A stretch of 64,000 nucleotides of DNA. It comes from Callorhinchus milii (lineage: Eukaryota). Of the stretch, positions 1-64,000 are shown one piece after another; the stretch's first letter is position 1; the number at the start of each line of letters is the position of its first letter. Made by a program: the position numbers and the translations under genes. Where the stretch lies: NCBI RefSeq assembly GCF_018977255.1, contig NW_024704742.1:434001-498000 (forward strand). Direction: 5' to 3'. The notes below the pieces were generated by a model. That model did no database searches. It worked only from the letters and a program-made list of their open reading frames with translations, and was not told the origin of the DNA.

Positions 1-18
1 ACTTGCATTTTTATTATA

Positions 19-297
19 AATAATAATAACAATAATCCTTGCATTTGATATAGTGCTTTTCACGTCTTCTCAACGTCTCAAAGCGCTTCACAGAATAGAC
101 TGTAAAGTGAATTGACTGTATATTTGTGGGGAAACGCGACAGCCAATTGGGCACAGCAGTGTCCCCACAAACAGTCGTGGATTGTAAATGACCAATTTAT
201 TATTGTTTTGTTTTGGAGGGATTATTATTAGGTGTGTGGAGTGAGGAAACTTGCCCAAGGTCTCGCCCTGACCTGCCTGGAATTGAACCCAGGCTCT
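19..297 (-). mobile_element. tRNA-derived SINE with L2-like tail (short subfamily, 5' truncated)
   Basis: Near-identical to the copy at 20650-20972; tail ...gcactatatcaaatgcaaggattatt. Confidence 0.85.
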
Positions 298-656
298 ATC
301 AAATCTAAGCATTGTTAATTATTGTGGCTTTGCAATATATTAAATGCATTATTGGTTACTTTATTTATTGCAAGCCGACAGTTTATCTGGGCTGGTTAGA
401 AGGAGTTTGCTGTGATTTGTAACTTGTATTCAGTGCTCTCTTTCTCAGTATATAAATTTATAATAATAATCCCTGCATTTTGATAATAGCTCGATGACTC
501 GAAACCCTTCGCAGAATATACATGAAAGTGAATTGACTGTATATTTTGTGAGCAAAATGTGGCAGCCAATTGCGCACAGTAGTGTCCGACAAACAAATGG
601 AATTGAGTGACCGAATGCTTTTTATTATTATTGAATACATTTTCTCCTGTTGGCAG

Positions 657-810
657 ATTCCATTACCAAAACCTCTACCCCTACATTCACGAAGACTGGG
701 AAGGTGGCAAGCCATCACGGTGCACCCTGGGAGACTCTGGTTGTTTTTGCAATCAACCTGAAACAATTAAATGTGCAAATGAATATGAGTAATGTTATGG
801 GAAACACCAC
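657..810 (+). CDS. BLTP1: BLTP1 coding exon (SITKTSTP...[27 protein letters not shown])
   Basis: tggcag acceptor, gtaagt donor; frame not shown in ORF track. Confidence 0.9.
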
Positions 811-3800
811 GTAAGTTGCAGTTCTTAAGAAAGTCCCGGGTGATGCAGATTGCTGCAGTTGAATGCCATTTTTGTTGGCAATGGTTTCCTTTTTTTCCTG
901 AAAAAGATTATGGCAATGCATTTTGCTTCCTAAAACAACAAAATCTTGGATTTATATAGCGCTCTACATGGGGGGTGGCCACTTGGACGCTTAATTAATG
1001 AAACTGGTTCAATATTTGATAATGTGGAAGGGAACGAAATTTATAAACGTTCGTTGAATCCTGAGAATAGTTTGGGATATTTAACTCTTTACTGATTGAC
1101 AATGCAGTGTTTTCACAATTGGTGAAGAAATTCTAGCTTTCTCCCAATGTCAGCCTGGCTCAGTTTGGTGAAATTAGCCCGACACAAGCGTAGAGTGGAT
1201 GAGCTGAGTATCATTACAAATCTCTTCATTACAGCACTATTTATTCACATTTAAACTGCTGTTCGTTTTGAATTAGATGGACAACGAGTGGGTTGAAAAG
1301 CCAAGGTCGATTGTCAGTGGGGAGCAACAGAGACCGAGAAATCTCAATGTCTGTTGGTTTGGGAAGGTCACAACTAGATTCCAAAGGTGGTGTGGTTGGT
1401 GGCACCATAGATGTGAACACATTGGAGATGGTTGGTAAGTTTGGTTCCTCAAATCACGTATGCCAACAAAATATATAGTCACTACACATTACAGCATATC
1501 CTGTGAAGCGCTCTGATACATCCTCCCCACGTGCAACGGTGAGATCGCTGTACACAATCTTCAACTAATTACTGGGAATAAACCTCTGTGTGTTCTGTTG
1601 CATTAATTTTCCAATTTACCCAATTTTATATTATACACGAAAAGTGTGGGATAAGCACCAAAATAAATCTTTACAAAAGGGTGTGGCATGTGTTGTGTTG
1701 GAGCGGCATTTCTGCAAGTCAGTGTGACGTATCTGCAGGATGTGACATTTAAAAATCCTTTATTATCCTGGCGCTTATTATTGTGCCTTTCCCATCGGGA
1801 GAATTCCACAATGCCCTTCATAGGATGTACTGTAAAGTGTAGTCATTCCATATTGCAGGAGAACACTTTCTTGAATACGTTTTTGGCATTTTCCATGTGA
1901 AAGTTTTTGCTATTAATCGTTCCTCACGTCCAATCATAACTCTTACTCTTTGCAGTACACATCTCGGAACACCCCAATCACCAACCCAGTCACAAAATCC
2001 AGATCACACTGGGCTCCACTGATGCTCGAGTGGATTATATGGGATCCAGTATTCTGATGGGAATTTTCAGCAATGCAGATCTTCAGCTGCAAGATGAGTG
2101 GAAAGTTCATCTTTATAATAGTGTCGACTCAAACTTGACTGAAAAAAGGTATTTAGAAATCCTATTCTCATAATCTTATTTTCATTACTTGCTACAAGAT
2201 TGAATAAATATTTCACTACTTAGATGTTTTTTTCAGTTATTTGTTGTCTGGTAAAAATATTGTATACAGTATAATTGCATTGCCATATTGTATAACGTTT
2301 ATGAATTTTACTGTAAAATATCTATTACAATATGGCCTTAAAGGAGCAGCTCTGCCATTGTCATTTTAAAGAATCGTTGTGTCTTCCTTCCTGCTACCTG
2401 ATCTTTAATTAACTGGCTACTCATCTCGTTGATATGGGATGTTCATTAATCCAGATTAATGTGAATGTGTGCCTGTATAAAAACATTCACTTTCGTTTCC
2501 AAATCTTAATTCAGACCTTTATTTTTACTGAAAGACGCAATTGCAGATGCAAATATGAAAACATTTTTGAAGAATGGTAATAAAACTTTGTTTTTCCTTG
2601 TTAAGTGATTTGTTTTCTCTTTCGCCTTCCAGCGAAATCTTTGTTCACGGAGATCTGCAATGGGACATCTTCCAGGTCATGATCTCTCGATCAACCACCC
2701 CAGATCTGATTAAAATTGGATTGAAACTGCAGGAATTTTTCACACAGCAATTTGATACCAGCAAACGAGTCCTGGCTACCTGGGGACCAGTGCTATACAT
2801 ACCCCCAAAAACACCAGTGATTAATGTGGAGCGGAGTTCCAATGAGCACTGTGAGAGTTTACACGTTACATTTTCCTTGAGAGAAATTTGCCTTGAGATG
2901 ATGGAAACTCTTGATTGATCCTTTACTTGTTTGTCTTTTTCCTTTTTCTCTCGTTCGAAGTACTGGGTGCTGCCCATCATCGCCACTGGCCAGAAGTGTT
3001 AAAGGTGATCGCTGGCTGCCACATCTCCTTGTTTCAGATACCGTTGCCTGAAGACGCAGTACAGCTGGGTGGATCTATGAGCCTGCATGGCAATCACATG
3101 ACTCTTGCCTGTTTTCACGGACCCAATTTCCGCTCAAAATCGTGGGCTTTGTTCCACCTTGAAGAGCCCAACATTGCTTTCTGGACTGAGGCTCAGAAAA
3201 TCTGGGAAGATGGTAAGTTTAATTTTAGAAACGTTTCCGAAAAGTGTTTTCAGTTGGAAAACTTATCAACCGGCAGCAAGTAAAGTGCATTCTTCACGAT
3301 TAACGTTCATGTCCTGTCGAGGCAAAGTCAAATTGGTGAAGACTGCAACATTTTCCATATCTGGGGAGAGAATTTCCAGCAGTCAGTAGAGTTCCTGACC
3401 TTACCAGTTTGCACTTAACAATGGGGGAAATCCCAACATTTCCCCTATTGTGGAGTCCTGCAGCTTTGTGGTTAGAGCACTTGCCACCCAAGCACTTCTG
3501 CTTACCAGCAGTAAGTAGGAAATGTTTGTCAGTCGATTGGCAGATTGCTTTTACGAGGGTAATTATTCCTTTAAAAAAGTTGCTCACTTCAATCCACAAC
3601 TGTTTGTGGGACGCTGCTGTGCACAATTGGCTGCTGCGTTTCGCCCACAAAATATACAATCAATTCACTTTGCAGTGTGTCTGTGAAGCGCTTTGGGACG
3701 TCCTCCCGACGTGAAAAGCGCTATATCAAATGCAAGGATTATTATTATTATATCCTGTGAAGCGCTTTGAGATGTCTCGAAGACATGATAAGGCGCTGTA

Positions 3801-6800
3801 TCAAATTCCCCTTCTTGTGAGTTTTCTTTTTAATTAATCTTACTGTCTATTGTTTCCTCATAATTTAATGCCCTTTAATCCCTCATGTTGTTGGGTGCTT
3901 CTCTGTTGTTTGTTGCATCCTTGATAGTCACTTGTTATAATGAATTCCAGACTTTCAACAAAACAAAAACAAATTACATTTGTATAGTGCCTTTCATGTC
4001 GGGAGGACGTCCAAGGCGCTAGAGTCTTCACTCAAACAAACCTTTTGAGTGAAGCCATTCCTGTGAAGCCATTTCGGATTGCTGATCACTCTTGTCTTCT
4101 AACCCATCTTAAATTTGGTACTTTTTATAGATCTGTAAATATCATTGTTTCATTTTGTTGATTTGATAGATAAGATAACACAAAGGAGTACATATTTCTG
4201 TGCTATTCATTTTTCCGCTGCTTAAAAATATTAAACAAATTGCAATAATACTTAGAAATAGAATAACTGTAATCTATTTTCAACTGTCTCCAGGGGCGAG
4301 TGACCACTCAACATACATTGTACAAACCCTGGACTTTCACTTGGGCCACAACACAATGGTTACAAAACCTGGAGGTGCCTTAGAAAGTCCAATGGCAACA
4401 ATCACCAAAATAACAAGACGTCGTCATGAAAATCCACCACATGGTGTTGCAAGTGTGCAGGAATGGTTCAACTATGTGACTGCCATGAGGAACGAAGGTA
4501 AAAAAAAATGCATGTTGTTGTTGTTATATTTTTAGCAAAACTAAAACATGAATTACCAAATATCAGAAGAGAAATGAAGCTGAGCATCAATAACTACTGT
4601 CACGACCTTTCCCCACAGAACTGAATCTTCTTCGAAACGTTGATTCTCACACTGCAGACAGTAAAACGTCTCTTAAGAGCTCCAACATGATGAGTGGGTT
4701 CCGAGGAACTGCCAGTTACAGCCATGAAACTGAGACAATCTTTGCCTTGCCAAGGATGCAGCTGGACTTTAAATCTATACACATGCAGGAACCTCAAGAA
4801 CCACTGCTGCAAGGTAGAGATCTGATTGAATTTACGAAACTTCAGCCCAGGAGGAGTCCGCTGTGTTTTGCTGTTGATGGTTTTTGCAGTGGCGCTATCT
4901 ACTGCCCTCACACTAAATCTTTATTGTTCGCAACCACAAGTCTGACATCTCGTGACCTCGGCTCCCACTATGCTCACCGTCTTACGCACTTTTATTTTTA
5001 AACGGGTTCGATTGTGAATCAAGTTTCAAAAAGTACAATCCAAAATGTGTTCCACCTCTTTTCCAGAGGGCGGTGTTTTGATATTTTTCCTCCGACCTTT
5101 CAGATCCCAACAGTAAGCCAAAGGTGGAGTGCAGTGTTGTGACCGAATTCACTGATCACATTTGTGTGACCATGGATGCTGAACTGATTATGTTCTTACA
5201 TGACCTTGTATCTGCTTATTTGAAAGAGAAAGAAAAAGGTTAGTCTTTTATTTTTTGTCAAATGTTCATTGCTAATTTTGTGACAGTTCTCACCCTTTCG
5301 GCCTCTGTTAATACTCACAGAAACTTGAGAAGTTCTTTGTTCTCTCAACATTTAATTTTTATTATTGTCTTGTCATAACTCTAGCTACAATCCACTACTG
5401 TTTGAGGGGACGCTGCTGTGCGCAATTGGCTGTTGGGTTTGGCCCACAAAACATACAGTCAATTCACTTTACAGTGTATCCTGTGAAATGCTTTATGAGA
5501 CGACCTCGAAGACCTGATAAAGCGCTGTATCAAAATCCAGGATTATTATTAACAGTGCAACAACAATCCACAATATAATTTTTCATAACACTAACCCCAA
5601 AATACATGTACCCTTGCTCTATCCAGAAGCAACCAACCACAAGGCTCCAAGGAAACTATTCTTATCCTCTCTTCAGCTCCTTCCCATTACCAGTGGACAA
5701 TCAATCTCTCATATCACCCATATGACCCCTACTAATATTTGGTGCCAAAGCAATCCTCTCGGGCGGCCAATGGCTGAGGGCCTCACTGCTTGCTCTCGCC
5801 TCTCACACTTCCTGCTGTCGCCCCTGCTACCTCTGTGCTAGCCATCCTCCCACCGTCAAAGCCCACTCTGCATCCACCGGGTTGTCGCCCCCTCCCCCTA
5901 CCCCAGTCTCCACACACGGGGAAAAGAGGGGCCGTGCGCACGTGAAGCAGAAAACAGACAATGTCTATCACAATTGTTGGTCTTTGATATGGAAATATCC
6001 AATGGGTTTTAATTTGGTGTATAGGTTCTCAGGTTAACTTATAACAGCGCTGGAAGGTTTTCATGTCCAGACACAATGCCTTTGTTGGGCTACAGATATA
6101 TTTACAGATAACACAATCCTTTTGAACATGGAAATAACATCATGGGACTGAATCATGATCTTTGGCTCCAAAACTAAAGCCAGATTTGGGCCAAGGGAAT
6201 TGTGTACTAAACTCTATTGCTTTTCAGTTTAGATATGATTAAAAATAATCAATTTAAAAGTATACTTTTAATTAATTGACTGTTTAACTGTGTTTATGAA
6301 TGTATAAAAAAACAAAAAAATTGCTTCTATTAAAAAATACCAATCCATTTGTAGCTATTTTCCCTCCTCGAGTTCTTGCCATTCGCCCCGGCCAGAAAAG
6401 TCCCATTACAGTTCACGATGACAGTTCCACAGACAAAGACAAGGAAGATGTGATCTACACAACTGTGGACTGGAGAGAGTTTGTTTGCAATACCTGGCAT
6501 CTGGAACCCACCTTAAGGTTAGCATCTAAATTCAGAATTGTCTCGTTCAATTGATCGTATGGAAACTTTGACAAACATTAACATCATTGGGAATTCTTCT
6601 CTCAAAAGATCCACATCCAAAGCTGCTTAAAGATTGTGAAGAGTGTTCAGATTTCAATAAAGGTATAGAGTAAACTGCTGATAACTCGTCAGGCCAAGGG
6701 AGAAGGACTCAGCAACTAGGTATCTGGAGTGGTGGGCTGGGTAAAGCTCCCCTAGGCCACAAGGGGGCACGGTGACTGCTGTGGGTGTTGATGTTCAGAT

Positions 6801-7939
6801 GAATGGCAGAGACCCATGTGGTGGCCTCCTAGTCTAACCTGTTATCTGAAGTAACTACTGAACTCACAAGAAATTCTGGAATGTGGCTAGTTACGTGTTA
6901 AGTGAAGTGACAAGCAAAGCGGAGGGAACCCTTACTCACACTTTGCTCGGGAAGTGGCTGGGATATTTTGACAGTGTGGAACTTAAATGGTAGTGAGAAG
7001 ATAAGCCACGACCTTGATATCAGGAGTTGACTGTATCTAGTTTTTACAAACTAGATCTTTAAGAGTTACCGTTTTTGTTAAGGCTACTTCAGTCCTCAGG
7101 AAATAAAATATCTCTTTTATATCTCCTGCCTGATAATTCTTCATTAATGTTGTGACAGATTCTTGAATGATTCTAAGGGTGTTTTATAGTCTGGAAATTT
7201 AATTTCCTCCCATCAGTTGTCTGGCACAATTGGTCGCATTCTTGCCTTTGAGTCAGAAGGTGGTAGATTCAAGCCCCATGACAGGTCTTTGGACTCAGTG
7301 TAGGCTGACCGTCCATCACTGAGCTGGGGGAGTGTTGCTGTCCTTCAGATGAGACATTAAACCAAAGTCTTGATGTTAAAGGTTCAATGGCACAATTTGA
7401 AAAGAGAAGGGAGTTTTCTCCTGGTGTCCTGGCTAACAATCCCCCACATAAAATGTGTCATTCATACCCGTTTGTAGGAAACTGATATGTGCAAATTGGC
7501 TGTTGCATTCACCTACAAAATACACAGTCACTACACTTTACTTCACATTTTGTGAAGAGCTTTGAAAGGTTGTGGTAGTGGCAACCTTTAATCCAAATGC
7601 ATAAATTATTAGGACTAACTGTAAAGGACACACTGGTTCTTGTGAACCAATTTCTAACAAAAAACTCTTTAACAGTAAAATGACCCGTTATTTGGTAATC
7701 TGTGTTTTTTTTCCAGGTTAATTTCTTGGACAGGAAGGAAGATTGACCCAGTAGGAGTGGACTACATTCTTCAAAAACTGGGCTTTCATCATGCCAGAAT
7801 CACTATTCCCAAGTGGGTCCAGCGTGGGGTCATGGATCCACTTGATAAGGTTCTCTCCGTTCTTATTAAAAAACTCGGCGTAGCACTGCAGGATGAAAAA
7901 GAGAGGAAAGGAAAGGACAAGGAAGAACATCCGAAATAG
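657..7939 (+). CDS. BLTP1: BLTP1/KIAA1109 (bridge-like lipid transfer protein 1), 3' portion: last 10 coding exons; gene starts upstream of window
   Basis: Exons 657-810, 1277-1434, 1956-2148, 2633-2850, 2961-3212, 4294-4497, 4619-4813, 5104-5238, 6355-6517 and 7717-7939 all have AG/GT boundaries and join in frame. The product ...[43 protein letters not shown]...HHRHWP...[20 protein letters not shown]...[35 protein letters not shown]...[10 protein letters not shown] matches the recalled vertebrate KIAA1109 C-terminus. Confidence 0.96.
1277..1434 (+). CDS. BLTP1: BLTP1 coding exon ([15 protein letters not shown]...LEMV)
   Basis: aattag / gtaagt boundaries; overlaps ORF 1293..1478. Confidence 0.93.
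1956..2148 (+). CDS. BLTP1: BLTP1 coding exon ([20 protein letters not shown]...DEWKVHLY...)
   Basis: tttgcag / gtattt boundaries; manual translation. Confidence 0.92.
2633..2850 (+). CDS. BLTP1: BLTP1 coding exon ([25 protein letters not shown]...)
   Basis: ttccag / gtgaga boundaries; within ORF 2574..2918. Confidence 0.92.
2961..3212 (+). CDS. BLTP1: BLTP1 coding exon ([10 protein letters not shown]...AQKIWED)
   Basis: cgaag / gtaagt boundaries; within ORF 2915..3283. Confidence 0.92.
3451..3806 (+). mobile_element. tRNA-derived SINE (long subfamily, internally deleted, duplicated tail)
   Basis: ggagtcctgcagc...gtggttagagcac head; shared body and tail; second partial tail 3752-3806. Confidence 0.75.
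4294..4497 (+). CDS. BLTP1: BLTP1 coding exon ([18 protein letters not shown]...AMRNE)
   Basis: ctccag / gtaaaa boundaries; within ORF 4200..4535. Confidence 0.92.
4619..4813 (+). CDS. BLTP1: BLTP1 coding exon (LNLLRNVD...[19 protein letters not shown]...LLQ)
   Basis: ccacag / gtagag boundaries. Confidence 0.92.
5104..5238 (+). CDS. BLTP1: BLTP1 coding exon ([44 protein letters not shown])
   Basis: tttcag / gttagt boundaries; manual translation. Confidence 0.92.
6355..6517 (+). CDS. BLTP1: BLTP1 coding exon ([16 protein letters not shown]...WHLEPTLR)
   Basis: ttgtag / gttagc boundaries; within ORF 6300..6554. Confidence 0.92.
7215..7570 (+). mobile_element. Deu-domain SINE (SacSINE1/AmnSINE1-like), degraded
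   Basis: tRNA-like head plus ccttcagatgagacattaaacc...atggcac...gtgtcctggc core. Confidence 0.7.
7717..7939 (+). CDS. BLTP1: BLTP1 terminal coding exon ([22 protein letters not shown]...EEHPK*)
   Basis: ttccag acceptor; TAG at 7937-7939. Confidence 0.94.
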
Positions 7940-8446
7940 CAGCTTGACCCAGGTTTTTGGTACCATTGTAAATTTCACTCGTAGGTTTGGAGTCTTCTGT
8001 ATATTATATCCTTTTGAGCAATGCATCGGTCAGCGTTTAATGTTTTTTTTATAGAACTCAAATTCGCAACAAAATCAACTGGAAAACATTTGCTTCTTGT
8101 ACTGTAATTTAAAAACCGAGACTGCTGTTTTGTTATGAATGTACATATGAGTGTAGATGTTTACTATGGTGCATGCTGCCATTCTAAACTGGTCGGTTAA
8201 GAGTCTTGCACAATTATTGATATTTGTGTGTATATAAAGTACGGTGAGAGTGTCAAAATGCTGCCTAGCATTCCCATTTTTATTGTGATTATGTGCAATA
8301 TATTTAGTGTTCTTGTATTACAATTACCAAATTGAATATTAACTGTGAATTTACTTTTTTTTTCATAACACTTTAAATACCTGCTGTTCTTGATATGTTG
8401 TTAATAAGATGTTCCTTGTGATGCTTAAGTGAATTGTACTGATATG

Positions 8447-8452
8447 AATAAA
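8447..8452 (+). terminator. Probable polyadenylation signal of BLTP1
   Basis: AATAAA about 510 nt after the stop, at the end of an AT-rich 3'UTR-like stretch. Confidence 0.6.
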
Positions 8453-8699
8453 GATAAATGTGCTATTAAAGCCAGTATACCACAATTGTCCAGATTTTCT
8501 CAACAAATATGCACAGCTAACCCTCATAAGCACCACCTGTGAATGTGTCAGAATAAATTTGTTGAACTTGAATGAATTGTCCGGTGTAAATGATTTAAAA
8601 CCTTTCGAAGCTGCTCGTTCAGTGCTCCCAAGACACCATCCCCCGTGTGAAGGCGCTATATAAGTGCAGGTGGTTTTGCAGATATTGTATTTAACAGAA

Positions 8700-9225
8700 C
8701 TACAACAACAACAACAACAAGATTCCATTTATAGAGCGCCTTTCACGGCGGGAGGACGTCCCGAGGCGCTGGACAGTTGGGTCGGGACCAGAGCATTGGG
8801 GGGGAAATGGTCAGGGTGAGGGGAGGGAAGGAGGGAGCGAGGAGGGGGGGAATGGTCAGGGTGAGGGGAGGGGAGGGAGGGAGCGAGGAGGGGGAAGAGA
8901 GGAGAGCGGAGCTGAAGGCTGAAGGTCAAAGAGAAAGGCCTTGAGACCGGCCTTGAAGGAGGAAAGGGAGGAGGCGGCGAAGACACTGGGGATGGAGTTC
9001 CAGAGCCTCGGGGCTGAAGGCCACCGATGGTCGGGCGGTTGGGGCGGGGGACGTGGAGCAGACCAGAGCCGGAGGGACGGAGGGTACGGGGGGGTAGGTG
9101 GGGGGATACTGGGGTGGGAGAGGGAGGAGGGAGCGAGGCCGGGAATGGCCGTGTGGGTGAGGATCTTGAATTCGAGCGTAGGAGCAGAATTTCCAGAAAC
9201 CCAGTGATTCGAACATCGATTTGCG
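8700..9225 (-). mobile_element. L2 LINE 3' fragment
   Basis: Minus-strand L2 ORF2 C-terminal remnants (FKIL, LWNSIP, SSFKAGLKAFLF), ending in gaaaggcgctctataaatggaatc(ttg)n. Confidence 0.8.
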
Positions 9226-9354
9226 CTCACGACCCATTCCGGAGAAGCTCCCGGGACTGGTGAATGATTGAAGCAAACCATTGGGGGGGGTCGACAGCAA
9301 CAGGTTGGGAGAAAACACAGAGGGAAACAACTTTCGTTGTGTGAATTTTTCTGT

Positions 9355-9680
9355 GGAGTCCTGTAGCTCAGTGGTTAGAGCACTCGCTTTGCAAGTGAGA
9401 GACCTGAGTTCAATTCCCGGCAGAGGGCGAAACCTCGGGCAAGTTTCCTTACTCCACACAGAGCCTAATAATAATCCCTCCAAAACAAAGCAATAATAAA
9501 TTGGTCATTTTCAATCTACGACTGTTTGTGGGACATTGCTGTGTGCAATTGGCTGCCGCGTTCGCCCACAAATATACAGTCAATTCACTTTACAGTGTGT
9601 TCTGTGAAGCGCTTTGGGACGTCCTCCTGACGTGAAAAGCGCTATATCAAATGCAACGATTATTATTATTATTATTATTA
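9355..9680 (+). mobile_element. Full-length young tRNA-Ala-derived SINE (short subfamily)
   Basis: A box tagctcagtgg, anticodon-like arm ctcgc-tttgcaa-gtgag, B box gagttcaattcc; (att)n tail; near-identical copies at 38511 and 42768. Confidence 0.9.
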
Positions 9681-9699
9681 CGCAAAAACATCCACACCC

Positions 9700-10025
9700 G
9701 TCATTCCGGGCGGATCGTCGTGTGCTCCGGTTCCTCCCGGTCGGGGCCACCGCTGCGCAGAGCGCCGCACAAAAAAGTACACGTTGTCGTCGTCGTGGTT
9801 CCATTTCAGCGCTCACAACGGCTTAAACGATGAGAAGGAAATCCAATCGATTTGTTCCCCAATGGTTGAAGCTGTAACTGTGACGGCACATCCGGGGCTG
9901 TGGGGGTGGGGGGAGTGAGTGCGCAGGCGCGGGGGGTCAGGTGACAGGTGTGAGGGCGGGGCCTGAGGTCAGAGAGAGAGAAAGGCGCGAGAACACCACC
10001 AACTGCCGAGTGACTGAGTCAGTGA
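9700..10025 (+). promoter_or_regulatory. CpG-rich putative ADAD1 promoter and non-coding first exon
   Basis: CpG-dense. CCAAT boxes at ~9843 and ~9859, MYB-like CAACGG (~9816) and TAACTG (~9875), NRF1-like TGCGCAGGCGC (~9920), GC box GAGGCGGGGCC (~9953). Candidate donor gtgagt at ~10022 and acceptor tgcag at 10532-10536 just before the ATG. Confidence 0.6.
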
Positions 10026-10039
10026 GTGAGTGAGTGCCA

Positions 10040-10475
10040 CCAACACCCACATCGGGATACCCCCCAACACCCCCCACACATCCCCCACATACCCCCACAC
10101 CACACCCCAACACCACACCCCTACACCACCCCCCAACACCCCCCACACCCCCCAACACCCCCCACACACCCCCCAACACCCCCAACACCCCCCACACCCC
10201 CCAACACCCCCCAACACACCCCCCAACACCCCAACACCCCCCACACACCCCAACACACCCCAACACCACACCCCAACACCACACCCCAACACCCCCCACA
10301 CCCCAACACCCCCCACACCCCCACACACCCCAACACCACACCCCTACACCACACCCCAACAGCCCCCCCCCCCCCCGGGAATACCCCCCCCCCCAGGGAC
10401 CCCCACCCCCTCCAGGGAACACCCCCCCCACCCCCACCCACACCCACACCAGGGTCCCCCCCCCCCCCCCCCCCG
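10040..10475. repeat. C/A-rich low-complexity tract (CCCCAACAC/CCCCACAC-like units plus poly-C runs)
   Basis: Directly visible; source of the spurious Pro/His/Thr and Gly/Val/Trp ORFs in the track. Confidence 0.9.
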
Positions 10476-10537
10476 CTTGTTCGGGGGCCGGTGCGGGTGT
10501 ACTGAGCGCTGACTGTACCGGTTGCCTTTGGTGCAGG

Positions 10538-10712
10538 ATGTCCGGGGATGGCGCCTGGCGTAGGGGCTCCGGGGAGCCGAGCTTCGCTCAGATTCTGAAG
10601 AAGAACATCCCTCCGAAGCCGCCGGCGCCGACGCTGAGCGTGACCTTCACCCCCCAGGCCGGGGCCGCGGAGGAGTCAGACTCCGGGGTAGCCAGAGTCA
10701 TTCAGCTTTCGG
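10538..10712 (+). CDS. ADAD1: ADAD1 coding exon 1 (MSGDGAW...[10 protein letters not shown]...IQLS)
   Basis: ATG at 10538; gtacgt donor at 10713. Confidence 0.85.
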
Positions 10713-13700
10713 GTACGTTCGGAGCGGTATGTGTCCGGCCGTTCCTTCTCACCGAGCGACCGGTTCCCGCGGCGCTCCCTTCGCTGCTTCACTGTCCCGC
10801 GTTTCAAGCTGCGCGGGCGGCCCCGATTCCGACTGAGCCAGGCAACAGCGTCCGAACGCAGCAGCTGTCCACTCTCCGAAGCTTCGTCCCTCGCATCGAT
10901 TGGGAGAAACGATCCACGACGCAGAAGCGCTCCTTCGTTTCCCGGCAGAGAAGTGGGAATAACACCGCTCCTGTAAATACATGTCCCGTTGATCTCCCCG
11001 TGAGCCACATTGGGACGGAACGGCTCGGCGTGCGAGTTGGGTGTGGAGTGGATCCCCGACCATGTTTCTCCCCTATCAGTCGCACGTGGGTGGATTTGCT
11101 GATGTGGCATCAGTTCCGGGCGATTAATTTGAGAGGATCGTGTATTTGAAGAAACCCGATCTGGATATCGTTTGACAACGGATTTTATTTCTGTACCGAG
11201 CGACTCTCTCGCTGGTTGAAACTCCGCTTGGTGTTCCCTCGTGTTGAGGGTGATGCTGTATTCTGTACCCGGGTGGGGGTCGGGGTCGGGGGGGGAGATG
11301 GCTTTATGTGGCACGGGATTGGCGTAACCTCAGAATTGACGATCAAACCCTGGCGTTTGATCCGACGCCTGATCACCTCGTCGAGACGTCTGAAAGCGCT
11401 TCACAGGAAACACTGTAAAGTGAATTGACTGGATTTTGTGGGTGAAACGTGTCAGCCGGTCGCGCACGGCAGTGTCCCCACAGTCTGCTGCCTTGCATGG
11501 TATAGTTTTCTGTTGCCTGCCTGGGTCCTGCTCCTGCAGGTTATTAGCAATCTTGGTCAATAAGTTTTCTCTGCAAGGTTGTGGGTTCAAGCCCCACGTT
11601 GGGACTTGGAATCCACGTGGTCCATACTGACACTCCACCGCAGGGCTCGGGATGTGCTGTATCGTTAAACCAAGGTCCTGCCTGTCTGCCTGTTCAGGTG
11701 GACTTTAATGATCCCCTCGGCACGATGAAAAGAGAAGGGAGTTTCTCTCTGCCGGTGTCCTGGCCAACAACCCCTCCCAAACAGAACTGATCACACACTC
11801 CATGGCTGTTCCAGCGCCTTGGGACGTCGTCCCGACATGAAAGGCGCTACGCAAATGTAATCTTGTTGTCGTCGTCGTATTTGTTGTTGTGTTGTTTGTG
11901 GAACACTGTTGTGTGCGAATTGGCTATCGCGTTCACCCACAAAATGCACGCAGTCACACCACTTCACAGTGGCCTGTGAAGCGCTTTGAGTCATCTCAAC
12001 AATGTGTTAAGGTTTGAATTCAAGGACTATCACACAGTAATTTGGTAGAATAATTTTCCTTTTAATAATGAATGACTCATCTCTCTTTTTAATAGGTCAC
12101 TTGGGTTTTGAAAATGCCGTTGAGTCTCCCTAATTGCTTTTAGCCTAGAATACTGATCTACTTATTATTATTATTAATACTGATCCAAGTTATTGTCACG
12201 GAAAGCTCTAGTCAAGTCCCCGTGTAAGCACGTCACAAAATGATGTACATTTTTTCCTTCATCCAGTTGTTTCTATTGGAGTTGGTGACTCTAGTCAGGA
12301 ACCTCCAAGAGAAACAACTAGACTGAAAAAAACCCTAAAGATTATAGTAATAAAGCTACTCTTAGTATCTGCGTGACTTTATTACTAAAATATTAGAGTC
12401 TGAGACAAAAATATTAAAACTGCATGCTCTGATTTTCCTCAGAAATTGGGGAACCTATTCTCTGTGCCTGGGCATGTGCTTTTCTTCCCCTGTAACCGGC
12501 CATATAATAATCCTTGCATTTGATATAGCACCTTGTTATCAGGTCTTCGAGACGTCTCAAAGCGCTTCACAGAATGTACTGTAAAGAGAATTGACTGTAT
12601 ATTGTATGAACATATGCTCTTCATTTTTCCACTACTGCCCTGTGCCTGTGTCACCCTTCCCCCATGCCCAACACCTTTCTTCTCCACACCCCCACCCCCC
12701 GATTGCCAGGGTAAGTCCTCCTCCCTCTTAATTTTACTTGGATTTTCTTTCTTTATTGTTATGCCATTTAGAATTGTGTATATTTTTGCAGGGCAATATC
12801 CAAAGTCGCAGTTTGTTGAAAATGCGAAACCGCTCCCGAACACTTCACTGCCTCCCAAGAAGGTGCCTCGAGAGTTTATTGATAAATGCCGTCGTGGTGA
12901 GATCAACCCTGTTTCAGCTTTGCATCAGTTCGCACAAATGCTGCGAATGCAACTCATTTTGAAAGAAACTATAGCGACAGGCGAGTGGAATTTATTTTCT
13001 CTGTCGTATATTTACCTCCTTAGAAACCCCTCTTTGTAATCCCGCCTTCGCCAAGTTCTGACACGTGCGGTAACCCACCACCGTGCTTAAGAGTATCCAA
13101 ACCAGACAGAGTTCCACATGTGAAATTTTCCCCGTGTCTGGAATGACACTCTCCCAAGAAAGATGCATTCTGCTTACCTAAGAGTATTAGATGCAGTTTG
13201 GCGAGAGCCGTGGTTTGGGAGCTCCAGAGTAGGTGTTTGGGTACTGGGGTTTAACCAGCTAAGGCTGCATAGCTTACCAGAGTGAGCGCTGTTTGGCAAG
13301 TTTCCTGCTTGCTTGTTCAGCTAAGACCACCCTACCCTTTAGGGCCTTGGCTTGCAATGTTAATGGGACCTGAGTGGAAAGAACCTCTGTCCCTAGTGAC
13401 TGATCTGCCCCTCTCAAGTCCTGCTGAAGAACCAGGCTCGTGGCTCTGTCATCGTTAGTGCCTTGGACCACTCTGGGCTCGCCTCGCAGAACAGATACAA
13501 ATAGATTATTTCTCTATTTTTCCAGGGAATGTTTTCGGACAGTATTTTGCCTTTTGTGCAGTGGTTGATGGCATTGAGTACAAAACTGGAATGGGTCAAA
13601 ATAAAAAAGAAGCAAAGGCAAATGCTGCACAGTTAGCTCTCGATGAATTGCTGGACACCGAACTGATCAAGACTCCAAGTAAGTCTTTTATTTTTTTAAA

Positions 13701-16700
13701 AAATAAAGTACTGGTTTAGTGATGAAGTACACTCCTTGCTCTCTGGCAGAATTTCTACTATTCTGTCATTAAAAACATAAACTACTCCTGTATAGGTTAA
13801 GCAGCAAGGAATCTAACTTCAAAATTAGGCTATGGTGAGCAAACAAGCATATTTTTGGGGGGATGGCAGTGCTTTTGGAATTTTTGGGGATCTCAATCCT
13901 ATCTCTGAAGAACTGAGGACATAATCTCTCTCTTGTCTACAAATCCCTTCACGCCCTGTCACCTCCCAATCTTTCAGACCCTTTGCCTCCGCTGCCTGGC
14001 TCTGGGCTCCTGCTCGTCCCGCTACACCATCGATGGACGTGCTTTCAGTTACTACACCCCAAATCTTTGGAACTCTCTCCCTCAATTCATCCGCCATGCC
14101 CCCTCCTTCCGCTCTTTTAGATCACGACTGATCCCCACCCCACCCCCACCCCCCCCCGGCTCAGCATCAGGTTGCGCCACCTTTAAGCGTTCAGACACTG
14201 CCGCACTTGGAGGGCGCTGTATAAGTAAGTTGTTGTTGCTGTTGGGATGCTTTTAAGATGATCATTTCATTGTTTCACATCAATATGTTGAACATTTAAT
14301 TTCAGTTATCGGTCCAACTCCGATCCCTGCTGAACGAAAGGTCGTTCCTGCACCAAGTCTCCCTTCAAGGAATCAACCTTCAAAGTTAGGCTATGGTGAG
14401 CAAGAAGATTTGGATTTGTTTGGCATCTCAACCCCATCTCTATGAAGAACTAAAGACATAACCCAGAAAATGGGGGGTGTAAACTCAGTAAATAATAATA
14501 ATCCTTGCATTTGATTGTACAGCCTTATCACATAAAGGCGTCTCAAAGCGCTTCACAAGTTTGTGAAGTGTAGTGAGTGCGTATTTGCGCACAGCACTGC
14601 CCCACAAAACAGCAATGAAGTGAATGACAAGTTTTATCGGGGACCTGTTGACCACAACACCAAAAGAAACTCCCTTCTCTTTCGAGTAGTGCAGATGCTT
14701 CCGATTCACGTCTCATCCTAAAATGAACCGTGTTAAATTTGTCTTGACAATTGCTACCACACAGTGTGACGACGATGATAATACTAATAATGCATCACAT
14801 TTAATGAGGTGCTTTTCATATCAGGAGAATGTCTGAAAGCACTTAAGAAAATACACTGAAGTGTAGTAACTATTTTGTGGGCGAACACGGCAGCCAATTT
14901 GCACACACCAACATACCGCAAACAGTCGTGGAGTGAATGGCTAGTTTTTATTACTGTTACTATAACCTGACTCTGAGACGAGAATGCTACCAACTGAGCT
15001 CGGCTGACGCACAGCTCATCATTTGGTCAGGTTTTTCCTTCTGGACTTTAGTTACTATAACCTTGTGTTATGTTTGCCCATTTAGCAACACTGTGGATGA
15101 ATTCGTTGATAAATAGCCATTTCTCCTTTTTAAATGTTTTGTTTTTTTTTCTTGTAGAAGGAAGGAATTCTTATTACATGGCGATTTCTGTTGCCTGTAA
15201 GGAGGTGTTCAGCAAGCTGACTGCTAACCACCAGGAACACCAAAATTGTGGGAATTCCCTGGCTGCTTTTGTAGTTGAAAAATGTGAGTAGAAAATTGCG
15301 AAAACTACATTTTTAAGATCAATGTGATCATTCAGTTATATAATGTTCTGCTCATTACTGGTAAATAAGGAGAAATCTTAGCCCTGCAATTTTCCTATAT
15401 ATTTACAAAAAAAGTTTGTATTTTCTCAAGCAAAGGAATTAGCGAAATCACTGCAATAGATTTGTGTTCTGCATCACGTATGGTGCAGTCGTCGATAGCT
15501 TCTGGCCGATAGTGGAGGCCAATTGCTCTTTACTCATTTTGCCTCAAGTGCTTTAGAAAATCAGGCTTTAAATTGCCAGGAAAATTCAAGCGACCATTTA
15601 AAATGTTTGTTTTAGTTGGACAGCCCTGTGAAGTTGTTGCAGTTGGAACTGGGGAGATAAGTTACAATGGCCCTTCTTATCCCGAAGGCCGAATAGTGCA
15701 CGATTCCCACGCTGTGGTGACTGCGAGGCGCTCACTGTTGAGGTAAAGTGTCTTCTACATTAGCAAACCAGATGAGTTTTAATGAAAAGTGTAAAAGCTG
15801 CAGTTTTTCATTTTAACGACCAGCTACAAACATTTCCAAATGTACTTTTGACTCGGTTGTTATCCATATCCCCGTACCCTGGGCCGATATAAAAGTGCGG
15901 CTGCAGTTTTGTCAAGGAAGCAAACACCAGAATCCGCGACAAACCTGCAAAAAAAAAATGAAGCTTCCTCAGCGCCCGGGCCTCTCGTGCTGCTGCCGGC
16001 TGTTTACTCCACGCACCCACTGGGATGAGTGGCTCCTCCAGACGCTCATGCCTGGTGCGCAATTTTCGGCAAACATTACCGCAATTTCCCATTGACCCCG
16101 GCCATAGCTAAGGTAGATTTCTATAACTGGAAAATCTTCCGTTATGTATTGTACCAAAGGTCCTGTTCTCAATTTGTCGCCTGCTTGCTTTGCCCACCAA
16201 CAGTGGGGGCTTGTGCTCTTGTTGGCATTGAAATTTACCAACTGTTTTGGAAGATGCCTGCTGTGCAGCGTTTCAAGCTGCGGTTCATTACTTGGGGAAA
16301 ATAAGTTATAATCTTATAATAATCATGATCTCTGTCCGGCAAGGTGTCTGGCCGAGGTAGGTGGAGTGTCAGCTTTACTATCGCTGGCGGGCGGGCACAG
16401 CACATGTGCTCTGAAGACCCACGTAACCATCTCTGAGCTGCGTTACTCTTCTACAAGACTTTGGAACCATAGAAACAACGTTAACGGGTTGTTTCATATG
16501 GTTTCTGATCTGGCATTACTTAATATGATTCCTAATGTGCAGACCAGTCTGCCAGCAATTGATGCTTGTATTTTTTAATGAGGAGTAATGGTGTCTATGC
16601 AGTTAATCCACTTTACAATATGTTGATATCAAATGTAAGAATTATTATTATATATCTGATGTGCACTTTTATACTTTCCAGGTATCTTTACAGACACCTT

Positions 16701-19035
16701 CTTATGTTTTATAACAAAAATCCTGAAGTGGTGAAGCAGTCTATTTTTTGCACCAACTCTGAAGGAAAAGTTCTTACCCTCAAGGATCGGACTAACTTTC
16801 ACCTTTATCTGAATCAACTACCAAAAGGTGCTGCTCAGATCAAACGGCTGTAAGTGGGAGTAATTCTAGGCTTTGTGTATGATACATGATGTGAAAGGAT
16901 TATTTAACTCTGGCATTAGTCCCATAACATTGTTTGGATGAGACAGCAAACCAAGGTCTCTCTGCTTTTTGAGATGCACATTAAAAACAATTACAAAATA
17001 GTCTTAACATGCTGCTATCTGAAAAGAGAAGCGAGTTTCTCGCAGTGTTACTGGTCAATAATCCCCCAGATTTATTAAAAAAAGTCATTCCTGTTAGTAG
17101 GACGTTGTGTCACCAAAAATAGTTGCTACACTTTAGAGAAAACTTTATGAAATGCTTTGAGATGTTTCGACCCAAACCCTTGATTCCTCATTAGAAATTA
17201 AATATTTTACAGTTCAGTGTTTTTGATTTAACAAAACTGTTTCCCACTGTGATAAAATAAATCAAACGTAGAATCAAGTTGCTTTAACACCGAATGTCTT
17301 TCTTTACACAGACATCTGGCCCCTCACTCAATATCTGCGTTTCACACAAATAAAGAAATGGAGCTTCATATTGTTTTGGATGGCAACGTGTACTCCGTTA
17401 GCCACTGTAGTTCTGAAGTAACTGCAACCAGAGTATGTAGTATGTCTGCCAGTGACAAACTCACCCGTTGGGAAGTACTTGGAGTCCAAGGTGCTCTTCT
17501 CAGTCATTTCATTGAACCCATCTACATCAGCAGCATCCTGATTGGTATGTGATCTAATATCTCAAGCTGTGGAAAAAAAATCATTATGTTCCCAAATATT
17601 TTATCAAACAGCCACTTGTATTTACAATAGCAGCTTTCTTGTGGAATAATGGCGACATAGAGGGTAGATCTTAAAACTAAATACTCTGCCAGGACTGTAC
17701 CTTTCAGTCTGGACTGAATGGAAATAGGAGAGGCTGTCTAATGGCGGTTTGTGATGATTGATGATTTGTGATGATTGATGATTTGTGATGATTGATGATT
17801 TGTGATGATTGATGATTTGTGATGATTGATGATTTGTGATGCTCGTTCAACACATGATTGCACTCTGGCCAATATACAACTTACAGATCTGCTCTTATCA
17901 TGTGTTTTACTTAAATATTTGTATTGAAAAATGGAATTTAAAAATACCCATTCAAAAACTTGCAAAATCACTTTGTAACTTTCATTTGATCTTCTAGGTG
18001 ATGTAAATTGCATTGACACACGAGGAATGGATATAGCGATTAAACAGCGTGTAGATGACTCACTAACTTCAAAGCTCCCTAACTTGTACATTGTCAACAA
18101 ACCTCATATTTGCCTGACAGAAGTTGCGTATCCCTCACAGGCAAATACGGTCAATAAAATGCTCAGTCTGAATTGGTCTCAGTCAGATGGTTTATTAGAA
18201 ATTGTGAATGGTGTGACTGGAAAGATTGCTGAAAGGTAAGGTGCTCTCAACATGTAATATTGTCTCACTTACCGTTGTCTTTGTATTCCATCTATTTATC
18301 CTACAATATCACTCCATTCAGAATGTGAGAATCTTCACAAGCTATCAACTGTTGACCTATTCACATCAAAATTCTGCGTAACTTCTGGACTTTGTATTCT
18401 GCTGATCATTAAATACAGTAGTTGTGGTGGATAAGTGTCCATAATGAAGTATTTTAACCTCTAGCTACACCGACCTTTATTATAATAGCAAATAATGATT
18501 CTTACGTTTGTATTAGAAGGAAATTATATAAATCCTGGGACCTGATAATTAAGACCCTTTATCACTGATACTGAAGCTATTTAATCCCTTTGCTCAGCCT
18601 TTCGGTCTTTCAGTATTGTAATTCTAAACAGATGTGTGGATGAAGTCATTATTATCCATTTCAAAAAAGCGATTTGTTTTTTGCTTTACAGTTCACCATT
18701 TAAAAGTGGCGCCTCCATGACTAGTCGTTTATGCAAAGCTGCCATGCTGAGTCGCTTCTATCTTGTTGCTAAAGAAGCGAATCGAGAAGATTTGTCCACA
18801 GTTGCAACGTATCATGTAGCAAAGGTAAAGCTCACTTCCTGCTTAACTCTACACTGAAAATGCTGCCCAATTAAAATGTCTAATCAGTTTTTAAAATGCA
18901 ATTTGTTTTCATTCCTTCCAGATGATGGCAAAATCGTATCAAGAAGGAAAAACATTGCTGAAATCATCCTTGGAACAGCATGGATTTGGTATTTGGCTAG
19001 TAAAGAATCCAAATGATGAACAGTTCCATATGTGA
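10538..19035 (+). CDS. ADAD1: ADAD1/TENR (adenosine deaminase domain-containing 1; dsRBD plus inactive ADAR-type deaminase), 11 coding exons, 581 aa
   Basis: Exons 10538-10712, 12792-12980, 13526-13678, 14306-14395, 15158-15283, 15616-15742, 16682-16849, 17312-17544, 17998-18235, 18692-18824 and 18922-19035 sum to 1746 nt in frame. Motifs [70 protein letters not shown] and SRLCKAAM match ADAD1. It lies directly downstream of KIAA1109 as in other vertebrates. Confidence 0.95.
11575..12005 (+). mobile_element. Deu-domain SINE with inserted L2-type tail
   Basis: ggttgtgggttcaagcccc head; cgttaaaccaaggtcctgcctg...cctgttcaggtggac...gtgtcctggccaaca core. Confidence 0.65.
12792..12980 (+). CDS. ADAD1: ADAD1 coding exon 2 (dsRBD start; GC donor)
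   Basis: ttgcag acceptor; AG|gcgagt donor required to keep frame. Confidence 0.9.
13050..13490 (+). repeat. Unclassified interspersed repeat (related copies at 25885-26520 +, 48630-48870 +, 57830-57905 -)
   Basis: Shared motifs ccg(t/c)gcttaagagtatccaaac, gagagcc...ggg.actcca.ag, ttaaccagct, gactg.tctgcc...aagtcctgc. Confidence 0.75.
13526..13678 (+). CDS. ADAD1: ADAD1 coding exon 3 ([15 protein letters not shown]...[10 protein letters not shown])
   Basis: ttccag / gtaagt; manual translation. Confidence 0.92.
13930..14245 (+). mobile_element. L2 LINE 3' fragment
   Basis: [19 protein letters not shown] motif; tail gagggcgctgtataagtaagttgttg. Confidence 0.75.
14306..14395 (+). CDS. ADAD1: ADAD1 coding exon 4 (IGPTPIPAE...KLGY)
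   Basis: tttcag / gtgagc; 90 nt, phase 1-1; corresponds to the mammalian GPPPFPAEP linker. Confidence 0.8.
15158..15283 (+). CDS. ADAD1: ADAD1 coding exon 5 (GRNSYY...SLAAFVVEK)
   Basis: ttgtag / gtgagt. Confidence 0.9.
15616..15742 (+). CDS. ADAD1: ADAD1 coding exon 6 (EVVAVGTG...[14 protein letters not shown])
   Basis: ttttag / gtaaag; manual translation. Confidence 0.92.
16682..16849 (+). CDS. ADAD1: ADAD1 coding exon 7 ([10 protein letters not shown]...[10 protein letters not shown])
   Basis: ttccag / gtaagt. Confidence 0.92.
17312..17544 (+). CDS. ADAD1: ADAD1 coding exon 8 (...[35 protein letters not shown])
   Basis: acacag / gtatgt. Confidence 0.92.
17748..17841. repeat. 17-bp minisatellite (TTTGTGATGATTGATGA) x ~5.5 in ADAD1 intron
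   Basis: Perfect tandem copies visible. Confidence 0.92.
17998..18235 (+). CDS. ADAD1: ADAD1 coding exon 9 (DVNCIDTRG...SLNWSQ...GKIAE)
   Basis: ttctag / gtaagg. Confidence 0.92.
18692..18824 (+). CDS. ADAD1: ADAD1 coding exon 10 ([18 protein letters not shown]...TYHVAK)
   Basis: ttacag / gtaaag. Confidence 0.92.
18922..19035 (+). CDS. ADAD1: ADAD1 terminal coding exon ([10 protein letters not shown]...[19 protein letters not shown])
   Basis: ttccag acceptor; TGA at 19033-19035. Confidence 0.92.
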   Translation: MMAKSYQEGKTLLKSSLEQHGFGIWLVKNPNDEQFHM

Positions 19036-19713
19036 AGACCAGGATTGTTTGTTTCAAATCCTGGTTTCTCTCTGTTCATCTGCAAAAGAAAATGGCCTTC
19101 AACAGAAGTAGTTTAAAAAAAAGGAACAGAAAGAAGCTTGAGGGTGTCAGCTCTGGAGTGTTCCTACCTAGAACTATTAGTAGCTAAATCATTCCTTTTT
19201 TTTTCTAGGATTTTTTTTAATATACACAAAGCATGGCACGTTAGTGTTCAGTGAACAAATTATAAAGAACTTTCTGAAAACATTACTCATTATTACTTGC
19301 TGTAAAATACTACAGAAGTAAAATAGTAATGACTAGATAGGTTCCAAGTATTGAGTGCCAGCCAACTTACTTATTGGATCTTCGAAATGTGTTCTTGTAC
19401 ATATTGTATGTAGTTTAGTAGTGCAGTCTTGCATTATTACAGGATTTACCAGCAGTGCTGCAGAGTATGCCTTAAGGGATTGATAACTGAAGATTCCAAA
19501 CATTTGTGTGTCTTTCATAAGAAATCAACAATTGCCTTGTGCACACTAAATATTACCGCACCTGAAAGTGAGTACGTGTATTGTGGTTTGTCTACATGCT
19601 TTGACACGGGAGATTTGAATCTTGCATCAGAGGCTAATTTTTTTTTCATGACCTAACAAGTGGTGTACTTGTTGCCTCGAGGACCAGAATGCACCTTCAT
19701 TCGTTTACTGGAA

Positions 19714-19719
19714 AATAAA
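19714..19719 (+). terminator. Probable ADAD1 polyadenylation signal
   Basis: AATAAA ~680 nt after the stop, followed by GT-rich sequence. Confidence 0.5.
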
Positions 19720-20649
19720 TGTATGGTTTGGTGTGTTCAAAAGGCGACTTCTCAAGCGACAGATTGTAGCCCACTAGCCACATCTTGGCTATGTCGAAAA
19801 GCCCAATCTCTACTTGACATCACCTGAAAGTAGCACAATTTGGTGAGATGGTAATGTATGGAATAAGATGTGTAAACTTGTGTTCTACTGCTGCATAGAG
19901 CAGCACATTTGAGCACCAAAAGTCTTCTTCCCCTCTTAAATATAACCAGTCCCTTTTTTTCTCTCTCTCCTCTGCACAGAAAGAGAATTGGATCAATCTT
20001 ATAAAACATATCCAGGGTTTTTTTTTAAGGTGCTGAAGCTGCTCTCACCAACAATTTGTATTTCAAGGCAAAAACAACCCATTAGTAAACCCTCGGTTTA
20101 ATGTCTCATTAGTAAGCCAAGTGAAATTTCGCAGATAAGGCAAGAGTCTTAATGTGACAATCCAGAATGTCAGCCATGTGTTTGTGTACCACTGAAGTGA
20201 AGGATTCAGAAAATCAACTCTCTAGATTTCAATACTCCAGCCTCCTCATGATTTAGCTTTCTTTGGTTACATTGAAAGAAAAGTTTGCATTTAAAGGAGT
20301 ACGAAAAAGAAGACTCTCAAAAGTACTTTTCTGATGCTCGTGACAACAGCCTGTAAGGTCTTGGCTGTAACTGGTTTGAGACCCCATTCTGCTGAGTTCC
20401 TGGGATCAGCTGCAGGGCCTGTAAAGGGAAAGGTACACTGGAAACTGGAAGAGTTCTCTCAAACGAAAGAAAAAAATTGAAATCTCCCAAATTGACTGCC
20501 GTTGGGTTCTTCCATGACAGCCAGTCAAAGGTAGTGAATGTTGACATCAGCGTGGAAGCAGGCATCTGCCAAATGTTCTTCAATGCAGAGTTGCATGGTT
20601 TGTGAAAGAAATTAGGAAGGAAGAGGTATTTGAACTGGTATAAGCAAGG

Positions 20650-20972
20650 CAATAATAATAATAATGATAATCCTTGCATTTGATACAGTGCTTTTTACGT
20701 CTTCTCGACGTCTCAAAGCGCTTCACAGAATAGACTGTAAAGTGAATTGACTGTATATTTGTGGGTGAAACGCGGCAGCCAATTGCGCACAGCAGCGTCC
20801 CCACAAACAGTCGTGGATTGAGAATGACCAATTTATTATTGTTTTGTTTTGGAGGGATTATTATTAGATGTGTGGAGTAAGAAAACTTGCCCAAGGTCTC
20901 GCCCTGACCTGCCTGGAATTGAACCCAGGTGTCTCGCTTGCAAGGCAAGTGCTCTAACCCCTGAGCTACAGG
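20650..20972 (-). mobile_element. Full-length tRNA-derived SINE (short subfamily)
   Basis: Reverse complement of the 9355-type element, with head, body and tail. Confidence 0.88.
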
Positions 20973-21489
20973 GATAACTTCACAACCATATCATAAACTT
21001 GTTCTGTGTGATAATTAACGCAACGGACATGTCCAAAAATAAATGGCAAATTTCTTGCTGTTTCCTAATTAAAGTTAGTGACTGTACCATCGCCTCACGT
21101 ATGTTAATCCCATCTGCCATTGTTTGCTCTCTCCTTATCTGCTCAAATGTGCCATTCCAGAGTGTCTTGTCACTGCAAGAGAAGAGACTGACTTCATTCA
21201 GTTGATTTCTTTTTCTACAATGTTGAAATTTCAATTTTTTAGTGTTAAAATAGTTTAAAATTGGTACCGAGTTACTCTGCTCTCCCATGGCCCAGCACAA
21301 TCTTCAACACTATTTTAATGTTGGCACTCGATATTTCAATACTTTTAGAAGAGGAAAACTGCTGAATCAATTCTCGTACACTGACAATCTAACTCTGGAG
21401 CAGCAGATTCAAGCAGGGCAGAAGGAAAGAAGCGTTAAACATGGTAGCTGGGGGTGTGGAGAGATGGAAGATCTAATCTTAATTAATAA

Positions 21490-21720
21490 TTAAAAGCTCT
21501 TCACAGGATATCCTGTTCAGTGGATTCACTGTATTTTGTGGATGAAACACAGCAGCCAATGTCGCACAAACAGCTGTGAAGCGAGTGACCAATTTTATTT
21601 GGAGTTTTGTTGGCCAGGACACCGTGAGAAACTTCCTTCTCTTTTCGAATAGTGCCATTGGATCTTGAACATCCACCTGAACAGGCAGACGGGACCTCGG
21701 TTTAATGTCTCATCTGAAGT
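21490..21720 (-). mobile_element. Deu-domain SINE fragment
   Basis: ttggccaggacacc...ttcgaatagtgccat.ggatc...cacctgaacaggcagacgggacctcggtttaatgtctcatctgaag. Confidence 0.75.
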
Positions 21721-22329
21721 ATTCCGCAGTATTCGAAAAGAAGGGAATTTCTCCTGTTTTTTGGGGGGTAGTGTTTCCTCAAATTCTCGGTTGTTAATGG
21801 AACATCGGTGGGTGCAAATTGACTGCCGCGTTCACTTACAAAATACAGTCAGTTCACGTTTCAGTATACCCTGTGAAGTACTTTGTGACCTTCTGACATG
21901 GAAGCCAGGATATCAATGTATTATCATTTATTATTTAAGGAGTTCTGTGTAGGCTCTGTTGTGTAACAAACTCCTTGTGGAACATGTTATAAAATGTACT
22001 GCACATGAGCTACCTCACCCTAGTTTGACAGGCATGGTAATGACACGTCTGTGATAGGCATGACAATACATCCGGTGTAGAGCTCGAGTGTTTGACACCC
22101 CAACGTCAGATCTGAAATTGACCTAATCACATTCATCAGCTGTCAGTTCGATGCCTCAATGAGCAAAGACACACTCAGCCAATAATCAGGATAATCTGTT
22201 GTTGAATATGGTCCTGCCTACAAATTGGTAATAAGAGTTTGCATTTTTATAGGATTTTATCACTTTGAAATTGATGATTATTTAGTGACTTTTTCTGGGC
22301 AAACTCAGTAACCATCTGCACCATTGCAG

Positions 22330-22683
22330 GCCCCTGTAGCACAGTGGTTAGCTGCTTTCCTCGCAAGCGAGAGGACCCGGGTTAGATTCCCGGCAGGGTG
22401 AAACCTTACGCAAGTTTCCTTACTCTCCCTGCCACTGTTTACGTAGCAGTAAGTAGGAAAGTTATTAGTTGACTGGTGGATCGTTTTTTTTTGCAGGTAA
22501 TAATCCCTTTGGTTGTTCAAACCACAACTGTTTGTAAGACACTGCTGTGTGTAATTGGCTGCCGCAGTTGGTTTCGCCCACAAAACATACAGTCAATTCA
22601 CTTTGCAGTATATTCTGTGAAGCGCTCTGAGATGTCTCGACAATGTGATAAGGCGCTGTATCAAATGCAAGGATTATTATTGT
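22330..22683 (+). mobile_element. tRNA-derived SINE (long subfamily)
   Basis: Head cctgtagcacagtggttag; internal gcagtaagtaggaa...gttagt segment; tail. Confidence 0.85.
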
Positions 22684-24197
22684 AACCACGAGATGAATGA
22701 CCAATTCATTGTTGGCAGGACTTCCAAAGAAAATTCCTATCTCTTTCGAATGGTGTCGCAAGACCTTTAAAGATCTTGGTTTAATGGCTTAGCCGAAGAA
22801 TGTGTCAGAGGTGTAATCTTTGTCTTAAGCCATTAAACCAAAGTGGAGTGTCAGTACAAAGGGGAGTGTCAGTCTAGAAACTCACTACAAAGTGGAATGC
22901 CAATCTAGAAAATTAGCTCTAGTCCCATACATGTAGCATGAACCCAGAACCTCCTGACGCAGAATGAGAGTGCAGCCCAGAGCTAAACCGATGGTAAAAT
23001 TAGTCATTTCATTTGTTTTCCTTTCAAAATTGCTGGGGTTGTAGGTTTTCACAGACAGTTACAGTTGCAACTGTTTTCACAGTTGCAGTTACATGTATTT
23101 AGGCCAACAAATGGACCTTTTGTAACCTCAGCCTCGAGCGTTGCTTTAAGATATGCAAACTGTTCTCATTTTCGTGTGTGTGTGTGTTAGCAAGTTTTAT
23201 GATGGATATCCAAAATGATTGCCCCCTTATTAGCATTCTACCCAGGAAGGAAGGTGATGTTAACGGTAATTGACTGATATTTTTGTTGACCCCTTTCTCC
23301 TGACCACTCAGTTTTGTTTTTTTTGTTAAAACTAAATAAACAATCTCAAAAGTAGACCATTGGCAGTGAAAGCTTCACAAGTTGCATTTGTTGATTTTCA
23401 TCAGTATGTCATAATAGTAAGTTATTTTTTGTGTTTGGTATTTTGAGTAAGTCGGTACACTACAGCTATGTGTTGATCTGGAAATCGTATCACCTCAGTG
23501 CATCCATTAGATGGCATCTGATTCACTAGTAAAGTGGGGTGTCAGCTTAGAAAATGAGCGTAAGTCCCAAACATGTAGAATGAACCCACGACCTTCACAC
23601 CCAACATTTGATCTGGCTGTACTCGCAATTAATTGCCGGTCTACAAGACATATTTACAAGTGACCACTCTGGAGAAGTCAGGACGCACCCACAGCGTTTC
23701 GAAAGACCCTTTCCCCTCCCTCCTTTCTCACGCAAAACCTTTTTAAAAGTTATATAACGTGTAACAGTTGCATCCTAGACGCAGTTTAAATTTAGAAATG
23801 ATTGAAGAGGAATTCTCCGGATACGTCGGAGCGGCTTGCGACCCTGTTCACAATGCTGATTGATGTGAAACTGAGTTGTGCATCCAACAATCATGGCCCA
23901 ATGGATATCTGTTCCCTTTGCTCAGTGGCACAGGTCTGTTGTGCCTCCCCCTGTGACTGACCACTATTAGTGGCCAAACCTTCAGCCACTATACCAATAA
24001 CCTCCGGAACCCCTTGCCTCCTCTTCATCTTTAAAGCCCACCTTAAGATCCACTATTTCGACTGCGCCTATGGTCACCTCACCCTGCGCCTTCTTCCTTG
24101 CTCGGCATCACTTGTGCAGCTCTCCTACCTGAATGGTGCTATATGAATGCAAGTTATTGTTGGCAGGAGTGTGATCCACTTTCCCCAAACAAGAGTT

Positions 24198-24565
24198 TTG
24201 GTCAGAGCACTCGCCTCGCAAGCGAGGGGACCCGGATTCGATTCCCAGGCAGGGTGAAACCTTCGGTAAGTTTCCTACGTACACGTGTTTCTTGTTGACC
24301 TAGCAGTAAGTGGGAACCCGGTTGTTAGTCGATCAACAGACCGTTTTGCTGGGGTAATATTCCCTTAAAAATTATTTGGTCATTCAATCCACTGCTGTGC
24401 TCAATTGGCTGCCGGGTTTTACCCACAAAATATGCAGTCAATTCACTTTATTGTATATTCTGTGAAGCGCTTTGAGATGTCTCAAAAAGGCTAAAAGCGT
24501 TGTTTCAAACGTCTCAAAGAGTGTCAACAACGTCTCAACACTATTAAATGCAAGAATTATTATTA
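24198..24565 (+). mobile_element. tRNA-derived SINE (long subfamily), preceded by an L2 3' fragment (~23930-24165)
   Basis: gagcactcgcctcgcaagcgag head, shared body and tail. Confidence 0.8.
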
Positions 24566-25884
24566 ATGAAGCCAATTGTAGTGACACCCTTAAAGAACCA
24601 TTCCTTTAGCTGCTGCATGTCAGGGAGAATTTATTCAATTGGTAAGAATCCAAAGGTACATTGCAAAAAAATTGTGCATCTAGAAAAATGGTGTAAAGGC
24701 CCTTAACAGCTGAAACTACCTCCTTGATCCATTTACAGAACTGTTAAATCTAAAGGTTCTACAGGAAGGCCAGGGTCAACCAACCTTCAGTCCTCATCAA
24801 AACAATTTCCACTTCAGAATGGATCAAGGATGTTCTCCTGATTGTAATGGTTACTCTGACTCACTGGATAGCAACACTTGTCACAAACCTAGTAATCGGG
24901 TTTCCCCTCCCCAAAGGCCAATGAAATCCAAAGAGAGACCCTGTTGAGTACAACCGTAACTCAGAAACCTCTCAAGGATTGTCCAAATGGCTTTTTGTGC
25001 CTCTATGTTTGACATTGATGCTAGTATTTACATCAGCCTTTGGATCACATCCAAAACTGAGGCTGTTTTCAGGTCATTACATTGACAGATGAAATTCAGC
25101 TTCAAAGGTTTATTTTATCTCCTCCGAGACTGAAGATGGGCATATAGGCTATATAGAAGGGTAGAATGTGTTCTCTATGAAATATAAGCATACTATACTA
25201 CTAACGTTCCAAGACCATTGCTTTTTTTTTCACAGTTTCAATATAGTTCAGTATATCAGTTAATTGGAATTCGGTGATTGAGGTTGATTCCATTATATGT
25301 CTGGACGATTAGTTTGTTCAGTGCTCCTTCCTTGACTTTCAGCTTCTTACATATGAAAGAACGTGCTTTTTATAGTGCCTCATCTATAAATGTCTCCAAA
25401 ACTTGACAATACTGTCTAATGTCGTGATTGTTTTGCAGACAAATGCGGCACCTACTTTGCCTGACTGTCTTTATTGAAGTTATTTCGTGACTGTTTATCT
25501 CACTTGTGGTGCATGAAGCAGAATATTGCAGATTACCACGTGCAGCAGTTTCCTCCAGAATCTGGCCCTCCTATTTCTTTGTATTGCTGTAAAAATTTCT
25601 GACAAGCTCTGCTGACAACATTTCTACCCTGACTTGTGCAGGGCATGGACAGTGCTTCATTTCCTGCTTGTTTAGGTGCTTATCTGTATATATTACAACT
25701 GTAAGATTCAGGTGTTTTAACATGTGTCAACATTAGAAAACACAGTGTTAACGGGTAGATAAATAAAATTAACAGCACCAAACTTTAACGTTCTGAAAAT
25801 TGCCCTAAACTGCAATACATTTTTTTTTGTAAAAGGCACTCTATAAATGTAATTTTGTTATTGTCGTTGTTGTTGTTTTAGTTA

Positions 25885-26520
25885 GCCGGGTGGGAACCCA
25901 TCACCGCGCTTAAGAGTATCCAAACTGAGAATTCCATGCGTCCCACCCTACACATGAAAATTCCCACAGATACTTATTAGACTGGAATGTGCGTTCTCTC
26001 CCTGAAGGGACACAGGCTGCCTGCCTAATTCAGGAGAGTATTTGGCACAGGTTGGTGAGAGCCAAGGCTTGGGGACTCCATAGTGTGTGTTGAGGTTCTG
26101 CTATAGTCTAACCAGCTGAAACTACACAACTTGCCACTCGAAGCACTGTCTGGCAAGTGTTCCTGCTGCGTGTCCAGCCTAAACCACTCTACCTGCGAGG
26201 GCTTTGGCTCGCAGGATTAACAGGAGCTGAGTGGGAAGAGTCCATATACCCAGTGACTGGTCTGCCTTTTAAGTCCTGCCAATGAGCCAGGCTGGCTGGG
26301 CTGTCATCGGCAGTGCTCTGGAGTACTGCGGACCCGCCTGGCTCAGGAAGTGGACTACCGAGACCGCCACAGAGGGCTGGCTCGATTCTGACTTCCTGTT
26401 GCCAAACATGTTACCTTGCGGACCGTTCAATTGGCTTACCTTACCTCCTCCCCAAGGAGCACAGTCACCAGTTGGTTATTTGACATCTGACAAGAGCAGG
26501 TTTGAGCCCTCACAAGGTGC
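25885..26520 (+). repeat. Unclassified interspersed repeat, longest copy
   Basis: Colinear similarity with 13050-13490 over ~440 nt. Confidence 0.75.
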
Positions 26521-28289
26521 AATACTTATTGCGTAGCTAATGAATAGAAACGTACCCTTTAAGCAGCGCTAACTGCAATGCATTCTTAAGAGGCATCCAG
26601 GCAGTAATTTCATAGATACTGTATTTGCAATACGTGTTCACGCTGAGCTACCTTGCACTATTTAAGATTAGAAGGAATGGTGTAAAAGATTCATAAAATA
26701 CTGCTCAGTGAATGGCTCTAGGGGTTTATGCATGTGTTTGAGAATAGATACCTTGATTGTAATATAACAATACTTTTTGCAGTTGTTTAGTGATGTTGTT
26801 TCTCTTTTTTTATATAGAGTTTGGCCAATACACAGGAAATGCAGTGTGCTTGCTTCCTGTCGTGAGACATGTTAAATTTGAGTTTCGTAATTGTAAGCTG
26901 AACAGTTTTTAAGGAACATTTTTAGTTCTTTTTACGTGATCAGTCTAGCCACACAGAGTTGTATAATTTTGGGAGGGTTATTTTAGCCGTTTATCTTAAG
27001 CAAATACCGCTGAGGATGTCTTTCACCTTTCTTGCTTCTGATTCTCACAGGAAAAGACCTTGTCTTAGAGGTTTAGAAACTAGCCACAGGAAATGGCTAC
27101 TTATGTTTTGCTGTTTTGTTTAGGTAGATTGTGTGCAACCAATTTGTTTTATTTGTTTGCGGGTACCATCTCACGAGTTTTGCAAGGGTTGTTTTCTAAA
27201 TTCTATCGTGGACAGAGATTTTGAAAGGTGCACTTTAATTTTGTTTGGGGATTATTTTGTATGCATTGCTATGGAGTGTTTTTAACACAACACATAAGGA
27301 CAGCCAAAAGGGAGTTGACGTTAAGATGGTTGAGGAGAAAGGAGACTAAAAGTACGGTTGAAAAGAAGGTAAGTAATAAAAATAATTGATTTATAAGACA
27401 CATGGATCGCAGTAGAAAAAGTAAAATATAATATATATTCACGTTGAATATGTATACTATGTGGTAAAGGCCATTGCAGATATAATGTTATTCTTTACTG
27501 ATGTAATTTCCAGAAAATGCAATCACTTTTGTTCAGTGAATAGTGTCATTGAATAATACAACAATGATTTACATTTTTGTAGTGGCTTTCACCTTGTTAG
27601 AACATCTGAAAGCACTTTACAAAGCTGACTGGAAGCTGAGTGGGGTGGGGGGTGGGGGGAGAAAGGCAGCTGAAAGTGCAGTTGAAATGATGGGTCTTAA
27701 AGCAGGGAAGTAGAGGGTGATGTGGAGCGAAGTCCACGATGGAGTTCCAGAGAGTGGGTGCAGAAGAGCTGAGAGCTCACCCACCAATAGTGGAGCAGAT
27801 CAGGTTGGGGACATGAAACTGGATGGTGTTCGCTGAGTGGAATGCGCTGCTGGGACAATGAGGTCACAAAAGTTGAATGAAGCTGTGCACGGATTCAATA
27901 GGATCGTGAATTCGATCTGCTGTGAGTTGGGGAGCCAGTGAGATGGGGATGATGGGCTTGTGGAGCCTGGTATGGAAGGGGACATGGGCGCATTTATATA
28001 GTGTCGTTCACGTCGAGAGGACATTCCAAGTCAGTGGACTGTCATTCATCGCGAGGCTGAAGAGGTAGAGGTGGAGATGTGCAATGTGGAAGAGGTGGGG
28101 CAAAGCCGAGAGAGTGTGAGGGCGGATGTACAGTGAGGGGTGGTTTTGATAGAATGCTGAAGCACAGACGGAGGCTATTTTGCCTGTGCCAGTTCTCTCA
28201 AGCTTTCCGTTTAGTCTCATTCTTTACTCCATTCCAATCAGGTGTTAGTCTGGCATAGATGGCTAGGGCTTTCTTTTGTAGTAGTAATA

Positions 28290-28660
28290 ATAACAGTAGC
28301 AATCCTTACATTTGGTATAACAGCTTATTGCAACATTGAGACGTCTCAAAGCGTTTCACAGAATATATTGTAAAGTGAGTTGACTGTGTATTTTGTGGGC
28401 AAAACATGACAGCCAATTGCGCACAGTGGCGTCCCACAAACAGTCATGGATTGAGTGACCAAATAAACTATGGAAATATATATATATTTTGAGGGGATTA
28501 CTACCCCGAGAAAGTGATCTGCCAATCGACTAACAACCAGGTTCCTACTCACTGCTAGGTAAACAGGCGTGTGGTGTAAGGATACTTGCCTAAGGTTTCG
28601 CCCGGCCTGGGAATCGAACCCAGATCCTCTCGCTTGCGAGGTGAGCGCTCTAACCAATAC
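28290..28660 (-). mobile_element. tRNA-derived SINE (long subfamily)
   Basis: Reverse-complement head (ctcgcttgcgaggtgagcgctctaacca), body and tail. Confidence 0.85.
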
Positions 28661-28741
28661 CGTATGGGACTCCGCTTGTGAGTCAGAAGGTTGTGGGTTC
28701 ATGCTCCACGTTGGGGCCGTTTCACCCACACAATTTACAGT

Positions 28742-30660
28742 ACATAAGAACATAAGACCATAAGGATTAGGCGCAGGAGTAGGCCATTCGGCCCCTCGAG
28801 TCTGTGCCCCGCCATTCGATAAGATCATCGCTAATCTTCAGACCTAACTCTAATTTCCTGCCCTATCCCCATATCCCCTAATCCCTCTATTTTTAAAAAA
28901 TCTCTCAGTCTCAGCCTTGAAGATGTTCAAGGACTGACATCTACAGCCTTCTGGGGGAGTGAATTCCACAAATTCACTGCCCTCTGAGTGAAGAAATGTT
29001 TCCTCAACTCTGTTCTAAAAGGCTGACCCTTAATTTTCAGACTGTGACTCCTGGTTATAGATTCTCCTATTGGGGGAAACAGACCCTCAGTGTCTACTTT
29101 ATCAGCCCTTTAAGAATATAATATGTTTCAATAAGATCCCCCCTAATTTTTCTGTACTCCAGAGAATATAGCCCCAGTTTATTCAGCCTCTCCTCATAGG
29201 TCAGTCCCCTCATCCCAGGAACTAACCGAGTGAATCTACGCTGCACCCCCTCGAGGGCAAGTATGTCCTTTTTAAATAAGGAGACCAACACTGCACACAA
29301 TACTCTCGGTGCGGTCTCACCAAAGCCCTATACAGTTGCAGTCAGACTTCCCTACTCTTGTACTCTAAACCTTTGGCAATGAACGCTAACTGCCGTTCGC
29401 CTTCTTAGTTGCTGCTGCACTGCAAACTAACTTTTTGAGACTGGTGTACAAGGACACCCAAATCCCTCTGAACACTAACACTGTCTAATCTCTCCCCCTC
29501 TAGAAAATAATCTGTTTTTCTACCTACCCAGGTGAATAACTTCACACTTCCCCACATTAAATTCCATCTGCCACCTACTCGCCCACTCTCCTCACCTATC
29601 TGTATCCCGTTGCAATCTTTTTGCATCATCCTCAGAGCTCACTCTCCCACCGAGTTTAGTGTCATCCGCAAATTTAGATACGTTACATTCAATGTCCTCG
29701 TCCAGATCATTGATGTAAATTGTAAATAGCTGAGGCCCAAACACTGATCCTTGTGGCACTCCCCTAGTCACCTCCTGCCAATTCGAGAATGACCTGTTTA
29801 TCCCCACTCTCTGTTTTCTACCCGTTAGCCACTCTTCAATCCATGCTAATATGTTCCCATTAATCCCGTGGGCCTTAACCTTGTGCAATAGCCTTTTGTG
29901 TGGCACTTTGTCAAATGCCTTTTTAAAATCTGAATATACTACATCTACTGGTTGCCCCCTATCTAACCTGCAGATACATCTTCAAAACACTCTAAAGGAT
30001 TAGTTAAGCGTGACTTCCCTGTTGTAAAGCCATGTTGACTGCCTAATCTTGTTATGGTCTTCCAGGAATCCCATAACCACATCTTTAATTAAGGACTCAA
30101 GAATGTTTCCTACCACTGATGTCAGACTGACTGGTCTATAGTTCCCCATCTTTTCTCTCCCACCCTTCTTAAATAGTGGTGTTACATTTGCGATCTTTCA
30201 ATCAACGGGAACCGTTCCAGAATCCAGAGAATTTTGGAAGATCAAAGACAAACCATCCACTATCTCAGTAGCCATCTCTTTTAAAACCCTGGGATGTAGG
30301 CCATCACGTCCAGGAGATTTATCAGTTTTAAGACCTGACAATTTACCTAAAACCATTTCTTTACTAATATTAATTCCCCCAAGTTGCTCGCTAACATTGT
30401 CTTCTTGGTTCCCCTCTATTCTTGGTAGGTTTTCAATGTCTTCTAAGGTGAAGACAGTAGCAAAGTACTTGTTTAATGACTCTGCCACGTCTTTGTCCCC
30501 TACTGTAATTCCCTCCGTCTCTGCCTGTAGCGGACCCACATTTACCCTTGACAGCCTCTTCCGCTTTATATATTTATAAAAACTCTTGCAGTCTGTCTTT
30601 ATGTTCTTCGCGAGTTTGCCCTCATATTCCATTTTCTCCCTCTTAATCACTTTTTGGGTT
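28742..30660 (-). mobile_element. CR1 LINE, 5'-truncated, frameshifted RT ORF2
   Basis: Minus ORFs with KSPGRDGLHPRVLKE, PHKRLLHKV, GVPQGSVFGPQLFTIYINDLD, KFADDTKLGG and [15 protein letters not shown]...RGDLIETY; 3' tail (CTTATGTT/GT)n at 28742-28762. Confidence 0.93.
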
Positions 30661-31634
30661 AAATTCACTTTACAGTGAATTCTGTGAAGCTCTTTGAGAC
30701 GTCTCGAAGATGTCTATTTGATGTAACCATCTCAAAGACATCCATTATTATTATGGTCGAGGCTGAAACTGAGCACAACTCAGTGCCGGGGGAACGCTGA
30801 ATTGTCAACGTGGTGGCCTTCGGATGAGCTGATAAACCGAAGTCCCGTTCGCCTGTTCGGGTGGCTAACAAAGATCCCATGGCACTTGTTTTGAAAAGGG
30901 AAAAGCATTTCTCATTATGTGCCAACAATCTTCAGAGAAAATATGGATCATTCACTTCACAGTGAATGTTTGCGGGACTTTGCGGTACATGAACTGGCTG
31001 CCGTGTTAGCTCCCAAATACACATGTATGTTAACCCTTCAATCGGATATCCGTTTTAGTTCCATATCCACTCCAGATCTTTTTGAGTTTGAATAGTCAAG
31101 GATTTTGATAATCTACATACACACATATATATAATCTACATCTGACAAACGCCGATTATTTTGTCCAACCATCTGTCTTAACCACCAGGACAAAAAAATG
31201 AACCATATGTCCACAACAACAACAACAACAAATTATATTTGAATTGCACCTTTCAGACTGGGAGGACATCCCTACTTTGTAGTACATTTCTATGTCCTAA
31301 ATGACAGTATTATTATTTTTAACTTACAAAGAATTCAAAATAGCCATGAGTAAAGCATTGCTGCAACCTGAGCTACACTGATGTTAATTCTTATTTTAAT
31401 GATATAGACCTGTTACTCTTCTGTCATGTGGAAGGTGCCAGTTATGTGTTGCTTTTTTGTGACGTAGCCTACATGATTTCGGATAAGAAATGACTAATTT
31501 TCCTGTAATTTCTCTGTCAATTTGATACTTTATGTCTGTAACATGGTCATATTATAATTAACCATAAAACCATACATAGGTGGAGCAGCAGTGTATTTGC
31601 AGAACCCGTCTAGCTTAATACTTGACATGTTTTG

Positions 31635-32003
31635 TGGAGTCCTGTAGCTCAGTGATTAGCACTCACCTCGCCAGCGAGAGACCTGGGTTCGATTCCCGGG
31701 CGGGTGAAACTTTGGGCAAGTTTCGTTACTCCACACATCTCTGTCTACCCAGCAGTAAGTAGGAACCCTGTTGTTAGTCGATTGGCGGATTGCTTTTCTG
31801 GCGGTAATAATTCCTTCAAAACAAGTTTTAAAAATAACTTGGTCACTTCAATCCACGATTGTTTGTGGGACGCTGCTGTGCCCAATTAGCTGCCTTATTT
31901 TGCCCACAAAATTCACTTTATAGTACATTCTGTGAAGCGCTTTGAGACGTCTCGAAGATGTGATAAGGCGCTTTATCAAATGCAAGTATTATGATTATTA
32001 TTA
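31635..32003 (+). mobile_element. Full-length tRNA-derived SINE (long subfamily)
   Basis: ggagtcctgtagctcagtg head, B box gggttcgattccc, tail. Confidence 0.88.
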
Positions 32004-33819
32004 TCTGAATTTGGTTTGCAAATTGTACATCAGTTTTTGGGACTTCAATTCATTGGAGTCTAATTTCTGGATTTGGATTTTTGACCTCAGTTAATTCCTT
32101 AAGTTACGTAAGGTAACAATGGGGTTTAGGATAACTTGTGAATGCAAACCATTGACAAAATTACTGATCTGGAGGAGGTGTTAGCAGTACAATGATTATT
32201 AATGATTTCCCTTCATGAAACTAAGGGGGGAGTGGGTGTTTGTGGAAGGAGCTGATCAAGCTGAATTATCTATGGACTAAGTTGAAGTTCAACGCAGTAC
32301 ATTTGCAAATAAGTCATTGGTTCCAACTTGGATGGGCACGCAGTATAAGATCTGCCAGGGGCAATAGATGTGCCTATTTGTGAGAGGTAAATGATCTGCT
32401 GTCAAGGCAGAACTAGGATCCCAAGAGATTCCAGATTTAATATAGTCCAAGAATGTGTATTATGAAATCCTGTTCACACTGAATGTATTTGAAGTTAAAT
32501 CTGAATAACAGAAACTGGTGCTTTGAACTCATAGTCTTGACTGACACTTTAACGCAGCGCTGGGGGAATGCTGCATTGCCAGAGGTGCCATCCTTCAGAT
32601 GTCCTAAAGGTCCTGTCTGTCCTTTTAAGAGGATGTTAAAGACCCAACAATACTATTCGAAAAGAGAGCAGAGGCTCTCTCAGTGACCTAATTAGCAATC
32701 TTTCAGATTAAGAAAAAATGGTCATTCACTTTGTGGGACATGGCAATATGCAGATTGATTGCTGTGTTTGCCCTCCAATACAGTCACAACACTCTACAGA
32801 ATAGCTCTGTGAAGCACTTTGAGGCATTTCAATGTAATAAGGTGCTATATGAAATGCAGAATTACTGTATTTATTATCATAGACACTGGGTTCAATCTAC
32901 ATCAGGCATTTGTGGTTTATTCTGCACCGGGAAGTATTTCTTCCGCGCCCCACTACCCCCGCCCCACCCCCGAGAGTAATCAATGACTGGAAGAGTGGTT
33001 GAGGTCAGGACACTAGTTTTAAAAAGAAACTTAGCACTCTGCTGTCGTGGGTGTGCTGTCGAGGGCGGAAGAATGAGATCAAAAGGACCTTCTTCATCCA
33101 AACCAATCTTCTGATCTTGTTGTATAGTTTTCTTAGCCCTTCTGCCCGTTTACCTGAAGATTAGCTGTAATACTGTACCTTCAAAAGTTAGCAGTTTGTT
33201 GGATTTCCCCATTGTGTCACCCAGCTTTGTATTTCCCAATGTAATGTCCTCCAGTTTATCATCCACTCCATGTAATGCCCTGTAATTTCATTACAGCTGT
33301 TAACCACTGTGCTTTGTGGTATACATGTTTACGTGCATACCTTGACTTTATGTGGTTACACTTCACTGGGTAGCCAGTCACTGTTAGTTTCATGGGGAGA
33401 AATCACTATTAATCATTGTACGACTCAGTCGTCATTTTTCCGGATCAGTCATTTTGTGAACGAATACAATCAAGTCACCCTAACACATTCGTACTGACCC
33501 TGTACAATTTTTTAAAAAAGTGAAAGCTCTTATCACTGTTGGGTTCCTGGATGACACCACTCAGAAATTTGTACTGCTTTCATCCTTTCCACTGAATACC
33601 ATCTGCATCAGTTCTCCTTTTCATACTTAACACAGCACTTGCAGTTATCCTACCATCGACCACTTCCTCTTTATCTGATGCTTTCTTTTGCAAAATGACC
33701 CCTTCCTTTGCAATGACTGAAGGAGAGGCTGTTTGCATTGTACACACAATCAGCAATTGATTTAACCTTTTCCTTACAGTGGGAAACCTGGCGATTTAGT
33801 TAGTTGAACGATAGAAAGC

Positions 33820-34920
33820 ACAGAATAGTGCTAAAAGGATGTTTTTTTTCCCAGATAGTAGAAGGTAATTTGTGATATATCGCAAGGGTCTATGCCAGGG
33901 CCTCTCCTTTTTCCAATATATATTAATGGCCTTGACTTAGATGTAGGAGGCACAGTATCAACATTTGTAGATAATATCAAGCTGGGAAAGATATGGAATA
34001 GTGAGGAGGATGGCAAGAGACTGCTTAAACAGATTAGCACATGGGCACAGCAGATCCCACATCCCATAAACAATTGTGGATTGAGTGAATGAAATTATTA
34101 TTATTTTTGTGTGGGAGGGATTATTACTCCAAGATAGACAGTGGCAGATGAAGTTTAATGAAGCAAAATGTGAGGCGATCCATCTTGGTAACAAAAAACA
34201 CGTGAGAAGTGAATTCATATTAAATGGCAAGATCTTGCAATGAACAAAGCGACTTGGAAACACTGTGAAAAAAGCTAATGGTAGCTTTGGGGTTTATATA
34301 CAGGGGCATAGAATACAATTTAAAGCCATAATGCTAATAATAATAATGATCCTTGCATTTAATGTTGATTATCACATCACATTATCTTATCACATTGTTG
34401 AGACTTCTCGAAGAGCTTCACAGAATATACTGTAAAGTGAATTTGGTGAAACTTGGCAGCCAATTGTGCAGAGCAGTGTCCCACAAACAGTCGTGGGTTG
34501 AGTGATCAAATTATTATTATCTGTTTTAATTGTTCTTTTAAAGCGATTATTACCCCCAGAAAGCGATCTGCCAATCGACTAACAACTGGGTTCCTACTTA
34601 CTGATGAGTAAACAGACGTGTGGAGTATGGAAAGTGAGGAAACTTTTCATCGGAACAGAGAAGGTTGAGTGGGAACCTGATAGAAGTGTACAACATTATG
34701 ATGGGTTAGGACAGGGTGACTAGGGAATAGCTATTAGGGCAGTCAGTGACTAAGGGACATAGGTGTAGGATAGTCAGCAGTTCAGTGAAAGGAGAGCTTA
34801 GGGGAAAAAAATTCCCACAGAGAGTTATTGGGATGTGGAATGCTCTGCCGAGTAAGGTGGTAGAGGCAGAGTTCATGGTGGGCTTCAAGAAGTGAGTAGA
34901 CAGGTTAGGGTTAGGGGTAG
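33820..34920 (+). mobile_element. Degraded CR1 LINE fragments interrupted by SINE insertions (SINE on - at ~34345-34632)
   Basis: QGSMPGPLLFPIYINGLD...FVDNIKLG, WQMKFNEAKC, and 3' end ttcccacagagagttattgggatgtggaatgctctgcc. Confidence 0.75.
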
Positions 34921-35324
34921 TGAAAGTGAAAGTACAGTTTGAGTTACACAAGTTGTGCTTTAAGGTTGTGTAACACCGAGCTCAAAAATAATACAAACCT
35001 GTGGCCATTGTGTGTGTGTGTGTGTGTGTAAAACAAAGTCAGTCCACCACGTGTTTGTTTGGGGGACACTGCTGTGCTGCCATTTTTCGCCCACGAAATA
35101 CACAGTAACGGTATATTCTTTGCTGTATATTCCCTGAAGCGCTTTGAGACGTCTTAACGATGTGATAAGGCACTGTATCAAATGCAAGTATTATTATCCC
35201 CACAGATGCATTTATCTTGTTATATTGAGATAAATCTCAGTTACGACATAGGTCGAAGTATAAATCAATAACATCTTGGCTAATGCCATGCTACGAAACA
35301 CCACTACTTTTTTTTAAATAAACT

Positions 35325-35751
35325 TTTATTTGTGTTTATACCTTGAAGCAGAATACAGTTAATATTATATAAGACAGCAGCAACTGTAATAACTTAAACA
35401 AAGGTGTTGATATAAATATAGGAAATTAAATACTGTATATAGTACTTTCTTCTCGTACATTAACTGATCCTCTTGAGAAATTAATAAATATAGTCATCAC
35501 ATACCCATATACAATTAGTTTCTAAGATACAGTGTCAATTTGTTAGTTGTATAACAAAAGTGTATTCAGACTTGTTAAACTAGTCTAGTGAAGCATAGCA
35601 GCCCGTAGGGCTTACATTTAAGACCCGTTGCGATTCATTATCTTTATGAACGCAAAACAATAAATTAAGTATTTAAATATTTCAACGTGAAACTAATTTG
35701 AGATTCGACTACAGCCGTGCATAAATTATATTTTACTTTGTTCCATTAACA
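35325..35751 (-). promoter_or_regulatory. IL2 3'UTR with AU-rich elements and polyA signal
   Basis: At least six ATTTA pentamers on - strand (plus-strand TAAAT at 35413, 35427, 35485, 35661, 35674, 35722); AATAAA at 35330-35325. Confidence 0.75.
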
Positions 35752-35892
35752 CTAAACATATGGTTTGCTTTTCATTCCCGTGCTGCTCACATGTTTCTGT
35801 GCTGTTTTGTAGTTTCTCTGTAAGAACACCTTCAGTGCCAGCAAGAATTCAGGGATCTTCTTCTGTTTGAATTCACACCTTTGGCTTCCTTC
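35752..35892 (-). CDS. IL2: IL2 exon 4 (CD loop + helix D + C-terminal tail), 46 codons + TAG
   Basis: attttacag acceptor; TAG at 35754-35752. Confidence 0.88.
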   Translation of the reverse strand, partial: EGSQRCEFKQKKIPEFLLALKVFLQRNYKTAQKHVSSTGMKSKPYV

Positions 35893-38052
35893 CTGTAAAA
35901 TACAACACCTGTTATACTTTGTTTATAGGGGGGTTGATACCCTTATAGTACATAAGGTGACCCTGTGCTTTGCCACCTGATGTTAATGTTATTTGTGGGT
36001 GGGGGGGTCGGGGAGATTTTTAAGTGGACAAATTTCTATGTTCAAGAAGGTTAAATGTATTAATAAGCTGGTCAATGCATATTCATAAAGACTTGGATCT
36101 TAGTTGAAATCAGATACTGTCTTTGAAGAGCAGTACAGTACTATATTTGTGGGTGCAATCTATGTTGCAGTATGAAACCCAAAGCTTTTGCACTTACCAC
36201 TGTCTGGAATGTTTTCATGTTTGAGATTATGATGCTTGCAGGCTTTTTGCAGCTTGGAAGTTTGCATTTATGCTTTAAAGTTGTAAGTCCTTCCTCAAAG
36301 CAAATCAGCGAACAGTTGGGCTAGAGAAGAAAAAAAATAACAAAGTTAGATGACATATTCTGCAGAATAATGACAGCTGCAAACATTTTCAAGGAATTCA
36401 TTTTATTAAAATTTGGTATATACTTCAAATAATACATTTTACTTTGTTTAATCATTGGGAATATAGAAATTATTTTGCAATTTTGAGGTCTACTCTTATC
36501 GCTTCCTAAACCAGTTTCAGAAAACGTTTAAACCCAAATATCTAAATTGAGAGATTTAAATTTAAACGCACCTCTGTTTACCGAGAAGTGAGTAGGAACC
36601 CAGTTGTCAGTCCATTGGCAGATCGCTATCTGGGAGTACTAATCCCTCCCCCACAAAAATAATAATAATTTCATCCCTCAATCCACAATTGTTTGTGGGA
36701 CGTGGGATCTGCTGTGCGCAATTGGCTGTGCTTTCGCCCACAAAATACAATCCACCTTTACAGTATATTCTGTTAAGCGCCTTGAGACGTCTCAACGGCA
36801 CGATAAGGCATTATATCAAATGCACGGATCATTTTTATATCGCAATGTAACATTACGGAACAAGTTCAAGCACAGGATGTTTAACTATTAATGTTCTAAA
36901 ATTATACTATACACTTGGACTAAAATGCAAAATGTGATTTCCTAAAGAGTCGTCTCTTAGGAGATAATCACAGCCTAGGCTGACACTCCAGTATAGTACT
37001 GGAAAATATTGTTGGAGATATAGGTTACCGTGACAGGAATTTCCAACCCCTTTTCTTTCTAAATTATCCTGTTTGGGCCAGATAAATAATTGCACCTGAT
37101 TGTTTTGCAATTTTCTAATACATTATGGAATTGCTTTCTTTTGCAATATTCAGTCATTCATATAGTCGTACCCTATACAATGCATCTTCACACTCCTAAG
37201 GAATATTTCACCAAGTTTTGCTTCTCTTTATAAGTAATCATAATCCTTGCATTTGACTTAGCGCCTTATCACATCATCGAGACATCTCAAAGCGTTTCCC
37301 ACGATCGACTGTAAAAATGTTATGACTGGGTGCGTTTTGTAGATGAGTGCATCAGCCAAGTTGCACACAAACAGCTTACAAACTGCCATGGACTTTCGTT
37401 TGAGAGAAACTCCCTTCTCTTTCGAATAATGCCATAGAATCTTTAGCGTTCGCCTGAACAGGCAAACAGGACCTCAGTTTAACGTCCCCTCCGAATGACG
37501 GCAACTCTGCCAGTGCAGCAAACCCCAGGAGTGTCAGCACAGATTATATGAGTTCCAAGTCCCGAACCTACAACCTTCTGACTCAGAGGCAAGTGCTACC
37601 AACTGTGCAAGGTTTGACGCACTTTATATAATACTGTGAGATAAGACTATGAGTTCAGTTGTTTTTAAATCCTGCTGACACTAATGTTTTTTTTAACTGG
37701 AAGAGTAATTCTAAAATAGTGCTAAAAACGTTCAAATAGATGCTTACCTCCAGGATCACAGGAGTGCGTATTAAGTCTTGCGAATTCATGAGATATTGAT
37801 CGTTCTGGAATAAAACAAAGTGATTCATTGTTAGTAGGTGCAAAAAATAAATCTGTAGCAGTAAATATATCTTAACGTACGTATTTACATATGTCAAGAT
37901 AAGCTTAAAACCCCTCTTACCTTCAGAAGTGTTTGTAGCTCCTTGGTCTTCAAGATCATTTCACGAAGCAAATATTTAAATTTGGTACCATCGTCACCTA
38001 TCGCTGTGGTGAACGTCAGCACAGTGAAGAATAAGCACAGTAACTTAGGCAT
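35752..38052 (-). CDS. IL2: Interleukin-2 (IL-2/15/21 family short-chain four-helix cytokine), 4 exons, 150 aa precursor
   Basis: Exons 38052-37921, 37804-37748, 36320-36198 and 35892-35752 have canonical GT-AG introns, all phase 0. Protein: MPKLLCLFFTVLTFTTAIGDDGTKFKYLLREMILKTKELQTLLK/NDQYLMNSQDLIRTPVILE/PNCSLICFEEGLTTLKHKCKLPSCKKPASIIISNMKTFQTV/EGSQRCEFKQKKIPEFLLALKVFLQRNYKTAQKHVSSTGMKSKPYV*. It has a signal peptide and the motifs LICFEEGL, IISNM and CE...EFL...FLQ. It lies tail-to-tail with ADAD1 and has an IL2-type promoter and AU-rich 3'UTR. Confidence 0.85.
36198..36320 (-). CDS. IL2: IL2 exon 3 (helices B and C), 41 codons
   Basis: ttttcttctctag acceptor; GTG|gtaagt donor. Confidence 0.88.
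36570..36830 (+). mobile_element. 5'-truncated SINE in IL2 intron 2
   Basis: Long-subfamily body and tail. Confidence 0.75.
37240..37620 (-). mobile_element. Deu-domain SINE in IL2 intron 2
   Basis: cctgaacaggc...ggacctcagtttaacgtc...tccgaa.gacggca...caaccttctgactcagaggc. Confidence 0.78.
37748..37804 (-). CDS. IL2: IL2 exon 2 (AB loop), 19 codons
   Basis: ttttattccag acceptor; GAG|gtaagc donor. Confidence 0.88.
37921..38052 (-). CDS. IL2: IL2 exon 1 (signal peptide + helix A), 44 codons
   Basis: aatcATG start; AAG|gtaaga donor. Confidence 0.88.
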
Positions 38053-38109
38053 GATTGAGACAGTGACTGCTCTGTGGACTATTCTGATAGATTTCAGAGT
38101 GTAACGGTG

Positions 38110-38360
38110 AAGGGATTTTATACCCTTTGTGGAGGTAGGGGGGAAATCGTAGGAGTTTTAATAGTCATTAATTTAGCAACCTGTGTCTCTCGTGAAGGAT
38201 GAATATTTTCCTCTTTGATGACTATTTTGGAAATTTTTCAAATTTGGCAATTCTAAACTTCATGATGGTAAAATCCCTTTGCTCAAACCTGCGTGTAAAC
38301 CACCAAAACCAATGGAGGTTGTGCTTATGATGCATGCCTACAATTTTCCTTCCTTTGAGA
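38110..38360 (-). promoter_or_regulatory. IL2 proximal promoter: TATA, NFAT, AP-1-like, CD28RE-like, NF-kB, distal NFAT
   Basis: On - strand: TATAAAA 38122-38116; AGAGGAAAA 38214-38206; ATAGTCA 38225-38219; GAAAAATTTCC 38239-38229; GGGATTTTACC 38277-38267; GGAAGGAAAATTG ~38353-38341. Confidence 0.8.
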
Positions 38361-38510
38361 AAAAAAACCCTTTCAAAATGCTTAAGAGATGCAATCACTG
38401 AGAGAAAAAGAGATAAGCTTTTAAAAAAAAAGAGTTTGTACTTGTTTGTTCTCTAAATAACTAGAGAAGTATTTCCTGTTATCAAATGATCTGTTTGCTA
38501 TATCATCTTT

Positions 38511-38821
38511 GGAGTCCTGTAGCTCAGTGGTTAGAGCACTCGCTTTGCAAACGAGAGACCTGAGTTCAATTCCAGGCAGAGGGCGAAACCTTGGGCAAGT
38601 TTCCTTACTCCACACAGAGCCTAATAATAATCCCTATCATTAAAACAAAACAATAATAAATTGGTCATTTTCAATCCACGACTGTTTGTGGGACATTGCT
38701 GTGCGCAATTGGCTGCCGCGTTCACCCACAAATATACAGTCAATTCACTTTACAGTGTGTTCTGTGAAGCGTTTTGGGACGTCCTCCCGACGTGAAAAGC
38801 GCTATATCAAATGCAAGGATT

Positions 38822-38830
<9 letters not shown>
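38511..38830 (+). mobile_element. Young full-length SINE (short subfamily) just upstream of the IL2 promoter
   Basis: Near-identical to 9355-9680. Confidence 0.9.
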
Positions 38831-39164
<334 letters not shown>

Positions 39165-39264
39165 GAACCTGTTCTGAATACATAGATAATGCTGGCATAT
39201 TAATACCAAGTTTTCAGGAAAAGTGTTAACAGAAGTGTATAATAATATATTATATTATAACTGT

Positions 39265-39877
39265 ATAATAATAATAATTCCTACATTTGATATAGCACCT
39301 TTTCAAAGTGCTTCACAGAATACACTGCAAAGTGAATTGACTGTATATTTTATGGGTGAAACGCGGCAGCCAATTGCGCACAGCAGCGTCCCCACAAACA
39401 GCCGTGGATTGAAATGACCAATTTATTATTCTTTTTTTTTTGGAGGAATTATTACCCCCCGTAAAGCGATCCGCCAATCAACTAACAACCGGGTTCCTAC
39501 TTACCGCTAGGTAAACTGAGGCGTGTGGAGTAAGGAAACTTGCCAAACATTTCGCCCCGCCTGGGAATCAAACCCAGGTTGCCCTTGCGAGGCGAGTGCT
39601 CTAACCACTGAGCTACAGGACTCTTATTATTATCATCATAGTTTCCTTACTCCACACAGAGCCTAATAATAATCCCTTCAAAAACCAAAAACAATAATAA
39701 ATTGGTCATTTTCAATCTACGACTGTTTGTGGGACATCGCTGTGCGCAATTGGCTGCCGCGTTCGCCCACAAATATACAGTCAATTCACTTTACAATATG
39801 TTCTGTGAAGCGCTTTGGGACGTCCTCCCTACGTGAAAAGCGCTATATCAAATGCAAGGATTATTATTATTATTATA
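39265..39877. mobile_element. Two adjacent SINEs: long subfamily on - (39265-39623) and headless short subfamily on + (39640-39877)
   Basis: Body and tail matches in opposite orientations. Confidence 0.82.
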
Positions 39878-40207
39878 TATCATTATTATCATGCGATCTG
39901 TGCATGTGTATATACATGTGGGTGTACATATGTATATACCTTACAGACACTAAGCACAGTTTTTACAAAAAAAACACGTTAGCAAATCTATTTATCTTCC
40001 CCTTCAATAGTTTCCTGTCCTCTTCACCTGAAGGTAGTGCCACATGCCTGAGGAGATAGTCCACAGGAGCTGGCAGACCTGTGGTACTTTACCTAAGCGG
40101 CCACGGATTGTATTTGAGCCCGGACTCTAAGTGCTGGTGGGGTATTCAAATATCCAACGAGGCACTACAGCCGAGAACAATCTTGGGAGTAAAATTTCAC
40201 CTGGTCT

Positions 40208-40565
40208 AGTCCTGTGGCTCAGTGGTTAGAGAACTCAACTCACAAGCGAGAGGACCTGGATGCAATTCCCGGGCAGGGTGATACCTTGGGCAAGTTTCCT
40301 TACTCCACACGCTTCTGTTTACCAGCAGTAAGTAGGAATCTGGTTGTTAGTCGATTGGTGGATCAATTTTCCGGGGGTAATAATTCCTTCAAAAATAGAT
40401 TTAAAAAATAATTTGGTCACTTCAATCCACAGCTGTTTGTAGGACACTGCTGTGCGCCCACAAAATATACAGTCAATTCACTTTACGTATATTCTGTGAA
40501 GCGCTTTGAGACGTCTCGAAGACGTGATAAGGCACTTTATCAAATGCAAGGATTATTATTATTTA
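40208..40565 (+). mobile_element. tRNA-derived SINE (long subfamily)
   Basis: agtcctgtggctcagtggttagag head; tail. Confidence 0.85.
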
Positions 40566-42767
40566 TGTTGCATTTTAGAGGTCCAGAATTTGATAAATTG
40601 TTGAATTCAGGCATAACTTTGAAGTTGTTTTCTTATTGTTGTCAAAAGCACGTACAGAAAATCAATTTCAAAATTAAAGCTGTATTCAAGAATTTGCCAA
40701 AGTCTGTACCCGTTGAAACGAGAGTAAATCTCGACCTGGTTGGAATTTTACCCCACGTGGAATCATAGAACCTTACAGCACAGAATGATGCCAAGAGCTT
40801 TCCAACTGGTCCCACCCCCCAACCCCTCTCTTACTCCGTAGCCTTCCAAATTTTTCCTTTTCAAGTACCTGAACAATTCCCTTTTGAAACCTACTATCGA
40901 ATCCGCTGCCATCACCCTTTCAGGCAATACATTCCAGACCATTACAGCTCTAAACAACGTGTTCTCAATCAATGCTCATGTGTGGACACTTTTCAGCAGA
41001 CGTCACTGCAATCCTGAAATTTCTTGGGGCTTAAGACCAATGTCTTCCACTCTTCCTCTATCCTTCCGTCTTGCCCCCTTCTTCCCCATCTTCAGGTCGC
41101 ACCAGAAGACCTTCCTATTCGACCAGTGCCCATGGTCACCTCTCCCCCACCCTCCCCCCGCCCCCCCCACCGGGCTCGGTGTTGTGTTGTCGAGTGCTCT
41201 AGGACCACTACCCTGCGTGAGGGGTGTGATATGAATGCGAGTTGTTGTTGTTGTCTTAAAATTTAAGATTGTGCAGAATTTTGGAACTTGAGGCTTAACT
41301 TGGAGAACGATTTCCCAGAGCTCCGAAAACAAACTGCAAAAACCTGAGTTGCAAACGTAAAATTTAAGAATATTTTACCCGGTTGTTAGTCGCTTTGCGG
41401 GTGGCTTTTCCAGGGGGTAATAATTCCTTCAAAAAAAAAATTGGTCACTTCAATCCACGACTGTTTGTGGGACGCTGCAGTGTGCGAATTGCTGCCTCGT
41501 TTTGCCCGCAAAATATACCGTCAATTCACTTTACAGTATTTTCCCAGCACAATTCTAATTTTAAGACTTAATCATTAGGTTTTGTCTTAAAGTTAAGAAG
41601 CTGGGAAAATGTGGAGAAATAAGTGTTAAGTTGAAGGTGTCCATCAAATGTATTCTTCCAATTGTAATTTTGCTCGTTAAAACACGTAAAGAAATGAGCT
41701 GTGGCATGTATTATTTGTTAACTTTCTGATTGACATTATTTTAGCCACAACACAAGGAAAAGAACAGTAGGTTAGTGAGTGCTCTTTGATCAGTGCTTTT
41801 GTTGAATTCTTAGATAGTATTTCAAAGCGCCCAGTATCCTAGCTGAGGCACCCATGATTTGCATAAGTAACATCAGCAAACGCTGAAAAGATTGTCAGAG
41901 GAAATTACGTCAGAAAAATGACTCCAAAGTGTGATATGGTAAGCAGCATTACCGCAAGCACTGCTATGTGTTGGCTGGTGGGTGAGCAGTAATTATTACG
42001 GGGGAAGAATGTTAGAATGTCATCCCTTAGAGCTAAGGCTCTTGTACAAATGTATAAATAAAGGTGGGGGGGGGGAGGGGAGCATATTTTTATGCAAAGC
42101 ACATAGATCATTAATCTTGAATCTCTTGTGTGGGCTTATTGAAAAAACCTGTGGGAAACTTACAAGAAATTAGTCTTATAATAAACTCAAAAGAAGATTC
42201 ATATCTTCCAAAATCATAATGGAATGTGTGTTTCTATTGGTGAAACTTATCCACTTACCTGCAGTGGAACGTAGCATGAGGTGTAGGCTGGCTGGGTGCT
42301 AAACAGCATCGGTTTTCTTTTGGTCTTAATAATGCTTACATTTTGTGTCGTGCCCTTGGGAGGATGTCTCAAAGCTCTTCACAGCACATATTGTAAAGTG
42401 TTAGTCTTCACTGATAAGTGGGAGCAGTATTAGCAAAACGTTTTGTTTTAGTACTTCAGGTATCTTTGCAATTGATTAATAGATATTTAATACTTTAAAG
42501 TGAGACCGCAGTGTAAAGAGATATGCATATTTGGAGGTTGCTTCTCGTTTGCCTTTTCTTCGGTGGGTTGTGACAAGACTGGCTACTGAAGAGACAGGTG
42601 CACAGAAGCAAAGCCCTCCACCTCTGTTTTTCTGGGGAGTAGAGTGTGAGAGGATTGCAAAGACTGTCCTCAACTGTCTTACAGTGCTTGAATTGACCCA
42701 TTTGCAACTCCTAGAAACTAAATTATGTTATAATAATAATTCCAATAAGCTTAGACTGTGAGCTCAA

Positions 42768-43090
42768 ATAATAATAGCAATAATCCTTGCATTTGATATA
42801 GCGCTTTTCACATCTTCTCGACGTCTCAAAGTGCTTCACAGAATAGACTGGAAAGTGAATTGACTGTAAATTTGTGGGCGAACGCGGCAGCCAATTGCAC
42901 ACAGCAATGTCCCACACACAGCCGTGGATTGAAAATGACCAATTTATTATTGTTTGTGGTTTTGGAGGGATTATTATTAGGCTCTGTGTGGAGTGAGGAA
43001 ACTTGCCCAAGGTTTCGCCCTCTGCCTGGAATTGAACTCAGGTCTCTCACTTGCAAAGCGAGTGCTCTAATCACTGAGCTACAGGACTCC
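42768..43090 (-). mobile_element. Young full-length SINE (short subfamily)
   Basis: Reverse complement near-identical to 9355 and 38511. Confidence 0.9.
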
Positions 43091-44071
43091 AAAGTCTTGT
43101 TGTGGGGCTTGTACCCATAACCTTCTGACTCACAGCGAGAGTGCTACCCACTGAGCCAGGCTGACAAATGGGTAGTAATGAGATCAACAGTACACAGCCT
43201 TCCCCCTGTTGCTGTTTCGGGATGGTGTCAGGATTCGGAACCTCTGGGATTGTTGTGGCCAATCGACAAACCAAATCAAACGAATGGTTTGTGAAAAAAT
43301 TCACACGAAACATAATTGCAATGAATTTGTCAAACATTAAACAACAACAAAATTATATTTGTGTAGTGCCTTTCACGTCGTGAGTCCCATAGTGTCCTAT
43401 AAACTCTGAAACTCTGATTGCTTTATGCGTTGCTGATAAATGTCTGTAGATGCTGTGCTTCGAATTGAATGACCTATTCATACCTTGCAGATTTATCATA
43501 GTTACCTTTAATATTGTAGGTCACAACATCGCACTAAAACCGAAAACTGTAGCACACCTGACCTAGAATGAGAGTAGGATGTTGCTATGCCCTTACCAGC
43601 AATGGAAAATGAGACTTATGATTGCAACGTGCTTTTTTTGCACAATGCAATCCAAATAGACAACTTGCAAAACAGAATATTGGATGGCATACATAGAGGA
43701 TGAAGGTACTTCTTGCTACTCTTTTCTGCAAGTCAGTGGTACTGTTCTGATTGTTTTCAGACATAAACTGCCGTATTCGACCACAAATCAACAAAATGCT
43801 CAGCATTAATCATCTGAGGTAGAAATCTTGATTTTCTGGTGAAATGGGGATAACACGTGGCAGGTAGGGACAACTGAAACTGGCATAGAGTTGCCCGCTT
43901 TTTGAGAATTGGAAATGTCAACCCAGAAGTCACAGACTAAACCCAGGTCACGCCAGTGTTTCTATTGCCCAATGCACAAACTCTGCACATAAAGGACATA
44001 GGCAAGGAATGGTTGGGAGGAAGTTCCACAAGGAAAAGAATGATGTGTGTGTAGTGCACGTGTGTGTGTTT

Positions 44072-44582
44072 CAAAACTCATTCAAAACTCTGCCGCCCGC
44101 ATACTGACCCGGACCAAACTCCGTCCCCACATCTCACCAGCTCTGGCCCAGGCTCCACTGGCTCCCCATCACCGAACGGATCAACTTCAAGATCCTCTCA
44201 CTCTTGAGTTCAAATCCCTTCACTCCCTGGCCCCTCCCTCCCTCCCTCTCGGACCTCCTGACTCCCCAATCCACCACCCGGCGCCTCCATTCGACTGGCC
44301 CCAGCTCCTGCTTGTCCCTCGCACCCTCTGCCCCACCATCGGAGGTCGTGCCTTCAGCCACTGTGCCCCGAACCTCTGGAACGCTCTCCCTCAGTCCCTC
44401 CGGCCTTGCCTCCTTTCTCCCCTCTTTCAAAGTCCTGCCTGAAAACCTTCCTTTTCGATATGCTTACAGCCACCTCCCCCCTCCCCCCGGCTCGGAGTCA
44501 GGCTCCGGCATTGTTAAGCTCTGAGATACTGCCCTGCGTGGAGGGCGCTATATAAGTGCGAGTTGTTGTTGTTGTTGTTGAT
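44072..44582 (+). mobile_element. L2 LINE 3' fragment
   Basis: LIQNSAARILTRTK..HISP, then lhWLPI/INFKI in shifted frame, GGRAFSHCAPNLWNALP; tail ggagggcgctatataagtgcgag(ttg)n. Confidence 0.88.
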
Positions 44583-45374
44583 GTTTTTTGAGGTCTGCCT
44601 GCATCACTTCTTCACATGGATCGCCGAATTTGGAGTTTGGATGAAGAAAGCTGTTTAGTTCATTTGCATTTGGTATACAGTGCCTTTCACGTCAGGAGAA
44701 TATCTTGAAGTGCTTCACATTATTTTACAGTGAAGTGGAGTGACTGTGTATTTGTAGGGAAGCGGGGCAGCCCAATTGTGCACAGCAATGTCCCACAAAC
44801 AGCCATGGAGTGAGTGAATGATCACATTTATTTGGCGAGTGGAGGGAGGGGTGTTATTGGCCAGGACACCAGGAGAATCTTCTTTCTCTTTTCGAAAACT
44901 GCCGTGGAATCTTTACCATCCATCTGAACAGGTAGGCAGTACCTCGCGTTCACATCCCCTACAGTGGACAGGATCACATTTGAGTTACTATTTTTTTTAT
45001 TGGGTTTCCAGTGATGAAATGTTTTTTTACACTGAGTCTGTGGGTTTCACACCCATTAAAAATCAAGCAGAAATATACTTCCTCTTTCAGCCATTTGTGA
45101 ACTCTCAAAATGAAAATTAATTACCAGTTTCCCAACTACTCCAATGTAGAAACCTAATTGTTGTTAGTGCCCACTGTCTCCCTGGCATCTCACAATATTA
45201 ATAATAAAATTCATCCTTGCTTTTGATACAGCACCTTATCACGTCTTTGAGACGTCTCAAAGCGCTTCACAGGATATACTGTAAAGTGAATTGTCCACAT
45301 ATTTTGTGGGCGAAACAAGATCACAAGGTGGGTTTGGATGAAGAAGAAAAGAAAAACGCCTTAATATCTATCTA

Positions 45375-45590
45375 TCCCCCAGTGCCTTCGCCTCGCTTCC
45401 TCCCTTTCCTCCTTCAAGGCCGGTCTCAAGACCTTTCTCTTTGACCTTCAGCCTTCAGCTCCCCTCTCGACTCTCTACCCCCTCCTCGCTCCCTCGCTTC
45501 TCTCCCCTCCCCTCACCCTGACGATTTCCACCCTGCTCATGTCCCGACGTGAAAGGCGCTCTATAAATGAAATCTTGTTGTTGTTGTTTA
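45375..45590 (+). mobile_element. L2 3' end closely related to 8700-9225
   Basis: ccttcaaggccggtctcaag...tctctttgaccttcagccttcagctcc shared nearly verbatim. Confidence 0.8.
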
Positions 45591-46609
45591 TCAAATGCAA
45601 GCATTATTATTATTATATCATTATCTTTAGACATAGGGCTTGTTTTGCTAAGTGCAAAGGATTGTGTTGACCCACACGAAGCTTTGAGTCCTAAATCCAG
45701 CAGTCAACGACTGCTCTACCAAGGACAATGTGTAATGTAGAGCTCAGGATGTCCCATTCAGAAAATCTCATGCCTTTACCATTGCACCGGGACCTATTCA
45801 TAGTCCTATCACTTTTAATCCTTTGATGTCGAGCCTTCCTATCATTGTGAAGCAGAATTCACCAAGCATTGGATTGTTTGCCCATTAATAGGGAATGTAA
45901 ACCCGGATTAGACTCTAGTGTTTGGGTTAGTGAGACAGAGTAGGTTTACTCTACTGATGATGTATTATGCAATAGCAATCCTGCTCAAATTTGACCGAAT
46001 ATATGCAAGCCACAACCAATATCTCACTGATTCGACATACAACACAGCTTTCCTTGTGGTACTGTTTCTGACACCTCCTGATAACACCCCCCACCCCCAA
46101 AAAAAACATTTATTTCATTGAATAGAGTGGTGGCAGAATCCTAAATCCTCCCCCCCCCCCCCCCCATCTTTAGTCGAAGAAGCTGCGGTGTGATCTGGAG
46201 CAGGTTTGGATGTCTGGCTCACATTGCTCATTGGGCACATGGGAATGTAATATAGAGCTGATTGTGATATACATAATTCACTACTTTATAAACTGATGAA
46301 ACTGACCTCCTACTGTATGATTAGTCGCCCTTTTGTTTGAATCAAAGGCAAGTGAGAGCTCAGTGACTAACTGACCTTCAGAACAAGGTAGATCTGAGCG
46401 AGAGAATAATTCCTCCCACGGAGGTTTACTAGGGGAGGTTAAGCTTTACCTCAGGAACCATTTGCTCAGCACATGTGTGTGTGTGTGGGTGGGGAAAGGG
46501 TTGGTGGGGGAGGGGGGGAGAGGCTGAAGAAATTAGAGAAAGCCATGGGAAAATTATTTCTCAACCGAAATCATTTGAACAAGAAAGTTTTTTGGTGAGG
46601 AAACTTACG

Positions 46610-46955
46610 TGGAGGCTGTAGCTTAGTGGTTAGAGCACTCAGCTCGCAAGCAATAAGATCTGGGTCCGATTCCCGGGCCAGGCGAAATGTTTCCTTACTT
46701 ACTCCACACGCTTCTCTTTACCTAACAATAAGTAGGAACCCAGTTGTTAACCAATTGGCGGATTGCTTTTCTGGGGATAATAAACCCTTCAACAGAAAAT
46801 GTTACCACTCAATCACGACGGTTTGTGGGGACGCTGCTGTGCGCAATTGGCTGCTGTGTTTTGCCCACAAAGTATGTAGTCAATTCACTTTACAGTATAT
46901 TCTGTGAAGTGTTTTAAGGAGCTTAATCAAGTGCAAGGATTTATTCGTATTATTA
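46610..46955 (+). mobile_element. tRNA-derived SINE (long subfamily)
   Basis: ctgtagcttagtggttagagcactc head and body. Confidence 0.82.
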
Positions 46956-46973
46956 TGCATTCAGGTATACATG

Positions 46974-47930
46974 TGTGATATGATGATTGAAAGAGGTGTT
47001 GGGATTTCTGATCCCGTAGTTCGAAATATGACTCAACAATCCAAATATGGCGTAGCAGGGTTTATTATGAACAGAGTGAGCACAACATGCATTCACAAGT
47101 TACTACAAATGTCTAACAAATTATACTACCAGTCTTTGTAGACAGTCATGGAACGTCACCTTCCTTGTGATTCTTAAAGGGACCTCTCCACACTGGACTC
47201 TCTCCGTCTGGAGCCTTCCTGTTCTTCTCACTGTTCTCGCCTAGAGTGCCAAAGTTATACTCTTTCTCCAAGTGTCCTTCCTAGGGCCCCTCTACCCAAT
47301 TCTGATACAGTCACATACTCAGGTTAATCAATCATTTGGCTTGGTGCCAGCCTGACTGAGTCTTCTCGAGATCTTTTCTTTGTCCTGTCTTAATCAAATG
47401 ATTTAATCAGTCCAGACTGTATCGAGTGCTCATCATTTTGGTATGTGGGATCGTTAGTACATTCCTTTTAATTGACTCGTTACCCCTTATCAATACTACC
47501 AGGATGGTACCAAACTCCTCCATATTGAAGAACTTGCTCATTAATGGCTATTCTTGAGAGTTGCCTTCTGTTGTTTGGCAGGGCCTGTCAGAATCTAGAG
47601 ACTTATTGCTAAGCCTAGATCTTGTGTCGACTGGTATCTTGGACAGTTACCTCTGTGGGCTTGTTGTTATTTACTGATAAGTGGTGACCCGATGACCTTT
47701 TCCAAGGCTGTCTTTTTATTCTTTCAGAAACAGAGAAAACCAGATGTCTCCTATCTCACGACCATCAGTACTTTCTCCCTTCTACATTTGTTTAATGTTT
47801 CATTATTATTAGACTACAACTTCTATAATCTAACAGAGGTGAGAGGGTTAACACCTTCTAGCACTTACACTTTCATATATAATATATATACAGTATATAC
47901 TATACATATATCATAGATAGTAGTCCTCAC
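46974..47930 (-). mobile_element. Possible solo LTR (weak)
   Basis: ~950 nt unique block beginning TGTGA..., with minus-strand AATAAA (~47061-47066) and TATAA-like (~47255) in LTR-like order; termini and TSD not clear. Confidence 0.25.
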
Positions 47931-50900
47931 TTCTAACCTGTGGTCCCCTTTCTCTTCAACATCAGAACATTAAGATGTTAAAATGCTTTCTCTTCAATAG
48001 GTCCTGCGAAAGTAGTGGCTATTCTGATTGCCATCTTCAAAAGAACATGGACTAATGTCTATCATCTGCACAGTTATTCAGCCAAGATATCCAGTTTCTA
48101 ATTACCTCTCATTAATAAGTAGGATCGTGAAAATCTTTTCTCAAACCCTCTGTTTTTGCACTCTTATTTCCTCAGTGTTCTGCACACGTCCACAGATCTC
48201 GCAGAAAGGGGCAATACAATCTGGGAAGATGTATGGCATCCAGCGGGAAAGGCTGATACTGATGTTCACAAAGGACAGAGTTTCCCTTCTTTCAGTAATG
48301 TGTCCTCAAAGCAACAATATATTACAGTCTATGTCGGGTGTAACCTCACTTGTACAGAGTCCAGTCCAGAAGCCCTTACAGATGTGTAATTCACCCGACG
48401 TCCAACCAGTTATTAATTACAGAATTCAGAGTGCCCGCATATCCCTCTGTACCCGCCAGTTTACACATGATATGCACAAAGCACACAATGAATCTAAAGG
48501 GACAGAGAAGAATCTGTGAATCGTCACAGTACAAGAATCGTTCTTGCATTTAATGTATCATCTTTAACGTCAGGAGGATGTCTCTTTGCAGGATTTACTG
48601 TGAAGCGTGTTTTTTTGGTCCGATGGATATTGTAGGGAGACATCGCCACGCTTAAGCATATCCAAACCAAACTGAGAGATCCATATAGGCCACCTGCACG
48701 TGGAGAAGTCCCTGTGACTACAATGGAATTTGCGCTCTTTCCCTGGAGGGACGCCTCCTGCTTACCTAGTTCCTGAGAGGATTAAGCACAGGTTTAGCAA
48801 GAGCCAATAACCTTTGGGGACCCCAGAGTGTGCATTGAGGCAACTGCTGGAGCTTAACCAGCCTGACTGCAAAGTGCTGTGACTGTGTATTTTGCAGGTG
48901 AATGTAAAACCAGTTGCAGACTCAGTAAATGCTAAATATTCAATAACAAGCTGCCTCTGATGTTTTACAAGGTAGTCGCTCGCCAATAGATTGAGATAAC
49001 ATCATAAACTGCTAGTACAGAGTTTCATTGCTTTATCAAAGTCATCTACAGACTTCTGAGGTATGTTTGTGCTTTGAAATACACTTCAACCAGTGTTCAA
49101 GGGATGTGCAGCTGGAGAATGTATTATTTTTACTGAGATTGTGCTTTTGCTGGTACATTATGATTATCTGGTTGGGTAAGCTAGCAAGAAGTGTGGTTCC
49201 TCTGTAAATTCTATCGATGATAAATCTGGGATAATACAAAGCTTTTTACAACTTAAAGAGACATCAAAGCGACCACAACAGCGAGGTTGGAGAAGCTCAA
49301 TTGTGTTTTTTTATTTAAAAATATTGTACAAATTTCTTAGGTTTTTCTCGAGTTGAGTTACAGGATTCGACTTGAGTTACAAGGTACTAAGAGTATGCAC
49401 AGTGTGGGCCTTACAGATTAGGATACAGGCACTTGACTGGTACAATCCACTGAGGTGAGTGAGATTTTCCCTTGTTGGGAGCTGAGTCTGATGATTTCAG
49501 CAGAACATCAAATACGAAGATGATGATTATTATTATTATTATTAATATGGGTTTGCGTGTTGTGGGGCCTCTCCAGGTGTTGGCTTTGTGAGAATGCTTT
49601 CTCTTTAATATGTAGAGATTTAAGCCGTTTTTCCTGTTAATTGCTTTAGTTCTTTTTGCCAATGGAGACGTCAGTAAGAAACAGCAGCTTCCTGTGGGTA
49701 TTTGCCTACAAAATATATAGTCACTACACTTTACAGCAAGTCCTGTGAAGCGCTCTGAGATATCCTCGCAACGTGAAGGACGCTGTATCAAACACACGGA
49801 TTATTATTTACTTGACAGATTTGATGAGAAATAATATTGTGATAGGCAGTTACATTGGGATTTCCTTGGTCCGTGAGACTGGGGAATAACATGGCTTTGA
49901 TACGCTATATTACAAGTTAGACCAGTTTTTATCATAGCAGTTTAAAAAGATTCGATTGTAGCACGTGTGAAATACATTTCATTCGCTGAGCCAATTAATG
50001 CATATTTGCAAATGTGTGGTTTTTACTGTTATCTTCCGCTGATCAATTCCAAAATATTCATCTTGCTGCAATGAAATCAAGATTAGGAGCAGTTTCAGTT
50101 GGCGTACCACAATGTACTATTCTCGGCTGTTTCTATAATAATATGAGAAATACATTATTAATTCTCTAATATCCGCACTACAGTTGTAAAACAAAAAGTA
50201 CTAATGAAGTTTGCTCCAGTCAATAATAGGCTGCAGCGTAGACAAAATAGATTAGCATCAATCAAACATTAGTTGTATCATCGTCACTGTCAATAAAGTA
50301 CAGAAGGAGATTTGTGACGCTATAGTTGGTGCTTTTAAAAATCCTTGCATTTAATGGATTTTCATATATAATACAGATTGCAGGACAACTGTTTCATTCT
50401 CTTTATTTCCACTCTCCCCGCTGGGTCTTCCCAACTGTCGGTTCCTACCACTGCCATTGGAGAACGTTCACCAGGGAGGGAGGAAGCGAAGGGGAGGGAG
50501 GGAGGGAGGGAGGAAGGGAAGGGGAGGGAGGGACGGAGCGGAAGTTTGAATTTGGGAAATAGTCTCGGGCCGGATTAAACCACCTGCTGGGCCGGATGCG
50601 GCCGACAGTCGGACCACGCTGCTATAAACCATATCACTTTATTGCACTTAAGCTATCCTTCTAATATTGGTCATTAAGGTATTTTTCCAAACACAGTTTT
50701 GTTTTGTTTGTCCGCAATAATTGATGTTTTTGTTTTTAAAGTCATTCTTTTCTCTTTTGGTATGTTTTAAAAAATATATATATTTTCAGCTCAAAATGTT
50801 TGGTATTGTATTTTAACAGGAACATTTAATGTGGGTGGTGAAGTAGCCCTGACTATGTTTGCCCTGTTGGAATGACCGCTTTATCCTGGATGCATTGGAG

Positions 50901-52519
50901 CGAAAGGAAGGAGAATTTGCTGCATAGATAATCCATATCCTGCGGAGGAATTGTTACCTGGATAGTGAAGCTGAAACTGAGACGCTGTGTAGGGTAAATC
51001 CACTGTGGCAGCTCAATATCGATTAGAGCCACCCAGAGCTTGAAGATTTTCAACATTCATCTTGAGCGTCCTTGGATTTCACTGGTAAAAGACCAGCTAC
51101 TGGTAGGGATTCATCATGGAAGAAAAATAGTCGGTTAGAAGTGTTGAATACTGGTACATATTCAAGGTTATATATATATTATACATATATATAAATACTG
51201 TGCTGTTGGGATTCATGACTTTGTATCAATTTAAGAGTGAAACTGGAGGGCCTTTGGGTTGTGTTGTAGTACGTTAAGGGCCAATATTGATAAATTAATA
51301 TATCCACACAGAGAGATTTGTTTTTGTCGTATCCAAACAGAGAGAGAGTGGCAAAGTGCAGGAACATTTTATTCTTGAGCGTGTCACATGAATGCTCTAT
51401 AAATTCTTCATTGAATGATAACAACAACAACAACGCAAATAACTTGCATTTATATAGTGCCCTTCATGTAGGCATAGGGGAGTTTATACCACTGCATCTG
51501 ATAAGCTCTTATACATATTGCTGTTAGTATGACAACGTTATCACAACAATCAGAATAATTGAGTAAACTGCTGACTTTTACATTGTTCCCCTTCGGCTGT
51601 TAGAATTGTTCTCTGCTTCTATTTCCTTTCTAGGTCATTTCCCACTTAATAAGCCAACAAGTTTGATGCCCGTTTTGCATTTGCCGGAATGCAGAAATGC
51701 CGCCTTTCTGCTGCGAATTCATTTCTCACCATTGCCTCCCGGGTACATGTGAAAGTTTAACTGTTACGATCAATGGAGCTGCTGCAAGCATCACCTTGTT
51801 GTAGATGTTATCAGACAACAAAGTTACATGTTTGATCATGTTGCTCTTGCTCATTCCCGTTTGTTTTCTTTTTTTGAGCCCGGTTTTGTGTCCTGTGTTT
51901 CTTTTCTGTCTTTTCACTCGGTGGGTCCGTTTATAAAAATAATATAACTACAGAACCTCAGCATTTTATAAAGTTTTCATTAGACTTAATCAGGAGCTTT
52001 CCTGTCAAGGGAGGAAAGAGAACATAACCATCAGTCCTTTCAGCTCCTTCCAAATGAGTTTATATCCAAATGAGTGTAAATAGACCATTCCGTCTCCATC
52101 TTGCTTTGGATATGTTCGCCTACAAAAATGCACCATTATTGCACTTTACCCTGAATCTTCCTGATGGACTTTGAAACATTCTCCCAGTGTGAACGGCGTT
52201 CCATGAAATGCTCAAGGATTATTATAATAACCTTCCAGTCTCCAGCTCATGCCCAAATTTTAATTTCCTTCTTAAAATACATTTGACATGTTTTGTGAGG
52301 CAGAAGTTAGCTTCGCTTTGCATTTCATGTTTCCCTAAGTCTGAAATCACAATCTTCCGTTGTTTGCTCCTGGTTCCGTACAAGGAACTTCATGGCTTTA
52401 GCCAAATCAGTCTCCTACTTCATTTTCTTTTTTTTTATGGAGATATGACATGATTTTATATATTATATGATTTTGGTATGATATGATTTGATCGATCATA
52501 TGATGATTGCCTTGATACT

Positions 52520-52930
52520 CCATTAAGTATAATAATAATCTTTACATCTTCGATATACAATATATTCATGTTGGGAGGACATCTCAAATCATTTAGAAGA
52601 TGTACTGCAATGTCTATTGACTCTGTATTTGCCATATAGGCAAATATGACAGACAATTTATGAAGAGCAGTGTCCGACAAACAGCCACAAAGTGAATTAC
52701 CTTTTTTTTTTATCTGAGGGATTATTGACCCAGATAGTGGGAGAAACTCTCTTCTCCATTTAAGCAATGCCATGGGATCTTTAACGTCCACTTGAACAGA
52801 CAGACGGTTTCACATCTCATGCAAAGGACAGCACCTGCAACAATGCATCACTACATGAGTTCAACGTTCCAACATGGGGTTTGAACCCACAACCTCTGGC
52901 TTGAGAGAGCTACGAGCTAAGCCACGCTGA
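52520..52930 (-). mobile_element. Deu-domain SINE, degraded
   Basis: gccatgggatctttaacgtccacttgaacagacagacgg...ttgaacccacaacc. Confidence 0.7.
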
Positions 52931-54377
52931 TGCACAGAATCCTAGTTTACAATCTTAAAAAAATGCAGTCATTCAATCCACGACTGTTTGTGGGACACTG
53001 CTGTGCACAATTGGTTGCTACGTCTTGCCCACAAAATACACAGTCACTCCACTTTACAATATTTCTGTGAAGTATTTTGAGGTATCTCAAAAATAAGGCG
53101 CTATATCAAATGCCAAGATTATTCGTATTCCTTTACATTAAGTTATCGCATTAGCTTATTATCTAACATCCACAAGTTGAAAAGGTTTTTTTTTTTGTAT
53201 TTCATTATCTTAATATTGTGGTATCACATTTCCTTTCATGCTCACTTTTGAAGAAAGTATTTGCGGTATTTTAATGATTATTGAATTTTTATGGTCTAAG
53301 ATTGAAAGTACATAGTGCGAGAGATAGTGTCGGTTTTATAACCAAGTTTTGTGCAGCGGATTACAGGAAAATTCTCTGAATCATATTCAGTACTTATCAC
53401 AAATTGGAACAACATTTATATTTCCACTTGTGTTTTCTACTCTGACTGGATGATTTATAAATGACTAATATAGCCAACATATTCTCTTTTGGTGTGGGAG
53501 GGAATCTGGGAAGTGTCTTAAAAACTTTGTCGATTGTGTTTCTGTGCTCCCTTTTGCCGGCTGGGTTTTATCTTCCTCTTGTTTTGTTAGAACAGAGGTC
53601 TCCTCTTTTCACGTTACTTTTCAAAGAAGAAAGAACTTGAACTGTCATAGCACGAGGGCAACGCAGCCTTAGTGCCGTGGGCAGGGCGGTGACTGTATTG
53701 GAGGAGATCTGTGCAGGGAGTGGCAGGAAAGGAAAGAGCAAAGCTGAGAAGTAACAACTCATTCCACTACCTTTGACAAGAAAGGTGGGTTGGAGATGAA
53801 GCGGTAGATAGAGAACAAGGATGGCTCGAGGGAAGTTTTTTTTTAAAAAAAGGATGTCAGCAGTTTTGACAGAGGTGCCAGCGGACAGAGAAAGGTGCAT
53901 GATGTCTGTTAACAGGGGGGCAATTGTCTAAATATACGTCCAAACATCTCAGAGCACTTCACAGATTATTACTGTTGAGTGTAGTGACTGCTTTTAATAG
54001 ACACACTAGTAGCCATTTTGCACACAGAAAAGTCTCATAAACAGCCGTTAGTTGAATGATCTATTTATCTAGATGAATGTTGGATACCTTTTGGAATAGT
54101 TTCATCATATCTTGAACATCCATCTAAAGGACAGGAAGACATAACACCAGTTTAACGCCTCATCTGAGCAATAATAATAATAATAATACTAATAATAGCA
54201 CCTCTAGTTTCACTAGTTTGTATTGGAGTGACAGCCAGTAAAGAACTGAAGAACACTGAGCTGGTGTTTTGCCATTTTTCCCCACAAACCCTAGGATTGT
54301 GGGTTCAAGCCCCATGTTGGGAGCCCACAATCCAAAGATGAAAGTCCTACAAACTGAGGCAAGCGACGCCTGTTTAG

Positions 54378-54860
54378 ATGTCAGCTCAGCTCAGTTCGTA
54401 GCACTTTCGCTTCTGAATCAGAAGGTTGTGAGTTCAAACCCCACGACGCGACAGGACTCACAGTTTAGGCTAACACTCAAATGCAATGCGGGTGGAAGTG
54501 CTGCATTGCCAGAGGATGAGACATTGAAACGTCTTCCTGTTCAGATGGATGTTAAAGATCTCACAGCATTATTCAAAAAAAGGAGGGAGTTTTCCTGGAT
54601 GTCCTGGGCAACAATCTCCCAGATAAACAAAAGCAAAAAACTGCAGATGCTTGAAATCCGAAATAAAAACAGAAGTGGCTGGGAACACTCAGCGGGTCAG
54701 GCAGCATCAACGGAGAGAGGAAAGTGAGTTAACGTTTCCGGTCGATGACCTTTCATCTGACGACTTCCGTTTTTTTCCCATCCCTCAGATAAAGTGGTCT
54801 TTCACTTCATTAGGTGTTTTGAGGACATTGTTTTGGGCAAATTGGATTAGCACCTCCAAT
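54378..54860 (+). mobile_element. Deu-domain SINE with an inserted Penelope-like terminal fragment (~54628-54765)
   Basis: SINE head gtcagctcagctcagttcgtagcac and Deu core; insert aaactgcagatgc.tgaaatc.gaaataaaaacagaa...ctcagc.ggtcaggcagcatc...gagttaacgtttc.ggtcgatgacctttcatc; cagataaa flanks both sides. Confidence 0.65.
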
Positions 54861-57800
54861 GACAAAATGGGGCGCTAGTGTTTGCTCTGGGTTAGGGAAG
54901 AGAAAAATCACCCAGGTTCCCTAGTCCTGCTGGAAATTCCATATGTGCGGATGTCAGGTAATGACTGGGTGGGGTTTGCTTTCAAAGTTATATGGCTGGC
55001 TGATACTCAGATATAAATAATGGCCACTTAAGTGTGAGGTAATGGGATATGGGCAGCACTTCTGGAACTCAACACTGGAGAGTCATCAAGAGTGGCGTGG
55101 GAAAGAGAGAATGATGACATCTTACTGTTAAAGAAACATTGTGTTTGGATGTTCGAGCACCTTGGGATGTCCTCCCAACGTGAAAGACGCTATACACATG
55201 TTGTTGTATTTGCTGATTTACTTACTGTTGATAGTGTTAAGGTGCTGAATATTGGAATTTGCAATGTTGTAGCTTGAACAACAATGATTTGCACGTGTCT
55301 AATGCCTTTTACATAGAATTATATCTCAAACACTCAACGCTGATGTCTTGACAACATGACAAGGAGCTTTATCAAATGCAAGGATTATTATTAATAATAA
55401 TTAAGAATATTGACCAAAGGCATGATTCAAAAAATATACTTTTAGAGTATTCTGGAGATGAGAAGAGAGGTCGGAGAGCTGAAGTGATTTACAATAGGGT
55501 TCGGAGGGTAAGGTTGAAAAGCCACCAAGGGTGGGATAGAGAGAGTGACGAACAAACAATAGATTAGAATTGGAGAAGCAGAAGGTGTGGGCGGGGAATA
55601 GAGCTGAAGGAGATTCCATAGGTAAGGAGCGGTGAGAGCATGAGGGAGTTAAATGTCAAGGCAAGTATCTTAATGTCTAATTGGTTGGGGTTTTGGGAGC
55701 CAGTGGAACCTGGCAAAGATGATGATAATGTGCGGAGCCTGGTACAAGGGAGAATACAGGCATCAGAAGTTCTGAATAAGTCAGAGATTGTAGAGGGTGT
55801 ATCTACATCAAACAAGTCTATCCTAGAGTGGGCATTTGGGGGGGTAGTTGAGCATCAATAAAATCGGGTCCATTGAATCCCAGAGAAATGGGACAGTCAC
55901 TTCTGCTTGTAGTCTCGGATAATCAGGACTCGGGGAATAGGGAAGCACTCACACAACAAACAAGAGCAAGTAGATATTTCTAACCAAACACTCTTGCTCA
56001 TCTCGGGAATCAAGTTCTCTAGTCTTGGCGACTGATCTAAAAATAATACCCCGAGGGCGATTAGCCTCTGTTGCCTTTTTTTTAAATTAAAAAAGGAAAA
56101 TGCTTTGCTTAGTCGCTGATAGTTTCCTATCGCATTAAGGGGAAATTTGAATTTTTTTGGTGACTCATGAGCTTGAACTCATGCTTTATGAATGTTAACA
56201 AATATGAACTTTTTTCTAAAATGTCTGCAACTAATTTTATGCAACAATAATCCTTGTATTTGCTATAATGCCTTATCAGGTTGTCAAAATGTCTCAACGT
56301 GCAGTGATTGTATTTGTAGTCGAATGTGGCAGCTAATTTATGTACAGCAGTATCCCACAAAGTGAATGACGAGCTTTATTTGGGCGGATTGTTGATCAAG
56401 ACCAGTTGATTTGTCAATAACGGTGTACATTACAGCACTGAAGGCTGAAGGTAACTGCACATTGCTGCTGTGTTAATTGCAGATGAAAATAACATGTGTG
56501 CCAAACAAACCGGCTAAAGAATAACTCTTGGTTTTGTGCTTCAGGCTAATAAACTCTGTGGGAACCAAAAGTTCGCTAAATGGAAGCGTTTCTCTGAGCT
56601 GCCTCTGCGTAAAGGAAAGTGAAACTTCCTGTGGGGGGAGGGGAAGGGGGGAAATATTTTGTGTGAGAGCTCATGGCATGGAAAGAGTGCAAATTGTGCA
56701 CAGTTGGAGGATCGGGGGAAAGTTGGAAAAGTTTAATCTGAGTAATGAGTTTCCTCTGCAAATGTCACCGCTAAAGTAAATGGAAAAGTGACTTCTGCCC
56801 ACCGTCCCGCTCAAGCTTTGTCCAGCAGCCATTCCCCTTGGAAAATGGAGGTGAGTCTGCCCTCGCCATTTGGATTCTCTCCTTAAGTCCTTCCATCCTG
56901 ATCCCTTTCTCTCTCCTTTTAAACAGTTTTTCTTTAACTGAGCCTTTGGCCTAGTCATTTCTTGCTTACCTTCTCTATCTACCACAGAATAGGACTCCCA
57001 CTCAGTTTATCTATAGTGCTTTGAGATGTCTCTTACACGAAAGGCACTGTACAAGTGCAAGTCGTTGTAGCATGTCAGCGCGCTGAAATGTCTCAATGTG
57101 GTCTTCAGTAGTTAGTTAGTCACTCTTTTGGTAGGCAAACACAATGATCATTTTGTTCACAGTAAGATCCCAGAAAGCTGCCTTATTTTATTAGTTTATA
57201 ATTATTTATTTATTATTTTATTTTACACGTGCAATTATTAGTGAATGACCAATTTATCTGGAGAATTCTTCCCCCAAACACTGGGAGAATCTTTCTTGTG
57301 TTTTGCAACTAATTGAACCAAGCTGGCACCTAGTTTAAAGTATTACACATCAGATTTTACAAAAACTCATCACAAAGCAATACCTGTGACTGTGATTTTT
57401 TTTGAATACATCACTTGGTTCACCATATGTCAATCTGAGATTGTTTTCAGCTTTTGGCCATTCTGGGTACCTGACCTGGTGGATAGGGGAAGGACTGGGA
57501 TGATTGGGTGGGGGTTGGGGGGGTGGGTGGCTGAGAGCTCAGTCAAAAACATAGGTCTTAATGTGCATTTTGAAGGTGAGGGACAGGGGGAGGGAAGTGG
57601 AATCAGACAGAATACATTTACTCTGTTTCTCTTTCTATGATCCCAGATTCAAGGTTATAGGATGATGTTGATGAAGTATTTGGGGAAGGTGGGTGCGTGG
57701 AATAATTGGACCAATAATCCTGTTATTATCTGTTGTAGCTTCTGTTAGATCTCTTCCCAGGTCTGATGTGGGATTTCCATCACATTGACCAAATCTGCTA

Positions 57801-59249
57801 CCTCCTGCCAGGCCCTCAAGTGGGCTGGTGATGGAAATCTCAGTTTGGTTTGGATACTCTTAAGCACGGTAATGGGTTTTCGCATGTGTCAGACACCCGG
57901 CTGACCCCCCAAAAAATTACTCCAATAGCACATACAATAATAATAATAAGTCATGTTCTTATATATGCCTGATGTAAAAGAAAATGGTAAGAATTACATA
58001 CACACACTTTTCTTGGTCTCCGCCATTGCTTAGAAAAATCCACACAGGATACTGTTTTAACAAAGAATTTAATGCAAAATATACCCATCTAAATCATTAA
58101 CTTAGCCCCCAAAATCATTATTAGAAATGCTTTGCTATTTCATTCCATTTTTGCTCTCTGGAATTAGTCACCCATCTAGTTCCACCACAACTTCCTGCAC
58201 AGAACACATGTGGTTAATTACTAGTTATTTGTTCGACATCCTGGATAGCTCAGTGAGTTGGGCACATCACAGGACTGGAAGGTACAGGGTTCTGATATGA
58301 CTCCATGAATCCTCAATCCTTTGCCCTCCATCACTGATGAGATCAGCCAATGGCAACATTCATACATATCTCACTTTCTGCCACACATGAGATTTGATTG
58401 TCCAGTGTTTTTGTCACCTGTTCTTTCTTACCTCTAGTTATTGTTCTTCCTGTTATACGTAACACGGTATCTCTGCTGTATCAAAGCTAAGACGGAGGAG
58501 GGTCTGTATGCACAGGCATCATCAAGAGGCTTCGTCAATCTCATTCTTTGATCGATCTCATTCTCCAATCAATTTGAAAGGTGCAAGTGGGCTAGAAGGG
58601 GTCTGAGAGTATTCCCTTTCCTCCACATCACCTAGGTTCACCACCTTGGGGAACCCCAATCACAAAGTCAGTTGACATAAATTTCCGGAATCCAATGTCT
58701 GGTGCTCTGTAGTGACCGTATCTTATTGTGGTTGCACCGTTGACTTCCTTTTTACGTTTATCTGAGTAAAGGCAGAAAGAGCTCATGCCTTTGGAACAAG
58801 GTGGCCTTTTATCTATTGATCTCCGTAGACAACCAGCAATAGAAATCGTGCAAATTTATTTTGATTGAAGCAAGTGCAACATGTGCACTGAAAGTTGTCC
58901 TGCGGTGAAACCATATCGAAAGCAGCTTGTGACCTTATCAATGGCTCCCTCCCTTTCACTGTGTCAAATTGATAAGTAGGAGTAAAATGGGACCTTTTGC
59001 CTTTTCGGTATAAGGTGCTTTACAACATTAAAGGTGGGGGGTGGTGAGACTTTTAATTCTATGTTATGCCATTGTCAGCCAGCTCCAGATTGACTCCTGA
59101 ACAGTTTCAAACACCATCTTTAATATAGTAGTCTTGGGACGTCCTCCCGACGTGAAAGGCGCTTTACAAATGTAATTTTGTTGTTGTTGAAATAAATGGA
59201 TCTACTCTGGGTCGGAAACCACAGATCGGTAGTAATATATAATACAATG

Positions 59250-59830
59250 TATATTTATATTGCACTTTTCATGTCAGGAGGACATCCCAAAGTTCGTTCA
59301 CAGTGTTGGATGGGCGTGGGAACTGAGGGAGGTGGTCAGGGGAAAGATGACTGAAAGATATACCTCAAAGACGTGTGTCTTCAAGGGAGGGAAGGAGAGA
59401 GGGAGGGAGTGTTTGATGGACTACAGGATGGAGTTCTAGAGAGAATGGCTGAAACCCCACCTGCTGATGGTAGGGCGGGGGACATGAAGCAGACCTGTGA
59501 GCTAAGGGAGTGACTTTGGCGATAGGCTTGAAGGAAGTCGCAGAGGTAGGGCGGGACGAGACCGTAATCCATTTAAAGGTGAGAAGCAGGATCTTAAACT
59601 CGATCTGCTGGGGGATAGGGAACCAATAAAGCTGAGTGACAATGGGGATGCTGGACTTGTGGAGCCTGGTGCGGAAAAGGACCCAGTCTGAGGAGTTCTG
59701 GATAGTTTGCACCTTGTGTAGGGAAGACCTAGAGAGTCAGGTGAACAGAGCTTTGGCATATTCAATCCTGAACTTGGTAAACGTGTGGACGAGAGTCTCA
59801 GTGGCCTGAGAGGAGAGGTAGTGGTAGAGT
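59250..59830 (-). mobile_element. L2 LINE 3' fragment
   Basis: IQNSSDWVL...LYWFPIPQQIEFKILLLTFK and PPYLCDFL motifs. Confidence 0.8.
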
Positions 59831-61069
59831 TGCTAATATATTCCATCATTGGCCCAAAGAGTCCTCCAGGTGTGAGAACTCTCCCCTCCTGTAAATGTCT
59901 GACGTTTTGTTTCCAACTTCATCTGGAAAGGACTCCCCCTAAACTTTCCCTCTCGAACAATCGATCCAACCTTTTGACTGTACAGAGCCAGTACCTACTG
60001 AGTGATTAATCTATTTATCATAAACTTGGATTCCTTGATTGTAATTTAAAGACACAGAAGAGATTCCGGTGTGCCACCACAAACTGACCCAACCACATTA
60101 TCCAATCATTACAAAACTTTCAGAGCAGGTGACTAAGTGTGAACGGCCACCCCGACCTGGTTTTTAAGGTGGAAAAAAGGCTACAGCTAAGGGCATTGTT
60201 CGTTGCTAGATTTAATACACATTAATGATGTAATGTAAGTATCAGAAGCAAAGTTCATTCAGCGAGAAAGAAGAATTTGCATCTTTATAGCATCTTAGTA
60301 CTTTGAATCACCTCAAAGCACTTCACAATTAATTGTTAAAAGTAGTGGAACGGAATGCTTTGCCTGAAAGGGGATTTACTTTACAGCCAATAATCTCTAC
60401 AGCCTGCTTTGAATTAATTTTTTGCTTGAATTGCATCTAATCCCTCCTTGTTGCTCGGAGTCAGGCTCCGCCACTGTTAAGCGCTCAGAGACGCGACCCT
60501 GCGTGGAGGGGGCGCAATATAAGTGCAAGTTGTCGTCGTCGTTCTTTAACCCCCACGGATTTCACTGCAGTTCTGCCGTGTCTGGGTTCTTTCTCTGTCT
60601 CTGCTGCTCCTGTTAATGCAGCTTTTCTGTTTTTTTTGTTGTGCAGTAGTAGTATGAATACTACTTCGCCTGCTGTTTTCAGCTTGGGATGTATATTTTT
60701 TCTGTTTCCGTCCATTTGTGTTTAGTCTGCAGAAATGAATTGCAGAAAGGAAGTAAGCAGGTGGGTTGGAGGTAGTTTAACTGAACCTGCCTCATTGAAC
60801 TTTTTGCACTTGCTTTTTGAAGCATATAGAAGTCAGAACAAATAGACCACGTATCTTAATTTGTTTGATATTGCCTTTCATCATTAACGTTTGTGATTGC
60901 CTTTGTTTCATTTTTACAATTGGCTGTCATGTTTCGCCCACAAAATACACAGCCGATTCACTTCACTCTATATTTTGAGAAGAGCTTTGAAACATCTCAA
61001 CTAGGTGATAAGACACTATATCAAATACAAGGATTATTTACCTCTTTGATTCTGTTTCTTGATTGATTG

Positions 61070-61375
61070 TGAAGTCCTGTAGCTTAGTGGTTAGAGCACT
61101 CGCCTCGAAAGCAAGAGGACCTGTTCGATTCCCAGCAGGGCAAAACCTTGGGCAAGTTTCCTTACTCCACATGCCTCTGTTTACCTAGCAGTAAGTTGGT
61201 AGTCGATTGGCAGACTACTTTCCAGGGGTAATAATCTCTTAAAAAAATATGTATTTCATCACTCAATCCAGGCCTGTTTGTGGGGCACTGCTGTGCGCAA
61301 TTGGCTACAGAGTTTCGCCCACACCATATAGTTAATCCACTTTTACATTATGTTCCGTGAAGTTCTTTGAGACAT
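61070..61375 (+). mobile_element. tRNA-derived SINE (long subfamily)
   Basis: agtcctgtagcttagtggttagagcactcgcctcg head and body. Confidence 0.82.
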
Positions 61376-61444
61376 CAGAACCCTTTCTTAAGGGTCTCAC
61401 CTATATAATTTGGAATTCTCCCCATCCCCACCCGAGAACTATAA

Positions 61445-61900
61445 TAATAAGAAGTCATGCATTTGATACATGCTTTTTCACATCATCAAGATGTCTCAAA
61501 GCGCTTCAAGGATATACAGTTCAGTAAAGTGTAAAATGGTTTGATAGGGTATTTTGTGAGCGAAATGCAGCAGTAAGTTTGCGCACAGTAATGTCCCACA
61601 AAGAGCCATGGAGTGAGTGACCAAATTTATTTGGAGGATTTGTTGGCCAGGACACTGGGAGAGAGAAACACCCTTCGCTTTCGAATAGCGCTATGGGATC
61701 TTTAAAGTCCACCTGAACAGGCAGGTGGGATCTTGGTTTAATGTCTCATACGAAGGACAGCACCTCCAACAACACAGCACACCCCCAGCACCGCATTGGA
61801 ATGTCACCTTAGCCTATGTGAATCCAAGTCCTGATGTAGGGCTTGAACCCACAACCTTCTGACTCAGAGGCGAGAGTGGTACCCCTGAGCCAAGCTGCCA
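61445..61900 (-). mobile_element. Near full-length Deu-domain SINE
   Basis: Head (rc) ggctcaggggtaccactctcgcctctgagtcagaaggttgtgggttcaagccc; Deu core ggaggtgctgtccttcgtatgagacattaaaccaag...gtgtcctggccaac; L2-type tail. Confidence 0.82.
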
Positions 61901-62467
61901 CACATATTGCTTGTGTGTATTGATGACACACGGATTGTACTGGTAAGGTTTTCTTTGAGGCGTCCTCCCAATGTGAAAGAATTTCCTCCCACACATTTCC
62001 TACCCTCGTGCAAATCAGCATCAGCGAGGCTGGCCCAGAATAGCCTCTACGGTATGTTGATGCACCAGATCAGTTGAAAGCCAATTACTCATCTCTAGAT
62101 GTGTCACCCACCATTCATTAAGTGACGTTAATGCTGTGTTTTACATTATGAGTTTCCCTCTGCAGACGACTGATAATGTCAAATGGTAATTTTTTCGAGC
62201 ATCGAATCTCCCAAAACCCTATTTAGAACTGCATCACTCTCTTCTGGAAGGATGAAATGAAATGGGCTAAAAGGGTCCTTTATATAAAAAAAATCAACAA
62301 TTTTGTCTCTGGATAAAGGCGAGACAATAAAAATTTACCCCAATGGACCTTTCATTAGTTCTACGCAAGCACAGATGTCGCCAAATAAGCATTAGGATCC
62401 TGTCAAGACTTGCCCATGCACAAACTTCACACTTTCTTTTTGTAGTGTCTTTTCCCTGTATAATCAT

Positions 62468-63125
62468 AACAATAATAATAATCTTTGCATTTGATATAGT
62501 GCTTTTCACGTCCTCGAGACGTCTCAAAGCGCTTCACACAATAGACTGTAAAGTGAAATGACTGTATATTTGTGGGCAAAACGCAATGGCCAATTGTGCA
62601 CAGCAGCGTCCCACAAACAATCGTGGATTGAAGTGACAAAATTACTATTGTTTTTTTTCTTGAGGGATTATTATCAGGCGGGTGGAGTAAGGAAATGTGC
62701 CCAAGGTTTCGCCCTGCTGGGAATCGAACCCAGGTCCTCTCGCTTGCGAGGCGAGTGCTCTAACCACTGAGCTACAAAACTCCACCTGCTGGCAGACTCT
62801 TGCCTGCTCCACATCTCTTGCCCCATCCGCCCCACCATCGCCGGTAGCGCCTTCAGCTTTTCTGCCCCCGCCTATTGGAATTCCATCCCACAGTCCCTTT
62901 GCCTCGCCTCCCCCCTCCCCCCCTCCCTTATCTCCTTCAAGGCCCATCTCAAGACCTTCCTCTTTGACCGAGCCTTCGGTCACCCTCCTACCCCCATCCC
63001 CCCTCCCTCCACCCCTCCTGATCCCAACCTCCCCAGCTAGGGTGCACATCCGTGACTGCCCAGGGCTTTGGGACGTCCTCCTGACATGAAAGGCGCTGTA
63101 CAAATGTAATCTCTTGTTGTTGTTG
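62468..63125. mobile_element. SINE on - (62468-62782) abutting an L2 3' fragment on + (62783-63125)
   Basis: SINE head/body/tail; L2 remnant ending gaaaggcgctgtacaaatgtaatctc(ttg)n. Confidence 0.82.
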
Positions 63126-64000
63126 GTGGTGAAATCTCGAAAAAGTCCTGGGCAAAATCGTCTGATATTCATCTGCACCTCCTGTCACTAGAGGAGATTG
63201 CAGGCATACATTTCTCATGGTGGTTTATATATGCCTGAAAGTCTGATGTCACTGTGATACTTAGGCAATACTAATATTAATCTTGCCTGTTGATCCCATG
63301 ACACCATTCAGAAAGAGAAAGGAATGTCTTCTGACAATCCTCCGGATTAAATTGTGTTTGCTCGCAAAAACGGTAATTATTTATGAGGTGCTTTACCAAT
63401 GCAATTATTATCACCATTATTATATTATTTATTATTGGACAGCAAGTACAATGTGGAACTTTTCAGCTAGTTCTTTTTTTCACCCAGTTTTAATTGCCTC
63501 CGACCTGCTTATACCCCACTCTGGCTTCCTGCACGTCCCTCATCCCATCCGTTCCACTATCGGCTGCCTTGAGCCTCTGGAACTCTGCCTCAATCCTTCC
63601 TTCCTCTTCGACCAGTAACTTCCCCCCCTCCCTGATTCGTTGTCAAACTCCACCATTGTTAATGGCTCCAAGACGCAACCCCTTTTGACGGGCACTAAAC
63701 AAATGCAAGTTGTTGTTGAAACGTAACGGTTTATTAGGTTAACCAGGATATTAGGTTGTTGGGTTAACCAGGATTCCAGGTTAACTCAACTGGTGTTCCC
63801 CATAGCTCATCCCTCCAGCATCCAAAGCAGTAACGCTGATATATTCCAGGATAGGCAGAGTCATCCCTAAAAAATACCCGCAAGCAGGAAGTCGAGCAGC
63901 CAGTGTCAGTCTCGTCAATCTCACTATCCAGCCAGTTAGAGGGTTATGTGAGTGAATGAGATTGACAAGCTCCTGGCACCCGGCAACCACACAACAGGGG

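Follow-up and report, generated by a model that had tools for sequence, protein, structure and literature searches.

A probable interleukin-2 gene beside ADAD1 in the elephant shark, Callorhinchus milii

The window analysed here is a 64,000-nucleotide stretch of contig NW_024704742.1 (assembly GCF_018977255.1, positions 434,001 to 498,000), for which a preliminary description, made from the letters alone, had proposed a hidden interleukin-2 (IL-2) gene of a probable cartilaginous fish, lying in the KIAA1109-ADAD1-IL2 block. Two neighbouring genes of the block could be placed as follows:

1940..7936, plus strand: last exons of BLTP1 (KIAA1109); seven open reading frames (ORFs) match Pfam BLTP1_C, covering profile positions 1407-1938 of 1938
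10538..19032, plus strand: ADAD1; the C. milii protein (P0006) aligns by tblastn in 11 pieces, residues 1-581, with Pfam domains dsrm and A_deamin

A Pfam scan of 120 ORFs found BLTP1_C in seven of them, A_deamin in five and dsrm in one. The ADAD1 exon at 17343-17543 was 100% identical to two ADAD1 entries of the chimaera C. milii, followed by elasmobranch sequences at 91%, and the best tetrapod matches, among those listed, reached 69% or less (270 of 287 candidates had E ≤ 0.001); the suspected host was therefore right. A BLTP1 exon matched nothing in the ESM Atlas beyond bacterial clusters of low score, which were of no help with the taxon. The order along the window is BLTP1/KIAA1109 (plus), ADAD1 (plus) and the candidate (minus), the last lying tail-to-tail with ADAD1 and ~16 kb past it, an order and orientation which we take to be the same in human 4q27. 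The proposed synteny is thus confirmed on the BLTP1/ADAD1 side by both Pfam and tblastn. PMC6070626 describes a conserved arrangement in the vertebrates compared, with Adad1 and IL21 flanking IL2, and according to a review (PMC9465101) IL2 and IL21 lie together in cartilaginous fish as well. IL21 was not found in the 26 kb that the window contains upstream of the candidate, which leaves the block visible on one side only. When the spliced candidate product was compared with the window by tblastn, it matched only itself (best other hit E = 0.30, at 57017-57199, plus strand), and a splice-aware exon scan of the 50-64 kb part of the window gave nothing usable. The only IL-21-like match of the motif patterns scanned, at 61137-61099 (minus strand), was rejected, as it lies inside a tRNA-derived SINE.

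The candidate itself consists of four short coding exons, separated by introns of which the second has a repeat-filled core:

37921..38052, minus strand: coding exon 1, 132 nt, with the ATG, the signal peptide and putative helix A
37748..37804, minus strand: coding exon 2, 57 nt, acceptor ttttattccAG, donor GTAAGC
36488..37675, minus strand: repeat-filled core of intron 2 with SINE-like elements, recognised from contig depths
36198..36320, minus strand: coding exon 3, 123 nt, acceptor ...ttttttcttctctAG, donor GTAAGT
35752..35892, minus strand: coding exon 4, 141 nt including the TAG stop, acceptor ...tgtattttacAG

The ATG of exon 1 is at 38052, with an A at -3, and its donor is GTAAGA at 37920. 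The acceptors are pyrimidine-rich and end in AG, and all six splice sites fit the consensus. Since each of the four exon lengths is divisible by 3, all three introns are in phase 0. When the exons were joined by their coordinates with a script, the result was an uninterrupted 453-nt frame of 150 codons and a terminal stop, in agreement with the GT-AG exons and the 150-residue frame described initially. No single exon exceeds 47 codons, which is why the gene is not visible in the ORF list, as had also been pointed out. In the intron 2 core the summed contig depths ranged from thousands to 170,000, with many matches of 90-95%, in four of four sequencing runs.

Spliced RNA had been suggested as a check of this structure, and a public sequencing run, X10, whose type is only guessed to be RNA, contains a matching contig of low depth. 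This contig (record 1, 257 nt, depth 4.2) directly joins 36320..36197 to 35891..35790, with no letters between 36197 and 35891, so that exon 3 is wholly covered and the exon 3 to exon 4 junction is exact. The bin depth indicates that the last 23 nt of exon 2 are covered as well (0.98 = 23 x 4.22 / 99), and the bin depths agree base for base with the contig, these 23 nt included; from this depth arithmetic we infer the exon 2 to exon 3 junction. The X10 contig did not extend to exon 1 or the exon 1/2 junction, and none of the exons was covered in runs X11, X14 and X15, leaving one run of four with cover. Because the contig joins exons 3 and 4, the gene structure is more than chance.

The predicted protein begins with a hydrophobic leader, as had been claimed, and our own reading of the -3/-1 positions by eye places the likely signal cleavage after A-I-G at residue 19. 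The predicted mature part has 131 residues (~15.2 kDa, pI 9.6), five cysteines (66, 70, 82, 87 and 110) and a single N-x-S sequon at residue 65. Of these cysteines, four lie in exon 3, where an acidic pair follows Cys70; exon 4 carries Cys110, putative helix D and a basic C-terminal tail. The preliminary description also listed four amphipathic segments, a claim for which we found no support: a crude hydrophobic-moment count gave 2, against 1.95 in 2000 shuffles (P = 0.64). Candidate residues for the conserved disulfide (C70 and C110, for human C58-C105) and for the receptor contacts (E38 for the acidic residue of helix A, N97 for the Asn of helix C and Q129 for the Gln of helix D) are present in the spliced product, at distances from the exon borders similar to those of the corresponding residues in what we take to be the human IL-2 sequence. 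The residue-by-residue matches to human IL-2 in the preliminary description were nevertheless not upheld, as the exon peptides by themselves gave no IL-2 hit in Pfam or the PDB.

Searches with the exon peptides assigned the protein to no family. Against Pfam, none of three exon peptides matched any family at E ≤ 0.01, and at E ≤ 10 none of six queries (the exon peptides and their stop-to-stop frames) matched a cytokine family; the sole Pfam match of the exon pieces, DUF2198, was judged spurious. Among PDB sequences the three peptides gave 0, 2 and 1 matches, none to a cytokine, the matched entries being designed repeat proteins and a GLI zinc finger, which are unrelated. In a collection of 5.8 billion proteins there was no candidate for the exon 3 peptide and two for the exon 4 peptide, neither of which scored. 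In a library of 1.84 billion proteins the exon 3 peptide matched a single protein, P0004 (646 residues), in five stretches at 34% identity (E = 1.6e-5), which we regard as a spurious artefact of cysteine-rich repeats. Because the queries were exon-sized pieces only, these blank searches are weak evidence.

The regions flanking the coding exons contain the following control elements:

38330..38352, minus strand: possible distal NFAT-like GGAAAA element, seen by eye
38267..38278, minus strand: NF-kB-like site, 11 of 12 positions identical to what we take to be the IL-2 kB site
38216..38242, minus strand: composite element resembling CD28RE plus AP-1 (NF-IL-2B), the window-wide best match to the mammalian IL-2 CD28RR probe
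38205..38217, minus strand: NFAT-core-like purine box (CAAAGAGGAAAAT) abutting the composite, identical at 13 of 13 positions to the core of an NFAT/AP-1 probe from mouse IL-2
38116..38122, minus strand: TATAAAA box, 64 nt upstream of the ATG
35325..35751, minus strand: 3' untranslated region (3'UTR) with seven ATTTA motifs (two in the form TATTTAT) and, at 35330-35325, the signal AATAAA

The sequence of the CD28RR probe was taken from PMC3167847, and PMC12043515 gives a similar one. The composite element scored 16, and the next best place on either strand of the 64-kb window scored 12; this score was reached anywhere in 64 kb by 8 of 200 dinucleotide shuffles, in a motif test that was chosen after the promoter had been seen, and the match is modest on a genome-wide scale. 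The element is on the strand of the gene, with the TATA box ~100-120 nt downstream of it. The perfect score of the NFAT-core-like box is tied at several places in the window (nine scan entries), and this box taken alone is weak evidence. An 11 of 12 match to the kB site is common window-wide (105 of 200 shuffles) and not significant alone; the site is notable by its place only, 25 nt upstream of the composite and on the same strand. PMC5811468 contains the string of this kB site too, solely as an entry in an unrelated list of kB-site predictions. The distal NFAT/AP-1 (ARRE-2) probes did not single out the promoter as the best place in the window, and the distal GGAAAA element was absent from the best eight places listed for the ARRE-2 and mouse NFAT/AP-1 probes, so that it is at most a weak candidate. 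At the level of motifs, the TATA box, the CD28RE/AP-1 composite and the NFAT- and NF-kB-like sites have the appearance of an activation-type proximal promoter. At the other end of the gene, the seven ATTTA motifs fall within 452 nt, the densest such stretch of the window, a count reached by 0.08% of 2542 same-size windows on both strands. The 3'UTR is AU-rich as in unstable cytokine mRNAs.

An IL-2 of the elephant shark is not new. It was predicted, under the alias IL-2-like, by Dijkstra (Nature 511:E7-9, 2014) from genome AAVX02000000, appears in Fig. 3A of Yamaguchi et al. 2020 (PMC7658486), and was included in the phylogenies of Redmond et al. 2018 (PMC6238376); in published trees its placement is weakly supported, with an ultrafast bootstrap of 61. 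Judging from the species, the gene name and the expected locus, the present gene is most probably the one predicted in 2014. The preliminary description had therefore rated the novelty too high: an IL-2 of this species was on record and has since appeared in alignments and trees, and our finding confirms earlier work. That annotation had missed it was correctly suspected, as it was absent from the protein collections searched while the NCBI ADAD1 of the same species was present there, and annotation pipelines thus still miss elephant shark IL-2. The 2014 elephant shark genome paper was taken to mean that cartilaginous fish are without IL-2 and other helper and regulatory T-cell cytokines. Dijkstra's reply and subsequent studies took the contrary view, although the trees were weakly supported and an elasmobranch IL-2 was lacking. 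The main text of the genome paper does not mention IL-2, the supplements of PMC4690019 and PMC7658486 contain nothing on shark IL-2, and a 12-residue stretch of exon 3 was found in no searchable paper. Nor did the searchable literature yield spliced-contig, promoter or ARE evidence for this gene. The window offers independent, sequence-level support for Dijkstra's reply, in the form of an intact spliced gene in the IL-2 slot beside ADAD1 with IL-2-like control elements.

Taken together, we consider that this is the elephant shark IL-2 gene, with a probability of roughly 0.8. Orthology to IL-2 is well supported by context, because synteny, splicing, promoter and 3'UTR agree, and the proposal of an IL-2 gene finds support in the position beside ADAD1, four phase-0 exons, the promoter motifs, the ARE-rich 3'UTR and the spliced contig. 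An unlikely alternative is that the gene belongs to the IL-2/15/21 group and occupies the IL-2 locus without being a one-to-one orthologue of tetrapod IL-2. In that case it may be orthologous to IL-21, a lineage-specific IL-2-like paralogue comparable to teleost IL-2L, or a descendant of an undivided IL-2/IL-21 precursor. The alias IL-2-like in the literature and the bootstrap of 61 are in keeping with such an origin, as is the fact that the exon-peptide searches assign no subfamily, and with IL21 not seen in the window, two separate genes are not demonstrated here. These points are set against the reported co-localisation of IL2 and IL21 in cartilaginous fish (PMC9465101) and against the architecture of the gene. 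The promoter has the CD28RE/AP-1 composite described for Il2, and the gene adjoins ADAD1 tail-to-tail, as human IL2 presumably does. IL21 has five coding exons, whereas the gene in the window ends after four, with a stop codon, an ARE-rich UTR and AATAAA. IL-15 has extra upstream leader exons; the present gene lies beside ADAD1, with a TATA box and an IL-2-type promoter directly upstream of the exon that holds the ATG, which does not fit IL-15 or IL-15L.

It is very unlikely that the gene is a transcribed, non-functional relic, be it a pseudogene (decaying or unprocessed) or a gene with a product that no longer works as a cytokine. The odd number of cysteines in the mature protein, the 20-residue basic tail that human IL-2 presumably lacks, the very low transcript cover (one contig of depth 4.2 in one of four runs) and the absence from annotation in the protein collection could be read in this way. 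However, the 150-codon frame is intact over four exons with six consensus splice sites, and the TATA box, the ATG context, the poly(A) signal and the ARE cluster are intact as well. For IL-2, a low steady-state level of expression is expected without stimulation. That there is no gene at all, just short open frames strung together by chance with GT and AG dinucleotides, is close to refuted: the pieces are short and their peptides found no database homologue, but a contig from a public run contains the exact exon 3/exon 4 junction and, going by bin depth, the exon 2/exon 3 junction, the promoter, TATA, ARE and poly(A) features are properly placed, and the syntenic position matches.

Reading the gene as IL-2, its product would be a secreted protein of ~131 residues that belongs to the IL-2/15/15L short-chain cytokine group and presumably shares its fold. 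In activated T cells, the presumed site of its inducible expression, NFAT, AP-1 and Rel/NF-kB would activate the gene by binding to its proximal promoter of ~200 bp, the Rel/NF-kB input being driven by CD28 co-stimulation, and the ATTTA-rich 3'UTR would keep the mRNA short-lived. The cytokine may then activate STAT5 through IL-2R-beta together with the common gamma chain. As cartilaginous fish are not known to have an IL-2R-alpha, the alpha receptor is probably an IL-15R-alpha-like sushi chain.

It is conceivable, though we would not give it an even chance, that the grammar of the IL-2 promoter is conserved between chimaeras and mammals, with an NF-kB-like site, the CD28RE/AP-1 composite, an NFAT purine box abutting it and then the TATA box in similar order and spacing, as compared with what we assume to be the human layout. 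If true, the circuit from the T-cell receptor (TCR) and CD28 over NFAT, AP-1 and Rel to IL-2 would have been wired in the last jawed-vertebrate ancestor, ~450 million years ago. No paper in the searchable literature paired the IL-2 promoter with the elephant shark or claimed such promoter conservation for a cartilaginous fish. PMC12043515 reports that the Rel homology regions (RHRs) of elephant shark Rel and RelA have been cloned and assayed by EMSA, and that the mammalian CD28 RE served as a probe for Rel/RelA from several species. The ~200-bp promoter is a direct test bed for the age of CD28/Rel-dependent control of IL-2.

Compared with mammalian IL2, exemplified by human 4q27, the gene likewise has four phase-0 coding exons of similar sizes (presumably 147/60/144/111 in human), likewise lies tail-to-tail with ADAD1 and downstream of BLTP1/KIAA1109, and likewise has a TATA promoter with a CD28RE/AP-1 composite and NF-kB-like and NFAT-like sites, together with an AU-rich 3'UTR. 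With human IL-2, as we take its sequence to be, the product shares a Cys near the start of exon 3 with acidic residues after it, another Cys near the start of exon 4, and a Gln that ends putative helix D. It differs in having five mature cysteines versus a presumed three in human, a shorter exon 3 and, relative to the assumed human protein, a C-terminal basic extension of 20 residues. Single-exon peptides, compared with Pfam and PDB, show no detectable similarity to mammalian IL-2, and the mode of alpha-receptor use probably differs, given that cartilaginous fish have no known IL-2R-alpha. Cysteines beyond the mammalian pair are the norm for the IL-2 family outside mammals, and PMC6070626 numbers the cysteines C1-C8. 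IL-15, IL-15L and IL-21 belong to the same group of gamma-chain short-chain cytokines; the IL-15/15L family has a consensus of four exons, elephant shark IL-15 and IL-15L are separate transcripts (JW878023 and KA353649), IL-15L maps between PLEKHG2 and SUPT5H, and IL-21 binds no sushi receptor. The closest precedents for the way in which the gene was identified are the IL-2 genes of teleosts and chicken (Bird et al. 2005; Kaiser & Mariani 1999), which were reportedly recognised from their synteny, promoter and exon structure. The argument here is of the same style, from locus, exon/intron organisation and promoter, because in these animals, as in the elephant shark, the sequence has diverged too far.

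The four-exon gene on the minus strand of 35752-38052 is real and almost certainly encodes elephant shark (Callorhinchus milii) IL-2. When the minus strand of 35500-38300 was read and computed, the exon model that a preliminary description had drawn from the raw sequence was reproduced exactly. The TATA box and the coding exons are:

38122-38116, minus strand, TATAAAA box, 64 nt before the candidate ATG
38052-37921, minus strand, coding exon 1, 132 nt
37804-37748, minus strand, coding exon 2, 57 nt
36320-36198, minus strand, coding exon 3, 123 nt
35892-35752, minus strand, coding exon 4, 141 nt, TAG at its end

Since every exon length is divisible by three, the three introns are all phase 0. 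Their donors read GTAAGA, GTAAGC and GTAAGT, each acceptor is an AG closing a pyrimidine-rich tract, and the exons, joined by coordinates, give 150 uninterrupted codons plus the stop. It had been fair to call such a gene essentially invisible to an ORF track, its exons being plain stop-to-stop frames of 56, 59, 87 and 101 aa. The hydrophobic leader claimed for the product is present and, as read by the -3/-1 rule, is likely cleaved after residue 19; the mature part would be 131 aa, with a computed mass of about 15.2 kDa and pI of 9.6. The product contains five cysteines (residues 66, 70, 82, 87 and 110) and one N-x-S sequon. Four amphipathic segments had also been claimed, for which a crude hydrophobic-moment count, a weak test, returned two where shuffled sequences averaged 1.95 (P=0.64).

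Eight C. milii sequencing runs cover part of the window, none of them recorded as RNA, and the four guessed to be RNA were examined. In one of these, X10, a 257-nt minus-strand contig (record 1, depth 4.22) follows 36320..36197 (record positions 24-147) and then directly 35891..35790 (record positions 148-249). The contig thereby joins exon 3 to exon 4 as predicted; the one-base offset from the exon borders arises because a G is common to both sides. The X10 bin depths of 0.21, 4.13, 3.96 and 1.32 correspond to this one contig, to the base. Bin 37676-37774 has a depth of 0.98, which equals 23 x 4.22 / 99, and the first 23 letters of record 1 should therefore be the 3' end of exon 2; by this depth arithmetic, as opposed to a listed alignment, the contig would also contain the exon 2/exon 3 junction. 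Exon 1 had no cover in the four runs, nor did any candidate exon in the three runs other than X10. Because the type of the X10 run is itself a guess, there is a slight chance that the contig derives from a processed DNA copy and not from a spliced transcript of the gene.

In each of the four runs, summed contig depths over the middle of intron 2 (36488-37675) were enormous, as high as about 170,000, with 90-95% likeness, indicating dispersed repeats, and these are highly abundant, transcribed families. Their contigs show many joints and loose ends, and part of the region is tRNA-like by eye, although below the Rfam threshold. Elsewhere in the window, Rfam found six tRNA matches (37-64 bits), and ARAGORN called three of them tRNA-Ala:

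9361-9423, plus strand, tRNA match (Rfam)
20908-20972, minus strand, tRNA match (Rfam)
38517-38579, plus strand, tRNA match (Rfam)
43022-43084, minus strand, tRNA match (Rfam)
61073-61143, plus strand, tRNA match (Rfam)
62709-62781, minus strand, tRNA match (Rfam, 64 bits)

A longer near-identical flank is common to the copies near 38.5 and 61.1 kb, from which we take most of these matches to be the head portions of SINEs in a tRNA-Ala-derived family; a genuine tRNA-Ala(CGC) gene may be present at 62709-62781. About 400 bp before the TATA box, one tRNA-like copy bounds the candidate promoter. A 109-nt fragment at 45820-45928(+) corresponds to positions 2875-2984 of the eukaryotic large-subunit rRNA (75 bits, E=9e-16), far from any rDNA context, and possibly represents an insertion or a repeat of rRNA origin.

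In Pfam, the exon peptides P0001, P0002 and P0003 and their enclosing frames matched no family of cytokines, also with the threshold relaxed to E<=10; homology searches with the peptides yielded no cytokine chain in the PDB and no relative in a word-indexed collection of 5.8 billion proteins. In an exhaustive library, the sole match of the exon 3 peptide was P0004, a 646-aa protein aligned in 5 stretches (34% identity, E=1.6e-5), which we assume to be a cysteine- and lysine-rich repeat protein and set aside as probably spurious. These blanks weigh little, since the queries were 41-46 residues of a fast-evolving protein, and they leave the residue equivalences proposed with human IL-2 tentative. 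E38, C70, N97, C110 and Q129 of the candidate would correspond to human D20, C58, N88, C105 and Q126, each lying presumably about as far from its exon border as its human counterpart does.

In the 5.8-billion-protein collection, the 67-aa ADAD1 exon at 17343-17543(+) drew 287 candidates, of which 270 scored E<=0.001. The top two, 100% identical, were C. milii entries named adenosine deaminase domain-containing protein 1, followed by Pristiophorus and Heptranchias at 91%, other elasmobranchs at 82-90% and, as the best tetrapod among the matches listed, 69% or less; the DNA is therefore that of the elephant shark, a chimaera, and the suggestion of a probable cartilaginous fish was right. A Pfam scan of 224 stop-to-stop frames of at least 70 aa (120 + 104) and the 3 exon peptides placed positions 1407-1938 of the 1938 of BLTP1_C in seven frames at 1940-7936(+), which are the 3' end of BLTP1 (KIAA1109), and A_deamin in five frames and dsrm in one at 13459-18854(+). 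By tblastn, all 581 residues of C. milii ADAD1 (P0006) were placed at 10538-19032(+) in 11 pieces. The order is thus BLTP1(+), ADAD1(+), a LINE-bearing spacer of about 16 kb and the candidate(-), which therefore lies tail-to-tail with ADAD1 in the neighbourhood that had been claimed for it. This arrangement is presumably that of human 4q27. Across vertebrates, IL2 is described as flanked by Adad1 and IL21 (PMC6070626). For IL21, which should lie farther upstream on the minus strand, nothing was found in 38-64 kb, so one flank only of the synteny block is seen; tblastn of the spliced product against the window returned its self-match only, and an IL-21-like motif match at 61137-61099 was rejected as lying within a tRNA-derived SINE.

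The spacer contains RVT_1 fragments at 29595-29981(-) (E=1e-17) and 33862-34089(+) (below the Pfam cut-off), which are decayed LINE copies. Around ADAD1 exon 1 (10538-10720), the region 8700-13000 holds an unusual cluster of long open frames on both strands and in several frames, including 10034-11146(+) (371 aa) and 9940-10587(-) (216 aa), with no Pfam match; an island at the 5' end of ADAD1 that is poor in stops, rich in GC or of low complexity is one possible explanation. ADAD1 residues 54-126 align to 12776-13000(+) at 89% identity and again inside an alignment of residues 54-172 to 13312-13677(+) at 53% identity, which could reflect a duplicated or alternative exon with the dsRNA-binding region, or alignment run-on through an intron. 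An 86-nt tRNA-Glu(TTC) called by ARAGORN within ADAD1 at 16240-16325(+), absent at the Rfam gathering score, probably reflects a spurious prediction or the degraded head of a SINE.

Clusters of AU-rich ATTTA motifs are a signature of unstable cytokine messages. The candidate 3'UTR, with its AATAAA signal at 35330-35325, carries 7 ATTTA in 452 nt, two as TATTTAT, a count attained by only 0.08% of 2542 equal-sized windows. For the promoter, where strings upstream of the TATA box had been seen to resemble the mammalian IL-2 proximal promoter, probes printed in papers were slid over the whole window; since these tests were chosen after the promoter had been seen, they are corroboration and not proof. 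The 26-mer probe of the IL-2 CD28 response region (CD28RR) came from PMC3167847; PMC12043515 names a similar mouse probe 'CD28 RE', from the Il2 locus, and cites a composite element of CD28RE plus the NF-IL-2B AP-1 site. Local alignment on both strands in 3196 overlapping 100-nt frames put the single best CD28RR match at 38242-38216, on the gene's strand (score 16; next 12, mean 6.6, SD 1.4). A score of 16 was reached somewhere in 8 of 200 dinucleotide-preserving shuffles of the window, so that the match is modest genome-wide; what gives it weight is its position, about 100-120 nt before the TATA box of this gene. Abutting it, CAAAGAGGAAAAT (38217-38205) agrees at 13/13 with the core sequence of a mouse IL-2 NFAT/AP-1 probe, a score equalled at several sites in the window. 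At 25 nt upstream, AGGGATTTTACC (38278-38267) shares 11 of 12 letters with a string that we take to be the IL-2 kB site, a match common by chance (105/200 shuffles). This string reportedly occurs in J Exp Med papers that deal with factors of the IL-2 promoter. Outside subscription journals and the 2014 note by Dijkstra, no literature pairing 'IL-2 promoter' with 'elephant shark' was found, and conservation of a CD28RE/AP-1, NFAT and NF-kB layout in a chimaera may be new.

The candidate protein is absent from the 5.8-billion-protein collection, in which NCBI ADAD1 of the same species, encoded on a 139-Mb contig, is present, and thus, as had been suspected, annotation apparently still misses it. 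The gene was correctly recognised from raw sequence, yet it had already been predicted in print for elephant shark, and the published gene is very probably the one described here. Redmond et al. 2018 (PMC6238376) did not find IL-2 in data from catshark, blue shark, dogfish and whale shark; they credit putative elephant shark IL-2 and IL-21 orthologues to Dijkstra (2014), with which their own trees agreed only weakly (IL-2 ultrafast bootstrap 61). Elephant shark IL-2 also appears in Fig. 3A of Yamaguchi et al. (PMC7658486), and a 2022 review (PMC9465101) describes IL2/IL21 co-localisation from cartilaginous fish to humans. According to Dijkstra et al. 2013, the family consensus comprises a second pair of cysteines together with an exon 2 of shorter length, features lost in mammalian IL-2, and chicken IL-2 provides the precedent for naming the gene by promoter, exon structure and synteny.

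Follow-up and report, generated by a model that had tools for sequence, protein, structure and literature searches.

In the 64,000-nucleotide stretch of DNA analysed here (the window), a four-exon gene lying next to ADAD1 is preceded on the minus strand by a TATA box and a series of motifs reminiscent of the mammalian IL2 promoter, which raises the question of how much of this promoter has been inherited in common with mammals and how much merely resembles it. A preliminary description of this DNA had proposed that the whole IL2 promoter architecture is conserved with mammals, including a composite of CD28RE, AP-1 and NFAT sites that is alignable nearly base for base. The reading that we prefer, and to which we assign a probability of roughly 0.7, is that these motifs belong to the proximal promoter of a chimaera's IL2 orthologue, the animal being Callorhinchus milii or a very close relative, and that the 34-base promoter core shares an ancestral element with the mammalian CD28-response region and the adjacent NFAT site; candidate factor binding, inducibility and CD28 dependence are properties that we infer for this core.

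All five promoter strings quoted in the preliminary description are present on the minus strand, from 38356 to 38116, and the features of the promoter, the gene and its neighbourhood are collected in Table 1. With the T of TATAAAA at 38122 set to zero, the strings lie at -234 to -219, -158 to -145, -117 to -84, -66 to -57 and -1, with the ATG at +70, which places the composite block some 85-115 nt upstream of the TATA box. The promoter region has a G+C content of 36% and no CpG island: it is an AT-rich, TATA-containing, non-CpG promoter. Candidate NFAT cores are frequent in it, with four GGAAA/TTTCC cores in 248 nt compared with a mean of 0.82 for the window, a count reached in 1.2% of the 1276 windows used for counting. 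A scan of the window for a TATA box combined with an ATG and a signal-peptide candidate returned this promoter as the only such candidate with upstream NFAT cores, with four in the 250 nt before its TATA box versus 0 or 1 at the three other candidates. The CAGGT motif occurs a second time, at 38291. Against a partial octamer pattern (ATGCA followed by A or T; six bases), the sole match is ATGCAT at 38335, beside the distal site; the proximal promoter holds no match to this six-base pattern, and in having no recognisable Oct octamer in its proximal part it differs from the mammalian promoter.

Table 1. Coordinates of the promoter elements, the downstream gene and the flanking genes in the window.
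Feature	Position	Strand	Remarks
Distal GGAA-rich NFAT-type string AAAGGAAGGAAAATTG	38356..38341	-	Core GGAAGGAAAA; without a recognisable AP-1 half
KappaB-like site AAAGGGATTTTACC	38280..38267	-	3' end 27 nt upstream of the 34-base composite
34-base composite block GAAAAATTTCCAAAATAGTCATCAAAGAGGAAAA	38239..38206	-	Top-scoring site of the window for the published CD28RR probe
Rel/NFAT-type site GAAAAATTTCC of the composite	38239..38229	-	Followed by spacer AAAAT
AP-1-like octamer AGTCATCA of the composite	38223..38216	-	3' of spacer AAAAT
NFAT-type decamer AAGAGGAAAA of the composite	38215..38206	-	Abuts AGTCATCA
E-box-containing string AGACACAGGT	38188..38179	-	CAGGT at 38183; generic motif
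TTTCC	38142..38146	-	Opposite-strand NFAT core; 19 nt before the TATA box
TATA box GTATAAAA	38123..38116	-	70 nt upstream of the ATG at 38052
tRNA-derived SINE	38510..38700		Upstream bound of the unique promoter; each of the four runs has a depth of 10^5-10^6
Last exons of BLTP1 (KIAA1109)	2571..7936	+	Six ORFs matching BLTP1_C profile positions 1467-1938 of 1938, E 1e-25 to 1e-57
ADAD1 (TENR) exons	13459..18854	+	dsrm and A_deamin domain matches
Coding exon 1	37921..38052	-	44 codons; hydrophobic signal peptide and first helix region; GT donor
Exon 2	37748..37804	-	19 codons; AG/GT splice sites
Exon 3	36198..36320	-	41 codons; joined to exon 4 in the X9 contig
Exon 4	35751..35892	-	46 codons and stop; stop at 35751-35753
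3' UTR	35325..35750	-	Six ATTTA pentamers; AATAAA signal at 35330..35325

The unique part of the promoter ends about 390 nt upstream of the TATA box, where it is cut off by the SINE at about 38510. In order to read copy number we relied on depth in public sequencing runs, whose DNA or RNA kinds are our guesses (none is recorded as RNA): depth over the promoter is 8-11 in the DNA-type run X1 versus 10^5-10^6 in the flanking SINE, so that the promoter is present as a single copy, and the possibility that the conserved block is part of a repeat was ruled out by this single-copy depth at the block. The RNA-like run X9 has a depth of 3 in the bin 38150-38263 and of 7.4 in 38378-38491, with none over exon 1; this depth could stem from transcription upstream, from stray DNA or from a contig of similar sequence. 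In run X1, a contig shows five differences from the window within the 116-nt intron 1 (37805-37920) and one at 38105, and none in the 404 nt from 38106 to 38509. The complete agreement over 38106-38509 is a weak hint, from this one contig, of constraint within the species.

The resemblance to the mammalian promoter was measured by local alignment of each probe against 2130 overlapping chunks (both strands of the 64-kb window) and against 2000 dinucleotide shuffles of the 300-nt promoter, and shuffled probes were used as well. The comparators were four short published probes and the 33-mer given in the preliminary description; among them, the CD28RR probe is the 26-mer TTTAAAGAAATTCCAAAGAGTCATCA, published as -147 to -163 (PMC3167847), the ARRE-2 probe is a 22-mer covering the human NFAT/AP-1 site from -286 to -265 (PMC10658084), and the kappaB probe is an NF-kappaB probe (PMC2194172) that contains the kappaB string of the preliminary description. 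Among the human strings given there, those for ARRE-2, CD28RR and the TATA region are in print (PMC3167847, PMC13125903, PMC10658084) and the kappaB string is printed with no gene attribution in the relevant passage of PMC2194172, whereas the extension that would form the human '-135' NFAT site and the AGACAGGTA string were not found in print in our literature search.

With the CD28RR 26-mer, the block scored 16 and ranked first among the 2130 chunks (next best 12), 22 of the 27 alignment columns being identical, and this score was reached by none of the 2000 dinucleotide shuffles and by none of 2000 probe shuffles. The 33-mer of the preliminary description gave a score of 22 (next best 13) with 29 of 34 columns identical, leaving three mismatches and two one-base gaps, and again no shuffle out of 2000 came up to it: the proposal of a composite alignable nearly base for base is borne out, far beyond chance. 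A different picture emerged for the other elements. The kappaB probe scored 11 at GGGATTTTACC (14/16 columns identical), which is tied within the top 7 of the 2130 chunks and was also attained by shuffled sequences (81 of 2000 with the dinucleotides shuffled, 22 of 2000 with the probe shuffled), so that its similarity appears marginal. The ARRE-2 22-mer scored 8, a value equalled in 330 of the 2130 chunks and in 1120 of the 2000 shuffles, and by this measure the similarity of the distal NFAT site to ARRE-2 is no better than chance: the GGAA-rich core aligns to the probe and the AP-1 half does not, with the GGAAAA core at about the expected distance, and an ARRE-2-type NFAT:AP-1 composite is not recognisable here by alignment to the published 22-mer. 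The distal site in this promoter thus differs from its mammalian counterpart both in the missing AP-1 half and in the lack of significant similarity. The E-box and the TATA box are short generic motifs. Deep conservation clearly beyond chance appears confined to the middle block, and the shuffled controls that the preliminary description had suggested uphold that block, leave the kappaB-like site marginal and fail to support the distal site; the claim of a conserved promoter architecture as a whole was therefore overstated.

The CD28 response region was reportedly defined by Shapiro et al. in 1997 as the CD28RE together with the NF-IL-2B AP-1 site. At the level of sequence, the block contains a non-consensus Rel site with an AP-1 site within a few bases, as in that region, and in addition an NFAT site that abuts the AP-1 site, as in the '-135' site, for which the human counterpart string is the one given in the preliminary description. 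The combined three-site pattern occurs once in the window, where 0 occurrences would be expected. Like its mammalian counterpart, which lies within about -300 to +1, the block stands upstream of the TATA box of a gene adjoining ADAD1, and the octamer and the decamer are identical in the comparison with the probe and the 33-mer. In case of the right-hand part of the block, CAAAGAGGAAAAT, the agreement with a generic NFAT/AP-1 probe is 13/13 and equal scores are obtained at three other places in the window, and this part accordingly mirrors the site preference of NFAT as much as descent; the argument for common descent of the block would draw on the overall arrangement together with the published 26-mer.

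The block also departs from the mammalian element. There are one-base indels on both sides of the AP-1-like octamer, and comparison of the Rel-type site with the published probe, read off the alignment, reveals a one-base insertion and an altered second half-site, whilst the GGAAA core is kept; on the other strand this site reads GGAAATTTTT, in which GGAAA is also an NFAT core. The AP-1 heptamer is further from the consensus than the human heptamer. Both the extra base with the changed second half of the Rel-type site and the less consensus-like AP-1 heptamer speak against the CD28 response having simply been carried over. The altered Rel-type site lends some weight to the alternative that this is indeed an orthologous IL2 promoter, with a block that is an NFAT/AP-1 element responsive to calcium plus MAPK only, the Rel/CD28-response function having been gained later in the mammalian CD28RE and control by co-stimulation not being ancestral. 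We consider this alternative unlikely. In its favour, the first site keeps the GGAAA shared with NFAT and alters precisely the second Rel half-site; moreover, the elephant shark possesses Rel and RelA proteins that both bind DNA, with comparable off-rates on a consensus motif, unlike in mammals, where the Rel/RelA difference arose after the divergence of cartilaginous fish (PMC12043515). Against it, the spacer and the flanks of the Rel-type site have been kept too, within the 22 of 27 columns shared with the CD28RR probe; putative CD28, CTLA-4 and B7 genes are annotated in the elephant shark (PMC6795676), and in the Nile tilapia T cells need CD3 plus CD28 for full activation, whilst the IL-2 promoter is made more active by NFAT1 together with c-Fos/c-Jun and by p65 (PMC10131875). 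The tilapia experiments relied on a 2-kb promoter in HEK293T cells, and the passages describing them map no elements; in the present promoter, the elements are resolved at the level of single bases and are known from sequence alone.

Returning to the preferred reading, in which the block is an inherited site for all three factor families, its most likely mode of action can be proposed by analogy with the mammalian system. On T-cell activation, NFAT activated by calcineurin, AP-1 induced through MAPK and a dimer of the Rel family would bind side by side on the 34-base block and would cooperate with the weaker kappaB-like site 27 nt upstream and with the further GGAAA cores; the outcome would be the switching on of a short-lived mRNA that carries AU-rich motifs in its 3' UTR. 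The further proposal that control of IL2 by TCR plus CD28 dates from the ancestor of jawed vertebrates is plausible, and as a statement about function it goes beyond what a sequence can show.

A second alternative holds that the resemblance arose by convergence or chance: promoters of T-cell activation genes gather GGAAA, AP-1-like and kappaB-like motifs in AT-rich DNA, and the block would then not descend from the mammalian element at all. Such an explanation gains from the fact that, of the five quoted motifs, three are either generic or no closer than chance would give, that an unrelated NFAT probe fits the NFAT part just as well, and that the comparison spans chimaera and mammals with no intermediate species; we nevertheless regard it as highly improbable. 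The scores of the 26-mer and the 33-mer stand apart both from all 2000 shuffles and from the next best site in 128 kb (both strands), which scores far lower, and the shared bases include those of a spacer that no factor consensus requires. The setting agrees as well: orientation and order of the block with respect to the kappaB-like site and the TATA box are the same as in human, and the distances are nearly so, the kappaB-like GGGATTT(T/C)ACC lying some 27 nt upstream of the block as it does in mammals.

In order to compare these distances, we placed the human TATA box near -30, a position that we take from counting on the fragment printed in PMC13125903. On this assumption, the distances to the TATA box are shorter than in the published human coordinates by about 17 nt for the CD28RR and by about 24 nt for the distal site, in agreement with the earlier estimate that spacings are some 20 nt shorter here than in human. 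The positions given for the IL-2 enhancer in PMC2119143 (NFAT, -279 to -263; AP-1, -160 to -150) fit this spacing. In the human minimal promoter (PMC13125903), a TTTCC lies 11 nt upstream of the TATA box, versus 19 nt here (counted by eye).

Pattern searches beyond the window gave no counterpart of the promoter: the strict pattern returned 0 stretches in metagenome contigs, and a looser one returned 45 stretches from metagenomes and 33 from prokaryote genomes, none of which resembles the promoter beyond the pattern itself. That these 78 stretches from the metagenome and genome collections share nothing more than the pattern speaks further against convergence. Among the best-ranked literature matches, none deals with the IL2 promoter of a cartilaginous fish, and for six strings taken from this promoter and protein no paper that prints them was found.

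The identity of the gene downstream of the block is indicated by its neighbourhood and structure. The window contains, in this order, the end of BLTP1, ADAD1 and the cytokine gene, which adjoins ADAD1 on the opposite strand. We take KIAA1109 to be BLTP1 and TENR to be ADAD1, and human IL2 to lie on the opposite strand likewise. The human cluster at 4q27 is written KIAA1109-TENR-IL2-IL21 in the literature, and IL2 and IL21 are described in a review as co-localised from cartilaginous fish to humans (PMC9465101). The block is thus located in the proximal promoter of a gene at the IL2 position of a BLTP1-ADAD1-IL2 neighbourhood, in accord with the IL2 setting claimed for it. One exon of ADAD1 is 100% identical to that of Callorhinchus milii over 80% of the query (a protein that both NCBI and UniRef name adenosine deaminase domain-containing protein 1), the next best ADAD1 matches for the same exon being sharks and rays at 81-91% identity: the animal, which had been taken for a shark, is instead a Callorhinchus-like chimaera. 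Beyond the promoter in the direction of higher coordinates, from 38700 to 64000, neither a crude scan for TATA box, ATG and signal peptide nor tblastn with the spliced protein detected an IL21-like or second cytokine gene, and IL21 may be situated outside the window or have been missed by these scans.

Two further observations concern the intervening DNA. The region 10000-12000, which separates the last BLTP1 exon from the earliest ADAD1 exon that can be recognised, has a G+C content of 0.60, compared with about 0.40 in the rest; both of its strands carry long open frames, none matching Pfam, and it is possibly a CpG-island promoter. In the interval from ADAD1 to the cytokine gene, ORF fragments with RVT_1 matches at 29592-30713 (minus strand) and 33862-34089 (plus strand) represent decayed LINE copies.

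The gene itself has coding parts of 132, 57, 123 and 139 bases, giving 150 codons from the ATG at 38052, and all of its introns are GT-AG and of phase 0. Four exons, three phase-0 introns, a signal peptide and a length of about 150 residues are the features looked for in an IL2 gene, and all of them were found. IL2 has four coding exons and IL21 five, and 3' UTRs bearing ATTTA motifs, of which the present gene has six, are typical of short-lived cytokine mRNAs. A contig from run X9, whose RNA kind is guessed, splices 36320..36197 to 35891..35790, in agreement with the predicted junction of exons 3 and 4; by simple arithmetic, the X9 depth in the bin 37694-37807 is roughly that expected from the 23 unlisted first letters of this contig, were these to fall on exon 2. 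Exon 1 has no cover in the RNA-like runs. Intron 2 contains repeats at 36554-36895 and 37124-37693 that are extremely abundant, with depths of up to 10^6 in all four runs. The tblastn search with the spliced protein revealed no second copy or paralogue of the gene in the window.

On position, strand and exon number the gene fits IL2, and it is very probably the IL2 orthologue. At the level of protein, the searches were weak tests, with single exons as the only queries: with E values of up to 10 allowed, exons 1, 3 and 4 searched singly gave no Pfam match, searches with exons 3 and 4 brought up no relative among the longer proteins of a 5.8-billion-sequence collection, even though Callorhinchus milii ADAD1 is present there at 100%, and exon 4 alone yielded no usable match in a protein atlas. 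It would seem that the public protein sets searched lack the product of this cytokine gene. Cytokine proteins evolve fast, which makes IL2 hard to find outside tetrapods, and a note on elephant-shark cytokine genes by Dijkstra in 2014 is said to report an IL-2 gene. In this gene, the promoter block is indeed easier to recognise than the encoded protein, as had been anticipated: exons 1, 3 and 4 lack a Pfam match and exons 3 and 4 a relative. The least probable of the alternatives, that the gene is another cytokine of the group (IL21 or an IL2-like duplicate) with an IL2-like promoter, can draw on this lack of a protein-level family match to single-exon queries and on the failure of the crude scan to locate IL21, and hence the IL2-IL21 order, in the window, and it is countered by the four coding exons (compared with five in IL21), by the place next to ADAD1 on the opposite strand, as for IL2 in the written cluster order, and by the lack of a paralogue in the window.

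Taking the gene as IL2 and the block as an element shared with mammals, the finding can be set beside what is known from other vertebrates. The chicken IL2 promoter was reportedly found by Kaiser and Mariani in 1999 to share the NFAT/AP-1, CD28RE, AP-1 and NFAT elements with mammals, which is said to have helped to identify a non-mammalian IL2. That comparison covers about 300 million years within the amniotes, whereas the present one reaches across the split between cartilaginous and bony vertebrates. The analysis extends the knowledge from chicken and from tilapia (PMC10131875) and introduces no new principle.

For the family, a promoter core that has been kept from chimaera to human would be an independent marker for finding IL2 orthologues. 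As a short, precisely defined element, the block lends itself to reporter and gel-shift work, and cDNAs for the Rel-homology regions of elephant-shark Rel and RelA have reportedly been cloned into expression vectors (PMC12043515). For the biology of these animals, the core argues that the integration of NFAT, AP-1 and Rel at IL2 is ancestral to the jawed vertebrates. If this is true, which we hold to be somewhat less likely than not, the two-signal logic of IL2 induction, in which antigen receptor and co-stimulation act together in a calcineurin-dependent manner, would have been wired in when adaptive immunity arose, and the block would rank with the oldest conserved cis-regulatory elements so far known for an immune effector gene.

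What the first reader, a model, noticed from the sequence alone, without database searches (positions are those of the whole stretch)
38110..38360. IL2 promoter architecture apparently conserved with mammals, including the CD28RE/AP-1/NFAT composite
Seen on - strand, 5' to 3': AAAGGAAGGAAAATTG, then AAAGGGATTTTACC, then GAAAAATTTCCAAAATAGTCATCAAAGAGGAAAA, then AGACACAGGT, then GTATAAAA. My recollection of the human IL2 promoter gives, in the same order: GGAGGAAAAACTG (distal NFAT/ARRE-2), GAGGGATTTCACC (NF-kB), AAGAAATTCCAAAGAGTCATCAGAAGAGGAAAA (CD28RE-AP-1-NFAT), AGACAGGTA, GTATAAAT. The middle block is nearly alignable base for base, and spacings to the TATA look only ~20 nt shorter than in human. 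Inference: TCR plus CD28 co-stimulation control of IL2 dates to the jawed-vertebrate ancestor. The promoter looks better conserved than the protein and independently supports the IL2 identity.
Basis: partly seen in the sequence, partly recalled or inferred. Interest (0 to 1): 0.85.

Follow-up and report, generated by a model that had tools for sequence, protein, structure and literature searches.

The report
Shark IL2 promoter matches mammals'
This stretch is the on-switch in front of the elephant shark's interleukin-2 gene, and its row of binding sites matches the mammalian one closely, which suggests this T-cell control circuit is about as old as jawed vertebrates.

Summary

**The gene.** The ATG opens a four-exon, all-phase-0 gene for a 150-aa secreted protein. 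A spliced contig confirms the exon 3-4 junction. The gene lies tail-to-tail behind BLTP1 and ADAD1, the mammalian IL2 position as I recall it. The ADAD1 exon is 100% identical to Callorhinchus milii ADAD1.

**Match to mammals.**
- CD28RE/AP-1: 22 of 27 columns
- NF-kB site: 14 of 16
- distal NFAT core: 12 of 15

**Chance.** The NF-kB-plus-CD28RE/AP-1 pattern occurs once in the 991.5-Mb genome, here. The published 26-mer's best match in 248 kb is this site, though only narrowly.

**Limits.**
- No full alignment to a human promoter could be run.
- The start site is unmapped.
- The distal AP-1 half-site is not kept.
- Function is untested.
- No protein search names the gene.

**Verdict.** This is a real, very probably homologous IL2 proximal promoter. 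The circuit's age is a reasonable inference, not yet shown. My searches found no paper describing it.

The parts
38341..38356 (-). Distal NFAT-like element (AAAGGAAGGAAAATTG). The GGAAAA core and its 5' flank are kept. The adjoining AP-1 half-site is not.
   Evidence: By hand, 12 of 15 columns match the start of the human NFAT element printed in PMC10563396, and 17 of 21 match the mouse NFAT/AP-1 probe in PMC3167847.
38267..38281 (-). NF-kB-like site (CAAAGGGATTTTACC)
   Evidence: By hand, 14 of 16 columns match the core of the NF-kB probe printed in PMC2194172.
38229..38239 (-). CD28RE-like Rel half-site (GAAAAATTTCC)
   Evidence: Part of the 22-of-27 hand alignment to the CD28RR probe of PMC3167847.
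38216..38224 (-). AP-1-like site (TAGTCATCA), matching the NF-IL-2B AP-1 part of the CD28 response region
   Evidence: AGTCATCA is identical to the 3' end of the published probe. The probe's best local match in 248 kb ends at 38216.
38206..38213 (-). Proximal NFAT-like core (GAGGAAAA), one base after the AP-1-like site
   Evidence: the pattern AGTCATCAN{1,3}AGAGGAAAA has 4 matches genome-wide and 0 in the control. CAAAGAGGAAAAT (38218-38206) is identical to 13 letters inside the mouse NFAT/AP-1 probe.
38179..38188 (-). E-box-like AGACACAGGT, a possible ZEB-type repressor site
   Evidence: Present. The human counterpart is recalled only and was found in no held paper.
38116..38123 (-). TATA box (GTATAAAA)
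   Evidence: It lies 64 nt before the ATG at 38052. The start site is not mapped.
37921..38052 (-). Coding part of exon 1: 44 codons from the ATG (a hydrophobic leader, then a helix-A-like stretch), followed by a GT donor
   Evidence: No RNA contig covers it.
37748..37804 (-). Exon 2 (19 codons, phase 0)
   Evidence: AG/GT borders and an open frame. The first 23 nt of the spliced X1 contig account for the depth of 0.96 in the 37722-37822 bin (table 2).
36198..36320 (-). Exon 3 (41 codons, phase 0)
   Evidence: X1 contig record 1 covers 36320-36197 (table 8).
35752..35892 (-). Exon 4 coding part (46 codons plus the stop), with the helix-D-like motif C-E-F...EFL...FLQ
   Evidence: In the X1 contig, 36197 is followed directly by 35891-35790 (table 8). 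The exon is unique in the genome.
35325..35751 (-). Probable 3' UTR with six ATTTA pentamers, ending at AATAAA (35330-35325)
   Evidence: Six ATTTA in 432 nt against 2.5 +/- 1.5 in shuffles; 78 of 2000 shuffles reach 6.
13459..19032 (+). ADAD1 (dsRNA-binding and adenosine-deaminase exons), the upstream neighbour, tail-to-tail with the cytokine gene
   Evidence: Pfam dsrm and A_deamin hits reach profile position 328 of 329. One exon is 100% identical to ADAD1 of Callorhinchus milii.
2571..7936 (+). Last exons of BLTP1 (KIAA1109)
   Evidence: Pfam BLTP1_C, profile positions 1467-1938 of 1938.

Best explanation
Window 38110-38360 (minus strand) is the proximal promoter and enhancer of the elephant shark orthologue of IL2. 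It descends from the same ancestral sequence as the mammalian IL2 -300..+1 region.

Reading 5' to 3', it holds:
- an NFAT-type site
- an NF-kB site
- a composite of a Rel half-site (CD28RE-like), an AP-1-like site and a second NFAT core
- an E-box
- a TATA box

The likely mechanism is inferred, not shown. In activated T cells, calcineurin-driven NFAT, AP-1 and Rel/NF-kB dimers bind these neighbouring sites cooperatively. Transcription then needs several signals at once, as in mammals. The E-box would give repression at rest.

What is shown: the sites, their order, their uniqueness in the genome, the gene structure, one splice junction and the synteny.

What is inferred: factor binding, inducibility, CD28 dependence and the start site.
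For: - Sites and order.
- Hand alignments to published mammalian oligos: CD28RR 22 of 27 columns (probe), NF-kB 14 of 16, human NFAT element 12 of 15. A 13-letter run is identical to the mouse NFAT probe.
- Flanks outside the factor cores also match: TTT before the CD28RE, CAA before the NF-kB site and CCAAA in the spacer. That fits common descent better than re-invention.
Two 1-nt indels on either side of the AP-1 site cancel out.
- The joint NF-kB + CD28RE/AP-1 pattern has 1 match in 991.5 Mb, here, with 0 in the control and 0 of 100 window shuffles.
- From I calculate that a given 300-nt stretch would hold the composite on a given strand by chance at about 1.5e-6, and the NF-kB string at about 3.7e-5.
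- The published 26-mer's best local match in 124 kb x 2 strands is this site.
- Gene identity rests on three things: four phase-0 exons of 44, 19, 41 and 46 codons, the exon 3-4 junction in a spliced contig while a DNA run keeps the intron, and the order BLTP1(+), ADAD1(+), this gene(-).
- An IL15-like last exon lies elsewhere, at 30.36 Mb.
- Elephant shark Rel and RelA exist and bind kB probes (PMC12043515, passages seen). At least four Rel-homology loci are in the genome.
Against:
- The 26-mer's top score is only narrowly top: 28, against 26 at three other positions and 25 at one.
- Genome-wide, the composite pattern is no commoner than its reversed control (10 against 7). Only its position is special.
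- In the distal element the AP-1 half-site reads TGTAGGCA where the published human element has TGTTTCA.
- The one octamer-like ATTGCAT (38395-38389) lies upstream of the distal NFAT site. As I recall the human order, it should lie downstream.
- The motifs are A/T-rich.
- The transcription start is unmapped.
- No protein search names the gene.
- No IL21-like gene was found within 60 kb upstream, though the search was crude.
- Two of the five human strings rest on recollection only.
Confidence: 0.8

Rival explanations
1. Convergence. This is the promoter of a T-cell cytokine gene that assembled NFAT, AP-1 and Rel sites on its own, because any activation-induced cytokine needs them. On this view the likeness to mammalian IL2 is functional, not inherited.
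For: The factor cores are short and A/T-rich. The distal AP-1 half-site and the octamer position differ from the mammalian layout. The single-probe score is only narrowly top.
Against: Identity extends into spacers and flanks that the factors do not specify (hand alignments to the probes). The order is the same, and the TTCC-to-GGAAAA distance is the same. The joint pattern is unique in the genome. The gene sits at the IL2 position.
Confidence: 0.09
2. The gene is not the IL2 orthologue. It would be IL21 or a lineage-specific IL-2-family paralogue, so the promoter likeness says nothing about IL2 itself.
For: No profile or sequence search names the protein. Published phylogenetic support for cartilaginous-fish IL-2 is weak (ultrafast bootstrap given as 0.61 in PMC6238376, passages seen). 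I did not locate IL21.
Against: It is the first cytokine gene after ADAD1, tail-to-tail, as IL2 is in mammals (the mammalian order is recalled). It has four exons, whereas IL21 has five (recalled). Exon 4 has no second copy in the genome. The CD28RE/AP-1 composite is, as far as I know, specific to IL2.
Confidence: 0.08
3. Chance resemblance in A/T-rich DNA.
For: The region is 36% G+C. The composite pattern alone occurs at its background rate genome-wide.
Against: The joint pattern has 1 match in 991.5 Mb, with 0 in the control and 0 of 100 shuffles. It lies 94-160 nt upstream of the TATA box of the very gene where it was expected. A further NFAT core abuts it.
Confidence: 0.02

Closest known systems
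Mammalian IL2 proximal promoter/enhancer (about -300 to +1), with the CD28 response region (CD28RE plus NF-IL-2B AP-1 site; Shapiro et al. 1997, seen only as a reference)
   Same: Same gene position, same order of elements and near-identical cores. The CD28RR probe matches 22 of 27 columns and the NF-kB probe 14 of 16. A TATA box follows at a similar distance.
   Different: About 15-29 nt shorter overall, assuming a start site 30 nt after the TATA. The distal AP-1 half-site is not kept. The AP-1 site in the composite is shifted by one base. The octamer-like site is in another place. Nothing has been tested functionally.
Chicken IL2 promoter (Kaiser and Mariani 1999, Immunogenetics 49:26; title seen in the reference list of PMC3894449, paper not read)
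   Same: The logic is the same: promoter sequence, exon structure and synteny were used to call a fast-evolving cytokine IL2 rather than IL15.
   Different: That case spans the bird-mammal split. This one spans the split between cartilaginous and bony vertebrates, about 450 million years by PMC6238376 (abstract start in the listing).
Putative elephant shark IL-2 of Dijkstra 2014 (Nature 511:E7; not held; known to me through PMC6238376, passages seen)
   Same: Probably this very gene. That work reported IL-2 and IL-21 candidates in this species.
   Different: I could not see that paper, so I cannot say whether its gene model equals mine or whether it discusses the promoter.
Ancient conserved non-coding elements shared by elephant shark and human (recalled; no call)
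   Same: Non-coding sequence alignable across the gnathostome root.
   Different: As I recall, those elements cluster around developmental regulator genes and are longer. This would be a short, interrupted one at a fast-evolving immune gene.

Membership tests
IL2-type proximal promoter/enhancer | Lies directly 5' of the first coding exon of the IL2 gene and ends in a TATA box | tested here: met
   The TATA box at 38123-38116 is 64 nt before the ATG at 38052, and no other ATG lies between them.
IL2-type proximal promoter/enhancer | Transcription starts about 30 nt after that TATA box | tested here: inconclusive
   No contig of the laid runs covers exon 1. The start site is assumed.
IL2-type proximal promoter/enhancer | CD28RE (non-consensus Rel site) joined to an AP-1 site | tested here: met
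   22 of 27 columns match the published CD28RR probe (hand alignment). The probe's best local match in 248 kb is here. The pattern has 10 sites genome-wide.
IL2-type proximal promoter/enhancer | NFAT core directly 3' of that AP-1 site | tested here: met
   AGTCATCA-A-AGAGGAAAA at 38223-38206. The pattern has 4 sites genome-wide and 0 in the control. The human reference for this part is recalled.
IL2-type proximal promoter/enhancer | NF-kB site of the GGGATTTCACC type upstream of the CD28RE | tested here: met
   14 of 16 columns match the printed probe. It lies 34 nt before the TTCC of the CD28RE-like site. The joint pattern is unique in the genome.
IL2-type proximal promoter/enhancer | Distal composite NFAT:AP-1 element (ARRE-2) | tested here: inconclusive
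   The NFAT half and its flank match 12 of 15 columns of the printed human element. The AP-1 half reads TGTAGGCA instead of TGTTTCA.
IL2-type proximal promoter/enhancer | Octamer (Oct-1) sites within the array | tested here: inconclusive
   Only one octamer-like ATTGCAT was found, at 38395-38389, upstream of the distal NFAT site. The mammalian positions are recalled, not checked.
IL2-type proximal promoter/enhancer | Induced by TCR plus CD28 signals and blocked by cyclosporin A | not testable with these tools
   Needs reporter assays or stimulated shark lymphocytes.
IL2 gene (orthologue) | Conserved neighbourhood BLTP1 - ADAD1 - IL2, with IL2 on the opposite strand | tested here: met
   BLTP1_C exons at 2571-7936 (+), ADAD1 at 13459-19032 (+), this gene at 38052-35752 (-). 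The mammalian order is recalled.
IL2 gene (orthologue) | Four coding exons, all phase 0, with a short second exon | tested here: met
   44, 19, 41 and 46 codons. The exon 3-4 junction is in a spliced contig, and the exon 2-3 junction is implied by bin depths.
IL2 gene (orthologue) | Match to the IL2 sequence profile (Pfam PF00715) | tested here: inconclusive
   Single exons gave no hit at E <= 10. A six-frame genome search at E <= 10 did not flag this locus.
IL2 gene (orthologue) | Four-helix short-chain cytokine fold | not tested
IL2 gene (orthologue) | IL21 is the next gene on the same strand | tested here: inconclusive
   tblastn with this gene's exons and two motif searches over 60 kb further on found no candidate. 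The method is crude.

The most novel reading that the evidence does not exclude
[quoted passage not shown] If so, the NFAT/AP-1/Rel coincidence detector that makes IL2 depend on combined antigen-receptor and co-stimulatory signals was already fixed in the first jawed vertebrates. Promoter homology could then settle cytokine orthologies that protein trees cannot.
Probability: 0.5. Interest if true: 0.75.

Novelty: new member of a known kind. Interest (0 to 1): 0.55.

Why it matters
- **Orthology.** IL-2 of cartilaginous fishes is contested. It was first reported missing, then proposed, and protein trees support it only weakly (PMC6238376). A promoter that matches the mammalian IL2 promoter, at the IL2 position, is independent evidence for orthology.
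- **Age of the circuit.** The match suggests that the way T cells combine calcium/NFAT, AP-1 and Rel signals on one short DNA stretch is as old as adaptive immunity in jawed vertebrates.
- **Testability.** The idea can be tested directly. Elephant shark Rel and RelA domains have already been cloned and used in gel shifts (PMC12043515).
- **An unusual case.** Deeply conserved non-coding sequence at an immune effector gene is, as far as I recall, uncommon.

Tried and rejected
- **Pfam on single exons:** 0 families for 3 of 3 pieces at E <= 10.
- **Homology search with exon 4, longer proteins:** 2 candidates, none scored.
- **ESM Atlas with exon 4:** no usable hit.
- **HMMER with exon 4 against 1.84 billion representatives:** 0 hits at E <= 0.001.
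- **Six-frame genome search with PF00715 and PF02372:** 2 weak hits each, none at this locus.
- **Sequencing runs:** no RNA holder listed. No contig of the four laid runs covers exon 1, the 5' UTR or the promoter as RNA, so the start site stays open.
- **IL21 search:** tblastn and two motif searches over the window plus 60 kb found nothing. The one E = 0.003 hit holds a stop codon and its tail resembles the repeat-derived ORFs common in this window.
- **A second AGGGATTTCACC 47.6 kb away:** no TATA box or exon nearby.
- **Metagenome scan for the composite,** hoping for host DNA of other vertebrates: 0. I did not use the second scan.
- **Earlier notes of this scan:** nothing relevant.
- **Papers:**
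  - Shapiro 1997, Rooney 1995 and Dijkstra 2014 are not held.
  - Three old J Exp Med papers (PMC2119143, PMC2192740, PMC2119150) were listed by searches, but their held main text showed no motif.
- **Not done:** a full alignment with human, mouse or chicken promoters (no such sequence is held by any tool here), and a fold of the spliced protein.
- **Not used:** Complex prediction.

Full report
**Observation.** On the minus strand the five strings stand exactly as described:

| Element | String | Window position |
|---|---|---|
| Distal NFAT-like | AAAGGAAGGAAAATTG | 38356-38341 |
| NF-kB-like | AAAGGGATTTTACC | 38280-38267 |
| Middle block | GAAAAATTTCCAAAATAGTCATCAAAGAGGAAAA | 38239-38206 |
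| E-box-like | AGACACAGGT | 38188-38179 |
| TATA box | GTATAAAA | 38123-38116 |

An ATG follows at 38052 with no other ATG in between. The 301-nt stretch is single-copy in the genome. About 390 nt upstream of the TATA box a dispersed tRNA-like repeat begins at about 38511 on the plus strand. Its 21-nt head occurs 10 times in the window. The old, unique promoter can therefore be at most about 400 nt long.

**The gene.**
- The ATG opens a 44-codon exon with a hydrophobic leader and a GT donor at 37920.
- A scan for AG/GT borders and open frames, plus reading of the sequence, gives three more exons. They are 37804-37748 (19 codons), 36320-36198 (41 codons) and 35892-35752 (46 codons and the stop). 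All are phase 0, for 150 aa in total.
- A 257-nt contig of run X1 lies on 36320-36197 and continues directly on 35891-35790. A DNA run (X2) reads through the intron (table 8).
- The first 23 letters of that contig account exactly for the depth of 0.96 in the bin that holds the 3' end of exon 2 (table 2).
- So the gene is transcribed and spliced as modelled, at least from exon 2 onwards.
- The last exon carries a C-E-F...EFL...FLQ motif. As I recall, helix D of IL-2-family cytokines has this pattern, with the glutamine at the same distance from EFL as the gamma-chain-contacting glutamine of human IL-2.

**Locus and species.**
- On the plus strand lie the last exons of BLTP1, at 2571-7936 (Pfam BLTP1_C to position 1938 of 1938).
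- After them lies a gene with a dsRNA-binding motif and an adenosine-deaminase domain, at 13459-19032.
- One of its exons is 100% identical to ADAD1 of Callorhinchus milii, on a contig of exactly the length of this one. It is 82-91% identical to ADAD1 of sharks and rays, and 59-70% identical to tetrapod and other ADAD1 (best 120 of 269 hits listed).
- The window is therefore elephant shark.
- The order BLTP1, ADAD1, then a cytokine gene on the other strand is the order KIAA1109/BLTP1-ADAD1-IL2 that I recall from human 4q27.
- An IL15-like last exon lies 30 Mb away on the same chromosome. Exon 4 of this gene has no second copy.

**Comparison with mammals.** No tool here holds a mammalian promoter, so I used oligos printed in papers and aligned them by hand.

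| Published oligo | Source | Shark stretch | Matching columns |
|---|---|---|---|
| CD28RR probe TTTAAAGAAATTCCAAAGAGTCATCA | PMC3167847, | 38242-38216 | 22 of 27 (four mismatches, one 1-nt insertion) |
| NF-kB probe core CAAGAGGGATTTCACC | PMC2194172, | 38281-38267 | 14 of 16 |
| Human NFAT element, first part | PMC10563396, | 38353 onward | 12 of 15 |
| Mouse NFAT/AP-1 probe | PMC3167847, | distal element | 17 of 21 |

- The shark run CAAAGAGGAAAAT (38218-38206) is identical to 13 letters inside the mouse NFAT/AP-1 probe.
The AP-1 site is shifted by one base through two cancelling indels. That part of the human string is recalled, not checked.
- PMC3167847 places the CD28RR at -147 to -163 and the NFAT/AP-1 site at -274 to -287. 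With a start site assumed 30 nt after the TATA box, the shark blocks lie about 15-29 nt closer.

**Chance.** I counted patterns in the whole 991.5-Mb genome.

| Pattern | Matches | Reversed control |
|---|---|---|
| TTCCAAAN{1,2}AGTCATCA | 10 | 7 |
| AGGGATTTYACC | 247 | 169 |
| AGTCATCAN{1,3}AGAGGAAAA | 4 | 0 |
| NF-kB string, 20-50 nt, then the composite | 1 (this site) | 0 |

- The joint pattern appears in 0 of 100 shuffles of the window.
- From these counts, a given 300-nt stretch would hold the composite on a given strand by chance at about 1.5e-6, and the NF-kB string at about 3.7e-5.
- These patterns were chosen after seeing both sequences. As a less biased test I scanned 124 kb on both strands with the published 26-mer by local alignment.
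- The best score, 28, ends at 38216. The margin is small: 26 at three other positions and 25 at one.
- The chance that the top hit falls in this 300 nt on this strand is about 1 in 800.

**What does not fit, or is open.**
- The AP-1 half of the distal element is not kept.
- The only octamer-like site is in a different place.
- The start site is unmapped.
- No protein search names the gene.
- IL21 was not found within 60 kb.
- Two of the five human strings could not be checked in print.

**Mechanism (inferred).** By analogy with the mammalian promoter, NFAT, AP-1 and Rel/NF-kB dimers would bind the neighbouring sites together, so the gene fires only when several T-cell signals coincide. Elephant shark Rel and RelA exist and bind kB probes (PMC12043515). 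The genome holds at least four Rel-homology loci.

**Known or new.**
- Elephant shark IL-2 and IL-21 candidates were proposed by Dijkstra in 2014, and trees support them only weakly (PMC6238376).
- Promoter likeness was used in 1999 to call chicken IL2. I saw only the title.
- Searches combining the IL-2 promoter with elephant shark, cartilaginous fish, shark, fish or Fugu listed no paper on this promoter. I judged this from listings and from passages of eight papers.
- Dijkstra 2014 and its supplement could not be seen and may bear on this.

**Verdict.** This is a real and very probably homologous IL2 proximal promoter, which counts as a new member of a known kind. Its interest lies in its depth in time and in its use as evidence for orthology.

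Noticed in passing
window 38511-38640 (+) and nine other places (3460, 9363, 20949, 39596, 40214, 43062, 46618, 61079, 62755): A dispersed tRNA-like repeat. Its 21-nt head occurs 10 times in the window with up to 3 mismatches, though ARAGORN calls no tRNA at 38300-39300. One copy bounds the IL2 promoter about 390 nt upstream of the TATA box.
   Followed up: partly
window 35325-35751 (-): The probable 3' UTR holds six ATTTA pentamers in 432 nt (shuffles give 2.5 +/- 1.5; 78 of 2000 reach 6) and ends at an AATAAA at 35330-35325. This is the AU-rich instability pattern usual in cytokine mRNAs.
   Followed up: partly
window 38389-38395 (-): An octamer-like ATTGCAT lies about 45 nt upstream of the distal NFAT-like site. 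As I recall the mammalian order, it should lie downstream.
   Followed up: no
window 38138-38148 (-): GATTTCCCCCC lies between the E-box and the TATA box. It is a reverse NFAT-type TTTCC core joined to a C-run. It might correspond to the promoter-proximal NFAT and zinc-finger sites of mammals, but that is a guess.
   Followed up: no
L004 1875-1886 (-), that is G000:C1:519875-519886: A second AGGGATTTCACC, in the exact mammalian spelling, lies on the same strand 47.6 kb further upstream, although the genome has only 247 such sites. No TATA box or exon is evident nearby.
   Followed up: partly
L009 1435-1608 (+), that is about G000:C1:30355712-30355885: An open frame ends in ...CKPCEEFQEKNVTSFLSGFISLLQQIIKFKSVN. 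It is a weak hit to the Pfam IL15 profile (E = 2.1) and is probably the last exon of IL15 or IL15L.
   Followed up: partly
window 8700-11400: A G+C-rich island (0.60 at 10001-12000) with long proline/threonine-rich open frames on both strands, lying between BLTP1 and ADAD1. It looks like simple repeats or a CpG island.
   Followed up: no
window 29595-29981 (-) and 33862-34089 (+): Reverse-transcriptase fragments of retroelements lie between ADAD1 and the 3' end of the cytokine gene.
   Followed up: no
window 37454-38500: In DNA run X2, one contig differs from the window at five places in intron 1 (37838-37907) and at 38105. No difference is listed in 38106-38500, the promoter (table 3). The numbers are too small to show constraint.
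   Followed up: no
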